From positions 186,001 to 250,000 of the IMG/VR virus record IMGVR_UViG_3300017991_005548: a stretch of 64,000 nt of DNA; one strand, 5' to 3'. Each line of letters starts with the position of its first letter. Positions within the stretch are counted from its first letter, which is position 1. The translations under genes and the position numbers were made by a program. The notes under the pieces were generated by a model. It saw only the letters and a program-made list of their open reading frames with translations, ran no database searches and was not told where the DNA came from. Positions 1 through 64,000 of the stretch are shown here, piece after piece.

Positions 1-524
1 TTTGAATATTTACTGAGGATTCTCATGCCCTCTTCCGTTTCAACTGATTGCCCATAAACAGTAACTGTTATTCTGGACTCTTCTGATAATCCACCTTGAA
101 GGTAAATCCATTCATTCGAAATACTGACAGGTTCAACAGTAATTGCTACAGCATCTGTTGGAATAACTTCTCTATCCCCAAAAAGAACATTCTCTTCATA
201 AAGAGGATCATGACCTATTGTCTTCTGTATAAAAGCTCCATCAGAAACCAACCAATTATCGATAACATCAGTTGTTAACGTAATCGTTGTCGTATCAACA
301 ATCTCTTTAATAACCGCATACTCAAATCTTTGATAATGAGGAGATGTTTCGTCATTGTAACCATAGTCAATAAGAACTATCTCTTGATTAGGATGGAAGT
401 GAAAAGAGTTCTCTACACTAAGAGTAGTATCGCCAGTTGTCGCATCTGTTGTTAACTTAGTTTTGGCGATCAATTCTTCTTTGATCAAATCAATTATAGC
501 ATCAACTACTCCAGTAATTTCCAT
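1..524 (-). CDS. Probable virion neck/tail-completion-type protein, 3' end runs off the window
   Basis: Not in the ORF track. ATG at 524 overlaps the upstream stop (TAATG). Reads MEITGVVDAIIDLIKEEL...RILSKYS open to position 1. Follows the head-tail adaptor-like gene. Confidence 0.55.
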   Translation of the reverse strand, partial: MEITGVVDAIIDLIKEELIAKTKLTTDATTGDTTLSVENSFHFHPNQEIVLIDYGYNDETSPHYQRFEYAVIKEIVDTTTITLTTDVIDNWLVSDGAFIQKTIGHDPLYEENVLFGDREVIPTDAVAITVEPVSISNEWIYLQGGLSEESRITVTVYGQSVETEEGMRILSKYS

Positions 525-739
525 TATCCAGAATATCCCGTTTTTATATCGCGATACCAATCGCCAAGTCGCAATTCCATATCACCACTTTTCTCTTTTT
601 CAATCTCTTCCATGTTTTTTCTAAGTCTAGACATTGGTTTCAAACGCCCCTGATCCAATGTATCAAAAGATCCATTGACACAAGATTTGTAAATTTCCAT
701 TTTTCTAGCATATCTAGCGAATCTGTTCTTTATCCTCAT
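524..739 (-). CDS. Hypothetical protein, 71 aa
   Basis: Translationally coupled to both neighbours. Confidence 0.55.
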   Translation of the reverse strand: MRIKNRFARYARKMEIYKSCVNGSFDTLDQGRLKPMSRLRKNMEEIEKEKSGDMELRLGDWYRDIKTGYSG

Positions 740-1434
740 GGAGACTCCCTTCCAAATTGAATATCATCAGTAGGTGTTTTGTAAGAATCAAATAAACTAT
801 GTCTTGCGAATCTCTTGCCAACATGTTCTTGACCCATCAAGATCACATTTCCAGTAATAATACTGTCCATAGAAAACATAGCAAGCTTTCTTTGCTCTGT
901 TCCGTACTGAGAGACATCTGGAGACTGTTCTGCGGCAAATAGGCGGTCATACGCATACGATACGGCCAATCTAGCTGTAACCAAAGGAATAGGATCTGGA
1001 TATTCCAATATGCTGATTAAACTATCAGCGTCATAACTGGAAGTAACTGAGTTCAGAATCAATTGATCTAAATTAGGAATTGATTCAATAACCGCTTCTT
1101 CATAATCACATTCACTTTGAAGTCTAACTAACTGACCTTTGGCGAATGGCCCAGTATCATGAACTGAAACTTTTACATTTGTTCCAGAAGAAACATTATT
1201 GAGGATCTCTGTTTCATGGATTTTGATTCGCCTCAATGGACATACATATATTGGGCGAAGTCTTGCGTCAACTTCCTGTTGGGCAAACTTAATGAATTCG
1301 CAAATCTGATCTGGAGTAAATTTACTCCTATTTGTATTATCACATTTGCCAGGAACAGGAGTTCCTATGTTTCTGTCGCCAACTGTAACATTCTCAGGTA
1401 GTAATGTGATGGCATTTTGAACTGTACAATACAT
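736..1434 (-). CDS. Head-tail adaptor-like protein (DUF1320/Mu gp36-like with an insertion)
   Basis: N-terminal MYCT, FAQQEVDARLRPIYVCPL and C-terminal IPLVTARLAVSYAYDRLF pattern; position in the structural module. Confidence 0.55.
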   Translation of the reverse strand: MYCTVQNAITLLPENVTVGDRNIGTPVPGKCDNTNRSKFTPDQICEFIKFAQQEVDARLRPIYVCPLRRIKIHETEILNNVSSGTNVKVSVHDTGPFAKGQLVRLQSECDYEEAVIESIPNLDQLILNSVTSSYDADSLISILEYPDPIPLVTARLAVSYAYDRLFAAEQSPDVSQYGTEQRKLAMFSMDSIITGNVILMGQEHVGKRFARHSLFDSYKTPTDDIQFGRESP

Positions 1435-1444
1435 ACTTCACTCC

Positions 1445-1488
1445 AAAAAAAAGCACTCTTGTTATTTATTTCAATAACAGGAGTGCTT
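1445..1488 (-). terminator. Rho-independent terminator ending the actin operon; loop is GAAATA
   Basis: 16-bp stem AAGCACTCCTGTTATT/AATAACAAGAGTGCTT with 1 mismatch, followed by a T run. Confidence 0.8.
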
Positions 1489-1514
1489 TTCCCTATGGAG
1501 CTAGGTCTATAGTT

Positions 1515-1730
1515 TTATAGATCGTACAGATAATCCCCGATATTTATGAACTCAAAAGCTACATCATTTACTCTGTTCACTTTATCGGTTGTTTCTGAAT
1601 TCCTTTCACTACATTCACAAATTCCATCATACCAAGGAAAAGTACATTGCGTACATAATCCATTCGCTTTTGCCCAAGCGATATGATCTTTAAGATACTT
1701 TCGTTTCTCTTTCCGTTCTTGTTTAGTCAT
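1515..1730 (-). CDS. Small Cys-rich (zinc-binding) protein
   Basis: CTQC and GICEC motifs; coupled to the actin-like gene. Confidence 0.6.
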   Translation of the reverse strand: MTKQERKEKRKYLKDHIAWAKANGLCTQCTFPWYDGICECSERNSETTDKVNRVNDVAFEFINIGDYLYDL

Positions 1731-2818
1731 TATTTGTTTTTCTTTTGGAAATCTGCTTGCGCTCTAATGCAAGAACCCTGAGAAACAGAATAAAATGGAC
1801 TTTTGGAATGCCTTACTTGCCAGACATCAAATGGAAACTCAGAATCGTCCAAGCATTCCTTAAACATCTTACAATATCCCTTAGGCATCGAAGTCCCCCC
1901 AGAAATTACAATTTCAATTTCACCATCAATCTCTGCGTCTTTGGACCTAAATTCCTGAGACATATGATGGATAATACGATTGATTGTCTCTTGGTAGTAA
2001 ATTCTTAAAGCCGCGAGAACTCTATCACTCATATCAAATGATCCAAGATCAAGTTTCTTTTCTTTTTGCTTCAGAACTTTACTTGGAGCTACTCCTGTTA
2101 CTTTTGACGCTTGTTCGTCAATATAATCTCCACTCTTCGTAATTGAGAATGTGTTTAGACTCATTCCTTTCAAGCAAAGAGCAACATTTGTCATTCCACC
2201 TCCGCAACTAATTGCAACGCCAGTCAAAGGCATTTCACCGTCATCAGTTTTAGCAATAGGAGCGCAGTCATAGGCAACGGCCATACCTTCATTTACAGGT
2301 TTGGCATCATATCCCATTTGATCAAAGAAACTTTTAAGAACCATTTCGTGGAATCTGTTGTCCATATCTCGATCAAGAGGATTGGCAGGAACTGAGAACC
2401 TAAGTGGTTCGTTATCTACAATTGGTTCTCCAACAACAGCTTTGATAATGTAGAACAACAACTCAGAGGATTCTTTAAGATTTGGATTAAGAATACCATC
2501 TTTCATTGGTCGAACAACTTCACCTTTACCAATTGCATTTACAAGTCTCAAAGCGTCTTCGCCAACGATATAATATTTCTTTCCGACTTTTACATAAAGA
2601 TAGTCACTTCTATCCAAAAGATCGACAGCTTCTTCTGAAACGTCCAGTGGATAAAGCATATCTCTATGGAATCTGTTGACAAAAGTTCCATCTTCGGTTT
2701 GTCTTGCTACAACGATGTTGCTTGTTCCAACATCAACACCTACTCCAGGCTTGTACTTCTTTTTACCAGCCTTTTTCTCAACGGGAGTCTCATCTACATC
2801 AAGTATATCATCGCTCAT
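1730..2818 (-). CDS. Actin-superfamily ATPase (MreB/ParM-like)
   Basis: Phosphate-1 VGVDVGTSNIVV, connect VNEGMAV, phosphate-2 ISCGGGMTNV, adenosine ISGGTSMPKG. Confidence 0.85.
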   Translation of the reverse strand: MSDDILDVDETPVEKKAGKKKYKPGVGVDVGTSNIVVARQTEDGTFVNRFHRDMLYPLDVSEEAVDLLDRSDYLYVKVGKKYYIVGEDALRLVNAIGKGEVVRPMKDGILNPNLKESSELLFYIIKAVVGEPIVDNEPLRFSVPANPLDRDMDNRFHEMVLKSFFDQMGYDAKPVNEGMAVAYDCAPIAKTDDGEMPLTGVAISCGGGMTNVALCLKGMSLNTFSITKSGDYIDEQASKVTGVAPSKVLKQKEKKLDLGSFDMSDRVLAALRIYYQETINRIIHHMSQEFRSKDAEIDGEIEIVISGGTSMPKGYCKMFKECLDDSEFPFDVWQVRHSKSPFYSVSQGSCIRAQADFQKKNK

Positions 2819-2820
2819 TT

Positions 2821-3210
2821 TTAGTCCTCCAGATCAGTTAGTAAATCGATTGTATTGTTAGTCTGATCATTATCTTTCTTTGTTTCTTTGACTCCACCCA
2901 AATCATCAAAGTTAGATGATTTATCACCTCTTTGTATCGTCATTGTTTTTGCCAATTGGTCCATTGAGGAAGTGTCATCAAATTCATCTTCTTCTTTGGA
3001 AGAATCCTTATATATTATACCAGAATTCTTGGGTAAATCTATACCTTGGGACACTTTATTTGCTATTAAATTAGCCAAAGCTTCGAGGTCAACATTATTG
3101 CCCTGTTGATCTTCTTTTGGCAGTTCCGCTGGTTTAGACCTTTTTCTATAATCAGCCATTAGAATATCTTTGTTTGTGGTAGTGGGGATTGTTTCTGTTT
3201 TTTCTGCCAA
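2821..3210 (-). CDS. Hypothetical acidic protein, 129 aa (TTG start)
   Basis: Fills the operon directly upstream of the actin-like gene. Confidence 0.6.
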   Translation of the reverse strand: MAEKTETIPTTTNKDILMADYRKRSKPAELPKEDQQGNNVDLEALANLIANKVSQGIDLPKNSGIIYKDSSKEEDEFDDTSSMDQLAKTMTIQRGDKSSNFDDLGGVKETKKDNDQTNNTIDLLTDLED

Positions 3211-3362
3211 CCACCAAAATCAAAAATATTTAGGTGATTGCATTTCTTGTTTCTACACTGGAACGAAAGTGTTTTTTGTTTAAAATCAAATTCTAGGCAA
3301 AGGTCATCATCTTTTTGCATAAAAAGATTTGTACAAGCTTCGCATCTACAAGCAATTTGCAT
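3159..3362 (-). CDS. Small zinc-finger protein
   Basis: MQIACRCEAC...CRNKKCNH; AAGGAG Shine-Dalgarno and TGTATAAT upstream favour the ATG at 3362. Confidence 0.65.
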   Translation of the reverse strand: MQIACRCEACTNLFMQKDDDLCLEFDFKQKTLSFQCRNKKCNHLNIFDFGGWQKKQKQSPLPQTKIF

Positions 3363-3395
3363 AAGGCATCTCCTTTTGGAGATATTATACAAATT

Positions 3396-6300
3396 TTACC
3401 AAGCCCCTTCGATACCAACATTCTCTTCTTCAGATGGTGTTTGATTTTCAGATGGTGTTTGATTTTCAGATGGTGTTTGATTTTCAGATGGTGTTTGATT
3501 TTGAGGGGGAGGTTGCTGTTGTTGTGGGTTCCAATAGTGATCATTAAGATATTTTTCAACAATATTGACCGATCTTTCTAATGTTTCAATCGATCCTTGA
3601 TTAAATGTAGAAGGATCTTTGCCCAAATAACTCTTTAACACATTCATATGAGATTTAAAATTCCCACTTTCCCCTGCTGAAATCTTTTTTAAGTTAAAAA
3701 TATGTCGATTTCCCTGAGCTTGATTTCCCTGAGCTTGGGTCAATGTTTTTAATAAAGCAACATATTCTTTTAAATCGTTAAATGATTCTTGAGTTACTTC
3801 ATTTATACGATTTGGATCTCCCAATATATCAACAACTTGTTGGGCAGATTGTCTTCGTGCAATTAGCTCATTATTTCCAGCCATTTGATTAGATCGTTGC
3901 TGTTGTTGTTGTTTAAATTCATTTAATTTAGCAATCACACCATTTCTGAAGTAATCTAGATTATTCTGGAATTCCTGAGAATTTACATCACCAAATATGT
4001 TGAGATTTTCTTGTACGATAGCATCCCCAAGAGTAAAATCGTTAGTCATATAATCTATCGCATCATCTGCACTATAACGTGGCATTACTTTTATATCTGT
4101 CGTAAACTCATTAAAAGATCTCATTATTAAATGATCTAAATTCTCGTCAATTATTCGTATAGGTGGCTGTTCTTCAGCAGTCTGCTCTTCAGCAGTCTGC
4201 TCTTCAGCAGTTTCTGCACCTTCTGTCACAACAGTAGCTCCATTATTGATCGCGGTAAAATATGAAAATAGCTTCTGAATTTCATTAAGGTCAAGATTCT
4301 GATAGCTACCCATTTTCTTAATAAGATTCTGCAACTCTGTAGTCAATTCTACTGTCTGACCGTTTTCAGCGGCCTCAACAATTCTTCTAATGGCACTGGC
4401 CGTTTGTTGGTTTGTTAATTTTTCACTGAGTTTATTTAAATAAGAAAGGACATAGCTTGCCTGCTGTTGATCAACACTCATCGTTGGGTTCTCTTCCAAC
4501 GTTTCAAGTAGTCTTGTACAATTTGCTTGTTGAGCTAGGGTAACATTTTCTGAAAGAACTTCAGCAGGAATACCACTTTCTTCTGGTTCAGTCTCAGATT
4601 CTGGTTCAGGTTCTGTCTCAACTGACTCAGGAATAGTATCTAAGAATCTCAAAATAGCATCTGCTTGAGACTTGGTGATCTTTGTAAATTCCCCTCTTAT
4701 GAAATCATCTAACCCTGCTACAGTTGAATCAGGAGTGTCTACTGGAGTTGTGCCAGTTGATCCAGATTCTTCTCCTCCCTCAGGAGCGGTAGGAGCAGTA
4801 GGAGTTGTGCCAGTAGATTCATTTCCTCCTGTTCCAGGAGTTGTGCCAGTAATCTCAGGAGCCGCAATTTTCTCTAACATTTCATTTGAAGACGCAACAT
4901 TAGGCATTATTCTTGTACCAGTAGGAGTAGATATTTGTTCAGGAGCCGCAGTGCCTCCAGGCAATGCGACTGGCATATCTGCTCCATCAACAGGTTCCGC
5001 TATAGGTATCGGATTATCAATAGTGTGTTTGATTTGTCCAAGGATCTTCTTGCAAAGCTCAATATTGGCCGCATTCATTCCTGTAACATTTGCACGATTG
5101 TTTTCCAAATCTGTCAATGCCGCTCTTATAGATGTTTCATCTGAACCGATTAGTTGTGCGATGTAATTCATGGTATTCTGGTCAGATCCAGACTCTTCTT
5201 CAACTTCTTCAGTACCTTCGGTTTCTTCAGCGCCTTCAGCACCTTCGGTTTCTTCTCTTTCCCCGCCAAATGTTTCCGCAAAATTCTCTCCCATCAATTC
5301 TTTGGTAAAATTGGTATTGAGAATCTTCTGAGCACTTGCTAACATAGCGTCTGCTTGTTGTTTTAGCTCTTGGATCTTTAATTCATATTCTTCGCCACCA
5401 TCTCTTCCATGCCATTCTCCTTCAAGGATACCTGCATCTCTAACATATCTACCAAAGAAATCAACAAGATTTTCCCAAGATCGTTTCAACCAATCAAGGT
5501 CTTCTGTGAATTGTTGATCAACATCCTCTTTATGCCATTGTTCGCCCTTCTGTTCACCTGGATCAACCAGTTGATAACCTTCTGGGACACCCTGCTTCCC
5601 TGTCAAGTTATCCCATGCCCCTCTAAGACGATCTCCGAGGCCCTGTGCGGTTCGAACGAACACTCTCGACTCTTGATTCAACTTAGCATGTCTAAGCAGA
5701 ATATTAATCTCCTTAGCGTCATAATAGGCTTGAGGATTGTTGTCTCTTAGATTCTTAGCATATGAAATGAGTTTCTCAGGTAAAAGTCCATAACCTTCAA
5801 GATTGGAAGAAAGACGAATTATGTCTTTTATATAAGCACTAGAAGGGACGAGGCTCTGCATGCCACCCATATTGGCCATGTATGCTTCAGCACTATTTAA
5901 TGTTTGCTCATAAATTACCCGAGCGGCATCGGCATTCTGATTCAACTGTTGAGCATTATTTTGAATTTCTTCTGTCTGAGTCATCAAAGTATTAACAATA
6001 TTTTGGAAGATTACTCTGTGCTGTTCTGTCATCATCTGAGCTTGAGGATATCTTTTCATGAAATCTGTTAATGTTTGGTCAACATTCAATGAGAAATCAT
6101 TCAAGCCTGTTTGCATTTCTTCCAATGCGTTATAAATATCTGTATTTTCTTGAATTGCCGCATCAATTTCACTAGATGGATCTGGCAAATTGGGCTGTTG
6201 AGCTATTTTTTTAATTTTCATATTTTTGTTCGCCTTCTTCCACTTTAAATTCTTGTATCTTGGCGGCAACTTGGTTTTAGCCTTATATCTTGCCTTAAAC

Positions 6301-6542
6301 TCTTCGTCTTTAACGCCATAATGGTCAATCAATTCCATAATCCGTCCAATCTCTGCACAAAGTAATTGAACTTCTCTTGGATTTGTATAAACCTTTGTTA
6401 ACTCTTCAGATGAAGGAAGTTGTCTAATTCTCTCATTAATGGTATCAAGTGCGTCCGTTTCAACAAAAGCCAATCCAGACATCTTCAGTCCATGAATAAT
6501 GGACATCATATCTTGTAAATCGATGTTTTGAATTGGCTCCAT
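3396..6542 (-). CDS. Large low-complexity/coiled-coil protein, 1048 aa, probable internal virion protein
   Basis: Long ORF with E/T/P/Q-rich tracts; internal MKIKKIAQQ and EKIAA motifs. Confidence 0.75.
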   Translation of the reverse strand: MEPIQNIDLQDMMSIIHGLKMSGLAFVETDALDTINERIRQLPSSEELTKVYTNPREVQLLCAEIGRIMELIDHYGVKDEEFKARYKAKTKLPPRYKNLKWKKANKNMKIKKIAQQPNLPDPSSEIDAAIQENTDIYNALEEMQTGLNDFSLNVDQTLTDFMKRYPQAQMMTEQHRVIFQNIVNTLMTQTEEIQNNAQQLNQNADAARVIYEQTLNSAEAYMANMGGMQSLVPSSAYIKDIIRLSSNLEGYGLLPEKLISYAKNLRDNNPQAYYDAKEINILLRHAKLNQESRVFVRTAQGLGDRLRGAWDNLTGKQGVPEGYQLVDPGEQKGEQWHKEDVDQQFTEDLDWLKRSWENLVDFFGRYVRDAGILEGEWHGRDGGEEYELKIQELKQQADAMLASAQKILNTNFTKELMGENFAETFGGEREETEGAEGAEETEGTEEVEEESGSDQNTMNYIAQLIGSDETSIRAALTDLENNRANVTGMNAANIELCKKILGQIKHTIDNPIPIAEPVDGADMPVALPGGTAAPEQISTPTGTRIMPNVASSNEMLEKIAAPEITGTTPGTGGNESTGTTPTAPTAPEGGEESGSTGTTPVDTPDSTVAGLDDFIRGEFTKITKSQADAILRFLDTIPESVETEPEPESETEPEESGIPAEVLSENVTLAQQANCTRLLETLEENPTMSVDQQQASYVLSYLNKLSEKLTNQQTASAIRRIVEAAENGQTVELTTELQNLIKKMGSYQNLDLNEIQKLFSYFTAINNGATVVTEGAETAEEQTAEEQTAEEQPPIRIIDENLDHLIMRSFNEFTTDIKVMPRYSADDAIDYMTNDFTLGDAIVQENLNIFGDVNSQEFQNNLDYFRNGVIAKLNEFKQQQQQRSNQMAGNNELIARRQSAQQVVDILGDPNRINEVTQESFNDLKEYVALLKTLTQAQGNQAQGNRHIFNLKKISAGESGNFKSHMNVLKSYLGKDPSTFNQGSIETLERSVNIVEKYLNDHYWNPQQQQPPPQNQTPSENQTPSENQTPSENQTPSEEENVGIEGAW
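3429..3502. repeat. 18-bp coding tandem repeat x4 (NQTPSE)
   Basis: TTCAGATGGTGTTTGATT repeated four times in frame. Confidence 0.95.
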
Positions 6543-6555
6543 CTCAATTCTCCTT

Positions 6556-6957
6556 TTATGGAAGTCTTGGGATCGAAGGAACGTTTACCATGCGAATTTT
6601 GCCAACTGAAGCGGCTTGAGGTCTGTCACTTACAATCTCTTCAATTGGTTCTTCATCTAACTCTTCGTCGTCTTCCACAACTTCGTCTTCAATAGCTTCT
6701 AACTGTCTTTTGGACTTAATACCGTCTGCGGCCATTGCCAAAAGGACTTCTGCCATTTCATCAAGTTTGTCATAGAATACTTCTAGTTGTTGTTTTCTAT
6801 CAGCCAAATCCTGAGCATCGATACAAGTCTGAACTTTGTCTTGGAAATCTCCCAACTCTTTCATAAGAGTCAAGACAGCGCTAGTACCCGCACCTTTTTT
6901 CTTCTTGCTTTCAGATCCAGCGATTGTGATAATATTACTGTTCATATTATTCTCCAT
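6556..6957 (-). CDS. Hypothetical protein, 133 aa
   Basis: ORF downstream of an AGG-N19-GAA motif. Confidence 0.7.
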   Translation of the reverse strand: MENNMNSNIITIAGSESKKKKGAGTSAVLTLMKELGDFQDKVQTCIDAQDLADRKQQLEVFYDKLDEMAEVLLAMAADGIKSKRQLEAIEDEVVEDDEELDEEPIEEIVSDRPQAASVGKIRMVNVPSIPRLP

Positions 6958-7004
6958 ACTAAATAATCATTTAGATTTTTTCTCAAAAATGCAAAGCCAT
7001 CCCT

Positions 7005-7154
7005 TCAAATTTCGATGAACTCTCCACAATTCTGACAGATTATAACGACATAACTGTCTTCGTCATCAGAGACTTCGTCATCAGAGACTTCCTCTCTAAC
7101 AACTTCTCTTCCACAATATGGGCATCCGTCTTTTACCCAGTTATCATCTTCCAT
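7005..7154 (-). CDS. 49-aa zinc-ribbon protein (not in the ORF track)
   Basis: MEDDNWVKDGCPYCGRE...ICQNCGEFIEI; ATG overlaps the upstream stop. Confidence 0.65.
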   Translation of the reverse strand: MEDDNWVKDGCPYCGREVVREEVSDDEVSDDEDSYVVIICQNCGEFIEI

Positions 7155-8653
7155 TAGTTACCACTCTTATAGAGGTATCTAAACCACCTACTCCTACCTC
7201 CAGGTAATGTGTATTCAGGAGTAACTGCAATAGCAATCCCTGGCAATCTCTTGGACTTCACATTCTCTGCAAACTTCTCCCAAGTATCTTTATAATCAGC
7301 ATAAAGATCTTTGAAAGTTTGTTGAGCCGCTCTGGCGGCTTCTTCAGAGTTAATGTTGTCTGGACCACCAAAAATCAACATAACTTCTTGGAAATTCAAT
7401 CCAAAAACGAGTCGTCTTAATGCAAGTATAGCCGCCCACAACAAGATTCCAGCATCCCACTCTAATGGAGCTTGCTCTAAATTAGCATAATTCTGACTAG
7501 CAGGAGGAACGCTGTTCATCATCTGCAATCCAAATTTAAGGAACGACAATAGTTCTTCCTCACTAAAATATGCCATACTGTAGCAAACGTTAATATAGTC
7601 CTCTGGGGCCATTAGACGATCAAGATAAATCTTCCCTTTATAGTCAGCATGCCAACCATCATCCACAATTCTCGTATTATTCAAACGAACAATTGGTCTA
7701 GGATCTTGATTCCAGTTACGATTCATATTGTAAATACCAAAATCAAAGATGGTTGAGAACTTACTTGTCTTTTTGGTTACATCTGTAAAATTAATCGATT
7801 GAGAACCACATCCTTCAACTAAAGTCAGTTTGCCAGAAGATTGTGGGTCTCCTGTTCCTACAGTTGTTAGGATACTCGTTGGGACATAAGTTTGATCAGA
7901 ATCATGATGAAGTCCCTGAGATGTTGAGGATGAAGTTGTTGTTGAGCTTGAGTCTAAACTAGAAGAACTACTAGATGTACTTGTGCTACTAGAACCGCTG
8001 GAATTACTTTGAGAGTTTGAGCTACTGGAATCGATGCTTGAAGAACTACTAGAGTCAGTTGACGAAGAAGATTCATTATATAAATCCTGGTGAACGGTAT
8101 ACTTTTGTCCATTGTGGAAGTATATATCTCCAGCCTGAGCATGATAGTTATTGCCATCCAACTCAAAATAATAGAAATGCTTTCTTCTTTTTTGCTGATT
8201 CTCTTGACGGATTCTTCTGCCTTGTTCCCAATAAACAGGAATGTGTTGGGCTTCATATATGAAGTCATTGTTCAGATCTAATAACAACTGCCTAGCTCTG
8301 TTTGATGTCTTAATCGAAAGCCCTTTGCTTAAAAAGTTGATATAAGAATTCAAAGAGAAAACACTAAATACATTTGTAATTTCTTGTACGCTGTCGTTCC
8401 CACTCCATTGAAAAGTCCATTTGTCATAATACTCTCCTAATGGGAGGTTTGCAGGAACATACCAGTCTACATAGTAAATACCTGTTGCCTCTAATTGAGC
8501 AGAAGCAACATCAAGTACTGTAACACCATCAGTGTCGATAATTTCTACCATTGGTTGCCCAGATGGGTTGGCCAAAAGCCCATCGCTAATAAAGCGGGTA
8601 TGCAACCTGACAATCTCATTCTGTAGTGCATTAGTTCTTGACTGAACGGACAT
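7154..8653 (-). CDS. Probable virion structural (neck/adaptor-like) protein with a Ser-rich linker
   Basis: Ig-like-looking N-terminus (GIYYVDWYVP), ~50-aa Ser/Thr tract, helical C-terminal domain. Confidence 0.6.
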   Translation of the reverse strand: MSVQSRTNALQNEIVRLHTRFISDGLLANPSGQPMVEIIDTDGVTVLDVASAQLEATGIYYVDWYVPANLPLGEYYDKWTFQWSGNDSVQEITNVFSVFSLNSYINFLSKGLSIKTSNRARQLLLDLNNDFIYEAQHIPVYWEQGRRIRQENQQKRRKHFYYFELDGNNYHAQAGDIYFHNGQKYTVHQDLYNESSSSTDSSSSSSIDSSSSNSQSNSSGSSSTSTSSSSSSLDSSSTTTSSSTSQGLHHDSDQTYVPTSILTTVGTGDPQSSGKLTLVEGCGSQSINFTDVTKKTSKFSTIFDFGIYNMNRNWNQDPRPIVRLNNTRIVDDGWHADYKGKIYLDRLMAPEDYINVCYSMAYFSEEELLSFLKFGLQMMNSVPPASQNYANLEQAPLEWDAGILLWAAILALRRLVFGLNFQEVMLIFGGPDNINSEEAARAAQQTFKDLYADYKDTWEKFAENVKSKRLPGIAIAVTPEYTLPGGRSRWFRYLYKSGN

Positions 8654-8655
8654 AC

Positions 8656-9666
8656 TTAGTCTTCCTTATCGTTTAACTTTTTTCTTTCTTGGTTTTTGAC
8701 TTTTTTGACACAACGCTCATATTTTTCAGGATCTTTGTCCTTATCGACTGTAGTGTGGCAAACTGCCCAAGGATTGTACTCAAAACTTTCAGCTTCTTCA
8801 GTTGACTTTTTCTTGGCGGTACAAACACTACATTGTCCAGCATCGCTCTCTTTCTTCTTTTTGCCTTTTCTTTTTCTTTTGGCGACATGTTGTGGGTCTT
8901 CTTTCTCAAGAAAAATTTGAGAATCGAGCTTACCTGATGGATTCTTGCCATGAGGTTGGTTCATGATCTTCCCAGGTTTACAAATTTTGATAATCCTGCC
9001 CTTACCACTCGCCAATGGGTAGTCTTCTACTCTTGGTGGAACATAAGATGCAAACTTATCTCTTATTGTTTTGAGTTTTTCAAGTAGGTTGGTGTATTTT
9101 TTGTCATACTCTTCCCAATGTTGGACGAACTTATCATCAACACCTCTCATCTCTTCCATTTCCTCATCAAGTCCTTCAGTCTCCTCACCAATACTTCTTT
9201 CAAGAAGTTTAATGAATTGATTCATGTCAACAAGTTTACTTGAGAAAAGGTCATAAAGATCTTTGTCGAATTTGTCCCCCATACTACTTTGAGAATGCCA
9301 AAGTCGATGATTATCTAGGAACAGAGCTTCTTCAAGAGGCTTCCCACTCAAAAGCTTGTAATAAATTCTTCTTGCAAGATAATCAGAACTTTCTGGTGCT
9401 TCATGAGAGAAGCCATTGAAGTATTCAGATTCTTGGGCTGTTTCAACAAATAACTTAATCAATTTGGTCATTTCTTCGTAAGACACAAACCTTTCCTGAC
9501 TATTAACCCAATTCTTGATAGTTCCTTCATCTACATACAAGTCACATTTTGGGCAATATCTCCCCTTCTCGTAACCATCACCCTCAGGGGTTTTCTTTTT
9601 AACCCAATAGGATTTATGATCAAGTATATTGCATCCAGAATCTTGTGCAGTTCTAATTAGCCTCAT
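8656..9666 (-). CDS. Hypothetical leader-bearing protein (MRLIRTAQ)
   Basis: CPKC and CSVC motifs, C-terminal NPWAVC...YERCV. Confidence 0.75.
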   Translation of the reverse strand: MRLIRTAQDSGCNILDHKSYWVKKKTPEGDGYEKGRYCPKCDLYVDEGTIKNWVNSQERFVSYEEMTKLIKLFVETAQESEYFNGFSHEAPESSDYLARRIYYKLLSGKPLEEALFLDNHRLWHSQSSMGDKFDKDLYDLFSSKLVDMNQFIKLLERSIGEETEGLDEEMEEMRGVDDKFVQHWEEYDKKYTNLLEKLKTIRDKFASYVPPRVEDYPLASGKGRIIKICKPGKIMNQPHGKNPSGKLDSQIFLEKEDPQHVAKRKRKGKKKKESDAGQCSVCTAKKKSTEEAESFEYNPWAVCHTTVDKDKDPEKYERCVKKVKNQERKKLNDKED

Positions 9667-9677
9667 TCCTGCACCTC

Positions 9678-10421
9678 TTAAGATAGAATTTCTTGATAAT
9701 CAACTGAGTAGTTGACAGTTAGCCCAGCCGTGTTGGTTTCAATCTTTATCGCTTCGTCCAAAGAAAGAAGGTGAGGGTCACTATTGTAATGAGACAAATC
9801 AGTATTGGCAGTTTCATCAATTATTGCCGTTTCTGCATCCAAGCCAGGAACCGCAGTATCACTTGTGATTGATGCGGCGAAGCTTGTGTTCTCATTAAGT
9901 CCGAAAAGATGTCCAGCTATACTATACTGATCTGGCAAAGTTCCGTGCTCGTTAAACTCCAAATATTTAATTGTTCCTGAGCTAGGGGTAACTGTATATT
10001 CCCCAGTTGCGGCATCATATGCTACTGTAAAAGTCAAGCCCAATGCACTAAATGCTGAATTAGCATCCATTTGAGTTTCGAGTTCAGTTGCAAGTTCAGT
10101 ACCTGTGTAGAATCCAGTGTCTAATGTGATCTTCTGAGGTAACGTTTGAGGTGTCTGGAACCAAAGAAAATCATTTAAGTTTTCAAGAACGCTCCTGCCA
10201 CCAATAATACTTGCAGAATAATCTTTTGCGTTAGCATTGCTGAAGGCAAACTTAATGCCAACCACTTTCCAGTCGAGATTAGGAGAAAGTACTGTATCAA
10301 TAGCTGAAGCAGTAATATCAGCAACACCTTTGAGACTTTTTACGGTATCTTTCTTAGTTATCGCATCGACAGGAGTTGGCAAAGCTCTGAACACTCTATT
10401 AGGATAATATTTTATGGCCAT
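9678..10421 (-). CDS. Probable virion structural protein, 247 aa
   Basis: Ala/Thr/Ser beta-rich composition; first gene after an AGG-N19-GAA motif. Confidence 0.65.
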   Translation of the reverse strand: MAIKYYPNRVFRALPTPVDAITKKDTVKSLKGVADITASAIDTVLSPNLDWKVVGIKFAFSNANAKDYSASIIGGRSVLENLNDFLWFQTPQTLPQKITLDTGFYTGTELATELETQMDANSAFSALGLTFTVAYDAATGEYTVTPSSGTIKYLEFNEHGTLPDQYSIAGHLFGLNENTSFAASITSDTAVPGLDAETAIIDETANTDLSHYNSDPHLLSLDEAIKIETNTAGLTVNYSVDYQEILS

Positions 10422-10502
10422 TATATACTCCTTAGGTTAAATGAAAATAATGTTCGGTATATATTTCAAGAGATCACCCCCTTTACCCTTCTAGATATTA
10501 TA

Positions 10503-10538
10503 AAAGAAAACCCCTCCTACGAATGCAGGAGGGGTTCC
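10503..10538 (-). terminator. Rho-independent terminator
   Basis: AACCCCTCCT/AGGAGGGGTT stem followed by TTCTTTT. Confidence 0.8.
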
Positions 10539-10542
10539 TATC

Positions 10543-10875
10543 TTACGCCAGTGGAAATCCTTTAAAGTATTGCTCACCTTGTTCTTTGGTCATCGGATAG
10601 AAGGCTACAGCAGTCCAGCCGAATTCTTCGGGATAGTAAGTGTCATAGAAGAAGCGCATTTTTACGCCATCTTCTTTGGCTTTCTCAACAATGAATTCGG
10701 CTCTTCTTTTCTTAGCCTGAACCATGACCAAAGTCTGATCATAATTCACCCATTGTCCCATCCCTTCGTCCTATCCGTAGTCAAAGGTCAGCTTAGCCAA
10801 AGCATGAGCACCTTGGACTTTTCGCTGATCTCGACTAAGTTCAGATTTCGTCAATACAAAAACACACGTATCCAT
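10543..10875 (-). CDS. Pth2-like peptidyl-tRNA hydrolase with an in-frame TAG at 10771-10773
   Basis: GGAGG SD then MDTCVFVLTKSELSRDQRKVQGAHALAKLTFDYG*DEGMGQWVNYDQTLVMVQ...WTAVAFYP. QxxHA, WxN-xTL and TAVAxxP motifs lie on both sides of the stop. Confidence 0.7.
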
Positions 10876-10876
10876 C

Positions 10877-11254
10877 TTAGTCCTCCAATCCAGGAATGGT
10901 TAAATTGTAGTCAGACAGGATCTTCTTAAGCTCTCGAACGGCGAAAGAGTTTTCCCATCGTTCTCCACTAAAATCCGTAAGGAATTCCTGGTCAGACTCA
11001 TAAGAGCCAGTATGGGGGCGATTATGGCGAAGACGATTGTGGATGATATGACAAACAGTGATCCATCCACTACCAGCATAACGATGCTTTTCAAAACCTT
11101 TTTTGAAATCTTCGCGTTGTTCTTTGGAGGATTCGTACTTACCATCGTTCTCAGTAATGTATCCAACGATACAACCTTTGAGATAATCGATAGCTTTTCT
11201 TTGGGCGAGTTCTTCTTCGGACAGGATTGGTTGTTCTTTAACTTCAGTAGTCAT
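10877..11254 (-). CDS. Hypothetical protein, 125 aa
   Basis: AAGGAG SD; lies between the tRNA and the Pth2-like gene. Confidence 0.75.
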   Translation of the reverse strand: MTTEVKEQPILSEEELAQRKAIDYLKGCIVGYITENDGKYESSKEQREDFKKGFEKHRYAGSGWITVCHIIHNRLRHNRPHTGSYESDQEFLTDFSGERWENSFAVRELKKILSDYNLTIPGLED

Positions 11255-11394
11255 TTTTAGTTCTCCTTAATTTGATTTGACTATCTTTCATTACTTCTTT
11301 TGAACGAAAACGATAACCAACTCAAGGAGGACCTCGAATTACCTACGTGAAACCTTTAATTGTAAGAACCTATGTCATACCTTATCCTTTTTTT

Positions 11395-11469
11395 TGGTGC
11401 CCCTGCTGGGACTCGAACCCAGATTAGCAAGGTTAGAGCTTGCCGCTTTTGCCTTTAAGCTACAGAAGC
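11395..11469 (-). tRNA. Amber suppressor tRNA, anticodon CUA
   Basis: GCTTCTG TA GCTT AAAGGCAA AAGC G GCAAG CT-CTA-AC CTTGC TAAT CTGGG TTCGAGT CCCAG CAGGGGC A CCA: full cloverleaf with encoded CCA. Confidence 0.92.
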
Positions 11470-11529
11470 ATCTTCTACAGCCTATTATAACTCATGATTA
11501 CTTGTTGTCAAACTACTTTAAGAGATTTT

Positions 11530-12738
11530 TTAGAATCTTCTCCTAGAGTGTCTGGAAGCAACTGTTTTGGCTCCTTTAGAGTTCCTTCTGGATTGAGTTG
11601 GAACCTGCCTGTCGCCTTCTCTAATCGCAAATTCTTCACTGGCATGAATGTCAGATGCATACTGAGTTTCCCCCGATCCATGAAAAGATCTTCTAGTGTT
11701 GCCAGACAAAGTATTAATACTTCCTCCACTGGCAGTTGCTGGTCTGGAATTTCCTCCAGCCATCCTTAACATACGCATCTCTTCAGAATCTCCAGCCAAG
11801 TCAGTCGCTTCAAGATCAAGCATGGTTGCATTTGTAACGCCTCTTTCCCCACTTACTGTCGTCCCGTGAGTATAAATGTCATCTTCAGCTTCATATCTTG
11901 AATCATAAATCTCTAAACCAGGAACATACACTTCGTTCATATCTCCCGCGTTCTTAAGTAAATGATTCGCTTCATTTGGAGAAATGATACGGATTAATTT
12001 TTGCTTGAACAAATGCCAAAGATCTCGACTACTGGCAAGCTTTCTAGCTGAAACTGTTCCAAGATTCTTAGGCATATTTAATGGAAGATCTAACCCAATA
12101 TCGTTAATGGTTAAAGAAGCACAGTTCTCATTAACAACATAAGCATCCATTCCAATGGATTCCTCCATTGCCTTTCTCTCCATTAGCATTGCCTTCTCTT
12201 TCTTTACATTAATAGGGTCATCAGCGAAGATTTCAACTTGAATGTCTGATCTTTTATCCTTTGAATCTTTCACTGCTGATATCAACTCTTGATACGTCTT
12301 GATATAAGATAAGAAACTTGGATCTTGTGTTTGTTCAAACTGTCTGGGAACTTCCAACTCATCAGGAGTATAATAAGACCTATTGTTTTGACCTGGCTCT
12401 GGGGGCTGAGTCGCCGCTAATCTGTCAACAGGAGTCCTCTGTTGGTTCGAAATAGCTCCAACACCTGCCGTTTGCTGTTGATTATTGGAAAATATGTGAG
12501 AAACCGATGCATTCATCCCACCCTGGTCAATTGATGTCGGGGTGATCATAATACTAGTTTCCTTACTCATTAAATCATCAGCATTAATCTGATTATTACT
12601 ATGGTCTGAGAGGATTAATGTCCCTTCTCCCTTACCAGAATTAATTGAGTCAGCAGTTAAGACAATACTTCCGCCGTTTTGTAAGATGTTTCTCATCTTT
12701 TTACTCAAACTTATTTTACACTTTAAAGCAATTTGCAT
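11530..12738 (-). CDS. Hypothetical protein, 402 aa
   Basis: Long ORF, no recognised motif. Confidence 0.75.
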   Translation of the reverse strand: MQIALKCKISLSKKMRNILQNGGSIVLTADSINSGKGEGTLILSDHSNNQINADDLMSKETSIMITPTSIDQGGMNASVSHIFSNNQQQTAGVGAISNQQRTPVDRLAATQPPEPGQNNRSYYTPDELEVPRQFEQTQDPSFLSYIKTYQELISAVKDSKDKRSDIQVEIFADDPINVKKEKAMLMERKAMEESIGMDAYVVNENCASLTINDIGLDLPLNMPKNLGTVSARKLASSRDLWHLFKQKLIRIISPNEANHLLKNAGDMNEVYVPGLEIYDSRYEAEDDIYTHGTTVSGERGVTNATMLDLEATDLAGDSEEMRMLRMAGGNSRPATASGGSINTLSGNTRRSFHGSGETQYASDIHASEEFAIREGDRQVPTQSRRNSKGAKTVASRHSRRRF

Positions 12739-12749
12739 AATTTTTCTCC

Positions 12750-14225
12750 TTAAGCTCCATTTAACTCCATGATTCTTTTATAGACATTATCTATGGCCTG
12801 ATCCCAGGTGTAGAACTCTTCTAAATCTGACCTTAAATTATCAGCTTTGTCCAAAGAATCCTCGTAGTTTTCAAACACATATCTCATATGTGCTTTAGTT
12901 TCTTCAATCGCATTCCTTCCAAAATTTGGGAAGGTTTGGTCTTCATAAAAACGGCAGTGTTTTGCTAGTTTTCTCAGATGACCATTTGTTTCTGCTGTTA
13001 CAAGACCGTCTGGTGCAACCATATATGCATTGCTGTCGTTTAAGAAATCTGAATGACCAGAACAATCGCTTGCAATTACGGGCATTCCACTTGCTCCAGC
13101 TTCTGCATATGGAAGTCCAAATCCCTCACCGCGAGAGATTAAAACAAAGGCATCAGCAGAACCATAGATATTGGGCATATACCTTTCTGGAATCTCGTTA
13201 TCATACAAAGCGATATGAGGCAACTCATCATCACTTTTATTTATAGATTCTCTAATTCCTGCGAAATCTTTCTGGATCTGGTTTTGATCATTAAAAGCTT
13301 CTGCTCTGGATACAAGAAGTAATGTGACATTGTCATCTGCCGAAAATTCTTCCATAAATGCTTTTAGAAGTATGTCGTAACCTTTTCTATATCCCCATTT
13401 GAATACACTTAGAAAGACAAAATCATTTAACTCCTGATTGAAATCGAAATCTTTTCTGTCAGGAGTGTATCTATCCACATCAACTCCTAAAGGCATAACC
13501 AAAACTGGGGGATGAACCCCATTTTGCTTAAACATTTCTTGAGCGAATCTAGTTGGAACCCATATCTCATCAAAGAGATTAAGCTTCCCAACATAATCTG
13601 GATGCAGAGAACCAGAAGTTTCCATCATTGTGTAAAGAATTCTCCTTCCACCATGGAACATATTCAAAGGTATCGTAGCTCCAAATATTTTTGGGGCATT
13701 GTCAGCAATGGCTGTTCTACTCATTCTTCGAATTTGCTTCTCAGTTTCTTCATTCACATGAACATCTGACTCCTGAATATCAAGCTTAACTCTTAATCCT
13801 CTATTAGCAAGTCCAAATGCAAAGGCTCTATTCATTCGACTAAACCCTGCATAACTGGTGAAATGCCCGTACCAATGAACACTTGGGTTATTACTCAGGT
13901 CATAATTTATGTTGTAGGACTCTTGCACTTTTACCTCCCGTATAGGAATTTTTTTGGGCTTTATCTCTCTACTCTCTTTAACTGTGGGTTTATGACCTTT
14001 TAAAGCATCATATTCTTCAATTAAAGACACTGTTCCATTTGACCCATCCGATTCAATAACTACTGTTTGAAATTCTTGAGGGCCATCTGGATGCTTCCAA
14101 CACTCAACAAAATCTGGCAGTTCAATATCTGGATCGTCATTTTCAGTATTTAGAATCTTCATCTCTGGCTTTGGCACTATGACTCTTTCACATGCCAATT
14201 CATATGCCGACTTAATTTTTGACAT
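12750..14225 (-). CDS. GT-B glycosyltransferase, family 4-like
   Basis: SRGEGFGLPYAEAGASGMPVIASD and KWGYRKGYDILLKAF motifs. Start uncertain (14225 or 14240); the ORF-track start at 14411 overlaps the divergent gene. Confidence 0.85.
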   Translation of the reverse strand: MSKIKSAYELACERVIVPKPEMKILNTENDDPDIELPDFVECWKHPDGPQEFQTVVIESDGSNGTVSLIEEYDALKGHKPTVKESREIKPKKIPIREVKVQESYNINYDLSNNPSVHWYGHFTSYAGFSRMNRAFAFGLANRGLRVKLDIQESDVHVNEETEKQIRRMSRTAIADNAPKIFGATIPLNMFHGGRRILYTMMETSGSLHPDYVGKLNLFDEIWVPTRFAQEMFKQNGVHPPVLVMPLGVDVDRYTPDRKDFDFNQELNDFVFLSVFKWGYRKGYDILLKAFMEEFSADDNVTLLLVSRAEAFNDQNQIQKDFAGIRESINKSDDELPHIALYDNEIPERYMPNIYGSADAFVLISRGEGFGLPYAEAGASGMPVIASDCSGHSDFLNDSNAYMVAPDGLVTAETNGHLRKLAKHCRFYEDQTFPNFGRNAIEETKAHMRYVFENYEDSLDKADNLRSDLEEFYTWDQAIDNVYKRIMELNGA

Positions 14226-14304
14226 AAGTAGAATTTGCATACCCTTTTGTGCATTATACATATTTTCAGGGTATAATTTAGTAAACCGCATAGGAGAACA
14301 GACA

Positions 14305-14628
14305 ATGAAAAGATGGGAAGCTGTAGGTAAAAATGATAGTGAGATCAATGAAGATGACATCAATTGGGAGTTGGTAAAAAACAGAGTCAAGTCTCTCCAA
14401 TTAAACAACAATGGTCAAATCATCCGTTTGCCTGACAATATGGAATATATACAAGGGAAGACTGCCAGTGCCAATCTTATGGGTGGAAAAGTTCAGATTG
14501 AATCTAGGTATGTTGGCATAAAAGTTGGAAATAATATAGTTAAGATACGAGTGGATGAAAAAACCAACGATATTTCCATAGAGGTAGAAGATGACCCCAA
14601 TTACATACCTAATCCAAAACAGGACTAG
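14305..14628 (+). CDS. Hypothetical protein, 107 aa
   Basis: GGAG SD before MKRWEAVGK; divergent TATAAT promoter at about 14273. Confidence 0.7.
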   Translation: MKRWEAVGKNDSEINEDDINWELVKNRVKSLQLNNNGQIIRLPDNMEYIQGKTASANLMGGKVQIESRYVGIKVGNNIVKIRVDEKTNDISIEVEDDPNYIPNPKQD

Positions 14629-15016
14629 AATTCCCATCAATACTTTGGATGCAAAGTCCTTAACATTTGGTATGGTGGCTCCAAACGAAACGGCCCAAAC
14701 CAATATCGTACAGCTTTATGTACCAGATGCCGCCGCAATTACCAATATTCGACTTGCATTAATCGATACTGGAGGTATAATGTTTGGATCTACTACTTTT
14801 GGAGTAGATAACAGATCGTTTATCGACAATAATGTAGTACCCGAATCATTTTTTCAAGGTGTTAGCGACAAAAGCGTAAATTCGCCTTACAATATATCAG
14901 TAGCAAACCTAAATAGATTAGCCAGTGAGTACATATATCTGAATGTGGATATCCCAATTGGTCAAACTTTTATCGCTGGAACAATAAGATATCAATGGCT
15001 TTTTGACTATGCATAG
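14591..15016 (+). CDS. Hypothetical beta-rich protein, 141 aa
   Basis: GAGGT SD; operon with the CCA enzyme. Confidence 0.65.
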   Translation: MTPITYLIQNRTRIPINTLDAKSLTFGMVAPNETAQTNIVQLYVPDAAAITNIRLALIDTGGIMFGSTTFGVDNRSFIDNNVVPESFFQGVSDKSVNSPYNISVANLNRLASEYIYLNVDIPIGQTFIAGTIRYQWLFDYA

Positions 15017-15023
15017 GGGTAAT

Positions 15024-17030
15024 ATGAGAGTACAAATACAACCAACAAAAGACGAACAAGAGCTTTTTGAACTATTAAGGAATACAGTTAAGAAAGTGGC
15101 CCCTGGAACTTCATTAAGAGTTGCAGGCGGGTGGGTTCGTGACAATCTTCTAGGGAAGAAGTCAAATGACATTGATTTCATGGTTGACAACATGTCTGGA
15201 GAGCAAATTGCTCGATTAATCACAAATGAGCTTGGTCTAAGTGGACCCCATGTTGTTCAAGCAAACCCAGATGCCTCCAAACATTTGGAAACCGCTGGAG
15301 CAGAAATCCCCATATCAAATGGCAAGGTGTTTGATCTTGATTTTGCCATCGCAAGACAAGAAATTTACCATGATGACTCAAGAATTCCTGAGATCAAACC
15401 AGCGACTCCAGAAGAAGACGCTTTCAGAAGGGATTTGACCATTAATTCTATGTTCTACAATATTATGACTGGAGAACTGGAAGATTTCACTGGAAGAGGA
15501 ATGGAAGATCTTAAGAGTAGAACAATTAAAACTCCTGAAGACCCACTGAAAACATTCAAAGATGACCCTTTAAGAATTTTCAGAACTATTCGTTTCGCTT
15601 CAAGGTACAATGGTAATATTGACCCAGAAACACTTTCTGCTATGAATAATCCAGAATTACATAGCGAAATTAGAGAAAAAGTGTCAAAAGAGAGGATTCA
15701 AGAGGAACTCTTCAAAACAATGAAGGGACCAAATCCTCTGATGGCCATCAATTTGCTGAAAGAAACTGGCATATTCAGAGACATCATAGAAGATGCTGTC
15801 AAAGGTAGTAAATTTGAAGGAAAAATCGCTCCACTTGACATGGAGCAGAACAATCCTCATCATGAGCTAACGGTTTGGGGTCACACCCTAAAAGTTGTCG
15901 AAAATCTGTTGATGTACTATCCAGACACAGATCCTGAGAAACGTGCTATCATGATCCTAACAGCGGTTATGCATGATTTAGGGAAGCTTTATTACGACAT
16001 TCATGTCGATAAGGGGGATCAAACTTCTTACTATGGACATGCAGACGCTAGTGGTGAAATTGCTGAGATGATTATGCGTTACTTGAAGTTTAATAACAAA
16101 ATGATTGATCAAGTCTCCAAGATGTCAAAGCATCATATGAGAGTTCACTTGGTTGAAAATGACAAAAACTTAAGTGGCGAAGGAAAACGTTTGGCATTTT
16201 TCAGAAAATTTATTAGAAAGATGCTGGCTGAAGGTATCGATGCGATGGACATAATGAATCTTTCTATTGCTGATGCTTATAGCAAAGGTCACAAAATTGT
16301 TGATCCTTCAGTAGTTAAAAACTATCAACTTTTAAAAACTCAACTTGAGCAGGCTTTGGCTTCAATAAGTGTTGACCAAAATCAAAAGAAAGTTGTCCCA
16401 GTGTTGAATGGACGAGAAATTATGACTATTCTAAACATTAATCCTGGGTGCATGGTTGGTGATGCGACTAGATTTGTTTATGAGTTAATGGATGAGAATC
16501 CTAAAATCACCAAAGATGAGGCCGCAGAAAGATTAGTTGAAGAGTTCGCACACAAAATTGACAACGAAGAAAAAATTAGGCAAGCTTCTGCATGTCCAAA
16601 GCATCTTCTGTTTAGCAAGATTGATGAAATAAAAGAAGCGATTAATGATGAGAATTGTGACAGAGCAATTACAATTATGACCACTCTCAAGAAAGAGAAT
16701 GAAGATGACGAAAGTGTATATGCAGAAATTGCGAACCGTATGCTTGATGTCTTGCTTATAGACCGTTCGAAAAGGAACTTTGAACTTCTAGGTTATGTAT
16801 TTGACAAAGCAATAGATAACTTCTTTGATGTAGAAGTTTGCATACCTGTTCTTGGAATCTTGTTACTCTTAAAGACAGGTACAAAAGAAGAGCATATAGA
16901 AACATTATGTGAAAGAATGAAGAACATGGCGAATGATAAATTACAAGTCATGTTAAAGAAATTACCTGATGATGCTTATCATAAGAAATTCATAAAAAGG
17001 TTAAAGAATGGAAGATGTAACTGCAAATGA
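15024..17030 (+). CDS. cca: Class II tRNA nucleotidyltransferase (CCA-adding/poly(A) polymerase family) with HD domain
   Basis: VAGGWVRD..DIDF, EDAFRRDLTINS, DDPLRIFRTIRF, SKERIQEEL, then HHELTVWGHT and MHDLGK. Confidence 0.88.
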   Translation: MRVQIQPTKDEQELFELLRNTVKKVAPGTSLRVAGGWVRDNLLGKKSNDIDFMVDNMSGEQIARLITNELGLSGPHVVQANPDASKHLETAGAEIPISNGKVFDLDFAIARQEIYHDDSRIPEIKPATPEEDAFRRDLTINSMFYNIMTGELEDFTGRGMEDLKSRTIKTPEDPLKTFKDDPLRIFRTIRFASRYNGNIDPETLSAMNNPELHSEIREKVSKERIQEELFKTMKGPNPLMAINLLKETGIFRDIIEDAVKGSKFEGKIAPLDMEQNNPHHELTVWGHTLKVVENLLMYYPDTDPEKRAIMILTAVMHDLGKLYYDIHVDKGDQTSYYGHADASGEIAEMIMRYLKFNNKMIDQVSKMSKHHMRVHLVENDKNLSGEGKRLAFFRKFIRKMLAEGIDAMDIMNLSIADAYSKGHKIVDPSVVKNYQLLKTQLEQALASISVDQNQKKVVPVLNGREIMTILNINPGCMVGDATRFVYELMDENPKITKDEAAERLVEEFAHKIDNEEKIRQASACPKHLLFSKIDEIKEAINDENCDRAITIMTTLKKENEDDESVYAEIANRMLDVLLIDRSKRNFELLGYVFDKAIDNFFDVEVCIPVLGILLLLKTGTKEEHIETLCERMKNMANDKLQVMLKKLPDDAYHKKFIKRLKNGRCNCK

Positions 17031-17616
17031 AGTCGCTTCATACGTTGAGGCATTAAATGTAGCCAATATGGATGGCGAGATAAAGAAACCAGAAGTGCTT
17101 GGAGTTTTGCAATCTCTTCCATCCCCAAATCACATCAAAAGATACTTATCAAATGAAGAAGCAAGAGTCTTGTTTGAAAGCATCCGATGGATTTGGAAAG
17201 AAACAAGTGGTAAAGATATTAGTGAGACATTTAATTTCGAGCCTGCTCCAGAATCATTGCTAGGAAATTACTGGATGCTAAGGAATGGTCTGATCTTTCA
17301 TGGTATCAACCATTATGGCATCATTAAAAGAAATATGACGCTCTTTTCTAACGTCCTGAAGTTAGAGCCGTTTGTACTGCATCAGAAGCTTGCAGGCATA
17401 CCACAAGACCTAATTAAGTACGTTATAGACAATGGGGGGATGAGAATCTTCGTTACGGCTGACAAAAGAGCATATTTCCAAATGAATGATCAGGTTTATG
17501 CCAATTGGGGTAGGGCCAAAGTTAAAGGACTGGACTTCGGAAACAAAGTGGTCAAACTTGTTGACCCCACTACCCGATTTGACGGTTGGAACTCTGGAAT
17601 TACCTTAAAACTCTAG
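17008..17616 (+). CDS. Hypothetical protein, 202 aa
   Basis: Coupled to cca; convergent stop overlaps the next gene (CTAG). Confidence 0.7.
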   Translation: MEDVTANEVASYVEALNVANMDGEIKKPEVLGVLQSLPSPNHIKRYLSNEEARVLFESIRWIWKETSGKDISETFNFEPAPESLLGNYWMLRNGLIFHGINHYGIIKRNMTLFSNVLKLEPFVLHQKLAGIPQDLIKYVIDNGGMRIFVTADKRAYFQMNDQVYANWGRAKVKGLDFGNKVVKLVDPTTRFDGWNSGITLKL

Positions 17617-19370
17617 TTCATAAAGAACGGGTCATCATCATCGTCGTCGTCATCAAATTCTACAGGTGGCAGATCTTCCTCAGGATGTTTTCTCTTAGGT
17701 GGCAATGGTTCGTCTTTCGTTGAAGGGCCAAACAATGATGCAAGTTCTGCTTCAAAATCTACATCATCCCATATCAACTCATCAAGATCTTCTTCTGCAC
17801 CAGGAGAAAGTGGGTCTGATGGATCAACTTCTGCACCATCGATAGCATCTCCAGTACCTTCATCAATGTCACCAGCATCTTTGTCTTCTTCATCTGTTTC
17901 GGTTTCCCAGAAACCAGTTTCATCCAACTGATCTTTGAATCGATTCAGAATTTCTTTCGCTTCTTCTTGATCACTAATAATATAACTTGATGCTTCGAAA
18001 AGCTCTTGTACTGGTCCAGCACCCATATATCCAACCAATCCTAATCCAACGATATCTTCTGGTTTACATTGCATGAATCTTCTGAAGTTCTCAGGACCAA
18101 TCTGCATTTGCATTTGCTCATTTACCAATTCATCTGATTCTTTTAGAATGGCAATCGCCTCTTCCATCTCCAAAGGACGTTGTCCTCTGCTTGCTCTAGA
18201 CTCATTGTCCAATTGGTGATCAGTTGCTTTTGAGAAAATACCCTTGGTAAGTTCCTGACAAATAATAATAAAGTTCATACCTTGAGCTACAGTGTTACCT
18301 TCATCATCATTATGACTCCAACCAGTTCCTTTTTGGCCTAACTGATCAGCCATCATCCTAACCATCTCTGGATCGATGTAATAAAAATGCTGACACATCA
18401 AATTAGAGAACTTTTCATAAAGTCCTAAGAGTTGAGGATTAATGTCATTGATCGCACCTTGGACTTCTTCCATCTCAGTTACATCAAATAATTCATTAAG
18501 TCCTGCGCCTTGAGCCAATGAATTCATGATGATGCGTTTGTTAATTTCACCTTCAAGTTCTGGAGTTATTTCAATATCTACTTCTGGGAAGTCTTCTTCA
18601 CCTGAAGGACCCATCTCTTCCATATATTTGATTTCTAACTCATCCCTATCAACATTCCATTTACGAGAGATAACGTCTTTTGCGAGGTCCATCAACTGCT
18701 CTTCATTTCCTTGTTCCAAAGCTTGGATTTCTCTAAGGAGTCCAAGAATCTGCATCATAACTTGTTGAATGTTAGTGTTTACAGGGATATCCTTCTCTTC
18801 TGCAATATTCGTAATATATTCATAGTTTGCGCGAGCTAGTTCATCACCATAATGAGAAAGCACTGGATTTTGAGAAAGGATATTGTTTTGAGGAATATCT
18901 TGCCAGAAATTTCTTACACCTCTTTGTACTGAGGCATCGTAATCAGCGGCGGCGACCTTCTGTTCAAGAAGACGGATTTCGTAACCACTTATCTTTTTTT
19001 TTAACTCCGAAGTAATGGTCGGCAAGTTATCAGGGGATACTTGTGCGGCCAATGGAAGATCTTCTTCTGGTTCTTCAGCTTTAGGTTTTGGTTGTACGAT
19101 AGGTTTAGGATTACGTGGTCTTCTTTTCCCAGGTTTTCCAGGCTTAGTCTTTTCTCCTGGTGTAGTTCTGGGTTTGGTTGTTGGAGCGGCTGGAGCAGGT
19201 CCTGATCTTTCGGTTGATGGAGCAGGTTCAGCTTCTCTTACCATATCTTCTGCTTGAACAACTAAATTGCCATCTTCGTCTAGCCATCCAGCTTTTTTAC
19301 CAAATTCTTCCCAATCTTTTTGAGACAATTTAACGGTCTTTTTGCCATTGGCGTTTTTTATAATTTTCAT
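17613..19370 (-). CDS. Leader-bearing protein, 585 aa (MKIIKNAN), Pro/Lys-rich linker, acidic tail
   Basis: Long ORF after an AGG-N19-GAA motif. Confidence 0.8.
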   Translation of the reverse strand: MKIIKNANGKKTVKLSQKDWEEFGKKAGWLDEDGNLVVQAEDMVREAEPAPSTERSGPAPAAPTTKPRTTPGEKTKPGKPGKRRPRNPKPIVQPKPKAEEPEEDLPLAAQVSPDNLPTITSELKKKISGYEIRLLEQKVAAADYDASVQRGVRNFWQDIPQNNILSQNPVLSHYGDELARANYEYITNIAEEKDIPVNTNIQQVMMQILGLLREIQALEQGNEEQLMDLAKDVISRKWNVDRDELEIKYMEEMGPSGEEDFPEVDIEITPELEGEINKRIIMNSLAQGAGLNELFDVTEMEEVQGAINDINPQLLGLYEKFSNLMCQHFYYIDPEMVRMMADQLGQKGTGWSHNDDEGNTVAQGMNFIIICQELTKGIFSKATDHQLDNESRASRGQRPLEMEEAIAILKESDELVNEQMQMQIGPENFRRFMQCKPEDIVGLGLVGYMGAGPVQELFEASSYIISDQEEAKEILNRFKDQLDETGFWETETDEEDKDAGDIDEGTGDAIDGAEVDPSDPLSPGAEEDLDELIWDDVDFEAELASLFGPSTKDEPLPPKRKHPEEDLPPVEFDDDDDDDDPFFMN

Positions 19371-19432
19371 AATATCAATATCCTCTAAAAACTAATTGAT
19401 GTTTAATTCCAATTAAGGTAGTAATAATCCTT

Positions 19433-20383
19433 TTATGGATTTACTTCTAGCCCCATTCTTGCATATTCTTCTAGATTTATCGCTGGATTTGAGGCTTTGA
19501 CTTTTACAAAAGTCGAATGGTCACATTCTTTCCACAAATCTTCTCTATCCTCTCCCCCTTCAAAGATTATCATATCATAATCTATGTGTGCGGGAGTCAT
19601 CCACTCTCCATTATGCCAAATCTGGAAATCCACATCTGCATCTCTATATTGGTTCAACTTGTTGATATGGACTTCTGCATAAAGGAAATCTGGTGGTTTT
19701 TCAATTTTTAATGTATATTTATTATAGCCTGCTGGGACTATCCAAGGGTTTTGGAAAACAAAATACAAATCTTTTGAAACTTTTAACAAATCACCTCTTT
19801 GTTGAACCCAATTCCCCTTTTCATACCAATTCTTATTTTGAGAGAATGAAACAATTCCCCTTCTAACAACATTTTGCTTATCCTTATATGTCCCATAATA
19901 TCCTGATTTAGCAATGGGACTGTAAAAAGTCAGATGACTTCCATCGGCCTCCACTTGTCTTCGAGCGTTATTAAAGGCTCTAACTTCTTCATCTTCCTCT
20001 TCTTCAATAGGATCAGCTTCTTGAGGAGCGTTCGGATCAGCTTCTTGAGGAGCGTTCGGATCAGCTTCTTGAGGAGCGTTCGGATCTATCCCTGCCAGAA
20101 GTTGAGCATTTCGTTCTCTCTCCAATAATTCAAAAAGATCATCTGGTTCATCTATGTCTGGAATTTTCATTTTTCCATCTTTCAACGCATCGTCTATTTG
20201 TTCTGGAGTTAGAGGTTTTTTATAACCTTTTATCTTCCCTTGTTTATCAAGTACTGGTTGCCTTTCTTCTTGCGTCCAGCCTATTTCTTTTAGCCTATTC
20301 TGATATTCTTTACATTCTATATAGTCTGCTCTTTGAGCCTCTTTAAGAAAAGAATAAAATTCAAATTGCTTGTACCAACTCAT
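19433..20383 (-). CDS. Hypothetical protein, 316 aa (MSWYKQ...KEAQ)
   Basis: GGAG SD; internal tandem repeat. Confidence 0.75.
   Translation of the reverse strand: MSWYKQFEFYSFLKEAQRADYIECKEYQNRLKEIGWTQEERQPVLDKQGKIKGYKKPLTPEQIDDALKDGKMKIPDIDEPDDLFELLERERNAQLLAGIDPNAPQEADPNAPQEADPNAPQEADPIEEEEDEEVRAFNNARRQVEADGSHLTFYSPIAKSGYYGTYKDKQNVVRRGIVSFSQNKNWYEKGNWVQQRGDLLKVSKDLYFVFQNPWIVPAGYNKYTLKIEKPPDFLYAEVHINKLNQYRDADVDFQIWHNGEWMTPAHIDYDMIIFEGGEDREDLWKECDHSTFVKVKASNPAINLEEYARMGLEVNP
20010..20086. repeat. 24-bp coding tandem repeat x3 (DPNAPQEA)
   Basis: GGATCAGCTTCTTGAGGAGCGTTC repeated three times. Confidence 0.95.
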
Positions 20384-20399
20384 AGAATCTCCTAAAAAC

Positions 20400-20807
20400 T
20401 TATAACATCATTAAATCACTAAAATCTGTATCTTCTCTTTCAGGTGGGTTACAAAGTTCCTCAAGCTGTTCTACAGAAAGGCTTGGCTTAATATTGTCAA
20501 GTCCTCTGAACTCAACAACTTGATCGGTCCCCTTGTTTTTAAGAACTATGGCGTAAAGATCTCCACTAATGAAGTAAACGGATATATCATTTCTAGCAAG
20601 ATATTCTCTGGCATAAGATTCTGACTGGACACTCCAACCACCTTCTTGACCCAGTTCCATTAGTCTTTTTACACCTGTAACATCTTCTTTCGTAAAATTG
20701 AAGTTTCTGTTTGCAGTTTTTAGCCAACCAGATTTCTGACCCATGACCAACCACTCTTTTTTAGACATTTGAACTGTTGTCTTTCCAGCTTTTCTAACTA
20801 GTTTCAT
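20400..20807 (-). CDS. Leader-bearing protein, 135 aa (MKLVRKAG...WLKTAN)
   Basis: Extended leader shared with 17613-19370 and 24815-25213. Confidence 0.75.
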   Translation of the reverse strand: MKLVRKAGKTTVQMSKKEWLVMGQKSGWLKTANRNFNFTKEDVTGVKRLMELGQEGGWSVQSESYAREYLARNDISVYFISGDLYAIVLKNKGTDQVVEFRGLDNIKPSLSVEQLEELCNPPEREDTDFSDLMML

Positions 20808-20810
20808 TAT

Positions 20811-21092
20811 TTACTCCTCAACATTAGCAACATCTTTTTCAGATGGTGCTTGGCCATGTTCCAGATGCATTTTCATTGCATCACGTAGCTTGAATTTATC
20901 TGTATATCTAACAGTAATTACTCCACCTGGATAAATGAGGTCCCAGCAGATTTCACCATCACAATCTTTATTCCTAATCATCCCTCCAGCATCACGCCAT
21001 CTGTCGATTAGTTCTTCCATTTCTCTTCTAAAAACAAAGACATCATTCTCTCTTTGTAAAAATGGCATCGCTATTTTAATAATCTTCATCAA
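20811..21092 (-). CDS. Leader-bearing protein, 93 aa (MMKIIKIA)
   Basis: First gene after an AGG-N19-GAA motif. Confidence 0.7.
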   Translation of the reverse strand: MMKIIKIAMPFLQRENDVFVFRREMEELIDRWRDAGGMIRNKDCDGEICWDLIYPGGVITVRYTDKFKLRDAMKMHLEHGQAPSEKDVANVEE

Positions 21093-21160
21093 ATATCCCC
21101 AAATGAATTGCTTATTCTAATTTATTCTTCAATATCAACCATCTAACCTTCATTAACACA

Positions 21161-21186
21161 AAAAAAGCCCCTTGATTTCAAGGGGC
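21161..21186 (-). terminator. Rho-independent terminator
   Basis: GCCCCTTGA/TCAAGGGGC stem plus T run. Confidence 0.8.
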
Positions 21187-21266
21187 AGAAATAATGCTCT
21201 GTCATTCAGGGAAGCAAAAATAATGCCTTATTCCCAAACAGCATCCATAAGTTCATATATTTATTT

Positions 21267-21842
21267 TTATTTATTCTCGCAGACATCTATTAACTCATAG
21301 ATTAAATCTTTTTGATCATCTGTGAATTTCCATCGGACATTAACATTTTTGTCTGCCCAGTCTTTTGCGCTATTACCTTTCTCTTGCCCCATACTGACCC
21401 AATCAGCCACCATTTCAGCTATGTCAATGTCCCCCATCTTAGTGCCATCAATCATTTTTTCGGGTGGTTTGTCTCTATCATTTCTGTTGATGAGATCGAC
21501 CGTTTCAGATGAATGAAACTCTGGATGATGCCTATTACTTTTTACATGATGCTCAGTAGCTTTATTCATCTTTTCATCCATCCCATCTGGCGGTTCCCAG
21601 TCTACACCATCATCTTTGCATTTATAACTCCATGTTACATAAAGATATGGTTCATACTCTGGATCTTCAAATTTACTATCGTCATGATGACTGGCCTGTT
21701 CGATAAGGTCTTCGAATTTGTCATCGTAGTCAGCAATCTTTTTGCAGTATTTCTGAACTCGCTTGATATGTTCTCTAGTTCTTTTTTCAAAGAACTCTTC
21801 TATTTCTTTCTTCTCACTTTTCGCTGTCCTGATTAATTTCAT
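21267..21842 (-). CDS. HD-like metal-binding protein (DUF5662-like) with MKLIRTAK leader
   Basis: REHIKRV, HHDDSKF, HHVKSNRHHPE, EMVADW; GGAGG SD. Confidence 0.7.
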   Translation of the reverse strand: MKLIRTAKSEKKEIEEFFEKRTREHIKRVQKYCKKIADYDDKFEDLIEQASHHDDSKFEDPEYEPYLYVTWSYKCKDDGVDWEPPDGMDEKMNKATEHHVKSNRHHPEFHSSETVDLINRNDRDKPPEKMIDGTKMGDIDIAEMVADWVSMGQEKGNSAKDWADKNVNVRWKFTDDQKDLIYELIDVCENK

Positions 21843-21864
21843 TGTAATACCTCCATGATTATTA

Positions 21865-21897
21865 TACAAAAAACCCCTTGTAGAGACAAGGGGTTTA
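21865..21897 (-). terminator. Rho-independent terminator with TGTATAAT immediately downstream
   Basis: AAACCCCTTGT/ACAAGGGGTTT stem. Confidence 0.75.
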
Positions 21898-21913
21898 GAT
21901 GTACACAGAAAGC

Positions 21914-22228
21914 TTATTTTTCTGGTTTGGGTTGTGGAGGTTGGGGTCTGCCTTTTCCATGGCCTCTCATGCCTTTTCCAGGGCCATTACCATGTCTTCC
22001 CCTCATGCCTTCACGATGACGCTTCATCCTTTCTTTCATCATAGCAGTTAACTCTGAACGATCTAACTTACCATCTTTGTCAACGTCAAAGTTTTCCATG
22101 ACTCTGTCCAATACCTTTTCCAAACACTTCTCTGGACTTGGACGTTCAGGGCGTTCGGGTCTCTCGGTTTCTTGGGCTGAAAGAGTGCAGGCAAAAACTA
22201 GGGCGAGTAATACGATTAATGCTTTCAT
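21914..22228 (-). CDS. Secreted EF-hand protein, 104 aa
   Basis: Signal peptide MKALIVLLALVFACTLSA-QE; EF-hand loop DVDKDGKLDRSE; AAAGGAG SD. Confidence 0.75.
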   Translation of the reverse strand: MKALIVLLALVFACTLSAQETERPERPERPSPEKCLEKVLDRVMENFDVDKDGKLDRSELTAMMKERMKRHREGMRGRHGNGPGKGMRGHGKGRPQPPQPKPEK

Positions 22229-22354
22229 AATAAGATCTCCTTTATTAAGCAATGAATTTGTTAACGCAAGTGCTGTGCCAAATGTTTTATTGGGTAAATG
22301 GTCACTATAGTGCGCAAATATTAGAATTTTGGTAAAAATAGTGCGCAAAATATG

Positions 22355-22684
22355 CTATCTAAACTCATTTCCCCATTTGTCGAGGTTTTCGTATGGTATT
22401 GTAAACAAATAATCTTCAACTTTGCTTGAACGTGTCCCAAAAGAGACATCATAATATATCCCATCACATTTGACTAAAGCGTGGTTAACTCCATCCTTTC
22501 TACAAACAACAACATCTGCTTTGTATCCCGCTTCTCTTAATGCTTTGCAATACCTTCCACACAGATTACTGCAATCATTGGCATTGGGAATCTTCTTTTC
22601 TTTATTAAGTGACCAGAAAATATCTGGTAATGGTATTTTTTGAAAATTTAGTAATTTGTATAAGAACGATTTGAACCATTTCAT
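22355..22684 (-). CDS. Small transglutaminase/papain-fold protein
   Basis: NDCSN...NHAL...YYD Cys-His-Asp pattern. Confidence 0.55.
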   Translation of the reverse strand: MKWFKSFLYKLLNFQKIPLPDIFWSLNKEKKIPNANDCSNLCGRYCKALREAGYKADVVVCRKDGVNHALVKCDGIYYDVSFGTRSSKVEDYLFTIPYENLDKWGNEFR

Positions 22685-22690
22685 GATCAC

Positions 22691-23107
22691 TTAACATTCG
22701 TATGATGTCCTCTTTTCATACTCTGGGCTTCTAGAATAGCTCGTTATAAATACATCAGGGTAATTAGCACCGAATTGATCTGCCGTAATGTCAATTATTA
22801 CCTTATTGTTTAATTCAACCCAGCAATGGTAACTCTTCATACAGTTCCCGCAAACTTTTTTGGCATCGAACCCTCTTTTATTAAGTTCTGCGCACAATTC
22901 TTCGCTCATCATTTCACAGAATGGAGGAGATAGGAATTTTCCCCCGCTAAGAATTTCGTCTAACCGTTCTCTTTTTTCATCATCGTTGTCATAATCTTCA
23001 TTAACTTCTTCAAGTAGCTCTGAAACATATTCATCCATCATTCTTTCTCTGATCTCTGAAGCGATCTCAAAAATAATCCCCATTCTTGCTACTTTAATGA
23101 TTTTCAT
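22691..23107 (-). CDS. Leader-bearing (MKIIKVAR) transglutaminase/papain-fold protein
   Basis: FCEMMS...YHCWVE...IDITADQF. Confidence 0.6.
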   Translation of the reverse strand: MKIIKVARMGIIFEIASEIRERMMDEYVSELLEEVNEDYDNDDEKRERLDEILSGGKFLSPPFCEMMSEELCAELNKRGFDAKKVCGNCMKSYHCWVELNNKVIIDITADQFGANYPDVFITSYSRSPEYEKRTSYEC

Positions 23108-23108
23108 A

Positions 23109-23390
23109 TTAACCAAGAGTATCTTGAACTCTGTCCTCTCGTAACCAAAATTCTCCACTTCCACCAACAGGTTTCAATTTATATTGTGTCCTGCCGAACA
23201 TTTTACGTTTACTAAGAACTTCAACAGGAAAGAAAACAGAAGTTGACCCTCTTCCAATTTCATAAAACTGAGCATATTTTATTTGTCCAACTTCGCTCTC
23301 ATCCAGTTCCATCTCTTCTGGCACTTTTCTTTCTGGCTCTTCCTTCTGTGGCATAGGAGGAATTACTTGAGCCGCCTTCATTATTTTCAT
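23109..23390 (-). CDS. Leader-bearing protein, 93 aa (MKIMKAAQ)
   Basis: Coupled ORF. Confidence 0.7.
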   Translation of the reverse strand: MKIMKAAQVIPPMPQKEEPERKVPEEMELDESEVGQIKYAQFYEIGRGSTSVFFPVEVLSKRKMFGRTQYKLKPVGGSGEFWLREDRVQDTLG

Positions 23391-23815
23391 TATCCATCTC
23401 CTTTTATTATCTCGAATCCATTATCTAACCAACCTGCAACTGGAACTCCTTCAACAGGAGAGATGCCCATGCCAAATTTCAAAGAGACGACATCATATCC
23501 AAGCATTCTCAAAAGAACCAAAGCTTGACTGGAAGTATGACCAACATAACAAACAAGAAGAATCTTTTTGTCTTTAGGTAATTTATCCAGGTTCTCTTTT
23601 TCTAATAAATCTAGCCAGAAAATGTTCTCTGCTCCTTCGATATGCCCTTCAGCAAAGTCTTCGGGCTTTCTTATGTCTAAGATGAAGAAGTTATCCAAGC
23701 CTTTTTCCTTCAACTCAACAGGAGTGATGTAGTTCCAAGTATCGTCTGTTTTGTCAATGAACTCTTTCAGCTTTTCCGTGAAAGTTAGATCGCATGATAT
23801 TTTTATGAGCTTCAT
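23390..23815 (-). CDS. Rhodanese-domain protein with MKLIKIS leader
   Basis: ILDIRKPEDFAEGHIEGAENI and active-site loop CYVGHTS. Confidence 0.85.
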   Translation of the reverse strand: MKLIKISCDLTFTEKLKEFIDKTDDTWNYITPVELKEKGLDNFFILDIRKPEDFAEGHIEGAENIFWLDLLEKENLDKLPKDKKILLVCYVGHTSSQALVLLRMLGYDVVSLKFGMGISPVEGVPVAGWLDNGFEIIKGDG

Positions 23816-23880
23816 TCACCCTTCCTTAATTCATAAGTATAGTCTTATTATACTTCTAAATAAGGTGTTAGTATCCCTAC

Positions 23881-23965
23881 ACAAAAATACCCCCTGAGGC
23901 GAACCTAAGCAAGTCCATCGCAAGCGATATACTCGCTTTGAGACGAATCCCAAGGGGCAAATACT
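23881..23965 (-). repeat. Repeated terminator-like element, chimeric copy
   Basis: Left half matches 25867-25890, right half matches 24757-24779, with an inserted mini-hairpin. Confidence 0.75.
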
Positions 23966-23968
23966 AAG

Positions 23969-24322
23969 TTACCTGTTGGGTTTTATGACTATTACATCAA
24001 AAACTCCACTATTTTGATCATTAGCTTCATCTAATGAATCTATGTCAGGGGACATTCGCTCTACGGAATCTATGTGTCGCTCATCAGGTGTTATTTCCTC
24101 TAAGGAATCGACATACTGCTCATCAAACTCTTCTAAACTATCTGTAACTTTCATGACAACTTGGCGATTTTCTATTTCATCCCAAATGTCACTAAGATCG
24201 TTATGACTTTCTACGAAACCTAAGCTTCCAACTCTCATTTGGGTATTAGTATCAGTATTGTGTATGTAAATTACCCCAGTTTCATAAACCCTCAGTTCAC
24301 AATTCCTAATGATTATTTCCAC
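23969..24322 (-). CDS. Hypothetical protein, 117 aa (GTG start)
   Basis: AGGAG SD. Confidence 0.65.
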   Translation of the reverse strand: MEIIIRNCELRVYETGVIYIHNTDTNTQMRVGSLGFVESHNDLSDIWDEIENRQVVMKVTDSLEEFDEQYVDSLEEITPDERHIDSVERMSPDIDSLDEANDQNSGVFDVIVIKPNR

Positions 24323-24352
24323 TTTTGGCTCCTAGTTTATTACAGTAATCCT

Positions 24353-24604
24353 TTATTCACCTTCTCTGTACCTTCTTCTTTCCAAACATCTATTGTAATT
24401 GTCTCGATAATTTAACTCTATGTCAGGATTTGGCAACAATCTAAGATTGACACTAATCTGGGTTATAATATCCTCTATGCTATCCCCAATTAGTACTTGC
24501 TTACCTTGTTCAACATTGCACGCAATATAATCTTCCACCAAATTTTCCTCTATCTCGCCAAGAACCTGAAATCCATTAAAAATAGTTACTAGCGTCTTCT
24601 TCAT
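24353..24604 (-). CDS. Hypothetical protein, 83 aa
   Basis: GAGGT SD; TGTATAAT upstream. Confidence 0.65.
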   Translation of the reverse strand: MKKTLVTIFNGFQVLGEIEENLVEDYIACNVEQGKQVLIGDSIEDIITQISVNLRLLPNPDIELNYRDNYNRCLERRRYREGE

Positions 24605-24740
24605 GATTTAACCTCTTTATGCTACTTACCATAAGGACATTATACAGATAACCTTGATTCATTTTTCTCTTGTAAAAAGCAACATTTTTCCACCTGGACT
24701 CTTACTATCAGAGATTCTGGTTTTCAAGCAAAATCGACAA

Positions 24741-24796
24741 AAAAAATGCCCCTTGGGACGAATCCCAAGGGGCAAATATCTTTTACGAAATATCTA
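24741..24796 (-). terminator. Repeated terminator element
   Basis: TGCCCCTTGGGA-CGAA-TCCCAAGGGGCA on the + strand (UUCG loop on the - strand) plus T run. Confidence 0.8.
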
Positions 24797-24814
24797 CAGA
24801 GTAGGTGTAAATAA

Positions 24815-25213
24815 TTAGCTGTCTTGAATTCCTTCTCTTGCTTTTTGGAGTTTGTCCATTAGCATTTGGTGTTCTTCAGGAGTAGGTTCCTCTGGAACTA
24901 TGTCTTCCATTTCGTCATGCTCAAACAAATCCCAAAGCCCTTGCCTTTTTAATTGCTCTTCTATTATAGCCGCACGGAATTTATTGCATTTACCTTCGAA
25001 ATAATCATCTACTTCAGCCAAATCAAGTGGTTGGTTTATAGCATCTTGGAAAATTTTTCTGAACCTGGCTAATACAGCTTCTGTACCTCCATCCCAATCT
25101 CCTTCCAAATCGTTTGCTTTTTTCATCCACCCAGCCTTCTTCCCCATATCAGTCCACTCTTTGCGAGTCATCTTAATCCTAGTTTTTCCACCAGCAGTTT
25201 TAACTATTTTCAT
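24815..25213 (-). CDS. Leader-bearing protein, 132 aa (MKIVKTAG...WMKKAN)
   Basis: GGAG SD; AGG-N18-GAA motif upstream. Confidence 0.75.
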   Translation of the reverse strand: MKIVKTAGGKTRIKMTRKEWTDMGKKAGWMKKANDLEGDWDGGTEAVLARFRKIFQDAINQPLDLAEVDDYFEGKCNKFRAAIIEEQLKRQGLWDLFEHDEMEDIVPEEPTPEEHQMLMDKLQKAREGIQDS

Positions 25214-25292
25214 TTTAATCTCTCCATTAAGGTCTTAATTCTAATTTATTCAAAATCTTTTCTTTTGATCCTTTAATCAGCAGTAATTGTTA

Positions 25293-25820
25293 TTAAGCCT
25301 TTGCCCAAGCCAAGCCTACCCCATTTACACCTAAAGCATTTTTACATGCTTCTATCGTTGTACCTTTAGTTATTACATTATCAACAAAATAAACATTCTT
25401 GTTGTCTAAATCCATAACGTCTGCATCATCTCTGACAATCATATTGTGCTCTTCAACCGTGTAATTAGGAAGATTTTGCTTTCTCCTTTGATGAGATGGT
25501 TCTATACTAGAAGACCGACCCAATGGATCATATATCTCAGATCCAGTTATTTTAGCAATTGCCTCGCATAAAAGCATGTTTGACCCCCTATCCCCTGATG
25601 ATGATGGAACTGGTACTAAGAGGCTATTAGATGCAACATATTTCGCCATAGTATCAGCCGCTATCTTAATGGCATCTGAATTTTTGTTCTTTATTTCGTA
25701 AGATATCTTTCTAACAAAAGCTTCTTGCTGTGATAGTTCTCTTCTTCTAGGAGAAATATATTGATAAATGGCTATATTTTTGCCATCATTTAAAAATTGA
25801 GCTTTTTTATACCAGTTCAT
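25293..25820 (-). CDS. ComF-like phosphoribosyltransferase with MNWYKKAQ leader
   Basis: LVPVPSS and PRPP-binding VYFVDNVITKGTTIEAC. Confidence 0.75.
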   Translation of the reverse strand: MNWYKKAQFLNDGKNIAIYQYISPRRRELSQQEAFVRKISYEIKNKNSDAIKIAADTMAKYVASNSLLVPVPSSSGDRGSNMLLCEAIAKITGSEIYDPLGRSSSIEPSHQRRKQNLPNYTVEEHNMIVRDDADVMDLDNKNVYFVDNVITKGTTIEACKNALGVNGVGLAWAKA

Positions 25821-25860
25821 AACAATATTAATTCAAAAATCTGTTCTTCTGACCCTTTGT

Positions 25861-25921
25861 AAACACAAAAATATCCCCTGAGGCGAACCTCAGGGGATAA
25901 ATACTTTCTACGAGATATCTA
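25861..25921 (-). terminator. Repeated terminator element after the major capsid gene
   Basis: TATCCCCTGAGG-CGAA-CCTCAGGGGATA on the + strand. Confidence 0.85.
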
Positions 25922-25930
25922 AGCTTTCGC

Positions 25931-26794
25931 TTAGCTACCAGCGGTAACTGTGACCTTGGCTACTGCGTAGGTATTGATGATTACAATACCAACTTCCTCA
26001 TAAATTACCCAACCGAGGCGGAGCTTCTTTGGATCGTCTGCTGGGAGGACGGTGATATCCTGACGAATCGGGAATGCACCAACGTACTCAGCAGGAGCGA
26101 GCAAGAAGACGGTATCGGTAGGCATCTTTGAAGATACGTGAATATCAGCAGTAAAGAGATGTCCGAACAAACCAGTTGTAAGAACTTCTTTCTGTGTTGC
26201 TTCATCATAGACAGTCTTACCAAATCCACGAATGTCAGCGTAACGAAGAGCATGCATAACAAGCTTACCTACTGTGAGGTCGTGCTGTTCGATGGTTGCG
26301 AAAGCTTGGTTCAAGGCGTTAAGGGTAAGAGCACCACCAGTTGAAACAACGGTATGTGCGGCATCAATTGCGGCGGCGATAGCGTTGAAGATGTTAAGAT
26401 CTTCTTCCTTCTGAATCGCTTCTTTAGCTTTGATCTGAGCACGGTCTACAATGTAGAATCTACGAGCTTTAATCTCACTCAAGCGAATAGTAGGATTGGT
26501 TGCAATCTCGAACGTAGGAACGAGAATTTCTTCACCTTCGGTAATACCATCAGGTACAGCGCCACGACGAGGAATAACCTGGGCGGTCTGGCGAACGTCT
26601 TTCTCGTAACGTGCATAAGCGCCCTGAGGAAGCTCATCCACCATGAGAAGTTTACGTCCAACTGCTTGATATTCCAATGCTCTACGAATTGGCTCGACCA
26701 TGGCCTGAGCCAATGCTACTCTACCTTCAGGTGTCTCAAGCGCCTGAGCGATAAGAGCTTCTCTTTCTGCATTAACAGATCTTTTATTAATCAT
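25931..26794 (-). CDS. Major capsid protein, HK97 fold, 287 aa
   Basis: E-loop/P-domain pattern (GRKLLMVDELPQG, VPTFEIATNP, GWVIYEEVG); strong GGAG SD; downstream of protease and decoration genes. Confidence 0.85.
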   Translation of the reverse strand: MINKRSVNAEREALIAQALETPEGRVALAQAMVEPIRRALEYQAVGRKLLMVDELPQGAYARYEKDVRQTAQVIPRRGAVPDGITEGEEILVPTFEIATNPTIRLSEIKARRFYIVDRAQIKAKEAIQKEEDLNIFNAIAAAIDAAHTVVSTGGALTLNALNQAFATIEQHDLTVGKLVMHALRYADIRGFGKTVYDEATQKEVLTTGLFGHLFTADIHVSSKMPTDTVFLLAPAEYVGAFPIRQDITVLPADDPKKLRLGWVIYEEVGIVIINTYAVAKVTVTAGS

Positions 26795-26864
26795 TTTGTT
26801 TCTCTCCTAATTAGTTGTTCTATAGGGGGTAATAGCCTATAAAATAAACCTTTTTTACTATACC

Positions 26865-27386
26865 TTATACAAGAAGCTTGTATTCGATATAAGTGTTAGA
26901 GTTATCGCCAGCAAGGGCCTGATCGCCATTGATGTCGATGCCAGGTACGCCACTTGGGTATGAGCCAGCGGCACGAGTCAAACGAGCAACAGGAGTTCCA
27001 GTGGTCAAACCACCTTCATCTGTAGTGTCGAGTACACCAAGGGCATTACCATAAAGCAATGCGCCAGGATTGGCGGATGATACGTTTGAAGCGAACTGGT
27101 CGGTTGCAAACTCACCACCTGAGTGATAGACAGTCATTTTACCTGAAGCTTTGGTTTCGTCAAAATAATCGGAAACCCTGTTCTGCCATCCTGCTGAGAT
27201 GCCAGGCATTGCTGAAGCGCTAGTTGACTTGGTGTCACCAGCTACACCGTAAACGGCGGCGTTGGTGCTTGCAAGTACTACTTCGCCAGATGTATTAAGA
27301 GAGACAAGCTGTCCTTCTTTAATAGTTTCGCCAGAGGCGACATCCTGTTCAGCGGCTACTACATGAAATTTTTCTACAAGAGCCAT
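26865..27386 (-). CDS. Capsid decoration/cement-like protein
   Basis: Small G/A/T-rich beta protein immediately upstream of the MCP. Confidence 0.65.
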   Translation of the reverse strand: MALVEKFHVVAAEQDVASGETIKEGQLVSLNTSGEVVLASTNAAVYGVAGDTKSTSASAMPGISAGWQNRVSDYFDETKASGKMTVYHSGGEFATDQFASNVSSANPGALLYGNALGVLDTTDEGGLTTGTPVARLTRAAGSYPSGVPGIDINGDQALAGDNSNTYIEYKLLV

Positions 27387-27675
27387 TTTTTGTTTCTCCT
27401 TTTAGAGTTAATTTTTTGTCAATTTTCATTGACGGTTTTTTAACCAATTTGGTAAACGAAAACCAGCTTAACGCTACGATCTTTCTTCATTGATTTACTG
27501 AAAAAGTTGCCGTCATCTTATTAATCAAAACTGCAAACATTGAATTACTTACCAACTTGTTATATCCCTTTGTTCTATATTAATAAGGTGATTTCCTGCT
27601 TACTATACAAAAAAACCACGAAATATTGCTGATAAAAGCCATATTTCGTGGTTTTGGCACAAAAATGATTGTTGT

Positions 27676-27909
27676 TTATTCTTTTAGAGACTTTCTTCTT
27701 TGCAATTCTTTTTTCATAGCATCTCTGGTTTTATCTAACTCTTCTAAGTCATATCCCCAATCGATACCATAATTTTCCTGTTCAATAATTTGATTATCAT
27801 AATAAAGCCAAGCCAACTCATTTTCTAATTCTTCTGTTGGAATTTCTTCTATTGGTTCTTTAGATATAATGTATTTATGTTCTTTGTTAGACACTCTTAT
27901 TAATTTCAT
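27676..27909 (-). CDS. Leader-bearing protein, 77 aa (MKLIRVSN)
   Basis: Coupled ORF. Confidence 0.65.
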   Translation of the reverse strand: MKLIRVSNKEHKYIISKEPIEEIPTEELENELAWLYYDNQIIEQENYGIDWGYDLEELDKTRDAMKKELQRRKSLKE

Positions 27910-28157
27910 AATTTCCCCAATATTTCATCTAATCTTGTTGAAATCTCGACATCTGATAATTGTCTGAATGGAGCCTTAAATACAGTCCCAGACGGCAATG
28001 TAACCTGCACCTTGTCTCCACCTCCCAACACCTCTCTAAACTCATGATAAGTTAATCTATTGGGCTTGGCTCTTAATCCCTTGACATATACGACATTGTT
28101 GTTTGAGTCTACCCAAACAATCGATGGAATTTTAGAAGATATCTTGATTATTTTCAT
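27906..28157 (-). CDS. Leader-bearing protein, 83 aa (MKIIKISS)
   Basis: First gene after an AGG-N19-GAA motif. Confidence 0.65.
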   Translation of the reverse strand: MKIIKISSKIPSIVWVDSNNNVVYVKGLRAKPNRLTYHEFREVLGGGDKVQVTLPSGTVFKAPFRQLSDVEISTRLDEILGKL

Positions 28158-28200
28158 AACAATTAATTCACTAATATAAAAAGAACTTCCTTTAAGAATA

Positions 28201-28250
28201 CAAAAAAAAGCCGCTCCGGTTTGCTTGCGAACAAGCAGAAGAGCGGCTTT
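28201..28250 (-). terminator. Terminator with a nested UUCG hairpin
   Basis: AAGCCGCTC...GAGCGGCTT enclosing TGCTTG-TTCG-CAAGCA, then T run. Confidence 0.75.
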
Positions 28251-28265
28251 TAGAGTTAACCGAAC

Positions 28266-31200
28266 TTAACGTTGGTCGTTGTCAATCAAGTTGTCATTTA
28301 ACAACTTGGAACCAATCGTAAACGCTCCAGCGATTTTGTCCTGGAAGCTAGGCTCCTGGGCAGGCTGTGATTGAATTACGATAGCTGGAAGACCAGTTCC
28401 AGCAGTTTTAACTTGCTGTTCAGTAGAAGCAGTTTTAACGGCCTTAACTGGGAACATAGTTTCCGCAACTGAAGCAATTTTATCAACTTCAAACTGAGCT
28501 AATGCAGTAACAACATTATCAAATGTGCTCTTATCAGAAGCAATTCTGTTGTTAGCGGCTAACCATGAAGCAGTACGAAGAGCTTCCTCTTTACGTGCTT
28601 CCTTGATTCTAGCAAGTTGTTCTTCTCTTTTCTGTTGTACCTGTTTGAGATACTTATCATTGATGCCAGGCATATCTGACTGAGTTTCCTTCTCAACGCC
28701 CATATAAGCGTTATCGATAGGTACATCAGGCTTAGGTGCGTTAACGTCGATGTTATCTGGTCCTTCCTGTCCCATAGTAGCTTTTGCTCTAGGAACGTCT
28801 GGATTTGCCATCTTTACATCGATGTTGTCAGCGCCTTCATGACCCAAAGAAGCATCGGCTCTAGGAACTCCAGCTTCAACATCACCCTCAACGGTGTCAA
28901 CTTCTTTCATCTTTTTCGCTAATGCAAGCTGTCTCTGAGCCTCTTTGAGGTTTTTCTCAGCTTCAGCAATTACAGTACCTTTAATCTCATTATTGATTGC
29001 AGGCATATCTGATTGAGTAGCTTTCTCAATTCCCATGTAGGAACTATCAACAGCTACGTCTGGCAGACCAGCAGGTGGATTAATGTTATCTGCGCCTTCA
29101 TGGCCCATGGTAGCATTAGATCTAGGAACCTGAGGTTTGGCCATAGGAACGTCAATATTATCTGCTCCTTCATTCATCATAGTTGCCTTACTACGAGGTA
29201 CTCCAGCTTCAACGTCTTTCTCAATAGTTTTGATGAGCTTAGGCTTACCTGCCAACTTAATGTTGGACTCAGCGCCAGAGCGTCTTACTCTTGAGGAATT
29301 CATTGCCAAAGCCTCTGCAAGTGCGTCGGTATCAAATGTTTCCATATCTTCTCCTTCTGGAACTTCTTCAGCTTCAAATGCAACGTCCTCTGCGATGTCC
29401 TCTTCCAAGGCTTCATCACCAGTATTTTCAACAACTTCGAGGTTGTCTCCAGTGATGGTTACAGATTCAACTGCGACTTCTTCTGGTTCTTCAATAATCT
29501 CATCAACCTCTACATCGACTGAGTCGAGTGGTTCGAGATCATCTCCGATTTCAACTTCTTCCAAGATAGCCTGAGCTTTCTTGGCTAAGTTTTCTTCTTT
29601 CTGAATGAACAATTCGTTCATTGTAGCGAGATCGTATTGGCTAAGTGCAATCTTTCCTTCTTTTGCTTCATCAGCAAAAGCTTGGACGTAAATGTTATCA
29701 GATTCTTCTTTAGCGAACTTCTTCTTAATGCAGTTGCAAATTGAAGTTGCTTGAACAACATCATGTCCTTTGCTCTTTTGATCTTCAATACATTCATCCA
29801 TTGGATCTACTTGCATTAAAGTGTCAGCCAATTTTTTCATTTGACGGACTTTGGTAAAACCAAGTCTCTTCAGTTCTTTGCATACGCATTCAGCCAATGG
29901 CTTATCTTTGCAAGGACCGAATCTAGCTACAGTGTTTCCACCATAAGTTCTAGCAATTCTTTCAACGCAGTTAGCAGTTGGGAACGTATCGGCGTTAGCC
30001 TGAGCAGTCTTCAACATTCCAACAACCTTAAGCTTAGAAGCGAACTTCCTTGCTTCTTCTTTGCATTCTGGGCAACTATTGTCAGGAGAAAGATCCCATT
30101 CAACTCTTAACAAGCCGTTTGAAGGATTCTTACTACTAACAATGAGGTTCTTCTCGAAAGAAGTTCCGCATTGTCCGCATTCGCATTTGGTGCGACCATC
30201 GCCGCTTGCGATGACATCACATTTCTTATTTCCGCAAGCTGGGCAGACATCGCCATGGGCCTCTCTGTTAGCGGCAATACGAACAATAGAATCTTTATCA
30301 ATTCTAGTTTGAGCGGCAACTGGAAGTGCTGGCATTTCTTCAGGCTCTTCAGGGCCTTCAACGTCTTCCATACCTTCTTCGCCAACGCTTTTGGTAGGTT
30401 TGATGATTCTAAATTCAATTTCTTTCTTAATGAGAGCTTCGTATTCGGCTCCGCAATTCTGGCAGTTACCGATAATTCCACCGTCATCTTCTTTAGTTAC
30501 ATCAACATCAGATGAACCACACTCTGGGCAAATGCTCCAAGGAGCTTGCTTTTCGCCAACAGTTGGGATCTCATCCTCTAACTCATCCTCATTACCAGTG
30601 GTGAGAGCTTGAAGAGCAGGATCTTCTCCCATTGGAGGAGCGTCAAGACCTTCCTCAGGAGCGCCTGGAGCGGCGACTTCGCCTGCGGCCCCTGGCATTC
30701 CGCCACCCATTGGTGACTGAGCAGTTCTTTTCATCTTCTTATTATTATAGGCAACCTGATTAAGGTTTTCCATTTCAATATCAGCGTCAAGTCCGTCCTC
30801 AATGCCTTCTCCTACGAGATCGCCTTCAGGAACGATTTCTTCTTCAATTGGTGCTACTTCTTCGCCAATCGGAATTTCAACTGACTCTTCGCCAGCATCA
30901 GTCTGGACAGCGATTTGAATGGTATTACCATCAATAGTAACATTAGTGATAGAAGCAAGCTTCATATTTTCAGTTGCTAAAGCGCCTTTAGCAAACTTAA
31001 CGATATCTTTCTTGAAAGTGGCAGAAGTCTTTTGAGAACCAAGTTCTTCGAAATCGGTTTCAATTACGATGTCTGCTCCATCAAGTTTTTCAGGATTAAG
31101 AATTTCTTCCTGAGCCTGGACTCGCTTTCTTGATTCCAAAGAAGCTAGAATTTCTTCTCTTTCAGCATCTCTTTTAGCCTTTTCGTTTTTAACGACAGCT

Positions 31201-33836
31201 TTGGTTGATGCTTCTTTAGTTTCTTTCTTCTCTTCTTTTTCTTCGCATTCTTCATCCTCTTCGTCACACTCTTCTTCTCCAGCGACAGCTTGCTTCAGAG
31301 CATTTCTAAGTTCGTCCTTAACGTTAACTTTTGCTACTGTAGAGGCTTCAGCAAGTTTTTCATCAACTTTCTTACTGATACTCTGTTCACCAAGTTCGCC
31401 ATCTGAGAGAACATCAACAGCATCAATAATAGTATCTGGATTAATAGTGTCATCAGATGCAATTACTCTCAACTTGTTAACAAGACAGTGTTCGACTTCA
31501 GTTGGGGAAGCAGTTGCAACTTTTACGTTTTTGGCGTTCCAATAGGATGATCGCTTCGAAAAAGAAGCAGATTCAGAAGATTGAGGTTCTTCTAACAAAG
31601 ATCCTGCTAATCTTACACGTTCCTTAGTGGTTGCAACGCAGTTGTTCGCAATTTCTTGCAATTCTTGTGGGGTTGCTCCAGTTTCAAGGGAAACCTCTGC
31701 AAACGCTTCAACGACAGCATCCATGTGTTCCTTAGCGGACTTAAATAGAGATGCATCTCTGTTGGCCTGACGTGCCCATGCAGGATCGACATTGTCTAAC
31801 TGCTTCTGGGTGATTACTTCAGGCTCATTGTTGGTACGATAGCCTTCACTATCCAATTGTTTTTGGGTGACAGTATGTTTGTCCTCATCCTTACGGGGAG
31901 ATACACCATTACTATCATTATCCAATTGTTTTTGGGTAATGACTTCAGGTTCGTCATCCTGTCTGGGGTTCAGCTTCAACTCGCTGTCATCCAACTGTTT
32001 CTCAGTGATAACTTCTTTTTCACCTTTTCTTGGACTCGCGTTATCATTGCTGTCCAGTTGTTTTTGTGTGATGACCTGCTGTTCTTCCCCAGTGCGACCG
32101 TGATACAACTCGGATCTGTGATCTTCGAGTTGTTTCTGAGTGATCACTTCTGGAGTTGCAAGAACGGTATTGGCACCAGCCTCTTTAGTTTCTTTACTCA
32201 TTCTTTCTACTCCTTCTCTTGGATTTGTTTTGGCGAATAAATCTAAAAATTGATGAGCCGCTACTTTTGGCGACTCACTGATTAAATTCTTATCTTGATC
32301 TGACAGATCGTCATAGGTCCAAATTTGCATTCTGTCAGAGTTAGTGTCCTCCGCGACGATGATAAATGAATCGTCTCTATTTTTCACTGCGAGTTTTAAA
32401 TTACCAATTTGCATTGATGGTACTTCTTTTATATACTCAAAAAAGCTTTGTTTTTCCTGCCACGAGTCAGATAAAACTTGCATAGCTTTTTCACGTTGTT
32501 TTTCTTTACTAGCTACGGTTCGTCTTTTTCCCATAGATTTAACTCCCGTTTTATTCATTTTATCGCACAGACTCGCGGCCTTTTGCAAAACAGAAGCTCC
32601 GAACTCATAATGATCTACGGCCTCATCTGCGACTCTCCTAATTAAATGTGAACTCTGGGCGGCTGGACGCATAGGTGCGGTAATAGGCATCTGCGGTGTA
32701 TTTACTGGAGGTTGCCCTGGCGCTCCAGTTGTCGTTCCAACTTCCATCGCTTGTTCTGAAGCAACTGGCATTGGTGCGGCATCTCTTGGAGCCGTTTCCA
32801 ATCCCCCTCCTGGTGTTGGTGGTACTTCCCCTGTTGGAGGCATACCTTCTTCTGGAGCGTTACCCTCGGTTCCAGGAACCTGAGATTCAACACTTCCATA
32901 TCCAGCCCCTACTAATTCATCTGACCAAGTTTGTAGACTAGCAATAATATCTACTAAATCACTTGCAAATTCAACTTCAACTTGTTGTCGGTTCTTAATC
33001 AAGTTAACAGCAATGTTCTCTAATGTTTCAAGAACCTGATTAATCTGATCAATTTCTTCCTGACTTGCATTTTTCTCAAGTGCCGCAGTCTTAATCATTC
33101 TAAGGTAATTCTCAACATTGGCAACTCTTGCAAGATAATCATCGTTTGGAATTATACCTTCAATATGGCAACTTGGGCAAGCAGGATCAACAACTCCACT
33201 TAACTCAATAAACTTGATCCCATAATTATGTTCAAATACTGGTTCGTCTTTGAATTCCTTCACTTCGCCAGTTCTAACGTTTCTGGCCCTACCAGTAAAT
33301 TTTCTGCTCTTTCTATTTCTAATATGTTCGCAGTAATCTTCAGTTCTCTCAGCTTTGTTTTCGCAAATACTGCAAGTACTGTATTCAACTGAAGCACCCA
33401 TGGAGACTCCAGTCATATATCCTTGTTCAATACCGCGACAAATATGAGGATAAGCATCTCTATCTACAAAAGCTATTGTATAAACAGCATTATCATCTTC
33501 GTTCCATTCGGCCCAGATGATCTTACCTTTAGCCTTTTCTATATCTTGATTTTCATGATTGGTAAAGAAAGGGACACCTTCGAAACTCTTATAAGCTTTA
33601 AGCAATTCTTCTTTCGAAAATGAATCACCATTACTATTAGGTTCGTCAGCTTTGATTGCTTTAGCCCTGAAAAATAAAGCATTTGGATGCTTTGTAATTT
33701 CTGCTTGAACAATCTTTTCTTTCTCTGAACCAGGCTCTATCAAAACTCTGCCAGAGGCAGTTTTAATCATAACCTCGTCTTCCTTAGAAATTTGCTCTAC
33801 AGGACAAGGTTCGGTTAAAGCAACTTTTATTAACAT
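28266..33836 (-). CDS. Giant prohead protease/scaffold protein, 1856 aa
   Basis: N-terminal assemblin/HK97-type protease (NGDSF, FTNHEN, GVSMG, IELSGVVDPA) with CSIC insert; then repeats, zinc ribbons and acidic tracts; lies between portal and MCP. Confidence 0.8.
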   Translation of the reverse strand: MLIKVALTEPCPVEQISKEDEVMIKTASGRVLIEPGSEKEKIVQAEITKHPNALFFRAKAIKADEPNSNGDSFSKEELLKAYKSFEGVPFFTNHENQDIEKAKGKIIWAEWNEDDNAVYTIAFVDRDAYPHICRGIEQGYMTGVSMGASVEYSTCSICENKAERTEDYCEHIRNRKSRKFTGRARNVRTGEVKEFKDEPVFEHNYGIKFIELSGVVDPACPSCHIEGIIPNDDYLARVANVENYLRMIKTAALEKNASQEEIDQINQVLETLENIAVNLIKNRQQVEVEFASDLVDIIASLQTWSDELVGAGYGSVESQVPGTEGNAPEEGMPPTGEVPPTPGGGLETAPRDAAPMPVASEQAMEVGTTTGAPGQPPVNTPQMPITAPMRPAAQSSHLIRRVADEAVDHYEFGASVLQKAASLCDKMNKTGVKSMGKRRTVASKEKQREKAMQVLSDSWQEKQSFFEYIKEVPSMQIGNLKLAVKNRDDSFIIVAEDTNSDRMQIWTYDDLSDQDKNLISESPKVAAHQFLDLFAKTNPREGVERMSKETKEAGANTVLATPEVITQKQLEDHRSELYHGRTGEEQQVITQKQLDSNDNASPRKGEKEVITEKQLDDSELKLNPRQDDEPEVITQKQLDNDSNGVSPRKDEDKHTVTQKQLDSEGYRTNNEPEVITQKQLDNVDPAWARQANRDASLFKSAKEHMDAVVEAFAEVSLETGATPQELQEIANNCVATTKERVRLAGSLLEEPQSSESASFSKRSSYWNAKNVKVATASPTEVEHCLVNKLRVIASDDTINPDTIIDAVDVLSDGELGEQSISKKVDEKLAEASTVAKVNVKDELRNALKQAVAGEEECDEEDEECEEKEEKKETKEASTKAVVKNEKAKRDAEREEILASLESRKRVQAQEEILNPEKLDGADIVIETDFEELGSQKTSATFKKDIVKFAKGALATENMKLASITNVTIDGNTIQIAVQTDAGEESVEIPIGEEVAPIEEEIVPEGDLVGEGIEDGLDADIEMENLNQVAYNNKKMKRTAQSPMGGGMPGAAGEVAAPGAPEEGLDAPPMGEDPALQALTTGNEDELEDEIPTVGEKQAPWSICPECGSSDVDVTKEDDGGIIGNCQNCGAEYEALIKKEIEFRIIKPTKSVGEEGMEDVEGPEEPEEMPALPVAAQTRIDKDSIVRIAANREAHGDVCPACGNKKCDVIASGDGRTKCECGQCGTSFEKNLIVSSKNPSNGLLRVEWDLSPDNSCPECKEEARKFASKLKVVGMLKTAQANADTFPTANCVERIARTYGGNTVARFGPCKDKPLAECVCKELKRLGFTKVRQMKKLADTLMQVDPMDECIEDQKSKGHDVVQATSICNCIKKKFAKEESDNIYVQAFADEAKEGKIALSQYDLATMNELFIQKEENLAKKAQAILEEVEIGDDLEPLDSVDVEVDEIIEEPEEVAVESVTITGDNLEVVENTGDEALEEDIAEDVAFEAEEVPEGEDMETFDTDALAEALAMNSSRVRRSGAESNIKLAGKPKLIKTIEKDVEAGVPRSKATMMNEGADNIDVPMAKPQVPRSNATMGHEGADNINPPAGLPDVAVDSSYMGIEKATQSDMPAINNEIKGTVIAEAEKNLKEAQRQLALAKKMKEVDTVEGDVEAGVPRADASLGHEGADNIDVKMANPDVPRAKATMGQEGPDNIDVNAPKPDVPIDNAYMGVEKETQSDMPGINDKYLKQVQQKREEQLARIKEARKEEALRTASWLAANNRIASDKSTFDNVVTALAQFEVDKIASVAETMFPVKAVKTASTEQQVKTAGTGLPAIVIQSQPAQEPSFQDKIAGAFTIGSKLLNDNLIDNDQR

Positions 33837-33837
33837 A

Positions 33838-36800
33838 TTATCTTCCTTTTCTAAGATTCTTCGAGAACTTCTTTGCTAACCTTAAGAGTTCTAAAGATTC
33901 ATGTGATTTTCCTTCATTGTCCAATTCTTGGGACAACTTTATGATGTTTTTAAGAGCGTCAGTCGATGCCTGTGGGCCATCATCATCGTCATCATCCACA
34001 TCAAAATCTTCTTGAAGACCATCAAGAAGTCCAGGCAATGCAGGTGTTGCAGGTTGTTTTGCAGGAGGTTGCTCCCTTCTTTCCCCAGGTTGTTCTACGA
34101 CATCGACTTCTCTGTCAATAACAACCTCTGGCAAATCAGGTGTTACTTCTTCAGGACCTTCAGGACCTTCAGGAACAACCTCTTCAGCGCCATCACCAAC
34201 ATCATTTATTTCGAAATCTTCTTGATCCAACAAATCTCCTTCATCAAGTACCTGTTCAAGCTCAAGTGCAACCTGATCCAACATATCTTGATCAACATCA
34301 TGAACTCCTCTCATATAAGCGAGGTCTTCTGTGTTAATTCTAATCATTGCTTCGTCACCATATATCTCTTCGAAATATTTTCTCATGGTTTCATCACTTC
34401 TGATTGTTCTGTATAACTTTCTTTGAGCAGGTGTTCTGGCATAGAATTCATATGCCAATTGATTTGAAGTTACATTGTCTGCTGGAGGTCTCTGGAATAC
34501 CAACGCAATTCTTTGAATATTCTTGTCCCCATTCTCATCCATAGATATCAGTGGAGTCTTGGTCCCTGGATCTGTAAGTCTCGTTCCTTTCTCAACAAAC
34601 TCAAAAGCCATTGTTTCAGTTATTTCTCCAACATCAAGAAATGCATCTAACAAACTATTATGAACTCCAAATTGACTCATTTCTTGTTTATCTTCATCCC
34701 AAACAATACTAACAGCATTGCCAACATCTTCATCGGCACCTTTCTTTGTTCTCTTGCCATCAATTTGTTTTTGTCGTCTATAAACCTTTTCCATTTCATG
34801 AGCATAACTTCTTGCTTTCTTGGCTATGTCTTTTATTTCAGAATCAATTTGAATTTGTTCCCCATTTTCCCCTTCTTCAACATATGGTCTAAATGGCTCC
34901 AATTCTTTTATTTGTAAAGGTACATCTAATTGCCTTGCTCGAATAGCCCTTGTCATCATTGCTCTAACCTGACTTGGGAGAAACTTATTGGCATGTCCAT
35001 TCTCATTAAGGAAGATTCGGCCCCTTTCTACAGAATCTTTATCTATCTGTTCTCTGGTGGTAATATTGTTCTCACCCATGAACTCAGCCAAAGTGTCTAA
35101 AGCATTTTTCTTATCGAAGAATTGCAATACTTTCTCCATAGGAGTTCTAACTGTATTCTCATTAAAGCATCTTGGGAAACCATTGGCATCCAAAAATCGG
35201 ACTACAGTTTCGGCAGTACCTTGACCAACATGAGCAAAGTTATTTGCCTCCATACACTCAGCAACCTTCTTTTTAACAACTCTGTCCAAAACTTTAATCA
35301 TTAATGGCTTTACATTACCCTTATTAAATAATGGAGTATAATTGTTAAACTCATCTTTGTGTTTCTTTCTCTTACCCCTACCACTAGCACTTCCACCTGG
35401 GCCTTTGGGATCTCCACCAGCATTTAAGAAATCAACTACAACTTGCATTGAGTCTTCACTTATCTCTTCTATATTTCTAGAAGCCATAAATTCAGCAATT
35501 TCAGCAATAAGATTCTTCTCATTCTTCACATTTGATTTAATCTGAAGGGCTGAGTTTCTTAAAGCGCTACTAGGTTTAATGAATGCATGAGTCTCACTCA
35601 TTCTTTTGAAGTTCTTTCGCATAACATCAATACTTAATAACTTATCAATGTCTTCTTCTGCCAATTCTCTCTCTTCTTCTGTAGAGTCAGGGTCGCTAAT
35701 AATATCTTTGCGGTTTTTGATTTTTTCTTCAATTATGTTTTCATAGAAAGCAAATATATGAGTGACTAACTTATTAAAGATTCTGTTCCCACTATATCCA
35801 TTAAGAGCGCCATCTTTAGAGAAGTTAAAGTTATCTAGGTTAAGAACTCCACCATTAGTAACCTGTTGTCTTGGATCTGGGTTATCTGCCTGTCGTTGAC
35901 CTTCTTCCCATTCGTTCAGAGCTTCCTGCCTATCTTCAGAAACGCCACCAATTCCAGTTAGGAAATTAACAAATGTTCTAAAATCACTTGTAAAATCAAA
36001 CCCTGCTTGACCTGCTTGAGGGATTCCCCCAAGAAGTCTGTATCGGTATCTCTCTCCACCAGTTATATTTTGATCTTGGAGATAGGATCTCACATAATGT
36101 AAAAGATCTTCATTGTATTGTTTGAACTCTTCCATTCCCATCATGTTAGCCAAAAGTTTCCTTAAACCATTTCTATTTAAGAACATTCTTGTTCCATTTG
36201 GAGAAATGATCATGTTATTCTCAGCGGCTTGATTGTAATTAGCGAAAGAATAGATCTGACAATCAGGATCATTCATATAATTTGCGGGTAAAGTAGAATC
36301 TCTTTTAAGAAGACGATTGTCTACCATAGGACCAACAGCTTTTTTCTGGAAGAATCTTGGACCTTCTGTCTTCTTATCAAGATTATAAATAGTTCTATAG
36401 TTAAAGATGTAGGAATAGTCATCCAATCCGAACTTCTGAATAAGAGGTGATGGACTCTCGGGATTGGTTAAGCTTTCCACTTGTTGTTCCTGAGTAACAT
36501 GATCTTCTCCTAGATCTTGGAACATATCAAGTTTATGAATTTTGAGATTCTTTTCTAATTCTTCATTCTCTCTGTTTGGAGCAGGGACTGGATAGGATCT
36601 ATGGAATGCTTGGAATTTCCCAAATGCGTCTGCGTAATACAAACCTGCTAGGTTAAGAACTTGATCTCCTTGTATCTTTTTCCCTCTAACTTTTGCAAAT
36701 GCGGCATCCTTAGCTTTTCTTTTAGCCACTTCATCGGCGGCTTCCTGATCTTCATGTTTTGGATTTCTACGTTCTTCTTCTTGAATGTTTGGCAATAACA

Positions 36801-37755
36801 TTTGATAGAAGTGATCTTGAACCATCCCTTGAATTTGTCCAGATGACTTTTTGAGAAGTTGTATGATTGTTCCCATAGGGATATCTTCCCCATTTTCTGC
36901 ATGGGGGTACATTCCCATAATACGCAATGCGTCACACAATCTACCGTTATCCTCTGGGGCCATTAAATAAGGCCCAACATAAATAGCATGAAGACCATGA
37001 TGTTTACTAAATCCGACATAAGTCTTAAAAATCTTTCTCATTTCTGCGGCACCAGCAGGATCAACTAATTCATCATCTTGACCCTCTTTCGCATCTCCAT
37101 ATCCATACTTTCTTTTATAGTATGCATATCTCTTCCTCTTCTCATCTTTGATGTCTTGTAATGCGCCTTCGAATGACGGGTTGTCTGCTATAAACTCTTT
37201 CAAGTCATCAGCTTCGTCTAGCATAATCGCTTCATATGGAACCCAAATATAATCGACTCTGTATCTAAGAGCGTCTGCGCCCATAGCTTCTTTAATAATT
37301 ACATCGATATTGAACGATTCTAGTTTCTTTTCTCTCTCTTCTTCCCTCTCTTCCTTTTTCTCTCTCTTGGCTTTCCAATCATTCACTTTCTGAGAAAGTC
37401 CATGGAGTTGTTTTGAGGTATAAGGTTTCAAGCTACTGGGGGTGGGGACTCCCCAAGTTTCTTTAGCATATTTAGCGGCTGAGTCTAAACTGTCGAAATA
37501 TTTTCCACCAGCAGAGTAAGTAGCGGGTAGCTTTCTTACGCCTGCGAAGAATTTAGCTCTAGGAGCGTGTACTTTAGCTGGTCCAATAATACAATAGTAT
37601 CCGTCACCATTTGGGGCTTGCCCTTCAAAACGGAAATAACTGCCTGGACCGACAACATCTTCAAACTGATCTTTGAGAAATTGGGTTTTATCAGTATATT
37701 TCTCGCCCCACTTGATGTTTTTCTCAACGAGTTTTTCTTTGGATTCTTTGCGCAT
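33838..37755 (-). CDS. Hypothetical head-module protein, 1305 aa
   Basis: Long ORF between portal and protease. Confidence 0.8.
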   Translation of the reverse strand: MRKESKEKLVEKNIKWGEKYTDKTQFLKDQFEDVVGPGSYFRFEGQAPNGDGYYCIIGPAKVHAPRAKFFAGVRKLPATYSAGGKYFDSLDSAAKYAKETWGVPTPSSLKPYTSKQLHGLSQKVNDWKAKREKKEEREEEREKKLESFNIDVIIKEAMGADALRYRVDYIWVPYEAIMLDEADDLKEFIADNPSFEGALQDIKDEKRKRYAYYKRKYGYGDAKEGQDDELVDPAGAAEMRKIFKTYVGFSKHHGLHAIYVGPYLMAPEDNGRLCDALRIMGMYPHAENGEDIPMGTIIQLLKKSSGQIQGMVQDHFYQMLLPNIQEEERRNPKHEDQEAADEVAKRKAKDAAFAKVRGKKIQGDQVLNLAGLYYADAFGKFQAFHRSYPVPAPNRENEELEKNLKIHKLDMFQDLGEDHVTQEQQVESLTNPESPSPLIQKFGLDDYSYIFNYRTIYNLDKKTEGPRFFQKKAVGPMVDNRLLKRDSTLPANYMNDPDCQIYSFANYNQAAENNMIISPNGTRMFLNRNGLRKLLANMMGMEEFKQYNEDLLHYVRSYLQDQNITGGERYRYRLLGGIPQAGQAGFDFTSDFRTFVNFLTGIGGVSEDRQEALNEWEEGQRQADNPDPRQQVTNGGVLNLDNFNFSKDGALNGYSGNRIFNKLVTHIFAFYENIIEEKIKNRKDIISDPDSTEEERELAEEDIDKLLSIDVMRKNFKRMSETHAFIKPSSALRNSALQIKSNVKNEKNLIAEIAEFMASRNIEEISEDSMQVVVDFLNAGGDPKGPGGSASGRGKRKKHKDEFNNYTPLFNKGNVKPLMIKVLDRVVKKKVAECMEANNFAHVGQGTAETVVRFLDANGFPRCFNENTVRTPMEKVLQFFDKKNALDTLAEFMGENNITTREQIDKDSVERGRIFLNENGHANKFLPSQVRAMMTRAIRARQLDVPLQIKELEPFRPYVEEGENGEQIQIDSEIKDIAKKARSYAHEMEKVYRRQKQIDGKRTKKGADEDVGNAVSIVWDEDKQEMSQFGVHNSLLDAFLDVGEITETMAFEFVEKGTRLTDPGTKTPLISMDENGDKNIQRIALVFQRPPADNVTSNQLAYEFYARTPAQRKLYRTIRSDETMRKYFEEIYGDEAMIRINTEDLAYMRGVHDVDQDMLDQVALELEQVLDEGDLLDQEDFEINDVGDGAEEVVPEGPEGPEEVTPDLPEVVIDREVDVVEQPGERREQPPAKQPATPALPGLLDGLQEDFDVDDDDDDGPQASTDALKNIIKLSQELDNEGKSHESLELLRLAKKFSKNLRKGR

Positions 37756-37841
37756 TTGGTAATCTCCAACAAAAAAGATCTATTATCATTTTTTCTCTTT
37801 TCTAAAAAAATGACACAGATCCCTTTTTTATGATAAAAATG

Positions 37842-40070
37842 TTACTCTTTTGGTGCTTGATTTTGAATAGCCATTTCCTTTTTCATAATTGTCTGCACAA
37901 TTTTACTCATTGCCTGCTGTGGCTGTTTCTCTATCTCACTATCTTTAAACCTTAAAACAGTCCAGCCCATCTGGGCAAGTTGCCTATCTCTTTCTTGGTC
38001 TTTTTGAATCTGTTTTGGAGAATTGTGAAAAATCTCTCCATCTGCTTCAATAATAAGTCTCAAATGAGGGAGGGCAAAGTCTACAGGATGTTCCATATTT
38101 CCTATCATAATCTTATACTGAGGGATAATAGGATATTTAATAATCCCGTCTTTTTGATGTTGAACCATATGATCCATCAATTCTCTTTCAATTTTTGTAA
38201 AAGCGATTCTCCCCTTCTCATCTCTTACCTGTCCATCTTTCCCTTGCGAATAGGAAGATGGTTTTGCGGTCTCTGAACGCATTTTCTTTTGCTCAGAAAC
38301 TAATTTATCTCTGGTTTTCTTTTTCAAAACCTTTCCGCCAAATTGTGATGGATCAGCAACTTCCGCAGTCAATGGCCCTGTTTTTGCCAATACGGGTTCT
38401 CCACCTGTTGGTGCGGCTGGCGCTCCACCGAGATCTCCTCCTGGCTCAATAGGGGGTTCTCCCCCCATACCTCCCATTCCACCTCCAAGATCCATGCCTC
38501 CTGGCATTCCGCCGAAGCCACCACCCATGTCTCCTCCAGGCTGTTGCCCCATACCTTGTCCAAGGGCCATCATTTGAACGGCATCATAGCGTTTTCTTTC
38601 AATTTCTTGATCTGGGTCAATATCAAATGCTTCAAGAACAGTCTGCGCACTAACAAGACCCTTCTCGTACAATTGAATAATAAATGTTCTGTATTGCTGT
38701 TGATCTCTAAGATGCATGGAGTTCCATTTAATCTTAGGAACCAGATACTCTTCTTCTCCCGTCTCAGGATTTGTATCAATAAACCCTTGTCGTTTAGCTT
38801 CTGGGAGATATAGGAAATCTGTTATCCAATCAGCTATTTGACTTCTAAATGTGTCCAACCTGTGAATCATAGCTTCAATACCAACAGAAGCGCTTGCAAA
38901 TGTTGGACCTTCACCATTAAGAAGAGCATTGTTAATCATCATACCATCAAGGACTTCCTGATTGATGAATTCAAACTCATTACTAAGAGTAAGAACTTTG
39001 CCAGAAGCACCCACCCAGTCAAAATCAAATGCATGGTGTGTGACAATGGTAAGGTTAGGGTCATTAGCAGTTTCGGCAAGCTGTGCTTGTACAGCGGCAA
39101 TATCGGCAGGTCCAGCAGGACGTTCATCACTACCGACTTTAACAATCTTAATAGGAACGATTAGACGTTCTGCAACGATCCACTGAGCTACCATGAGCTT
39201 AGTTTTATATGAAAGTATAGGGAATAATCTACGGACCATTCCGATTCCATAACGAGTATATCCACTTTCACCATATTTCAAGTGAGAAACGTTACGATTA
39301 TCTAATCGGATAGGCTGACCTGACGAAACAAGTGCGATTACATCTGGAGAAAGTTTCTCATATCCAGGTGTTTTTCTCTGGACCATATTGATGAGTTCTT
39401 CATCTGGTTTCAAAGCGATAATCGGGTCAGGATTTAAAGGTGGGGTATAGACATCTACAAAGTCAGGGTTAAGGATGACCATTCTTCTGACCGTTCCTCC
39501 CTCATGATCGCAAATAATATCTCCGACCATTCCAGAGCCTCCACAATGCTCACAATGGATTTCTGCAAATGGGAAGCAATCGCCAAGCAAATGGACTTCA
39601 TGACTTATCAAACGACACCATTTAGTCAGTTCGAGTCTTTTTTTGAATTTATCAAAGTATAACTTAATCTCTCTATCTTTACACTCATGTTCCCAATCAC
39701 TCATTGGAAAATAACTGTAGAAATCAATTGCAGAAGCTACCTTGGGTTCGTTTTCATAGAAGAATCTTGCCCATTGATATTGTTCTATTCTTTTACTTGG
39801 GATCTGCCAGTTGATTGGAGTATGAACTGGGGAGAAAAATTGAGGCTGACCATAAATAGTTCCTGCACTTGCTACGGAACTAAATTTCGCCATACCATTT
39901 CCCCATTGGGTACTGGCACCAGTCGTTGGGGCATAGTTTTGTCTTGGGATAGGTCGATATGATTGGTGCTGTGGAACCTCGCTGGTAGCGAGTTTAGCGG
40001 GATCTCTATTTCTTAATGCTCTAAAAGTCTCTTCTAGATTGGTAGTTTGTAGGTGAACTTGCATGCACAC
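37842..40070 (-). CDS. Portal protein fused to a C-terminal DUF559/Vsr-like endonuclease-fold domain
   Basis: VASAIDFYSYFP, LNPDFVDV, LYEKGLVSAQTVLEAFDID portal-like pattern; G/M/P linker; VDFALPHLRLIIEADGEIFH...RDRQLAQMGWTVLRF. Confidence 0.75.
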   Translation of the reverse strand: MCMQVHLQTTNLEETFRALRNRDPAKLATSEVPQHQSYRPIPRQNYAPTTGASTQWGNGMAKFSSVASAGTIYGQPQFFSPVHTPINWQIPSKRIEQYQWARFFYENEPKVASAIDFYSYFPMSDWEHECKDREIKLYFDKFKKRLELTKWCRLISHEVHLLGDCFPFAEIHCEHCGGSGMVGDIICDHEGGTVRRMVILNPDFVDVYTPPLNPDPIIALKPDEELINMVQRKTPGYEKLSPDVIALVSSGQPIRLDNRNVSHLKYGESGYTRYGIGMVRRLFPILSYKTKLMVAQWIVAERLIVPIKIVKVGSDERPAGPADIAAVQAQLAETANDPNLTIVTHHAFDFDWVGASGKVLTLSNEFEFINQEVLDGMMINNALLNGEGPTFASASVGIEAMIHRLDTFRSQIADWITDFLYLPEAKRQGFIDTNPETGEEEYLVPKIKWNSMHLRDQQQYRTFIIQLYEKGLVSAQTVLEAFDIDPDQEIERKRYDAVQMMALGQGMGQQPGGDMGGGFGGMPGGMDLGGGMGGMGGEPPIEPGGDLGGAPAAPTGGEPVLAKTGPLTAEVADPSQFGGKVLKKKTRDKLVSEQKKMRSETAKPSSYSQGKDGQVRDEKGRIAFTKIERELMDHMVQHQKDGIIKYPIIPQYKIMIGNMEHPVDFALPHLRLIIEADGEIFHNSPKQIQKDQERDRQLAQMGWTVLRFKDSEIEKQPQQAMSKIVQTIMKKEMAIQNQAPKE

Positions 40071-40105
40071 ATTCCTGATTTAGATTTTTTTTATTATACA
40101 AAATC

Positions 40106-41437
40106 TTAGAGTTCATCAATTTCGAATGTGTCTACCTCTTCAACCTCTTGAACATCTTGAACACCCATTTCTTCGCCAACTTCATTTAGACCAATCTCAT
40201 CTGCCGCATCCTGAATTGATTCAACTTCACCATTCTCGTCAAGTGCATCAAGGGCTTCAGTAAGATTTGAAATGTCAGTTTTGATAATGACAGTTTGACC
40301 GACCCCTTTCCCAGAAGCAATATCATAATTGCCTTGTGGAGTATTTGGGTCATCTACAAGAATTGTTCCCTGTAAAAGATTGACAGGAACATTCCCACCA
40401 TCTCCCATTGTTTCAGCCGCAAGGTCACTTAACAATCTGTAGGTTGACCTTGAATTTGCTGTTTTGACAGGTTTAACATCAAATGCATAAGCAATTTGAT
40501 CATGTTTCTTCACCATCGTATCAGCAAACTTTCCGATCTGTGCTACGTTCGTTATTGAAGTGTCGTAATGCTCAGAGATCAAATCCAACATATTCTCATA
40601 TCCGATGCCTGCCGCTTTCATATCCATGTAATCAGTAAAGATGCTATAAACAATATCATCAAACCTATTTACAGGGGTCTTACTAGCTGTTTTAACCAAT
40701 TTATTAAAAGAATTGGCAGTCGTCGTTACTTCAAGATCATAAGTCTCATTGCCTCTGGCCTCTTCCAGTCTTCTTTCAGTTGAATACTGATGAGGTCTTG
40801 GCTTTCTGGTCCTTTCATTCAGACCTAATTCCATTTGGTTTCCGCCATCTCTTGGAGCGTCTGGATTGGCAGGAGTACCAGCAGTAGGGTAAACATGGAA
40901 TCTGTCATTGATATATCCACCAACCCATTGTCCTTCTTCTGTTTTATACTCTCTGTAGAATTTGTCCATGACATACATTCTCCAGATAGCTTCCCCACTA
41001 TAAACACGATCAGGATCAGCGTCAAAAGAAATGGCATCTGGAGCATAATGAGTGAAATCAAAAAACTGATCTCTGTCAACTCTCCAAGGAGTGTCTTCAT
41101 TATAAGCATCTACTGCTCTATTCCATTTATTACGCTCTCCTCGCATCCAACCGTTTCTCTGTCTGCTTTGAGCTTTCTTTTCCATATAAACACCTTTATT
41201 TAATGCCTCTGTTAAATTGTGTTTGGACAAAATTTTATACAATACATTAGACGCATCTTCGTCATCATCATTATAGATCGCTGTACAAGCGTCTTTAATG
41301 TCCAACTCATCCTCAATAAAGTCAATGTCAGTAGTTATCTTCACTACCTTCATTAACTCGTTAAATGCATCTCCTAACGTATCTTTATCTCTAATCCAAT
41401 CATTAAGATCATTTGGATTTTTGAAAAAATTCGCCAC
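40106..41437 (-). CDS. Hypothetical protein, 443 aa (GTG start), with KKAQ/KTAS/KTAN motifs
   Basis: Long ORF adjacent to portal. Confidence 0.75.
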   Translation of the reverse strand: MANFFKNPNDLNDWIRDKDTLGDAFNELMKVVKITTDIDFIEDELDIKDACTAIYNDDDEDASNVLYKILSKHNLTEALNKGVYMEKKAQSRQRNGWMRGERNKWNRAVDAYNEDTPWRVDRDQFFDFTHYAPDAISFDADPDRVYSGEAIWRMYVMDKFYREYKTEEGQWVGGYINDRFHVYPTAGTPANPDAPRDGGNQMELGLNERTRKPRPHQYSTERRLEEARGNETYDLEVTTTANSFNKLVKTASKTPVNRFDDIVYSIFTDYMDMKAAGIGYENMLDLISEHYDTSITNVAQIGKFADTMVKKHDQIAYAFDVKPVKTANSRSTYRLLSDLAAETMGDGGNVPVNLLQGTILVDDPNTPQGNYDIASGKGVGQTVIIKTDISNLTEALDALDENGEVESIQDAADEIGLNEVGEEMGVQDVQEVEEVDTFEIDEL

Positions 41438-41441
41438 AAAA

Positions 41442-42470
41442 TTATCCTAAATGTTTCTTCAACTCTTCAGTGAAGTGGTCACTAACCATTCTAGAAGGAG
41501 CGGCCTTGGTTTCTTCCCAAGTCCTATTTTCAGATTTAGTTTCTCTCTGAATAGAAGCTTTTCTAGTTTCGTTCTGCTGAGCTAAACTCTCACCAGCAGT
41601 TTTCTCAGGAAGATTTTTGAGGTCAGCTTCGCTATAAGCTCCCATGAAGCTACTACTAACTCCAGAGCCAACGTTCCCAACCTCAGTTGGGAAGACAACA
41701 CCTTGAGCCTCAAATCCATCAGCTTGCATTTCAGCGACCTTTTCTTCCTGCCAAGCTTGATGCTCTCTTTCTCTTTTCTTGGATCTTTCAAAATTATCAA
41801 AGACAAGCTTTTCGCCAGGAGTGAATGTTTCACTTTCTTCAAGCCTTTCAATGGCCCCAGGATCGGCAATAGAATTCTGATTAGGAGCAAGGCTAGGTTG
41901 ATTAGCAATTCTGTAATCCTCTCCACCTCTAATAGGACAAATACCTCCAAGCATAGCAACACCTGGAGCATCGCCTAATTTAGCCTCAGGAGCAACCTGT
42001 TGCCAATTTGCTTCTTTCATGTGGTCCATATTTGTTCTTTCATCGATATGGAACGGATCGCCAAGAACTTCTTTCAGAGCTTCTTCCATTGTGGAAGTCT
42101 GAGGTTCTGCACTGGCAGTCTTAACCATTTGTTCAGATGAAGCCGTTCTCTCTACTACGGATGTAGGATCAATTCCAACAATTCGGTCTGTACCAAGTCC
42201 ACATACAGAAGCGAACTCTTTAAGATGACGAACGTCTCTTTCAGACCAAGTTGAGTTATAGTAATAAGGTTGGTTGTTGGACGCACATTTCTCTATTTGT
42301 TCACATTCTTCGAACAAGCACATCTCATCAACCTTAGAAGCGGCTGTGACATTAAGCCTATCAATGCCAGCTTGAAGCAGTCTTTCATTCTCTTCTACTG
42401 CTTCTAAGTATGTTCCTGCGGTAACCCAATCAGGGACGTTATGAACATCTTGTGTTCTATTAATTTTCAT
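41442..42470 (-). CDS. Hypothetical protein, 342 aa, with several KxAS motifs
   Basis: Two AGG-N19-GAA motifs upstream. Confidence 0.75.
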   Translation of the reverse strand: MKINRTQDVHNVPDWVTAGTYLEAVEENERLLQAGIDRLNVTAASKVDEMCLFEECEQIEKCASNNQPYYYNSTWSERDVRHLKEFASVCGLGTDRIVGIDPTSVVERTASSEQMVKTASAEPQTSTMEEALKEVLGDPFHIDERTNMDHMKEANWQQVAPEAKLGDAPGVAMLGGICPIRGGEDYRIANQPSLAPNQNSIADPGAIERLEESETFTPGEKLVFDNFERSKKREREHQAWQEEKVAEMQADGFEAQGVVFPTEVGNVGSGVSSSFMGAYSEADLKNLPEKTAGESLAQQNETRKASIQRETKSENRTWEETKAAPSRMVSDHFTEELKKHLG

Positions 42471-42586
42471 GTTAATATCATCCTGTAATTAATGACTTTT
42501 CGAACTTATTCGTTAAAAATAAACAAAAGTCCTATTCCCATGTCATACTTAGTTCAACAAATATTATACACAAACCTTCATAAAAC

Positions 42587-42616
42587 ACAAAAAAAGACCA
42601 CCCGAAGGGGTGGTCC
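42587..42616 (-). terminator. Rho-independent terminator
   Basis: GACCACCC/GGGTGGTC stem plus T run. Confidence 0.8.
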
Positions 42617-42646
42617 TTAATGGTACATTAGTATGTTAGAAAACGG

Positions 42647-42850
42647 TTACCAGTCGAAGTTTAACAGTACTTCTTCTTCAGGTTCGCATCCTATTGAAGT
42701 TAACCACTCTTCAATAGAACCTCCTATTTCTCCAACTGTTGTCCTAACGGCTGTTCTGTTCAAATCTCCGAGCCAACCGCCAATTTCTTTTCTAACTTCT
42801 TTTGGAGCGTCATTGACATCAACGACTTTCATTATTTGTACAGTACCCAT
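42647..42850 (-). CDS. Hypothetical protein, 67 aa
   Basis: Coupled to the AAA ATPase. Confidence 0.6.
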   Translation of the reverse strand: MGTVQIMKVVDVNDAPKEVRKEIGGWLGDLNRTAVRTTVGEIGGSIEEWLTSIGCEPEEEVLLNFDW

Positions 42851-42852
42851 GA

Positions 42853-44877
42853 TTATTCCTCTTGAAATCCTTTGGTCTCTTTGAGCTTCTCAACATCCGT
42901 GACAGAGTCCTCGAACTCAACCTGGATTTCTTCAGGATCATCCTTGTAATAATCCCTATCGCCAAGTTTAAGCTCTCCAGTCGTTGCTCCCTTGACAGAA
43001 CCTTCGCTGTTCTCAAGAACCTTGACGAATGATTCAGTTGTCCATGGAATACCTCGGTCATCACCGTACTTATTGAAGTAGTAACGATGAGCCGCCATTT
43101 CAATCATAAGCATCTCAACATCACGAACGGTGAACTTCTTAGTCATTGCCAATTCAGACAACTTTTCGAGATCCAGACCGTTGATTGCTCTCTGGAAGTC
43201 TTCTTGATCCTCAAAACCAATAACATCAACGCCTCGATTGTGCATTCTTCTTGCGCAAGTCTCAAATGTTTCCATCATACTTGCGGAATCGAAGTTACCA
43301 ATGTCAATGGCAAGGTCAGTACGACCAGAACGAAGCAGAGGTCCAGTGAAATTCTCAAGATGGTTCGTAGTCAAAACGAGGAAGATATTTCTTTTAACAA
43401 AAAGATTCTCTTCCTGATTGTTCTGAAGCCAGTTCATGAACTCACTCTCAACCTGCTTATGAGCTTCATGCATTCCGCCACCTCGATCATTGGTGGAACC
43501 CATAGCTCTGTCATACTCATCAATTCGAATGATAATATGACTGGTTGAAGCGATTTTATCCAAAGACTTTCTCATCTGTTCGGAACCCTGACCAATCCAC
43601 TTTGAATGACATGCATTGATGTTGAAGTCCCAAACATCAATATCAAGCAATCCAGCCAAGTGAACGGGAAATGCAGACTTACCAACACCGCCCTGACCAT
43701 ACAGAACAATAACATGAGGCATTCTGGTTCGAAGATCCTCAATGCTTTTATCGAGGACAGACATTTGGTCTCTTGCCTCATTAATCTTCTTGGCTGATTT
43801 ATTCTTGCTCTTCTGATGGATCTCTTTCTTCTCGTCAGAAAGAAGATCAACCTCATCAAAATCACGCATCAACTTCTGAACATCATAGGTGAAGTTACTG
43901 TTCTTTGGACAGATATAGTCTTCCCAAGGTCTTCCCTGCAACTGAGTCAAACCAAAGCCATCCTTCATCAGGTTCTTATTGATCTTTGTTCTCAGAAGTC
44001 TCAGGGCTTCTCCCATGTCAATGTAGTCCTGACCGTTTGCATCTGTTGTAATCGCCCTTGGAAGGCAATATCCAAGAACATCACAAGCTTCACTGTAATT
44101 CAGACCAGCGAGTTTGCGGATTGTCTGGTTCATCTGAGATTCGGTGATCGAAAGACGAATGTTCTTTGCGCTGTAGCTCTTGACGTAAACATTGAAAAGG
44201 TGTTTAACCTCAAACTCGTCAACAGTACCAATCTCAACAACATCGACTTTAAAAGGGAACTTGAGTGGGACATTCGAAATCAGAACCAAAACACATCCAA
44301 GACGAACGGTTGGGTTTCTGAATTTATCAAACAGGAACAAAGCTCTGGTGTCTACAACTCCTGGCTCTTCTGGTTTGCAGAAATCAAGGCAGAAATCGAC
44401 ATTACTAATCAACAGAATTTTATCTCTGCACCCACCAGCTTCAGACTTTTTGCGAAGATCCTTTCTGGTTACAAGGCCATTCTCTTTTCTCCTGATCTCA
44501 CCAGTTTGTTCATTGATATCTGGCTCAGGATCTCCATTTGGCCCATTCTTGATTTTGTAAGCGCCATAGATCAACTCATCAAAGAAACGAACACTTGCTC
44601 CTTTCCCAGGTCTACCATGCTGTAACTCAACAGCATCAAATTTGGTTGTTCCATTGAAGAGTTGCTCTACACAGAACGTTTTCTTCAGGATGGACTGAAC
44701 GAGGTAAGGATTTTCATGATTGACAACGAAATTGACGATACCAGTTATAGAGATGGAGCAAGTAGACTTCATCTCTTTAATTACCTTATTAATACCTGGG
44801 CTGTTTTCCAGCAGGTAAGGCATTCCAGTTTTCTTCTGCTTGTTGTCTTCTGTGGCACTTTTCTTGTCTTCGCTCAT
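42853..44877 (-). CDS. AAA+ ATPase, Ycf46-like (degenerate N-terminal plus active C-terminal domain)
   Basis: LYGQGGVGKS, KWIGQGSE, IIRIDEYDRA, LTTNH...LLRSGRTD. Confidence 0.8.
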   Translation of the reverse strand: MSEDKKSATEDNKQKKTGMPYLLENSPGINKVIKEMKSTCSISITGIVNFVVNHENPYLVQSILKKTFCVEQLFNGTTKFDAVELQHGRPGKGASVRFFDELIYGAYKIKNGPNGDPEPDINEQTGEIRRKENGLVTRKDLRKKSEAGGCRDKILLISNVDFCLDFCKPEEPGVVDTRALFLFDKFRNPTVRLGCVLVLISNVPLKFPFKVDVVEIGTVDEFEVKHLFNVYVKSYSAKNIRLSITESQMNQTIRKLAGLNYSEACDVLGYCLPRAITTDANGQDYIDMGEALRLLRTKINKNLMKDGFGLTQLQGRPWEDYICPKNSNFTYDVQKLMRDFDEVDLLSDEKKEIHQKSKNKSAKKINEARDQMSVLDKSIEDLRTRMPHVIVLYGQGGVGKSAFPVHLAGLLDIDVWDFNINACHSKWIGQGSEQMRKSLDKIASTSHIIIRIDEYDRAMGSTNDRGGGMHEAHKQVESEFMNWLQNNQEENLFVKRNIFLVLTTNHLENFTGPLLRSGRTDLAIDIGNFDSASMMETFETCARRMHNRGVDVIGFEDQEDFQRAINGLDLEKLSELAMTKKFTVRDVEMLMIEMAAHRYYFNKYGDDRGIPWTTESFVKVLENSEGSVKGATTGELKLGDRDYYKDDPEEIQVEFEDSVTDVEKLKETKGFQEE

Positions 44878-44947
44878 TGTTTACTCCAGTAATTGATGGT
44901 CGCCTTCTAGGTTTTCAAGTTAAACTAATATTAGTATATCCCCCTAA

Positions 44948-44990
44948 AACAAAAAAGCAAGCCGATAAATGCATATCGACTTGCTTTTTT
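44948..44990 (-). terminator. Rho-independent terminator (possibly bidirectional)
   Basis: AAAAAAGCAAG.CGATA...TATCG.CTTGCTTTTTT. Confidence 0.7.
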
Positions 44991-45012
44991 TCGAGATTCT
45001 TGGGATTACGAC

Positions 45013-45687
45013 TTATTTTTCGTAATCTTTTACCATTAACTTGACAAAGTCTTTGGGGTATCCAAGCTGTCTTGACCAGTAATCGTAGATCTTCTTACGA
45101 TTCTTTGGACTGATCTCAGCAAGCTTTACCCAATCATCAGCGGAAGCTTCAACAACTTCATCTTCTTCGTCTTCGGCTTCTACCACTTCATCTTCTTCGG
45201 AAGCTTCAACAGTTTCTTCGGAAGCTTCAACAGTTTCGTTTTCATCAGTTGCACATTTTTGAGTTGGACACTCTTCGCCACCTTCGATAACTTCTTCCTC
45301 AACTTCCATTTCGAATTCCTCTACAGGAGCATCTTCAGTTTCTCCACCAAGACACTCAACAGCATCTTCAATGGCATCCTGTGCTCTTTCGAGACATTCA
45401 ACTGCGGCATCTTCGCCTTCAGCTACTTCTTCGACTTGACCTTCGAATTCAACACCGTCAGTTTCAACAGCATCAGTCTCTGCAAGCTCATCGCCACCCA
45501 TAGCCATGCCACAACCTTGTGCGGCTTCTTTTTCTTCGTAATTAGCCACTACTTGTTTTGCGGCTTCGAAAAGATCATCTCTATATTGTTCCTGTTCGGA
45601 AACTTCTCCTTCATTATTTGAAGCGGTTTTCACCATAACTTTGGGAAGCCAATCCGTAGAACCTTTTCCAGAAGGCATAATTCTCAT
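45013..45687 (-). CDS. Acidic hypothetical protein, 224 aa (scaffold-like)
   Basis: VKTASN near the N-terminus; E-rich repeats. Confidence 0.75.
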   Translation of the reverse strand: MRIMPSGKGSTDWLPKVMVKTASNNEGEVSEQEQYRDDLFEAAKQVVANYEEKEAAQGCGMAMGGDELAETDAVETDGVEFEGQVEEVAEGEDAAVECLERAQDAIEDAVECLGGETEDAPVEEFEMEVEEEVIEGGEECPTQKCATDENETVEASEETVEASEEDEVVEAEDEEDEVVEASADDWVKLAEISPKNRKKIYDYWSRQLGYPKDFVKLMVKDYEK

Positions 45688-45749
45688 TTTAAACTCTCCT
45701 TATCTATGTTTTGTTGGTTTACACACTTGAAAAAGTATGGAATTCTCTC

Positions 45750-45953
45750 TTATTCTAAATAAGAGTCCTTTTTCCCTACATCTTTCTTGTCATATTTGTC
45801 TTGGCAGGTTTGCCATGCATCTTGAGGACTGTCCCCTTCATCAAGACACTCTTTCTGACAGTCCATCTTTTTCCTTTCTGGACGCATCAATTCTTGAGCA
45901 CCTTCATAAAAGGCTTTCTTTTTTAAATGCCTTTTCAAATTGAAAATAGCCAT
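45750..45953 (-). CDS. Hypothetical protein, 67 aa
   Basis: In operon context. Confidence 0.55.
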   Translation of the reverse strand: MAIFNLKRHLKKKAFYEGAQELMRPERKKMDCQKECLDEGDSPQDAWQTCQDKYDKKDVGKKDSYLE

Positions 45954-45956
45954 AAT

Positions 45957-46871
45957 TCACCTAATAATGTTTTTTAACCTGTCCCACAAATTTTGTGGTT
46001 CTTCTATTGTTTGTTCTTGTTCTGGAGAGGTTTCTCCTTCATCAACTTTTATTTCTAGACTGATTATGTTATCAATCAAGAAGTTCTTTGGCGTTCCCCC
46101 TTCAATACTCCATCCACTTCCATTAATAGTAGGAGAAGCATCATAAGCCGTAAAATATCTTCCGTTAGGTCCAGACTTAATTGGATACCCTTCACCTGGA
46201 ACTGGCATCAATCTTCTTGGTGGTAAAACCCTTCCGCTCAAAGTCCAGTAGACGATATCCATCTCCTGGTTATTTTGTTCTGCATACTTGATCTTAGCTG
46301 TCTGGTTCATGTTGTACTCAACAACTTGATTGGGCTGTGGAGGCTGTTCATACATTTGTTGTTGTTCAGGAGTAACTGGTATTTCTTCCATTGGGGCTTC
46401 TTGAAGAACTTGCTCTTCTTCGGGAGTTAACTCACCCTCTAAATCATTCGGCTCCATCAAAGGATCTTCATTCTCAACATTAACTTGAGCAAATCTTGAA
46501 AGATTCTTGTAAGTAACATTGCTTTTAAGAGTTCTCACCCAATCATCTCCATCAAACATCTGGAAACCAACATCAATATTGTTTTTGGAAAACCACCCTT
46601 TATTAACTTCAACAGCATATTGGCATGGGCTTGAGGAAGTCGTCATTCTTGTACTCATTGGGGCCATGGATTCTATTTGCATAATCTTTCCACTATCATC
46701 AAGAAAAGCAATATCCAATGGAATATAGGTGTTCTGCATCCAAAAACTTTGGGGATGCTTTCTAGGAAAGATGAATATCATTCCATCATTTTCCCCCAGT
46801 GTTTTACGATCCATTAAACCATAAGATCGTTTATGGGGAGTATCCGCTATTTCCAAACTCAAATAAGCCAT
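45957..46871 (-). CDS. DUF192 domain fused to a WYL-like C-terminal domain
   Basis: EIADTPHKRSYGLMDR, FWMQNTYIPLDIAF, AVEVNKG; C-terminal IVYWTLSG...RRLMP...YFTAYD...KNFLIDNIISL. Confidence 0.7.
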   Translation of the reverse strand: MAYLSLEIADTPHKRSYGLMDRKTLGENDGMIFIFPRKHPQSFWMQNTYIPLDIAFLDDSGKIMQIESMAPMSTRMTTSSSPCQYAVEVNKGWFSKNNIDVGFQMFDGDDWVRTLKSNVTYKNLSRFAQVNVENEDPLMEPNDLEGELTPEEEQVLQEAPMEEIPVTPEQQQMYEQPPQPNQVVEYNMNQTAKIKYAEQNNQEMDIVYWTLSGRVLPPRRLMPVPGEGYPIKSGPNGRYFTAYDASPTINGSGWSIEGGTPKNFLIDNIISLEIKVDEGETSPEQEQTIEEPQNLWDRLKNIIR

Positions 46872-47127
46872 ATCTTACCTCTTCATCCCAAGGGATTCCG
46901 CTTTGATCCAAAGCATCGCAAAGCACTTCGGAAATTTCTCTATCCTCACACTCAAATTGGAGAACCTTAGAACCTGCTTTGTTGGTCATTTCAACTCCAC
47001 TAGGAATTTCTAAAGTTGCCAGACCATGAATTAGCATATTGTAATGTCTTCTTGACAATACAGCCCTAATAGCTACTGGTCCGTTTCCTGGTTCGTGTTT
47101 TTTATTCCTGATCAGCATCTTTGACAT
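46831..47127 (-). CDS. Hypothetical protein, 98 aa
   Basis: In operon context. Confidence 0.6.
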   Translation of the reverse strand: MSKMLIRNKKHEPGNGPVAIRAVLSRRHYNMLIHGLATLEIPSGVEMTNKAGSKVLQFECEDREISEVLCDALDQSGIPWDEEVRYGLFEFGNSGYSP

Positions 47128-47572
47128 TAAGATTGTTTGATGTGTTAGAGCAGAATTTTGGAATGCGATATCCTTCCTTCCCTCTCTTATCCATGCTTGC
47201 CATGATTTCTAAATAACTCTTATCCGATTTACCTTTCTCGAACTTATTACCTTCACCAAGGGCCATAACAGTAATAACCTGTCTCCCTCGTTCAGTTATT
47301 CTAACTTCAGAAGAATCACCAGAAACCAACCCATAGGTTTTCAGTCTCATGATATCTCGGTTACTAAGACCCATATCAGAAGAAATCACAAACTTATCAT
47401 CATTGTTCTCTGCTTCGAGCCAAATTCTCATCAAAATCTCTGCGTCTTTATTACTAGCAGTGATTTTCTTTCTTTTCTCATCACTCTTAATGACTTCTTG
47501 TGCAAGAAACGAATAATCAACAAAACGATTGTTTTCTTGTGGATCTTGCATTGGTCTAATAGGTATAGGCAT
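47102..47572 (-). CDS. Hypothetical protein, possible winged helix
   Basis: RLKTYGLV...VRITERGRQVI. Confidence 0.6.
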   Translation of the reverse strand: MPIPIRPMQDPQENNRFVDYSFLAQEVIKSDEKRKKITASNKDAEILMRIWLEAENNDDKFVISSDMGLSNRDIMRLKTYGLVSGDSSEVRITERGRQVITVMALGEGNKFEKGKSDKSYLEIMASMDKRGKEGYRIPKFCSNTSNNLNVKDADQE

Positions 47573-47574
47573 AA

Positions 47575-49959
47575 TTACTCTCCAAAATCCAATATTTTAT
47601 CTAATTCATACTTCTTAAAAAGTTCCTGGGCTTCCTCTTCATTGAGTGACTCTATCTTTGCCTTCGCAAACTGCAAGAAGTCAACAGAATACTTTTCCAA
47701 AAGAACGGGAGCGTATTTTCCAATAGCTTCCTCTAATTCACTATCAATATCAAGACCAAGCTTGATTGACAAATACAACGCTCTCAATATAATGAATGGG
47801 TTGAATGACAATACATCATCTGCATCCATGACCGTTTCGATATAATTATCTCCATTAAAAGGAGTGATGAACGATCCAGTGTAAGGGTTATATCCTCTAG
47901 CATTAATAGTGAAATCCTTGTTGCAAATATCATGCAATACATGGCTGGAAGAATCAAGATCCTGTTTTTTCATCCATCTCTCGATAGTTGGGATCTTTTG
48001 TCCTCCATTGAAACAAATCTTCACGCCTTTGTGATTAAAACAAAAACATCTAGTTGCTGGATCAATCTCAGAGACCTGTTCTCCCAATTCTTCAGCCAAC
48101 AAACTTCCGAATTTATGGCAGTTTTGGGATGAATCACTTGTAAATTCAAGTTCCTCAACTTCTGGAGATCTGTTCCCAAAAGATTTCTCTCTTGCATAAG
48201 AACCGATAGCATAAACATCTTTGATATCGTATTCATGAGCCACACTCTTTGCGGCATCCATAATGCAACTAATAGCATCTTCAAGCGTTGGTCTGCAACC
48301 AACAACCTTTGACATAATCTCTCTTAGTTGTTCATCATTGTTCTGAATAGCATCTTCGACTTTTTCAATTTCTTCACTACCAACTCCCCTATGAATCCAG
48401 CAGGAGTATATCTCTTCTCCATCGGACTCTCCCAAAGAAAACATATCGACTCCAATAGGACTGCGCCCCATTGACTTTTCAATAACTGACAACATATCTT
48501 CACTACAAACAATCCTAGTTGCCTTCATATCGCCCCTAAGAATGATTGATCGTATTTTTCTCAACATATCAACAATATGTCCAAGCCCACCCGAAGCAAA
48601 ACGTTTTGCAGGATGAGTGTTGCTTAAGTCTCTTGTTGAATCAAACCAACTCTCTGGTTTGAACCTTGGCTCGATCCATCTGTAATAAAACCCCTTGATG
48701 TCATATGTTGGGTTATATCTAGGTTGTGACTTTATCCAGTCCTCTTCTTCTGAAAAACATTCATCTCTGTCATCCCAGGCCATGACTCTGTCACCTAACC
48801 CAGGAATAGTTGATCCATCAGAAATTTCGAGATTATTGTACCACCCAAAAACTGTCGCCATCTTTGTCATCTTTGATGCTTGCTTTAAAGGCATCATCAA
48901 TGGTTGTGGTCTAGTATCTTCCAGAAGATCTTCAGTGATTCTATATCCAGTATCGTCTTTGAGCCTGTCTTTGTCAAGCAATTCTTCAAAAATGAGATCA
49001 GGATCTAATTCCCAATCACCTTCAGTAAATTTCCTCAACTGAACTTCATAGATGTCATGTTCTGGAGATAGGTCTGGAGGGAGTGGAGCCTGATACTGTC
49101 TGCCAAGCATTTCTTCGATTGCTCGATTTTGATATTGATGGGCGATCATACCCCAATCTGGTTGGGCCTGGAAATTTGCTCCATGATCACCATATCTTCC
49201 TGACAAATCAGATCCTGAGGGAGGATAGAATGGAAAGTGGCTTTGAGCTTCTTTATACCAATTATTTGAGGCTCCTTGCCTTAAACTTAGTTCACCCTCT
49301 ATGCTGTATTTCTGCTGAATCTCTCTCATGGCAGATTCAAGTAATGCTGTCTCAACTTGAGTTGGACCTGCTTCGTCTTCTGCCCCTTTAGCATGAGTGG
49401 CTTCGTGAGCCATTGTAGCGGCCATGTGAGCTATCATAAGATCTTGTCTTAGCTCTGCATGCATTTCTGGTGGAACGATGTCCTGAAGGTTCCTAAAGGA
49501 TTGCTCCATCTCATTACGAGTGTCTGCTACATTCAGTCCTAGAACTGATCCTCCTTTACTTTCTAGATCAGCATATACTTGCTGGATTTCATTACGGATA
49601 GTTTCTTGGTCTTTCTCTTCTTTAGTGTCATACGCTCGAAGCATTCCATCTTCTTCGACAATTTCATAACCTCTTGATTCAAGTCTTTTTTGAAGTTCTT
49701 GGGTTTTGACTGCCCTATCTAGTGACGGAACATAAACTCCATAAACACCAGCTTTCGCGAAGTTGAACATATAAACAATATTCTGCAAAAGATTTGAGTC
49801 GAATCGATTGACTAAGTCAACTGATTTCTGGGCATCGCCAAATTGGGAAGAGATGTTGGAGATGTTAACACTTGGGCTTCCGATCAAACTACCTTTATAC
49901 TCTGGAGCATCACCAGAGTAATACCCTCCGTAGTCTTGAGATACTTTTATGATTTTCAT
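47575..49959 (-). CDS. Leader-bearing (MKIIKVSQ) zincin-like metallopeptidase fused to a degenerate CCA/PAP-like nucleotidyltransferase
   Basis: AHEATHAKGAEDE; C-terminal YAIGSYARE..ELEF, NKDFTINA, FNPFIILRA. Confidence 0.7.
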   Translation of the reverse strand: MKIIKVSQDYGGYYSGDAPEYKGSLIGSPSVNISNISSQFGDAQKSVDLVNRFDSNLLQNIVYMFNFAKAGVYGVYVPSLDRAVKTQELQKRLESRGYEIVEEDGMLRAYDTKEEKDQETIRNEIQQVYADLESKGGSVLGLNVADTRNEMEQSFRNLQDIVPPEMHAELRQDLMIAHMAATMAHEATHAKGAEDEAGPTQVETALLESAMREIQQKYSIEGELSLRQGASNNWYKEAQSHFPFYPPSGSDLSGRYGDHGANFQAQPDWGMIAHQYQNRAIEEMLGRQYQAPLPPDLSPEHDIYEVQLRKFTEGDWELDPDLIFEELLDKDRLKDDTGYRITEDLLEDTRPQPLMMPLKQASKMTKMATVFGWYNNLEISDGSTIPGLGDRVMAWDDRDECFSEEEDWIKSQPRYNPTYDIKGFYYRWIEPRFKPESWFDSTRDLSNTHPAKRFASGGLGHIVDMLRKIRSIILRGDMKATRIVCSEDMLSVIEKSMGRSPIGVDMFSLGESDGEEIYSCWIHRGVGSEEIEKVEDAIQNNDEQLREIMSKVVGCRPTLEDAISCIMDAAKSVAHEYDIKDVYAIGSYAREKSFGNRSPEVEELEFTSDSSQNCHKFGSLLAEELGEQVSEIDPATRCFCFNHKGVKICFNGGQKIPTIERWMKKQDLDSSSHVLHDICNKDFTINARGYNPYTGSFITPFNGDNYIETVMDADDVLSFNPFIILRALYLSIKLGLDIDSELEEAIGKYAPVLLEKYSVDFLQFAKAKIESLNEEEAQELFKKYELDKILDFGE

Positions 49960-50028
49960 ATTTTAACTCAGGAAAATTGTACAATTGCATTTTTATTCTC
50001 ACTTTTCCGTTGAATGTCCTATTTGGGC

Positions 50029-50057
50029 ACAAAAAAACGGGACTATTTCTAGTCCCG
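50029..50057 (-). terminator. Rho-independent terminator
   Basis: ACGGGACTA/TAGTCCCGT stem plus T run. Confidence 0.8.
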
Positions 50058-50088
50058 TATATTATACATTTTATTGTGGGCCGAAAAC

Positions 50089-50436
50089 TTAGATGCCAAA
50101 ACCTCCTGCATCATAAGGATCAACGGCCATTGGGGAGTCGTCCAGAGGATTGTAGCCGTCCTCTTCCTCTTCTTCGTCATTTTCAAGTGGATTGAAAGTG
50201 ACAGAGGCTTGGCGATGCACCATCTCCCCCTTCTTTGTTAATTCTGGTTCCCCAGAAGATCCGCCAATTTGTTCAGCGATGTACTTCACAATTTTGGCAT
50301 TGATGTTTTCACCGTTTTCATCAATCGCAGTACATGAGACTTGCTCCCCATGGTCCAAGATTGTAACGGTGTACTTTCCTGTCAATTTGTCGATTTTTAC
50401 TTCGACATCGAGATGAGTTCCAAAAAGGTCAGCCAT
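50089..50436 (-). CDS. DUF2997-like protein
   Basis: VEVKIDKLTGKYTVTI..GEQVSC...IGG...ELTK pattern; follows the DUF1257-like gene. Confidence 0.55.
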   Translation of the reverse strand: MADLFGTHLDVEVKIDKLTGKYTVTILDHGEQVSCTAIDENGENINAKIVKYIAEQIGGSSGEPELTKKGEMVHRQASVTFNPLENDEEEEEDGYNPLDDSPMAVDPYDAGGFGI

Positions 50437-50446
50437 TGTTATACTC

Positions 50447-50890
50447 CTAAACCATTCCGTTCAAAATGTCGTCACCATCGATCTTGAACTTGAAGATGAA
50501 GTTATCATCATCTTCTTCCTCGGTGAAGCCCAGTACGTCCAAACGATTGACCATCGTCTTGGCTTTGTACCTTCCGATTTCACCTGGGAGTTCATCTTCG
50601 AACTTCTTCTGGCGCTTTCCAGCGACAGAGCTATGACCACCCAAAGCAACAATCCATTTATTGCCTTCCCGTCTCATACCGAATTCCTCGTAGCAAACTC
50701 CTTTTGCTCCGACTGGAACGCGAATGTGATAGGTTGACTTGGCTTGTTGATAGCCACTTCTCAAAGAAATGTTTCCAGATTCAGAAGTGTCGATTTGACC
50801 TTTCCATTCTGGGACCATGTTTTCGAGAACTCTGGCCATTGTTTGGACATCGCAATTTGCTTGCACTTCACCATAAACATAGTGACTCAT
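50447..50890 (-). CDS. DUF1257 (Ycf35)-like protein
   Basis: MSHY start, EFGMRREGNKW, GFTEEE; GGAG SD before ATG 50890. Confidence 0.6.
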   Translation of the reverse strand: MSHYVYGEVQANCDVQTMARVLENMVPEWKGQIDTSESGNISLRSGYQQAKSTYHIRVPVGAKGVCYEEFGMRREGNKWIVALGGHSSVAGKRQKKFEDELPGEIGRYKAKTMVNRLDVLGFTEEEDDDNFIFKFKIDGDDILNGMV

Positions 50891-50916
50891 TGCTCTTCTC
50901 CTTGGTTGTTTTTGTT

Positions 50917-51978
50917 TTATCTTGCTACTTGAATACCATTCTTTTCGCAAAATTCGATGGCGTATATTGAGAATACTCCAGCACTCAATCCGTAGTTGTC
51001 GTTGTCTCCAACAATTGCAGTTATTACTCCGATAACCTTACCATCATGACGATTGATAATTGGACCGCCACTGTTTCCTGGTAATATTGCGAGATCTAAA
51101 AACATGTATAGAGGTGCTCCATTATGAGAATAGATCTCCCTGTCAAGAGAGCTAACATAACCGAAAGTTGTGTTGTTTTCGAATCCATGAGGACTTCCAA
51201 CTGCAAAAATTTCATCTCCGACATTAACGATTTGATCGAATTCAAAAGGTTTTGCATTGATATCGGCCTTCAGTAAAGCTAGGTCTTTAGCTCCATCAAA
51301 GGCTATAACCTCTGCGTTAACCATCTGATCTCCATCTTTGATCAGTACCCTTATCATATCCTCATATTCAGAGAAGTCAAGCGAGCTTTCAGTATTTTTG
51401 TTGTAATTTTTTACGACATGGGCGCAAGTAAGGAAATAATTAGGGGCTACGCAGAAAGCAGAACCCGTTTCCTCAGTATTCGTGCTGAAGTTCTGTGACT
51501 TTACAACAAACGTCTTTTCAAGAGCCTCATCAACTTGATTTGGTTCTGGTTCAGCTTGCGCTACTCTAGAGATCCATTTGACAAGAACTCCCCTCTCTTC
51601 CATCTTTCTTCGATATTGTTGAGCCGATTCCAAAGATGGGAAAGTTTTATAGCCACCTCTAACCTTTAACTTCCAAACCTCTTTATCACCAGAATTATTA
51701 GTAAGGTTTCTGAAGATGTCTAAATCTCTTTCTCTTCTTTTGTAATCGTCACCCTCATCTTTGTAAGATCCAGGTTGAGATTCTTCGTTCCTTGACCAAT
51801 CTCCCCAATCACCTTGTTGACCTGGGAGTTTATATTGTTTGCCAGTCAATACATCCCATATGGTATGCACATTATTGAAGGGCATAACGGATTTTGGAGT
51901 AGTGGGACTTAAGCCAGAGCCTGGATATAGAATCTCAGGCATTGTTGTGCGATAAGCTTTTTTCTTTTGTTTGCCCAT
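50917..51978 (-). CDS. Trypsin-like (HtrA-type S1) serine protease with N-terminal extension
   Basis: GSAF, LTCAHVV, DLALLK, AVGSPHG, GNSGGPI. Confidence 0.88.
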   Translation of the reverse strand: MGKQKKKAYRTTMPEILYPGSGLSPTTPKSVMPFNNVHTIWDVLTGKQYKLPGQQGDWGDWSRNEESQPGSYKDEGDDYKRRERDLDIFRNLTNNSGDKEVWKLKVRGGYKTFPSLESAQQYRRKMEERGVLVKWISRVAQAEPEPNQVDEALEKTFVVKSQNFSTNTEETGSAFCVAPNYFLTCAHVVKNYNKNTESSLDFSEYEDMIRVLIKDGDQMVNAEVIAFDGAKDLALLKADINAKPFEFDQIVNVGDEIFAVGSPHGFENNTTFGYVSSLDREIYSHNGAPLYMFLDLAILPGNSGGPIINRHDGKVIGVITAIVGDNDNYGLSAGVFSIYAIEFCEKNGIQVAR

Positions 51979-52036
51979 TTTTGATACCTAAATTAAGTGT
52001 ACTCTAACTTATTCAAAAAAAGTACACTTTGAACCT

Positions 52037-52867
52037 TTAGACTTCAATAAAGGCATCTCCAAGTTGATCTTCTTCATCAACTTCATCTGGAATGAAGGCA
52101 TTTTCCACATCTTCATCTACAGGTTCTTCTTCATCGATAAAAGCATCTTCTACATCATCTCCGAAGATTTCATCAACATCTAGGAAATTTGCATCTGGTC
52201 TATCACCGAAAGCATTGTTTTTCATTTCAACCTGGGTTGCCTTGCCATTGCCAGCGCCAATAACAGCGGTTGTTCCCATTCTTTCAGATGGATCTAACAA
52301 AGATTCATCGATGGGTGTTTCTTCCTCAACCTCTTCCCCTGCCTCTTCTGCATCAAGCTTTGCGGCGGCTTTCATGGATGCCTCACAACGAGGCTCATTT
52401 TCATCAATTTCCCCATTCATCTTGTGAACCATCTCTTGAGTCTTAGGCCCTACATCAGTCATTACAACCACTTTCTCTTTTGGTTTTTCTTCCTTTTCAG
52501 CCTTCTTTTCAGTTTTCTTGCTTTTGCTCTTGCCTCTTCTTGACTTAGGCTTCCTTTTGGGCTTCTCTTCTTCAGCCTTTTCTTCAGGCTTTTCTTCAGG
52601 CTTTTCTTGGGGAGGTTCAGTGGTCAGAATCTCTTCTACCTTTTCTGCTTCTTTAGGTTTTTCTTCGATCACTTCCATACGAATCAAACCATAGTTGGCA
52701 ACTTGTCTGAGTTCACTTGCTTGCGCTTCGTTTTCAACTTCGATATTTAAAGCGTAACTACATCCATCACATTTTTTAGGATTGGGGTCATATTTACCCC
52801 TAAGCATCATGCCAATAGTGTTGAAGGAAATTGTAGCTTCTGTCAAACCATATACGTTAACTTTCAT
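52037..52867 (-). CDS. Hypothetical protein, 276 aa, K/E-rich
   Basis: GGAG SD; TGTATAAT upstream. Confidence 0.75.
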   Translation of the reverse strand: MKVNVYGLTEATISFNTIGMMLRGKYDPNPKKCDGCSYALNIEVENEAQASELRQVANYGLIRMEVIEEKPKEAEKVEEILTTEPPQEKPEEKPEEKAEEEKPKRKPKSRRGKSKSKKTEKKAEKEEKPKEKVVVMTDVGPKTQEMVHKMNGEIDENEPRCEASMKAAAKLDAEEAGEEVEEETPIDESLLDPSERMGTTAVIGAGNGKATQVEMKNNAFGDRPDANFLDVDEIFGDDVEDAFIDEEEPVDEDVENAFIPDEVDEEDQLGDAFIEV

Positions 52868-52910
52868 AATAAAACTCCCAATTTAGTCTTGGTGTTGTTT
52901 ATTATACAAA

Positions 52911-54046
52911 TTAACCGAGCAGATCTAACCCTATGTTTTTGTCTTGCATAAAGGTGTTGATGTGTTTAAGGAAAAGAGCTTTCTCTTGTGGAGTAAAAAA
53001 TGCAGATGCAAGTAAACTACTCAACTCATCACTTGTCGCAGGGATATCATCCTCGTCAAACGATCTTTTGAATGAAACAAATGCTCGACTTACTTTCTGG
53101 TCATCTACTTTTTTTTTGTAGCTTCAACGATTTGACGGTTTTTGAAATAATTGGATGCAAAGAGTCTATCTTCCTCATCCATTAGATCTTCTTCGTCTAA
53201 GTCAGTTACTTCAAAATCCTCACCCACTTCGTCAAGACCGATTTGGTAAGTTACAATGCCCTGACTAAGTTTTGAATCATCAAATGAAGCTAATGAAAAT
53301 GGAATTTCGCCATGATGTTTGGACATGAAGTATTCCAAATCGTCAGCGATATCTTCCAAAGTCAAACTACTTGTATCGTTTGTACCAGTTATTTCAAGTT
53401 TACCAACAGCGGTAGGGGTTCCACCTATGTCAATCTCTTCGTAGTAGACTTCTTTAACAGCTTCTAGAACATCATCGTCGTCTCCGAGGTCTTCTATTGG
53501 AAAATCAGGATCGATTTCATTAATTTCAAAGTCCTGTCCATAAGGATCATCTAGGATATCATCCATATTGTCTTCAAGACTACGATCACGTTCCACATAA
53601 TCCCAATCAATATCCATTGACTGAGCTTTCTTCTCGAAAGCTATTTTAAGGCCATCTTCGCTTTTGATTTCCCACCATCTTTGTCGCTTGGGAGTTTCTG
53701 AGGCTGTCTCATACTCCTCTCCTTCGATATTGTAATCGGCCAATCGTTTCTCTTCAAGCTTATTCATATCACCTTCATAAGCTTGAGCATTTCTGTGTTT
53801 AGAACCAAATTCATCTTTGGCTTCATCTAGGTTTTTCTCAATAACAACTTCTGCACTACCAGTTCTGTTGTTTTCAAGAAGCTTTTCCATAACTGAATCT
53901 TTGTCACCTACGTGATGAGGATCTAACTGCTTATCTGTAATTTCCTCTGGAATGTCGCCATGGGATTCTGACAACATGCGATCAGTATGGGCATCTTCAT
54001 CTAATTTTTCATAGACTACAAATTTATATTCAGACATTTTATGCAC
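52911..54046 (-). CDS. Acidic head-module protein, 313 aa, with a predicted -1 frameshift extension of 65 aa
   Basis: ACA AAA AAA AAG TAG at 53105-53119; the -1 frame is open from 53108 to TAA at 52911. Confidence 0.7.
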
Positions 54047-54096
54047 TCTCCTGAAGAATATTTCTTATTTGTTCTTCTTCTATTATAAAAAATCCT

Positions 54097-55932
54097 CTAA
54101 AATCTCATCCTAACAGTTACAGGTTCTGGAAGAGCAGGGTTCAGTCCATCAGTAGCAGAAGAAACAGCCCCTACTAAGCAATCAACTACATCATCTGTCT
54201 TCACATCTGCATTTTTATCTGGCAGAAGAGAAATTCCTCTTGCAATTCTTTTGAATTTTAAGTGTTGCATCTCTGCTAACATATATGAAGCATGTCCATC
54301 ATCATCATAAAGATAAATTTCAGGATTTGGTTGATACTCCATCATCATCTTCATATTTCTATATAATTTCTGTTTAACACTTCTGTTATATTGAATCTTT
54401 TGACAATTTACTCCATGACTCCTCAAAAACTGCAAACTGTGTACAGACTGAAAGTCATCATAAGTAACTCTCAATGGTCTAAAGATTTTGCAAATAGTTA
54501 GAACATCTCTATCAATCTCATGGAATTGTAATCCAATACCTGGAACTGGTTTCCAGATCCATACGCCAGCTAATTCAACCATCCATCTCTTTTCCCCCTG
54601 ATTGTTTCTATATTTCTTAGCGGCAATCAAAACCATACTGAAGTTATTTCCGCCATTGGCTGGATCAACATGAGCATAATAATTGTATCCTGGTGCTGGT
54701 TTGGCATGAGGGCCAAGATCTGCCCTTACACATCTTTCAAGCAATCCTTCCTCAAAATAGTTACCATAAATACCGCCACTAGCCCATTGAGCGCCATACT
54801 CAATAGCAAACATTTCTGGGTTACTCTCTCTATCACCAACCATCTCTTTGTTATAAAAATCAATATCATCATTTACACACCAAGTTGGCAACTGAAACGA
54901 TAAGATAGAATCATCTTCTAATGATCTTCGATACATATCATAGAAAATACCCATCCTATTGTTCGGTGATGATATCATCACTATTCGAGCCGCATTATAT
55001 TTGTAGAATTTAGATAATGATGGCTTTAATCTGTTGAAGAAATAGGTCCCTGTTACCTTACCACTCTCATCATAGAATGCAATCTCGTCAAACAGAATAA
55101 GAATAGCACTATATCCAGCAAGTGAGTCTGGATTACTATGACCACAAAGAAGTAGAATAGATCCCGCAACTTCAATGTCAACTCCCTGACTTTTCTTTTC
55201 TAAGTCAGAGTCAGTATACAAACGAATCTCCGAAGAAATTGATTTAGCGATTCGTCCTTTGAAAAAAGGAGAGTTTCTAATTCTAGCCTGAATCTGTCCA
55301 AACAAACGTCCAGCCTGAGATTGTGACAAGGCAACATTAATAATTGCAATTTCATCATCACTAGGTAGATTATAGTAGCTATGGGGATTACCCTCATTAA
55401 TAACTAGTAACTTGTACGCTTCATACACAGTTATGATTGAAGCCATCAAGGTTTTACTTCCACGTCTACCTAAGACAAGATGCAACATACTAAAATATTC
55501 AGGTCGTCTGTCTTCTGGCTTCTTCCCCTCATTTTCATCATTCCCCTTGGCCTTCTCATCGTGGAACCTGTCCATCTCGATCATTTTTTTGATAACCTCT
55601 TTGATGTTCCTTTCATAAGTAACACCTTCAAGAGTCTCATCTTCTTCATTACCGTAAAGCCACTCCCACTCTTCTTTATTGAGATGAAGGTCTTCATTTC
55701 CTATAGTGTTCTTGTAGAAGCACTTAAGGATAACTCTTTGGGAAGTCCAGAGATCAAGCTGATTCTCTTCTGATGGTAAGTTTAGGTAGTCTGGATGATC
55801 ACAAAACGTTATGATATCGACTATCTCTTTGTAACCCTTGTTCTTTTTCAGAATCGGGTTTTTGGTATTAATCTGAAGTATTGCTTCTTCAAGTGGATTA
55901 ATAGCTTTCTGCTTCTTCTGGCGACTCGACAT
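54097..55932 (-). CDS. terL: Terminase large subunit
   Basis: Walker A GRRGSKT, Walker B ILFDEIAF, MISSP, nuclease HVDPA and DDVVDC. Confidence 0.9.
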   Translation of the reverse strand: MSSRQKKQKAINPLEEAILQINTKNPILKKNKGYKEIVDIITFCDHPDYLNLPSEENQLDLWTSQRVILKCFYKNTIGNEDLHLNKEEWEWLYGNEEDETLEGVTYERNIKEVIKKMIEMDRFHDEKAKGNDENEGKKPEDRRPEYFSMLHLVLGRRGSKTLMASIITVYEAYKLLVINEGNPHSYYNLPSDDEIAIINVALSQSQAGRLFGQIQARIRNSPFFKGRIAKSISSEIRLYTDSDLEKKSQGVDIEVAGSILLLCGHSNPDSLAGYSAILILFDEIAFYDESGKVTGTYFFNRLKPSLSKFYKYNAARIVMISSPNNRMGIFYDMYRRSLEDDSILSFQLPTWCVNDDIDFYNKEMVGDRESNPEMFAIEYGAQWASGGIYGNYFEEGLLERCVRADLGPHAKPAPGYNYYAHVDPANGGNNFSMVLIAAKKYRNNQGEKRWMVELAGVWIWKPVPGIGLQFHEIDRDVLTICKIFRPLRVTYDDFQSVHSLQFLRSHGVNCQKIQYNRSVKQKLYRNMKMMMEYQPNPEIYLYDDDGHASYMLAEMQHLKFKRIARGISLLPDKNADVKTDDVVDCLVGAVSSATDGLNPALPEPVTVRMRF

Positions 55933-56749
55933 AATATTCCTCCAATATATAAACACAACCATTGTCTGATGGACAAAAGGTCAGAATTTTATTTCCAACC
56001 TTATATATTTCAAACAAATGAGTCGCATCTCCTTCAGAGGAAAGCATATGCACAGTATTGTCACTTAAAAAGAAAAGTTTGTTCTTGACATAATATATGT
56101 CTTTTAGGTCTTTGCAGTCATCGATAATTGTGTACGTTGAGTTTTTTCGTATCCCCCTTAAGCAATTGTTACCACTGTCTGCAAAACAGACAGTTTTTCC
56201 CATTATTGCAACTCCAGTTGGTTTAGAAATCCTCGTATTTTTTAAATTTGATATTGAGAATCCAGCCTTACCACAACCTATAAGTGGAAAGGCGTTCTCC
56301 TCATTCATTATAAAGCATCTGTGACAATTTGTAGTGCTCCAGATGACTTGATTTTCTAATGAAGTTACATAAGTCCTTGAGTCGCTTCTTCCAAGGACTT
56401 TTCTTCTAAATTGTTTAGCACTGTTTTTTGAGATCAAATTCTCAAAATCCATCAACTCCAAATCGACTTTGTGAATTCGGCTACCACCTTCTGAAACTAT
56501 ATATAAACAATCATAACTGGAATTATAGCATATCGAACTGAAAGTTGAAAAGTCTGGCTTCTCAGTATATGTGAGTTCATAACGCCAATCAGGATTGCAG
56601 TCGCCATTATTCATCTTTCCTATGCCATCATCATGTAGGAAAAACAGATTATCCCCAACACAACAAAAATCCTTGATCTCGAAGTTGATCTCGAAATTTC
56701 GTTGTTTTCGGGTGGTAAGGTTCTTTTCTGTAAGTTTATAGATCATCAA
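55898..56749 (-). CDS. Beta-propeller (NHL-like) protein
   Basis: KPTGVAI...FADSGNNCLRGI. Confidence 0.6.
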   Translation of the reverse strand: MMIYKLTEKNLTTRKQRNFEINFEIKDFCCVGDNLFFLHDDGIGKMNNGDCNPDWRYELTYTEKPDFSTFSSICYNSSYDCLYIVSEGGSRIHKVDLELMDFENLISKNSAKQFRRKVLGRSDSRTYVTSLENQVIWSTTNCHRCFIMNEENAFPLIGCGKAGFSISNLKNTRISKPTGVAIMGKTVCFADSGNNCLRGIRKNSTYTIIDDCKDLKDIYYVKNKLFFLSDNTVHMLSSEGDATHLFEIYKVGNKILTFCPSDNGCVYILEEYYVESPEEAESY

Positions 56750-58103
56750 TGATTTCGAACTGATCTTCTACCATTCTACAAATGTGATTACCAAAGTTAA
56801 TATCAACTTCCAAATGATCACCAAATGGTATAACTTGGACAACATGTCCTGTTTGTTGATAATAGCTTTCCAAAGTTGGATCAGTGCAAACAACAATTGC
56901 GCCTTTTCCATTTTGGTAGTAATCCTGTTCAGAGTATTTTGATCCTGCTTCTTTCGTCATTGAAGATGGATTAACAAACCAAGCAGGTTTGTCTCCTTTA
57001 AAAGAAACAGTAAAAGTTGATGCCGCCTTAGATTCTTTATCTATTGTTTCGAAAGTAGGGCTTTCATAGGGAAAGTCTTTAGGTATGTCTGGTAAACTAC
57101 GTCCCTCTAAATGTAATACAGATGAATTGTCTCCTACACAGCAATGCCCTATCTTCTCCACAATTGGCTTCCAATATGCTTGATAGAACTCCAGGGAGTG
57201 ATATGGATACATATCCCTGATTTTGCCCCCAGGTCTTATGTCTTGCAAAAACAAATCTTTCCCAATATCTAATGCGATTACAATATCGTCACCATCAAAT
57301 AAATCAATACCATGGGAATGTTTTACCCATACTGCACTTGGATGATTATTTTCAACTGCTGAACAAGCACGTTTGCCATACTCATTCATCAACTCTTGGA
57401 TTGCATCAGCGTCGATGTCTCCCCAAGCATCTTGATAAGAAGTAAGAGATTGGGCTTGCTTTATTAAAGACTTAGATGAGGCCATCGGCATTTCCATTGG
57501 ATCGGCCATTGGCATCCCTCCCATCGGATCGGCCATCGGATCAGCCATTGGATCAGCCATTGGGACATCTTCCTCTTCTTCACTTTCTTTTTTGTCCTTG
57601 GCTAAATCCTCAGAATAATATTTGTGGACAAGTTCCTTTATTTTAGAAATAATTCCGTTCAGTCTTTCTTCGCTTTTTTCTTTATCTTCTTCTTCAGCGA
57701 GTTCATCTTCGTCCATGTTGTCTATCACAAACAAAATTTCACTAACAACAGCTTTTGCTTCGAAGTAATTTACTTTCTTCTGATTCTTATCCTCTTCATC
57801 CATGCCATCCGCCGTATCCACGAGACCATCATAAATTTCTTCATAATGATCTGCTAATCTCGTCTCTGCCGAAACATCTTCTACTAATGGCTTTTGCAAA
57901 TCCTCTATAGCGAATTTTTCTAAAGCGTCAATGTGATAAGAATGTTTCTCCGCAATTTGTTTGGCATCGCTATATGCTTCCCAGGCGTAACGATACAAAG
58001 GTTCTGAGAATTTTGTAAGGTTACTGTGATGGATGGATGAGAATTTGTTTATTGTAAAACAATATCTGTCTTTTATCTTGAAAACTTTAATGTGTTTGTT
58101 CAT
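56736..58103 (-). CDS. Hypothetical protein, 455 aa, with MADP repeats and KxA motifs
   Basis: First gene after an AGG-N19-GAA motif. Confidence 0.75.
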   Translation of the reverse strand: MNKHIKVFKIKDRYCFTINKFSSIHHSNLTKFSEPLYRYAWEAYSDAKQIAEKHSYHIDALEKFAIEDLQKPLVEDVSAETRLADHYEEIYDGLVDTADGMDEEDKNQKKVNYFEAKAVVSEILFVIDNMDEDELAEEEDKEKSEERLNGIISKIKELVHKYYSEDLAKDKKESEEEEDVPMADPMADPMADPMGGMPMADPMEMPMASSKSLIKQAQSLTSYQDAWGDIDADAIQELMNEYGKRACSAVENNHPSAVWVKHSHGIDLFDGDDIVIALDIGKDLFLQDIRPGGKIRDMYPYHSLEFYQAYWKPIVEKIGHCCVGDNSSVLHLEGRSLPDIPKDFPYESPTFETIDKESKAASTFTVSFKGDKPAWFVNPSSMTKEAGSKYSEQDYYQNGKGAIVVCTDPTLESYYQQTGHVVQVIPFGDHLEVDINFGNHICRMVEDQFEIIDDL

Positions 58104-58114
58104 AGCTAAAACCT

Positions 58115-58158
58115 AAAAAAGGCTGTATCGTGTTTATTTCCACAAATACAGCCTTTTT
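58115..58158 (-). terminator. Terminator after RNR; loop is GAAATAAA
   Basis: AAAAAGGCTGTAT-T-TGTG/CACG-ATACAGCCTTTTT stem. Confidence 0.8.
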
Positions 58159-58171
58159 ACCTTTTATATGA

Positions 58172-61100
58172 TTACGAGTCTTTTTCGCTTAGCTTCTCAC
58201 GTATGGATACTCCAAGTGCTCCGCTTTCACAATGACCGCCTGAGCAAGCGTCTCCAGCCCCGCCACCATAATTGTCTAAATTGCCATATTCATCTTCATA
58301 ACATCCTGACCAGTCAACATCAATATATGTTCTAGTCAGATCTAACCACTTCTTCCAGTTCGCGACATCTTTAAGGCAATATGTCATTTTTCTAACATCA
58401 CCTTCAAAATAGCGATCTGCAAATTGTTTTGCCCTTCTGACCCAATCCAATTTTTCTTTGTAGTTTTCTACATTATGGTTAAGCCAAGCTTCAAGTAGTT
58501 TGTCTGGAGAGTCAGGGGACAATCCTTCGTTTTTCCACTTGATCCCATTTGTTTCAAAATCTCTGGAGATCTTATTTCTTAAAGGATCAACATAGATAAT
58601 CTCTCCAATGCCAAGCAAACAATCACAAGCTTCCCAAAGATTGTCTTTAAATACTCTCAATCCGTCAACAATAAGACCGCTGGCGAATAAACTGCCATCC
58701 CCATACTCTCTGACGATCTCTGTGATGGTCATAACTGCCGTAAAAGGCGCTTGAGGGTAATCTTTGTCCCCAGACATAGGTAACATAGAAATTCCCGCAT
58801 AATACCTTCTATTGCGATAAATGTGGTTAGCAACATCATCCCATTCATGTGGCTTGATGTTAATAGTGTTTGATACATTATGTCTTAGCCAAGGATAAAT
58901 AGCCGTATCATGTCTTGTCCCTGACTCAACCCAATTCTGTTGAGTAAGCTTAACATTCTCAAGAAGAGTTATGGCACCGACCTGATTTTTGGTTTTGGCT
59001 CCATCAGGAACTTCGCATAAGAAGGTAATAACAACATCAGTGTTATTATTTGACCATACTGATTCTTCGATAGCATCTGGGTTATGTTTTTCAAAATATT
59101 TCAGCGGAGTCTCAAGTTTGTTTGCTTGAACTCTCCTGAAATATCTTTTGGCATGATGAGGATGAATCCCAGATGCAGTTCCCAAAACACAACTCGTAGA
59201 TCCAGCAGGCTTAACACATGTAGCTCTTGCACATAAATTGATGCCAAGTATTCCTGCAATCTTCTCATTAGTTTTAAGAATAAGTTTAGCACCCTTCCTT
59301 TGTAATGCAGGATCAAAGGCCATATCAGGATTATCTGCCATACCTGTCATAGAAACACCGAGAAGTGCCTCAAGCTTTACGATTTCCTGAGTGATGTTGC
59401 CCAAATAATGAAAGGTATCATACGAAGCTTGAATAGTGCCAATGATTGCCGCCGCTTTACAAGAGTCAAGAAAATCCTCTTCGGTTTTAACCTTCTTTAC
59501 ATTGATCTCACATAAATTGCAAAATTGCCATCCGCTAAGATATTCATTATTGTCCTGAGCGATAACAGCAGAGGCAAATTCTTTGCGGAATTGATCATTC
59601 AAAGGGAGCTTTGGGACCATGCCGATTTCAACACAGTTATGTACATAAACTCCGTTTCCATCGAACGCATGAACAACGGGAACAGTACAATCATATACTT
59701 TTTCAATCCCCTTACTCTCTTTAGAGGCAACTGTAGCTATGAATTTACTCTTATTTGGTTTTCTTTTATATTGACTCAACAAACTATCAAGTTTTTGAAT
59801 TTTATATGGTTCTGAAAACCCGATCCTATTTCTATAAACCCAAATAGATTCATTTGAAATAACAAGTTCATGGGCCGTTTGGCAAAAATAATCTTTTTTA
59901 CCACCTTTTCCGTCAGGCATTGGTTTAAAACCCTCACCTCTACGGTTTTTATAAACTTTAGACACAATACCAAGGCGGAGGAGCATCCTTTGTACAGTTT
60001 TTAAATTGTTAAGAGAGATGCTGTGTAAACGTATTGACATCCCCTTCTTTAAATCGCCCTGGACAGATCCATCTGCATCAAAATACCCCTGAAGGAACCC
60101 TCTATACATATCTGAAGAACTTCCCTCTATTTTACACCCTATCTCCTTTTCACCACGTTTTATTCCGTAGTATTCTGCCATCTTTTTTAACCCAGAAGAA
60201 TATAACCTTAATTTACCGACATTTGACGTTTGTTTTCCTCCTGTCATTTCTTTATATGTATGAAGTCCTGACATTTTTATTCTTTTGATAGCCATCTTCA
60301 TCATATGAGACCTTGACTCTCCCCAATAGTCAAGCAATGCACTATTTTTAGTAAAGGTTCCGTCCCCAAGCAAACTGCCCAACAACCAACCTTTATCAAA
60401 GGTTTCATGAAACCCTTCTCCCTTCCATGTAAGATTTTGGTGATTATGTAAAACTATTTGATCTCCAACGTTTAGGTCTTTCAGTTCAACCCAACCCTCT
60501 GGAGTCATTATCTGGTGATTACTGGTCGCCTCTATGCAAAATCCCTCTTTAGTTTCTAAACCAAAAAGCTCTTTTTCCCCAGTTTCAAACATCCCCTTTT
60601 TTGTAGTAGGATATACTTGACCATCAACTATTGCTCCAAACTGTTTGCCCAAAAGATTTTTTGCTTTCTTCGGGCCATGATCTGTCATAACCCAAGTGTC
60701 ACCACTAACACATGGATTATAAACGATGTCATTACTTTCTGCCCAAACGAAGCCTGGTTCACCAAATTCTTTGTTCAATTCAATGAATTTCATGAACTGC
60801 TCTTTGGAGGTTTCGCTTCGCACTAAAATAACAGAATTATTTGATCTTCCTCTTTGAGGATTCTCTTTGCGCCAAGCGCCAGTTTTGGCTTTTGCCATCT
60901 CTTCGTCTTCAGGAGAGAATAAACAAATAGATGCACTGCGGCGAATTCCACCAGACAAAACAGCATCAGAGGAATGCATCATGATATCATAAGCATCAAT
61001 TGGCCTAAGACAGTCACCAAACTTACAACATCTATTAAGCAGAACATTGATATTATATAGTGATATTTTCAGTCCATCTGGTCCAGGGGCCTTGCTTCCT

Positions 61101-61675
61101 GAGGAAATTGGAGCACCTTCTGGTCGAATTTGGGAAAAATCGAAGATCACTTCATATCCTTGATATTCTGGGAAAGGAACGTCATCTCCAATAAAAAATG
61201 AAGATAACAAAACCCCGACAGAATCGGCCCATCCTTCGATGCTGTCTGGGATTACGAAAGTCTTAGTCCCTTTAGTCGGGTTGGCTATGCCAGGAAGCTT
61301 CGCGACATGGTGGGTTTGAACTGAAAATCCGATTCCACAACCACAAAGTAAAAGGAACATACCTTCTTGAAAAAATCTTGGTCTGTCACAATACGAGACC
61401 GTACAATTGTATAACTTCTCATGCTTGTCTAGAATTGGTTTCCCCCCAAACTGCAATGCCCTTTGAGATCCAAGAACCCTTTTTCTTCGAACCATTCGTT
61501 CTGCGAAATCCATTTCTTCTTTTAATTGCTCACAAATCTCTGGCCCAAGCTTCTTTCGATGCATGTCAAATACTCTAGTGACTTGTTCTTCCCAAGTCTC
61601 TCGTCTTTTCATCTCAGGTAGGTATTTGGCATACTTCGAAAAACGTGTATATTCTTGAAGTGCTCTGACGGACAT
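58172..61675 (-). CDS. nrdJ: Class II (B12-dependent) ribonucleotide reductase with intein
   Basis: GSQRALQFGG, YNCT, GGIRRSA, split active site NP|CVE, TCVKPAGSTS. Confidence 0.88.
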   Translation of the reverse strand: MSVRALQEYTRFSKYAKYLPEMKRRETWEEQVTRVFDMHRKKLGPEICEQLKEEMDFAERMVRRKRVLGSQRALQFGGKPILDKHEKLYNCTVSYCDRPRFFQEGMFLLLCGCGIGFSVQTHHVAKLPGIANPTKGTKTFVIPDSIEGWADSVGVLLSSFFIGDDVPFPEYQGYEVIFDFSQIRPEGAPISSGSKAPGPDGLKISLYNINVLLNRCCKFGDCLRPIDAYDIMMHSSDAVLSGGIRRSASICLFSPEDEEMAKAKTGAWRKENPQRGRSNNSVILVRSETSKEQFMKFIELNKEFGEPGFVWAESNDIVYNPCVSGDTWVMTDHGPKKAKNLLGKQFGAIVDGQVYPTTKKGMFETGEKELFGLETKEGFCIEATSNHQIMTPEGWVELKDLNVGDQIVLHNHQNLTWKGEGFHETFDKGWLLGSLLGDGTFTKNSALLDYWGESRSHMMKMAIKRIKMSGLHTYKEMTGGKQTSNVGKLRLYSSGLKKMAEYYGIKRGEKEIGCKIEGSSSDMYRGFLQGYFDADGSVQGDLKKGMSIRLHSISLNNLKTVQRMLLRLGIVSKVYKNRRGEGFKPMPDGKGGKKDYFCQTAHELVISNESIWVYRNRIGFSEPYKIQKLDSLLSQYKRKPNKSKFIATVASKESKGIEKVYDCTVPVVHAFDGNGVYVHNCVEIGMVPKLPLNDQFRKEFASAVIAQDNNEYLSGWQFCNLCEINVKKVKTEEDFLDSCKAAAIIGTIQASYDTFHYLGNITQEIVKLEALLGVSMTGMADNPDMAFDPALQRKGAKLILKTNEKIAGILGINLCARATCVKPAGSTSCVLGTASGIHPHHAKRYFRRVQANKLETPLKYFEKHNPDAIEESVWSNNNTDVVITFLCEVPDGAKTKNQVGAITLLENVKLTQQNWVESGTRHDTAIYPWLRHNVSNTINIKPHEWDDVANHIYRNRRYYAGISMLPMSGDKDYPQAPFTAVMTITEIVREYGDGSLFASGLIVDGLRVFKDNLWEACDCLLGIGEIIYVDPLRNKISRDFETNGIKWKNEGLSPDSPDKLLEAWLNHNVENYKEKLDWVRRAKQFADRYFEGDVRKMTYCLKDVANWKKWLDLTRTYIDVDWSGCYEDEYGNLDNYGGGAGDACSGGHCESGALGVSIREKLSEKDS
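59636..60712 (-). mobile_element. Intein with LAGLIDADG homing endonuclease, 359 aa
   Basis: Starts CVSGDT, ends VHN before Cys+1; blocks LLGSLLGDG and LQGYFDADGS. Confidence 0.92.
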
Positions 61676-61686
61676 AAAGTGTCTCC

Positions 61687-62907
61687 TTATTTCTCTATTA
61701 AATCTTCTACAAAACTACTGACAACTTCGAACATAAACTGCTTTACATCCCCCCTAAAGTCATCCACATCATCGATTGGTTGATCCAATCGTTTCAATAA
61801 CTCTCTCCCATCTTCAACAATGTCTTCTGTGTCATCAAACGTTTGCAGTTTTATCAGAGCATCTTTGATTTCATCATGCACTTGCAATCTCCAGGGTTCT
61901 TTGCGATAAATATCACTACAATTTAACAATCTCAAGTCATGAACTTGGTTTTTGTCTGAAAAATTTCTGGAGATATGATAGCTATGAGTTGTTGTGATGA
62001 TTTGACTATCCTCAAAACATCTTTTCATAGCCCTGATTAAAGGTAAATGTCTTCCACTTTCAACATGCATTTCTACATTATCTATTAGGATTATAGATGG
62101 GACGTATTCTAAATTCAAAAGAGAAGAAAATGTTTTCATGATTTTCCTCTCTCCATCGCTACATTCTTTATAGTGAATTGTTTCATTGGGTTTGTGTACG
62201 TAGAACCCGAACACATACTCTTTTTTAATTCTGGAGTTTCCGACAGAGAATTCCGTTTCTTCTTCTTCTATCTCAAATCCAGTTACAGCTTCAAACAATT
62301 CTTTGAAGATCACCCATTTACCTCTGTCCAATTGGAACTTTCTTAGCTCCTGATCAAATCGAGTGAAGTAACATAATCTCATTACGAGATTTCTGATTTT
62401 TTCAGGGTGTCCTTTCTTAAATCCCTCCTTAGTGAGTATAACTTCATAATCTCCCAAAGATGTCCCCAGAGTTGCCCTAATGCAGAAGTCGGCATCCCCA
62501 TAAACACCTGACTTATCCCCTCCTTCCACATGACGAACAGCCTTACCAAGTATGGATTTTAGACGAACTTCATCATATTGTTCGTAATTAGTAAAAAGGG
62601 AGTAAATAATTTCAAGGGTTGTTGACTTTCCACAGCCATTGGGTCCGATAAAACAGGCAAAATTGCTGGTTTCATCTTTATAAGTAAAGTCTATTAAGAA
62701 GTCATGGAAGATTTTATAGTCTCTTATGTAGAGACGCTTCACTTTGACGTAAGGAAAATCTTTCTCTGAGAAATTGGGCATAGCAGAAATGAGCTTCTGA
62801 AGGTCATCAGTGACATTTGTCTCATTGGTTACCTGATCTTCGGCACAATCAAACTCAGTTTTGTTCTCTATGAAAAAATCTTTACCTTTTGTCGTCACTT
62901 CGTCCAT
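61687..62907 (-). CDS. ABC-type ATPase (AAA_15/AAA_21-like)
   Basis: GPNGCGKST, signature CSDGERK, LIDNVEMH, TTHS. Confidence 0.8.
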   Translation of the reverse strand: MDEVTTKGKDFFIENKTEFDCAEDQVTNETNVTDDLQKLISAMPNFSEKDFPYVKVKRLYIRDYKIFHDFLIDFTYKDETSNFACFIGPNGCGKSTTLEIIYSLFTNYEQYDEVRLKSILGKAVRHVEGGDKSGVYGDADFCIRATLGTSLGDYEVILTKEGFKKGHPEKIRNLVMRLCYFTRFDQELRKFQLDRGKWVIFKELFEAVTGFEIEEEETEFSVGNSRIKKEYVFGFYVHKPNETIHYKECSDGERKIMKTFSSLLNLEYVPSIILIDNVEMHVESGRHLPLIRAMKRCFEDSQIITTTHSYHISRNFSDKNQVHDLRLLNCSDIYRKEPWRLQVHDEIKDALIKLQTFDDTEDIVEDGRELLKRLDQPIDDVDDFRGDVKQFMFEVVSSFVEDLIEK

Positions 62908-63070
62908 ACTTGCCTCCGCATAACTTCTTTGTTACTGTTCTATCAATAATCATTCGTCGTTTTTCATATTCAGTTTCAGGTTCAGGTGCAGGTTTATTTT
63001 CTGTATTTACTCTTGCACCATCTGGCACATGGACATAGAATCCACCCAATTCATATTTTTCATCATTCAT
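62882..63070 (-). CDS. Hypothetical protein, 62 aa
   Basis: In operon context. Confidence 0.5.
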   Translation of the reverse strand: MNDEKYELGGFYVHVPDGARVNTENKPAPEPETEYEKRRMIIDRTVTKKLCGGKYGRSDDKR

Positions 63071-63074
63071 TCTA

Positions 63075-63545
63075 TTACCAATCCAAAGATCTGAGTTCTT
63101 CAGTAAGTATTCTGGGCAGTAGACTTATGTGAAATTTAAATTTTGCAACATTTCCGAGAACTGTTACACCAAACTTTCTATGAGTTTTTGACGATATCGC
63201 CTCAATATAATCTTGTGCTTCTAATTTAGAGGTTAACTCTACAAATTGGCTGATATTCTCTCTTACCAAGAACTCTCCCAAGAAGTCGATCATGAAAGTG
63301 GAGAAGAACTCTTTCTCATATTTGATGTAGGTTTCTCTATCAAACCCCATATCATCCATGAATACTGAGAAAGTGATATCTTCGGTATCAATCGCTTCTT
63401 CATTTTCATTTTGAGACTGGACAAAAGAAAGAGATCTGATTTGAGGCTTCGTTTTTATAAAGCGCTCAATCATTTCTCGACAATGAAAACACTTGCCTCC
63501 ATTCGAGTCTTGAAACAACTTATTGTTTGTTTGCTCTTTATTCAC
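63075..63545 (-). CDS. Hypothetical protein, 156 aa
   Basis: In operon context. Confidence 0.65.
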   Translation of the reverse strand: MNKEQTNNKLFQDSNGGKCFHCREMIERFIKTKPQIRSLSFVQSQNENEEAIDTEDITFSVFMDDMGFDRETYIKYEKEFFSTFMIDFLGEFLVRENISQFVELTSKLEAQDYIEAISSKTHRKFGVTVLGNVAKFKFHISLLPRILTEELRSLDW

Positions 63546-63612
63546 TTAATCTTGCCCTTGTTAGATTATGGTTATAAGCCTTTGATATTATAACCTGAGA
63601 CGACCCAAAATC

Positions 63613-64000
63613 CTAGAACTTTATTGTCATTTTTAGGCCGACCTTTAAATTTTTCTTAAGTTTATCTCCGATTTCTTGGATATCGTCGTTCATATAGTCT
63701 GGACCTTCGCCTTCTTTGAAAGGTGTAAGTCCAATATCTGGTCTGACATGTTTCTTTATAAAATTACCTATTCTTCCCAATCTCGTCTTGGGTCTTTTGT
63801 CGAATTCTGTCTCTTGAACTGGCTCAACACTCTCTAAAATTTCTTTCTTTTCTTCGTCTGTAAGTCTAAATATCTCGGTTTTAGTTGGCGGTTTTGAGTC
63901 TTCCGTTTCGACTATTTCCACCTTATCCTCTGAAGTTCCAAAAAGAGAGTTCAAATCGTCTTGGACATCTTCCAGTTTTTCCGTCTCTTTTTGTTTTTGA
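63613..64000 (-). CDS. Hypothetical protein, 5' end beyond the window
   Basis: Frame stays open upstream of the listed TTG (QKQKETEKLEDVQDDLNS) to the window edge. Confidence 0.65.
   Translation of the reverse strand, partial: QKQKETEKLEDVQDDLNSLFGTSEDKVEIVETEDSKPPTKTEIFRLTDEEKKEILESVEPVQETEFDKRPKTRLGRIGNFIKKHVRPDIGLTPFKEGEGPDYMNDDIQEIGDKLKKNLKVGLKMTIKF

Follow-up and report, generated by a model that had tools for sequence, protein, structure and literature searches.

The DNA analysed here (the window, a stretch of 64,000 nucleotides from the IMG/VR record IMGVR_UViG_3300017991_005548) encodes a tailed-phage portal protein that ends in a DUF559/Vsr-like nuclease domain of the EDxHD-type PD-(D/E)xK class, apparently active as judged from its residues. 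The source phage is a ~524-kb uncultured relative of Bacillus phage G. The domain was gained once, in an ancestor of the clade to which this phage belongs; it is fixed throughout that clade, is under purifying selection and has diverged together with the portal core. Searches of the literature found no description of a portal+DUF559 or portal+Vsr fusion.

Organization of the portal-nuclease gene

The gene is a single unbroken ORF of 742 aa when counted from a GTG at 40070, and its stop codon occupies 37842-37844 (Table 1). An ATG at 40064 is the likelier start: an AGGA lies 8 nt ahead of it, and public gene calls use it. As the sequence-only reading of this DNA had claimed, one frame runs uninterrupted from the portal core through a Gly/Met/Pro linker into the C-terminal domain. 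The stretch to which that reading drew attention (37842-38560) corresponds to residues ~504-742, that is, to the linker and the domain, and the string that it quoted, VDFALP...IIEADGEIFH, is found at residues 663-682.

Table 1. Features of the portal-nuclease gene and of the neighbouring head-module genes (positions in the window)
Feature	Position	Strand	Length or basis
Whole portal-nuclease ORF	37842..40070	(-)	742 aa (GTG) or 740 aa (ATG)
Portal core, residues ~89-506 (wing, stem, clip, long helix, crown helices ending ~506)	38553..39806	(-)	PHROG 16240, phage G gp14, AF2 + Foldseek
Zn-knuckle-like insert C173-x2-C176-x10-C187-x-H189, CEHCGGSGMVGDIICDH, residues 173-189	39504..39554	(-)	126-sequence alignment; gap in gp14
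Disordered Gly/Met/Pro linker, residues 507-575	38346..38552	(-)	pLDDT ~30; composition
Basic segment, residues 576-616	38223..38345	(-)	pI 10.4, motif FGGKVLKKKTR, predicted helix 584-601
DUF559/Vsr-like PD-(D/E)xK endonuclease domain, residues 617-742	37845..38222	(-)	Pfam PF04480 + PF18741; PDB profile 3hrl, 3r3p; AF2/Foldseek
Span with predicted catalytic residues (codons: E628 38187-38189, D664 38079-38081, E675 38046-38048, D677 38040-38042, H682 38025-38027, D691 37998-38000)	37998..38189	(-)	codons checked; conservation; residue mapping
Major head protein	25931..26794	(-)	phrog_2522 E 1.8e-72
1,856-aa protein with N-terminal prohead-protease domain	28266..33836	(-)	phrog_18299 E 1.1e-18; NF045541 E 4.9e-5
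Large terminase (TerL), 621 aa	54097..55962	(-)	phrog_2 E 5.3e-28, phrog_38

The linker (35% G, 9% M, 14% P) is predicted by AF2 to be disordered. Its length is variable, with 74-195 aa between the crown and the motif across homologues. The two DUF559+ subclades have entirely different linkers, and a conserved cleavage site is thus not apparent. In the basic segment that follows, the FGGKVLKKKTR motif is conserved; a DPSxFG sequence just ahead of this region resembles a tail motif of phage-G-like portals. Pfam and PHROG searches of residues 507-616 detected no NUMOD or HTH module for DNA recognition; there is just a short basic helix.

Portal core and head module

Residues ~89-506 are a tailed-phage portal. 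The core matches PHROG 16240 (E 1.7e-47) and is 36% identical to gp14 of Bacillus phage G over residues 65-493 (BLASTP E 2e-88). Its AF2 model gave 111 Foldseek matches in the PDB at E<=1e-3 (best 7.3e-10), and all among the matches listed are portal chains, including those of P7-1, lambda, G20c, HK97 and T4. The genomic context agrees with this assignment, as the genes for TerL, the portal, the prohead-protease protein and the major head protein are grouped within 30 kb on one strand. The proposal that the N-terminal part is a portal thus stands, and so does the placement of the fused domain after the crown helices, a region that points into the capsid in portals of known structure.

In phage G (Donellivirus gee), gp14 is reported to have been detected by proteomics and cryo-EM (10.1101/2024.12.16.628780). 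The two proteins share an orthologous core and a long low-complexity C-terminal tail with a DPSxFG-type motif, and both belong to genomes of ~500 kb; gp14, however, has 648 aa, its Gly/Pro-rich tail ends without a folded domain, and it lacks the Zn-knuckle insert. DUF559 was not found anywhere in the phage G genome. The zinc insert that had been read from the sequence as CEHC...CDH is real: its four ligand positions (CxxC...CxH) are kept in 126/126 sequences, with one gap at C173, and the alignment shows a 16-aa gap at this place in gp14. The knuckle appears to sit in the wing, because the insert precedes the stem helix in the order of secondary-structure elements.

The position of the fused domain at the packaging vertex raises the question of whether it takes over the initiation or headful cut from the terminase nuclease. 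The TerL of this phage is indeed very divergent, with a Pfam match of only E 0.0085 and no match in a phmmer search of the PDB. Nevertheless, residues 404-611 of this TerL align with the C-terminal part of TerL profiles, where the nuclease lies, and the protein has an 'AHVDPANGG' strand of the kind that usually forms the first nuclease motif. Since the phage has its own TerL with a nuclease-region match, the packaging cut is unlikely to be the work of the portal domain, which probably does not substitute for the terminase nuclease. Moreover, the portal presents its C-terminus on the wrong side of the ring for this task, as the cut occurs outside the capsid. On these grounds we consider a role in the packaging cut extremely improbable.

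For the prohead-protease protein, phmmer searches of the PDB gave chance matches only, and NCBIfam gave a weak match to an HK97-type 'prohead protease/MCP fusion' family. Searches of Pfam, PHROG and NCBIfam with the 1,305-aa product of the next gene after the portal gave no match, to MuF or to any other family, and no immunity-like small ORF was found after the portal gene.

Family, fold and predicted active site of the nuclease domain

The presence of a C-terminal DUF559/Vsr-like domain, first suspected from the sequence, is supported by Pfam, PDB-profile and fold matches well above chance. In Pfam, the domain matches DUF559 (PF04480) with E 5.6e-13 and 49.1 bits (cut-off 20.6), MTES_1575 with E 1.2e-10, and PF18741 with 41.8 bits (cut-off 38.2), and the Pfam thresholds are likewise passed in the distant subclade. 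Profile searches of the PDB retrieved 3hrl (E 8.9e-11) and 3r3p (E 3e-5). The AF2 model of the domain (pLDDT 84.5) gave Foldseek matches of probability 1.00 to 3r3p, 3hrl, 4oq2, 1cw0 and 1vsr, so that I-Bth0305I, NGO0050, PvuRts1I and Vsr are among its relatives by fold; RAP-type mitoribosomal proteins were matched as well. A homodimer prediction with two copies of residues 617-742 returned a score of 0.00, which counts neither for nor against a dimer.

The residues that had been noticed as D...ExDG...H line up with catalytic residues of the Vsr/EDxHD nuclease family. Mapping based on PMC3239194 and on the 3r3p and 3hrl alignments places E628, D664, E675, D677, H682 and D691 at Vsr E25, D51, the F62 position, the H64 position, H69 and D97, respectively. 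None of the 126 sequences departs from the predicted catalytic residues of the five 'EDxHD' positions (E628, D664, E675-x-D677, H682 and D691), not even in a clade with ~45% core identity, and R694, D695, G702-W703 and R707 are likewise invariant in 126/126.

This conservation bears on whether the nuclease fold might serve as a non-catalytic module, such as a plug, a domain that interacts with scaffold or inner-head proteins, or a DNA/RNA binder like RAP/FASTK proteins. Many PD-(D/E)xK domains have taken on binding roles, and the RAP-type fold matches would fit such a role, as would a DUF559 paralogue encoded elsewhere in the genome, which matches the RAP family. However, dead nuclease folds usually lose residues of the kind that are invariant here, and we regard a purely non-catalytic module as distinctly improbable.

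Among characterized proteins, the best structural match is I-Bth0305I (3R3P; PMC3239194; Foldseek E 6.8e-5), which shares the Vsr-like core and the E/D/(E-x-N/D)/H/D site; it differs in having N-terminal NUMOD DNA-binding repeats, in lying within a group I intron and in its sporadic occurrence. NGO0050 (3HRL) scores best by sequence profile, is a member of the same Pfam family and superposes with a TM-score of 0.79 by target. Unlike the portal domain, NGO0050 and Caulobacter VsrA (PMC12907096) are small stand-alone cellular proteins with largely uncharacterised biochemistry; VsrA has been reported to damage DNA in vivo (PMC12907096). Escherichia coli Vsr (1VSR/1CW0) has the fold and catalytic residues in common with the domain (Foldseek E ~3e-3), whereas the Pfam Vsr family is unmatched here and a C5 methylase partner was not found in four large genomes of the clade.

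Two more specific assignments were considered and rejected. Orthology to Vsr is rejected, as the Pfam hits of the domain at E<=1 do not include the Vsr family. Nor does the domain form a Vsr-type repair pair with a Dcm-type methylase, because no C5 methylase (PF00145) was found in four clade genomes of 300-476 kb, whose records are perhaps incomplete.

Distribution and selection

The motif is present in 116 of the 120 best database relatives, the other four being fragments or having C-terminal extensions. Among IMG/VR loci that are complete at the 3' end and have at least 41% core identity, the domain is in frame in 69/69 and always forms the C-terminus, whereas six phage-G-like portal loci (33-36% identity) lack it. 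The two groups are split in the tree by one branch with a length of 1.25 and a support of 0.999. No empty alleles were seen within the clade, in complete loci ranging from ~45 to 100% core identity. The domain has a dN/dS of 0.06-0.17, a rough estimate as dS is largely saturated, and core and domain identities are correlated (r = 0.79, Mantel 0/300). Therefore, the distribution of the fusion among related portals is that of a module fixed across a deep clade with an invariant catalytic set, rather than of a sporadic hitch-hiker lacking catalytic residues. All members of the clade are metagenomic, with genomes of 300-524 kb. In three large clade genomes besides that of the source phage, DUF559 occurs solely in the portal. 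A megablast search of the locus against GenBank phages gave no match, and tblastn with the domain gave five weak matches (three helicase genes, one putative endonuclease and one hypothetical protein), none of them a portal.

These data can be set against a selfish explanation, according to which a free-standing EDxHD/DUF559 homing endonuclease gene joined the 3' end of the portal gene, the stop was lost, and the domain now persists as a gene drive that cuts domain-less portal alleles, without any function in the virion. The domain could plausibly descend from a homing endonuclease. Its closest relatives by structure and by profile are homing endonucleases (I-Bth0305I), the BFVD matches are phage 'homing endonuclease' and DUF559 proteins, and PADLOC assigns HEase. 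The portal family is, in addition, a hot spot of selfish elements, with inteins at >=5 sites, and the source genome also carries a free-standing gene which combines DUF559 with an HTH. On the other hand, a fixed homing element should decay, and here the domain persists in every complete locus with an intact site and low dN/dS; the lack of empty alleles, the co-divergence of domain and core, and the lack of a NUMOD/HTH recognition module ahead of the domain speak in the same direction. We therefore judge a present-day selfish element improbable. A typical homing endonuclease was likewise rejected, given that no NUMOD/HTH is present and that occurrence in the 69 complete loci is fixed, not sporadic.

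Proposed role of the portal-anchored nuclease

The sequence-only reading named DNA sensing, end processing and genome delivery as possible functions; the present analysis narrows these only slightly, by making a packaging nuclease unlikely and by speaking against a Vsr-type repair pair. The role that we tentatively favour, with somewhat less than even confidence, is that of a portal-anchored nuclease which is packaged in the head, released, and active early in infection on host or rival DNA. An ancestor of this large clade of uncultured huge phages gained the domain once, at the end of a long disordered portal tail. Judging from solved portals, this tail would exit from the crown and point into the capsid, and the dodecameric ring would probably hold twelve tethered nuclease domains inside each head, each on a tether of ~110 residues composed of a ~70-aa Gly/Met/Pro coil and the basic segment. 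The portal would thereby act as a head-targeting carrier of enzymatic cargo, comparable to MuF/portal-effector fusions. The domain would be freed from its tether, perhaps by the prohead protease, and leave with the genome, and its target at the start of infection would most likely be host or rival DNA. The phage's own DNA could be spared through the specificity of the enzyme, or through a lack of metal or activation in the head.

Precedents for such a carrier exist. The internal proteins of T4 are established head-packaged cargo. Portal or MuF proteins fused to PBECR, 2H and InPase effectors 'might be injected' (PMC5512222, Iyer et al. 2017), and nucleases make up over half of the MuF toxins (PMC5576092, Jamet et al. 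2017). Like those fusions, the protein described here couples a head-incorporated N-terminal module (portal or portal-binding MuF) with a C-terminal enzyme that is thought to be packaged and delivered. The effectors reported on portals are, however, a PBECR RNase, a 2H phosphoesterase and an InPase, and PMC5512222 makes no mention of DUF559 or Vsr. MuF toxins differ further in having variable C-termini, usually an immunity gene, and temperate phages as carriers, whereas the C-terminal domain here is always DUF559, lacks an accompanying immunity-like ORF and is carried by huge phages.

Several observations weigh against the cargo proposal. The C-terminal domain never varies among relatives, unlike that of the polymorphic MuF toxins. 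A folded domain of ~14 kDa must unfold or be compact to pass the portal/tail channel, no release site was found, and an active nuclease beside dense phage DNA needs self-protection, for which a C5 methylase was not found.

An alternative that keeps the nuclease active is that the twelve domains stay on the portal and act on the phage's own DNA, binding or processing it where the channel opens into the head; they might hold or trim the end that was packaged first, or cut the final segment loose as ejection ends. Here the location follows from the fusion itself, without any assumed cleavage; the basic segment, with a pI of 10.4 and a conserved helix, lies directly before the domain, and the tether could reach DNA around the crown. 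The domain and the Zn knuckle in the wing were acquired together, which might mean a joint structural role. The closest functional comparison is SPP1 gp7, which binds portal and DNA according to the citing statement in PMC5576092. Nevertheless, mere binding would not demand an invariant catalytic set, no known model of packaging or ejection requires a cut within the head, and phage G and its close relatives handle ~500-kb genomes without the domain. Retention as an intracapsid DNA-end handler is hence unlikely in our view. Release with ejection and retention with DNA handling inside the capsid are both inferred. It is possible, if doubtful, that every virion carries exactly twelve competent endonucleases, their stoichiometry being set by the portal, either to be freed during head maturation and ejected as a first strike before or alongside the genome, or for processing of the inner genome end in the head.

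Significance and annotation

Portals are usually viewed as passive rings with a sensor role. If twelve competent endonucleases are indeed present per virion, the fusion would represent a new way of loading or using an enzyme at the portal vertex, and a mechanism would be needed to keep ~0.5 Mb of packed phage DNA safe from the adjacent nuclease. The system also makes it possible to test how enzymes are loaded into heads, how a genome and a nuclease coexist, and what happens in the first seconds of infection by giant phages.

The assignment corrects a systematic misannotation, since these portals are publicly labelled 'very-short-patch-repair endonuclease' or 'DUF559 domain-containing protein'; the former label, given by JGI, is a domain-level annotation and not a function. 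Finally, the domain together with the Zn knuckle provides a clean marker for this phage-G-related megaphage clade.

Portal identity and head module

As the sequence-only reading had proposed, a single uninterrupted frame leads from the portal core through a linker into the nuclease domain; it was read directly in the 742-codon portal-nuclease ORF, whose final ~239 codons form the stretch originally flagged (37842-38560). The Gly/Met/Pro linker (residues 507-575, counted from the GTG; 35% Gly, 9% Met and 14% Pro), the zinc insert string (CEHCGGSGMVGDIICDH, residues 173-189) and the C-terminal motif VDFALP...IIEADGEIFH (residues 663-682) described there are all present. An alternative ATG at 40064, two codons past the GTG and with AGGA 8 nt upstream, yields 740 aa; public gene calls begin there.

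The N-terminal part had been taken for a portal, and it is one, as seen from its PHROG match, homology, predicted fold and position in the head module. PHROG 16240 ('portal protein') matched residues 63-592 (E 1.7e-47). Of the named relatives, gp14 of Bacillus phage G ranks first (36% identity across residues 65-493, E 2e-88); its detection by proteomics and cryo-EM is reported in a phage G multi-omics preprint (10.1101/2024.12.16.628780). The full-length AlphaFold2 model, based on 51 sequences, has a confident core at residues ~90-500. When this model was compared with the PDB by Foldseek, 111 matches were obtained at E<=1e-3, and all among the matches listed are portals, such as those of Pakpunavirus P7-1, lambda (gpB), G20c, HK97 and T4.

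The head module occupies one strand, on which the large terminase gene is accompanied by those for the portal, the 1,305-aa and 1,856-aa proteins and the major head protein (see table). Two giant ORFs separate the portal from the major head protein: the 1,305-aa protein contains many charged residues, and in the 1,856-aa protein only the first ~220 residues have a family match (prohead protease), its ORF being whole in the ENA assembly versus 833 + 36 + 957 aa in the JGI assembly. Three genes upstream of the portal, the module also encodes the AAA+ ATPase. TerL has no detectable similarity to phage G TerL (BLASTP E 0.22), although the portals are 36% identical; judging from these comparisons, the two genes seem to have had separate histories.

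Features of the portal locus and related genes (window coordinates unless indicated)
Feature	Position	Strand	Remarks
Major head protein	25931-26794	same as portal	
1,856-aa protein	28266-33836	minus	prohead-protease N-terminus
1,305-aa protein	33838-37755	minus	no family match
Portal-nuclease ORF	37842-40070	minus	742 codons from GTG, no interruption
DPSxFG(G/F) tail motif	38316-38351		residues 574-585; also in tails at homologous loci L079, L081-L084
AAA+ ATPase	42853-44877	minus	674 aa; PF00004, E 1e-18
Large terminase	54097-55962	minus	621 aa; phrog_2, E 5e-28
Ribonucleotide reductase ORF	58172-61675	minus	1,167 aa; RNR profile match in two stretches
Second DUF559 gene	G000:C1 ~10.1-11.0 kb (whole record, outside window); L003:1192-2067	minus (L003)	291 aa, free-standing

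Nuclease domain and active site

Residues ~659-728 matched the Pfam families DUF559 (E 5.6e-13; 49.1 bits, cut-off 20.6) and REase_MTES_1575 (E 1.2e-10). A profile of 48 homologous C-termini retrieved 3HRL (NGO0050, a DUF559 protein; E 8.9e-11) and 3R3P (homing endonuclease I-Bth0305I; E 3e-5) from the PDB, and an AlphaFold2 model of residues 576-742 (pLDDT 84.5) matched 3R3P, 3HRL, PvuRts1I and E. coli Vsr in Foldseek. In the published correspondence, Vsr E25, D51, H64, H69 and D97 equal I-Bth0305I E170, D196, N208, H213 and D222, and the assignment further includes an acidic residue where Vsr has F62 (Taylor et al. 2011, PMC3239194). This mapping places the site of the portal domain at E628, D664, E675-x-D677, H682 and D691. 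Retention of catalytic residues, on which the sequence-only reading had depended, is borne out: all six, together with R694, D695, G702, W703 and R707, are invariant in 126 sequences from both subclades. Judged by homology, the portal C-terminal domain is a Vsr-like nuclease with an intact predicted active site; that it is a non-catalytic module is very unlikely. A Vsr orthologue was ruled out, as there is no Vsr family match and no C5 methylase was found in four large genomes of the clade.

Distribution and evolution of the fusion

A word-index search gave 412 relatives. Among the best 120 (51-100% identity), nearly all contain PF04480 and PF18741, and the nuclease motif is present in 116, the remaining four being fragments or C-terminally extended. 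We also ran the nuclease-domain HMM on 82 IMG/VR loci from two scans. In 69/69 loci whose 3' end is complete and whose core identity is >=41%, the portal ORF ends with an in-frame copy of the domain, and five loci apparently lacking it are truncated by contig ends. For the six more distant loci (33-36% identity), which are phage G and contigs resembling it, this HMM found no copy within 3 kb, and DUF559 is absent from the entire phage G genome (497.5 kb). The distribution among related portals, which had been left to be checked, is therefore not sporadic. All clade members are metagenomic sequences.

In a FastTree of portal cores, one branch (length 1.25, support 0.999) splits 74 clade tips from six domain-less tips, so a single gain accounts for the pattern. 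Core and domain pairwise identities are correlated (r = 0.79; 0/300 permutations as high), and domain dN/dS is 0.06-0.17, with dS mostly saturated. Three other large clade genomes (300-379 kb) contain no DUF559 besides the portal copy. Because its nearest relatives are homing-endonuclease-like and the portal gene family is rich in inteins, a homing endonuclease is a likely origin of the domain. It is unlikely that the domain is still such a selfish element, a reading that explains poorly why it is fixed and its active site invariant.

After the crown helices, whose last residue is ~506, come a stretch of predicted disorder (residues 507-572, pLDDT ~30) and a basic segment (pI 10.4) with a conserved FGGKVLKKKTR and a helix at 584-601. 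Among homologues, the crown-to-motif distance is 74-195 aa; in a second DUF559-containing subclade (~45% core identity), the nuclease domain is alike and the connecting region quite different. Since phage-G-like portals also have Gly/Pro-rich tails (~150 aa) with a (D/N)P-x-(D/S)-FGFPG motif similar to ADPSQFGG of the window, the floppy tail is ancestral, with the nuclease added at its end. DPSxFG(G/F), common to clade 1 DUF559-bearing portals and DUF559-less phage-G-like portals, might be an ancestral site of docking or processing within the disordered tail.

The four ligand positions of the zinc-knuckle-like CxxC...CxH insert are kept in 126/126 sequences (one with a gap at C173), and gp14 of phage G has a 16-aa gap there, so knuckle and nuclease were gained together. 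The succession of structural elements in the AlphaFold2 model, with the knuckle ahead of the stem helix, leads us to infer that it lies in the portal wing.

Comparison with known systems and possible role

The protein belongs to both the portal family and DUF559. In contrast to EDxHD homing endonucleases, its domain has neither a separate DNA-recognition module nor a sporadic distribution. Among described systems, MuF/portal-effector fusions come closest in their logic; they have a similar architecture, and it differs from them in lacking polymorphism and a recognisable immunity gene. Iyer et al. 2017 (PMC5512222) describe fusions of portal domains to PBECR, 2H and InPase domains and propose that these are injected, and more than half of MuF toxins are nucleases (Jamet et al. 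2017, PMC5576092). The portal-nuclease can be seen as a putative portal-borne enzymatic cargo. A tblastn search of 50,697 GenBank phage records with the nuclease domain gave five weak matches, none in portals. The BFVD structural neighbours listed (105-599 aa) are mostly free-standing phage proteins with a homing endonuclease, DUF559 or restriction enzyme annotation, and none is labelled a portal. Full-text literature searches found no description of a portal-DUF559 fusion, and public labels for the clade portals are 'very-short-patch-repair endonuclease' or 'DUF559 domain-containing protein'.

It is established that the C-terminus exits the crown toward the capsid interior in every solved portal, so the ring would be expected to place twelve nuclease domains inside each procapsid, every one of them tethered by ~110 residues. 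As the highest-ranked of the readings considered, we tentatively propose that the portal may be a stoichiometric carrier of this putative nuclease, which would be freed from its tether and then act as infection starts. It is somewhat unlikely that the domain stays in the head and handles the phage's own DNA. Replacement of the terminase nuclease is extremely unlikely, given that TerL possesses a C-terminal domain of its own and that, within the ring, the portal tail lies on the wrong side.

Additional observations

Inteins (PF14528, PF14890, PF05203) swell many clade portals to 1,000-1,840 aa (homologous proteins P0007-P0120; loci L008-L012, L023, L030, L070, L073, L075 and L078), at at least five sites, before window-protein residues ~101, 119, 175, 356 and 392; the 1,841-aa portal ORF of L012 probably holds several. 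The second DUF559 gene has an HTH domain at both ends, matches PADLOC 'homing endonuclease' models and resembles a classical mobile endonuclease; between its nuclease domain and that of the portal, identity is ~30%. The phage was independently assembled at 523,871 bp (ENA ERZ27256796) and 524,692 bp (JGI 3300018080; cf. loci L086 and L087), and a version of 476,248 bp is present in IMG/VR. The 296,327-bp record, labelled 'provirus', thus seems to be no prophage but a ~524-kb megaphage whose label is an artefact of trimming. Finally, a foreign piece around residues 343-413 of the ribonucleotide reductase ORF may be an intein.

Follow-up and report, generated by a model that had tools for sequence, protein, structure and literature searches.

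The analysed stretch of DNA (the window, 64,000 nucleotides) represents positions 186001-250000 of a 296-kb IMG/VR virus record, IMGVR_UViG_3300017991_005548, which was cut from a 524-kb metagenome contig. The record belongs to an uncultivated huge phage with 46 tRNA genes. On the minus strand of the window, directly after the gene of the large terminase (TerL), lies an ORF encoding a 310-aa acidic protein, or 313 aa if the upstream GTG is used as the start. The ATG start is preceded by a GGAGAG motif and matches an identical database protein (P0002). The ORF ends ACA AAA AAA AAG TAG, and the -1 frame continues beyond the run of nine A's for 65 codons, reading ...KKKVDDQKVSRAF...LDLLG. The features of the locus and other features noted in the window are listed in Table 1.

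Table 1. Features of the window; positions are those of the 64,000-nucleotide stretch
Feature	Position	Strand	Description
Main ORF	53105..54037	-	310 aa from ATG 54037 (313 aa from GTG 54046); conserved N-domain (about residues 1-135), acidic linker modelled with low confidence, small alpha/beta C-domain (about 190-270); ends ...EATKKK; short isoform
A9 tract	53109..53117	-	Proposed slippage site (T9 on the plus strand); (AC)A AAA AAA AA(G) in the zero frame, followed by G at 53108
Zero-frame stop	53105..53107	-	TAG, one base after the run
Extension	52914..53108	-	65 codons in the -1 frame (VDDQK...LDLLG); C-terminal domain of the long isoform (about 375 aa); predicted three-helix bundle
Stop of the extension frame	52911..52913	-	TAA
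Upstream stop of the -1 frame	53124..53126	-	TGA, 2 codons upstream of the run
Next gene	52867..52037
Antisense ORF	52933-53121	+	62-codon ATG ORF antisense to the extension, probably spurious
Portal protein gene	37842..40070	-	PHROG 16240; C-terminal endonuclease-like domain (DUF559 / MTES_1575, residues about 660-730)
455-aa protein gene	56736-58103	-	Two genes upstream of TerL; weak hit to a tubulin domain (Pfam Tubulin_3, E 0.004, below the cut-off)
Ribonucleotide reductase gene	58172-61675	-	1167 aa, interrupted by an intein with a LAGLIDADG homing-endonuclease domain (Pfam Intein_splicing and LAGLIDADG_3)
tRNA gene	11395-11469	-	CUA anticodon, labelled tRNA-Pyl by ARAGORN
Other A9 run	18994-19002	-	T9 on the plus strand; GAG TTA AAA AAA AAG ATA
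ORF with the other A9 run	17613..19370	-	585-aa protein of unknown function

Organization of the locus
The original prediction of an A9 run that opens a -1 extension without a start codon was confirmed, with one small correction. The TGA in the -1 frame had been placed 5 codons before the A run, but it lies 2 codons before the first A of the run, which is 5 codons before the first extension-specific codon GTA. The extension frame can therefore be entered only within the run. The extension fills the 194-nt gap before the next gene, in which no other minus-strand ORF is present. Runs of this length are rare in the genome; only two A/T runs of 9 or more were found in the 296-kb record, against about 11 expected from a rough estimate based on base composition.

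The upstream gene was identified as TerL (PHROG 2, E 5e-28). Downstream lie a 276-aa protein of unknown function and a trypsin-like protease (Pfam Trypsin_2, 4e-23), and further along the same strand lie the portal gene, which carries an unusual fusion to an endonuclease-like domain, and a 1856-aa protein with a prohead-protease domain. With X denoting the gene studied here and the other names giving protein lengths, the order g455 - g283 - TerL - X - g276 - protease - g167 - g115 is kept in most related loci whose flanks reach far enough. The 455-aa protein could possibly be PhuZ-like.

Conservation of the interrupted arrangement
A word search found 31 homologs, nearly all of which end in KKK or KKN, and DNA was obtained for 62 related places in viral and metagenome contigs (loci, numbered L001 onwards; database proteins are numbered P0001 onwards). 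Among 27 distinct sequences with an A run just upstream of the extension, 24 have A9 and 3 have A10. The extension lies in the -1 frame in 26 of these, at 35-55% protein identity, and in 25 the run starts at the third position of a codon. The zero-frame stop (TAG in 19, TAA in 8) lies 0-1 nt after the run in 23. A profile search of 1.8 billion cluster representatives gave 255 clusters at E up to 0.001. Of 124 proteins with both the N and C domains, 90 end exactly in KKK or KKN, 110 have KK(K) within the last eight residues, and only 2 carry the extension in frame. Gene callers end almost every member of the family at the stop after KKK, so that the C-terminal domain of at least 255 protein clusters is missing from the databases.

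The gene was not found in GenBank phage records by either megablast or tblastn. The nearest TerL there is 25% identical (LR745208, an unannotated 485-kb uncultured phage), and its neighbourhood has no homolog and no long A run.

The extension as part of the protein
An HMM of the extension, with seeds taken by coordinates from the loci, hit the -1 frame of 44 loci with E-values down to 1e-31. The aligned extensions, which stay open for 60-74 codons, show the conserved pattern xDxxKVxKAFxSFxxKFDxxNLxxANxELxxLLxxAxFxxxEKxxFxxxVRKxLxxxxIxLDxL. For the pairs close enough to measure, dN/dS is about 0.07-0.2 although dS is saturated, and differences are concentrated at third codon positions (e.g., 9, 5 and 23 at positions 1, 2 and 3 for L012 against L047), indicating purifying selection. 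The same substitution pattern indicates that the minus-strand frame, and not the antisense ORF, is under selection. In seven distinct distant loci (L042, L054, L055, L057, L059, L061, and L062) the domain is fused in frame to the C-domain with no A run, and two database proteins (P0015 and P0017) also carry it in frame; in P0017 the tract is A7, two bases shorter than usual. The few continuous orthologs (L042, L054-L062, P0015, P0017) show that the extension is a real C-terminal domain of this protein. AlphaFold2 with 34 sequences predicted a three-helix bundle (pLDDT 83.6).

No ATG, GTG or TTG lies in the extension frame between its upstream stop and its twelfth codon in any of 26 loci, and in the relatives this frame opens only 3-57 nt before the run. 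The first codon of the extension is GTA, CTA, TTA or ATA.

Sequence features of the run and its flanks
The codon before the lysine codons always ends in A, although it encodes S, T, V, A, I or E; under the codon usage of each gene this has a probability of about 1e-15.5. Both lysine codons are always AAA (about 1e-10.7). The run-length counts in family genes are A5 251, A6 77, A7 29, A8 5, A9 40, and A10 3, whereas in 153 kb of flanks they decay smoothly (509, 154, 52, 13, 2, and 0). The base after the run is G in 10 loci, T in 10, C in 5, and A in 2. An SD-like 4-mer at -22..-4 occurs in 1 of 26 loci, against a background of 24%. No conserved RNA structure flanks the site (mean z -0.05 upstream, and -0.22 over 27 loci for the 70 nt downstream), although pseudoknots were not modelled. 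The phage encodes tRNA-Lys(CUU) beside two tRNA-Lys(UUU).

The amber-suppressor-type tRNA with a CUA anticodon could allow stage-specific read-through of TAG. However, read-through at this site would add only 4 zero-frame codons before a TAA. Long frames under code 11 already cover 95% of the genome, and treating TAG as sense adds less than treating TGA or TAA as sense. In a homolog, L014 (IMGVR_UViG_3300035698_021830, about 3901-3906), an in-frame TAG sits in the acidic linker between the N and C domains, both of which are in the same frame; this may be read-through or reassignment of TAG in that phage, or a split gene.

A second A9 site and the distribution of the tracts
Another A9 hot spot lies at the end of the conserved N-domain (site 1) in at least 13 distinct loci. 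It is in frame in ten or more (L004, L010, L011, L025, L030, L036, L041, L042, L043, L060, and L065), and a -1 shift is needed in L061, L051/L052, and L028/L039. These runs occur in all three codon phases. For the in-frame runs, stops lie 0-11 codons away in the other frames, with the exception of one frame of L065, which stays open for 20. The gene in the window lacks this second site and reads GAG AAG AAA GCT there.

On a tree of the N-domain (46 sequences), the shift-requiring A9 at the junction of the C-domain and the extension occurs in every major clade, whereas the in-frame A9 at the N-domain boundary is scattered; for example, L004 has it and its sister L040 does not. Other lineages reach the same set of products in different ways. 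Some encode the N-domain as a separate gene (L054-L062), some fuse all parts (L042), and one lacks the extension altogether (L036). Distant family members (P0138, P0142, P0147, P0149, P0154, and P0161-P0164) carry three or four tandem copies of the N-domain in proteins of 377-764 aa, and the N-domain therefore also occurs as a repeat module.

Predicted structure and searches for function
The 310-aa protein is very acidic (88 D+E, i.e., 28%, against 33 K+R). AlphaFold2 was confident only for the alpha/beta domain at residues 190-270, and the body and the extension were folded separately. The ESM Atlas model was poor (pLDDT 0.35). Pfam, PHROGs and NCBIfam gave no match for the protein, the extension or the natural fusion P0015, and PDB profile searches found nothing below E = 0.05. 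Fold searches gave only generic small alpha/beta folds (Z up to 5.8) or no helical-bundle match. The function is unknown. The fixed position between TerL and a trypsin-like protease gene, within a block that holds portal and protease genes, and the scaffold-like, acidic, poorly modelled body suggest a role in head assembly or as an internal head protein, and the extension may be a binding module present on only a fraction of molecules, but this is inference only.

Discussion
The original prediction inferred two isoforms of a head-module protein encoded next to TerL, and left open whether ribosomal frameshifting of the E. coli dnaX type or transcriptional slippage is responsible. The two-isoform inference is strongly supported by comparison, and it is very likely that some programmed recoding operates at the A9 run. 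Standard decoding would stop at TAG and give the 310-aa protein, while a fraction of the product would carry the 65-residue extension with the junction ...ATKKK/VDDQK. No RNA or protein data exist for the site. Both candidate mechanisms give the same protein, so the mechanism is inferred from what selection preserves. Transcriptional slippage is favoured, with a probability of about 0.6. In this model, the nascent RNA realigns on the T9 template within the roughly 9-bp RNA-DNA hybrid and the polymerase adds one extra A, and the resulting A10 mRNAs are then read normally into the extension. It was reported that runs of 9 A or T give efficient slippage by bacterial RNA polymerase (PMC5009743), and that transcription insertions are mostly single A or T bases and rise exponentially with run length (PMC5574713). 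One inserted A gives exactly the -1 frame seen in every shift-requiring site. The transcribing polymerase is, however, unknown; no RNAP gene was found in the 296-kb record, although the rest of the 524-kb parent contig was not searched.

Ribosomal -1 frameshifting, in which two tRNA-Lys slip back on the in-phase heptamer A AAA AAG, would yield the same protein and cannot be excluded, although it seems less likely; it may also act together with polymerase slippage. Every A9 tract contains an in-phase A AAA AAN heptamer, the shift is always -1, and A_AAA_AAG is the most shift-prone heptamer in E. coli (PMC5009743). Moreover, the stop directly after the run in 23 of 27 loci resembles a 'shifty stop', but this is also explained by the conserved (L/V/I)-(D/N/E) start of the extension, which is read from NTA GAN or NTA AAN. 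On the other hand, only 10 of 27 sites end in G, and the other bases are much less shifty in E. coli (PMC5009743). Selection keeps nine A's, two or three more than the heptamer needs, no SD-like element or conserved downstream structure is present, and the second hot spot occurs in all three phases. A phage tRNA-Lys(CUU) would be expected to remove the basis of AAG shiftiness, although the tRNA set of the host is unknown. Ribosome sliding on poly(A) is weak at A9 and A10 and robust only from A11 (PMC4363877).

The remaining explanations are all improbable. Homopolymers do mutate by slipped-strand mispairing, and the in-frame fusions P0017 and P0015 (the latter of unknown tract length) could be taken to indicate DNA-level phase variation between A9 and A10 genomes. 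However, consensus assemblies are almost always in the interrupted state, whereas many would be in frame if both states were common, and a structural protein needed in two forms within one infected cell is poorly served by rare genomic variants. An assembly error that collapsed A10 to A9 could be judged only by comparison, since the three public DNA runs that contain the region are available only as contigs, none of which spans 52866-53231. Twenty-six independent, diverged sequences nevertheless share the interruption, and in five loci (L004, L010, L011, L025, and L030) an in-frame A9 and the out-of-frame A9 lie in the same gene, so that a systematic loss of one A cannot explain both. Decay of a formerly fused gene is opposed by the purifying selection on the extension. 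A separate small gene, translated by its own initiation or by termination-reinitiation, is also very unlikely. The ATG that follows the TAG is in the zero frame and opens only a 4-codon ORF, the extension has no start codon in any of 26 loci, and in distant relatives it is fused to the C-domain.

The arrangement can be compared with several known systems. Thermus thermophilus dnaX, in which tau/gamma are made by transcriptional slippage, likewise has a run of exactly nine A/T bases, no other cis element, and two isoforms that share an N-terminal body and differ by a C-terminal domain. In the window the polarity is reversed, as standard decoding gives the short form and the proposed slippage the long one, and the protein is an uncharacterised phage protein, not a clamp-loader subunit. 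Variants with an in-frame A9 (L065 site 1, L028 site 2) reproduce the dnaX layout, apart from the frame of L065 noted above. E. coli dnaX shares the heptamer, its phase and the -1 direction with the window, but it has an upstream SD and a downstream stem-loop, and its frameshift truncates the protein whereas here it extends it. In Shigella spa13 and other type III secretion genes, and in IS-element transposases, slippage on an A/T run gives a C-terminally extended fusion product as a fixed fraction of the output (25-30% for spa13; PMC5009743). These are bacterial or mobile-element genes, and some IS cases need a nascent RNA hairpin, which was not seen here. The tail assembly chaperone G/GT (lambda and many dsDNA phages), T7 capsid 10A/10B, and the major head protein of Lactobacillus phage A2 are phage morphogenesis genes that also make a short and a C-terminally extended form in a set ratio. 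Those cases are ribosomal, use short heptamers and sit in tail-chaperone or major-capsid genes, whereas this gene follows TerL, does not lie between tail tube and tape measure genes, shows no similarity to them, and uses an A9 tract.

Recoding of this kind is already known. No report of this family, or of slippage at A9 in a phage virion-module gene, was found in the literature searched. The same tract sits at two junctions, in three codon phases and in both polarities, beside lineages with a fused gene or two separate genes, and this contrast separates what the polymerase needs (nine A's) from what a ribosome would need (a phased heptamer). It is about as likely as not that A9 tracts act in this clade as a movable domain-boundary switch, tuned to the length of the RNA-DNA hybrid and placed repeatedly at either of two junctions of one morphogenesis protein, so that one gene yields fixed proportions of N-only, N-C and N-C-EXT isoforms. 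This would possibly be the first case of programmed transcriptional slippage in a dsDNA phage virion-module gene. If confirmed, it would also show that annotation of huge-phage genomes should test A/T runs of 9 for hidden extensions.

The only other A/T run of 9 or more in the 296-kb genome is in the same phase but in frame, about 123 codons into the 585-aa protein. The -1 frame stops about 10 codons later, so slippage there would give a truncated product of about 135 aa. A search of viral contigs for relatives of this protein found only the same phage.
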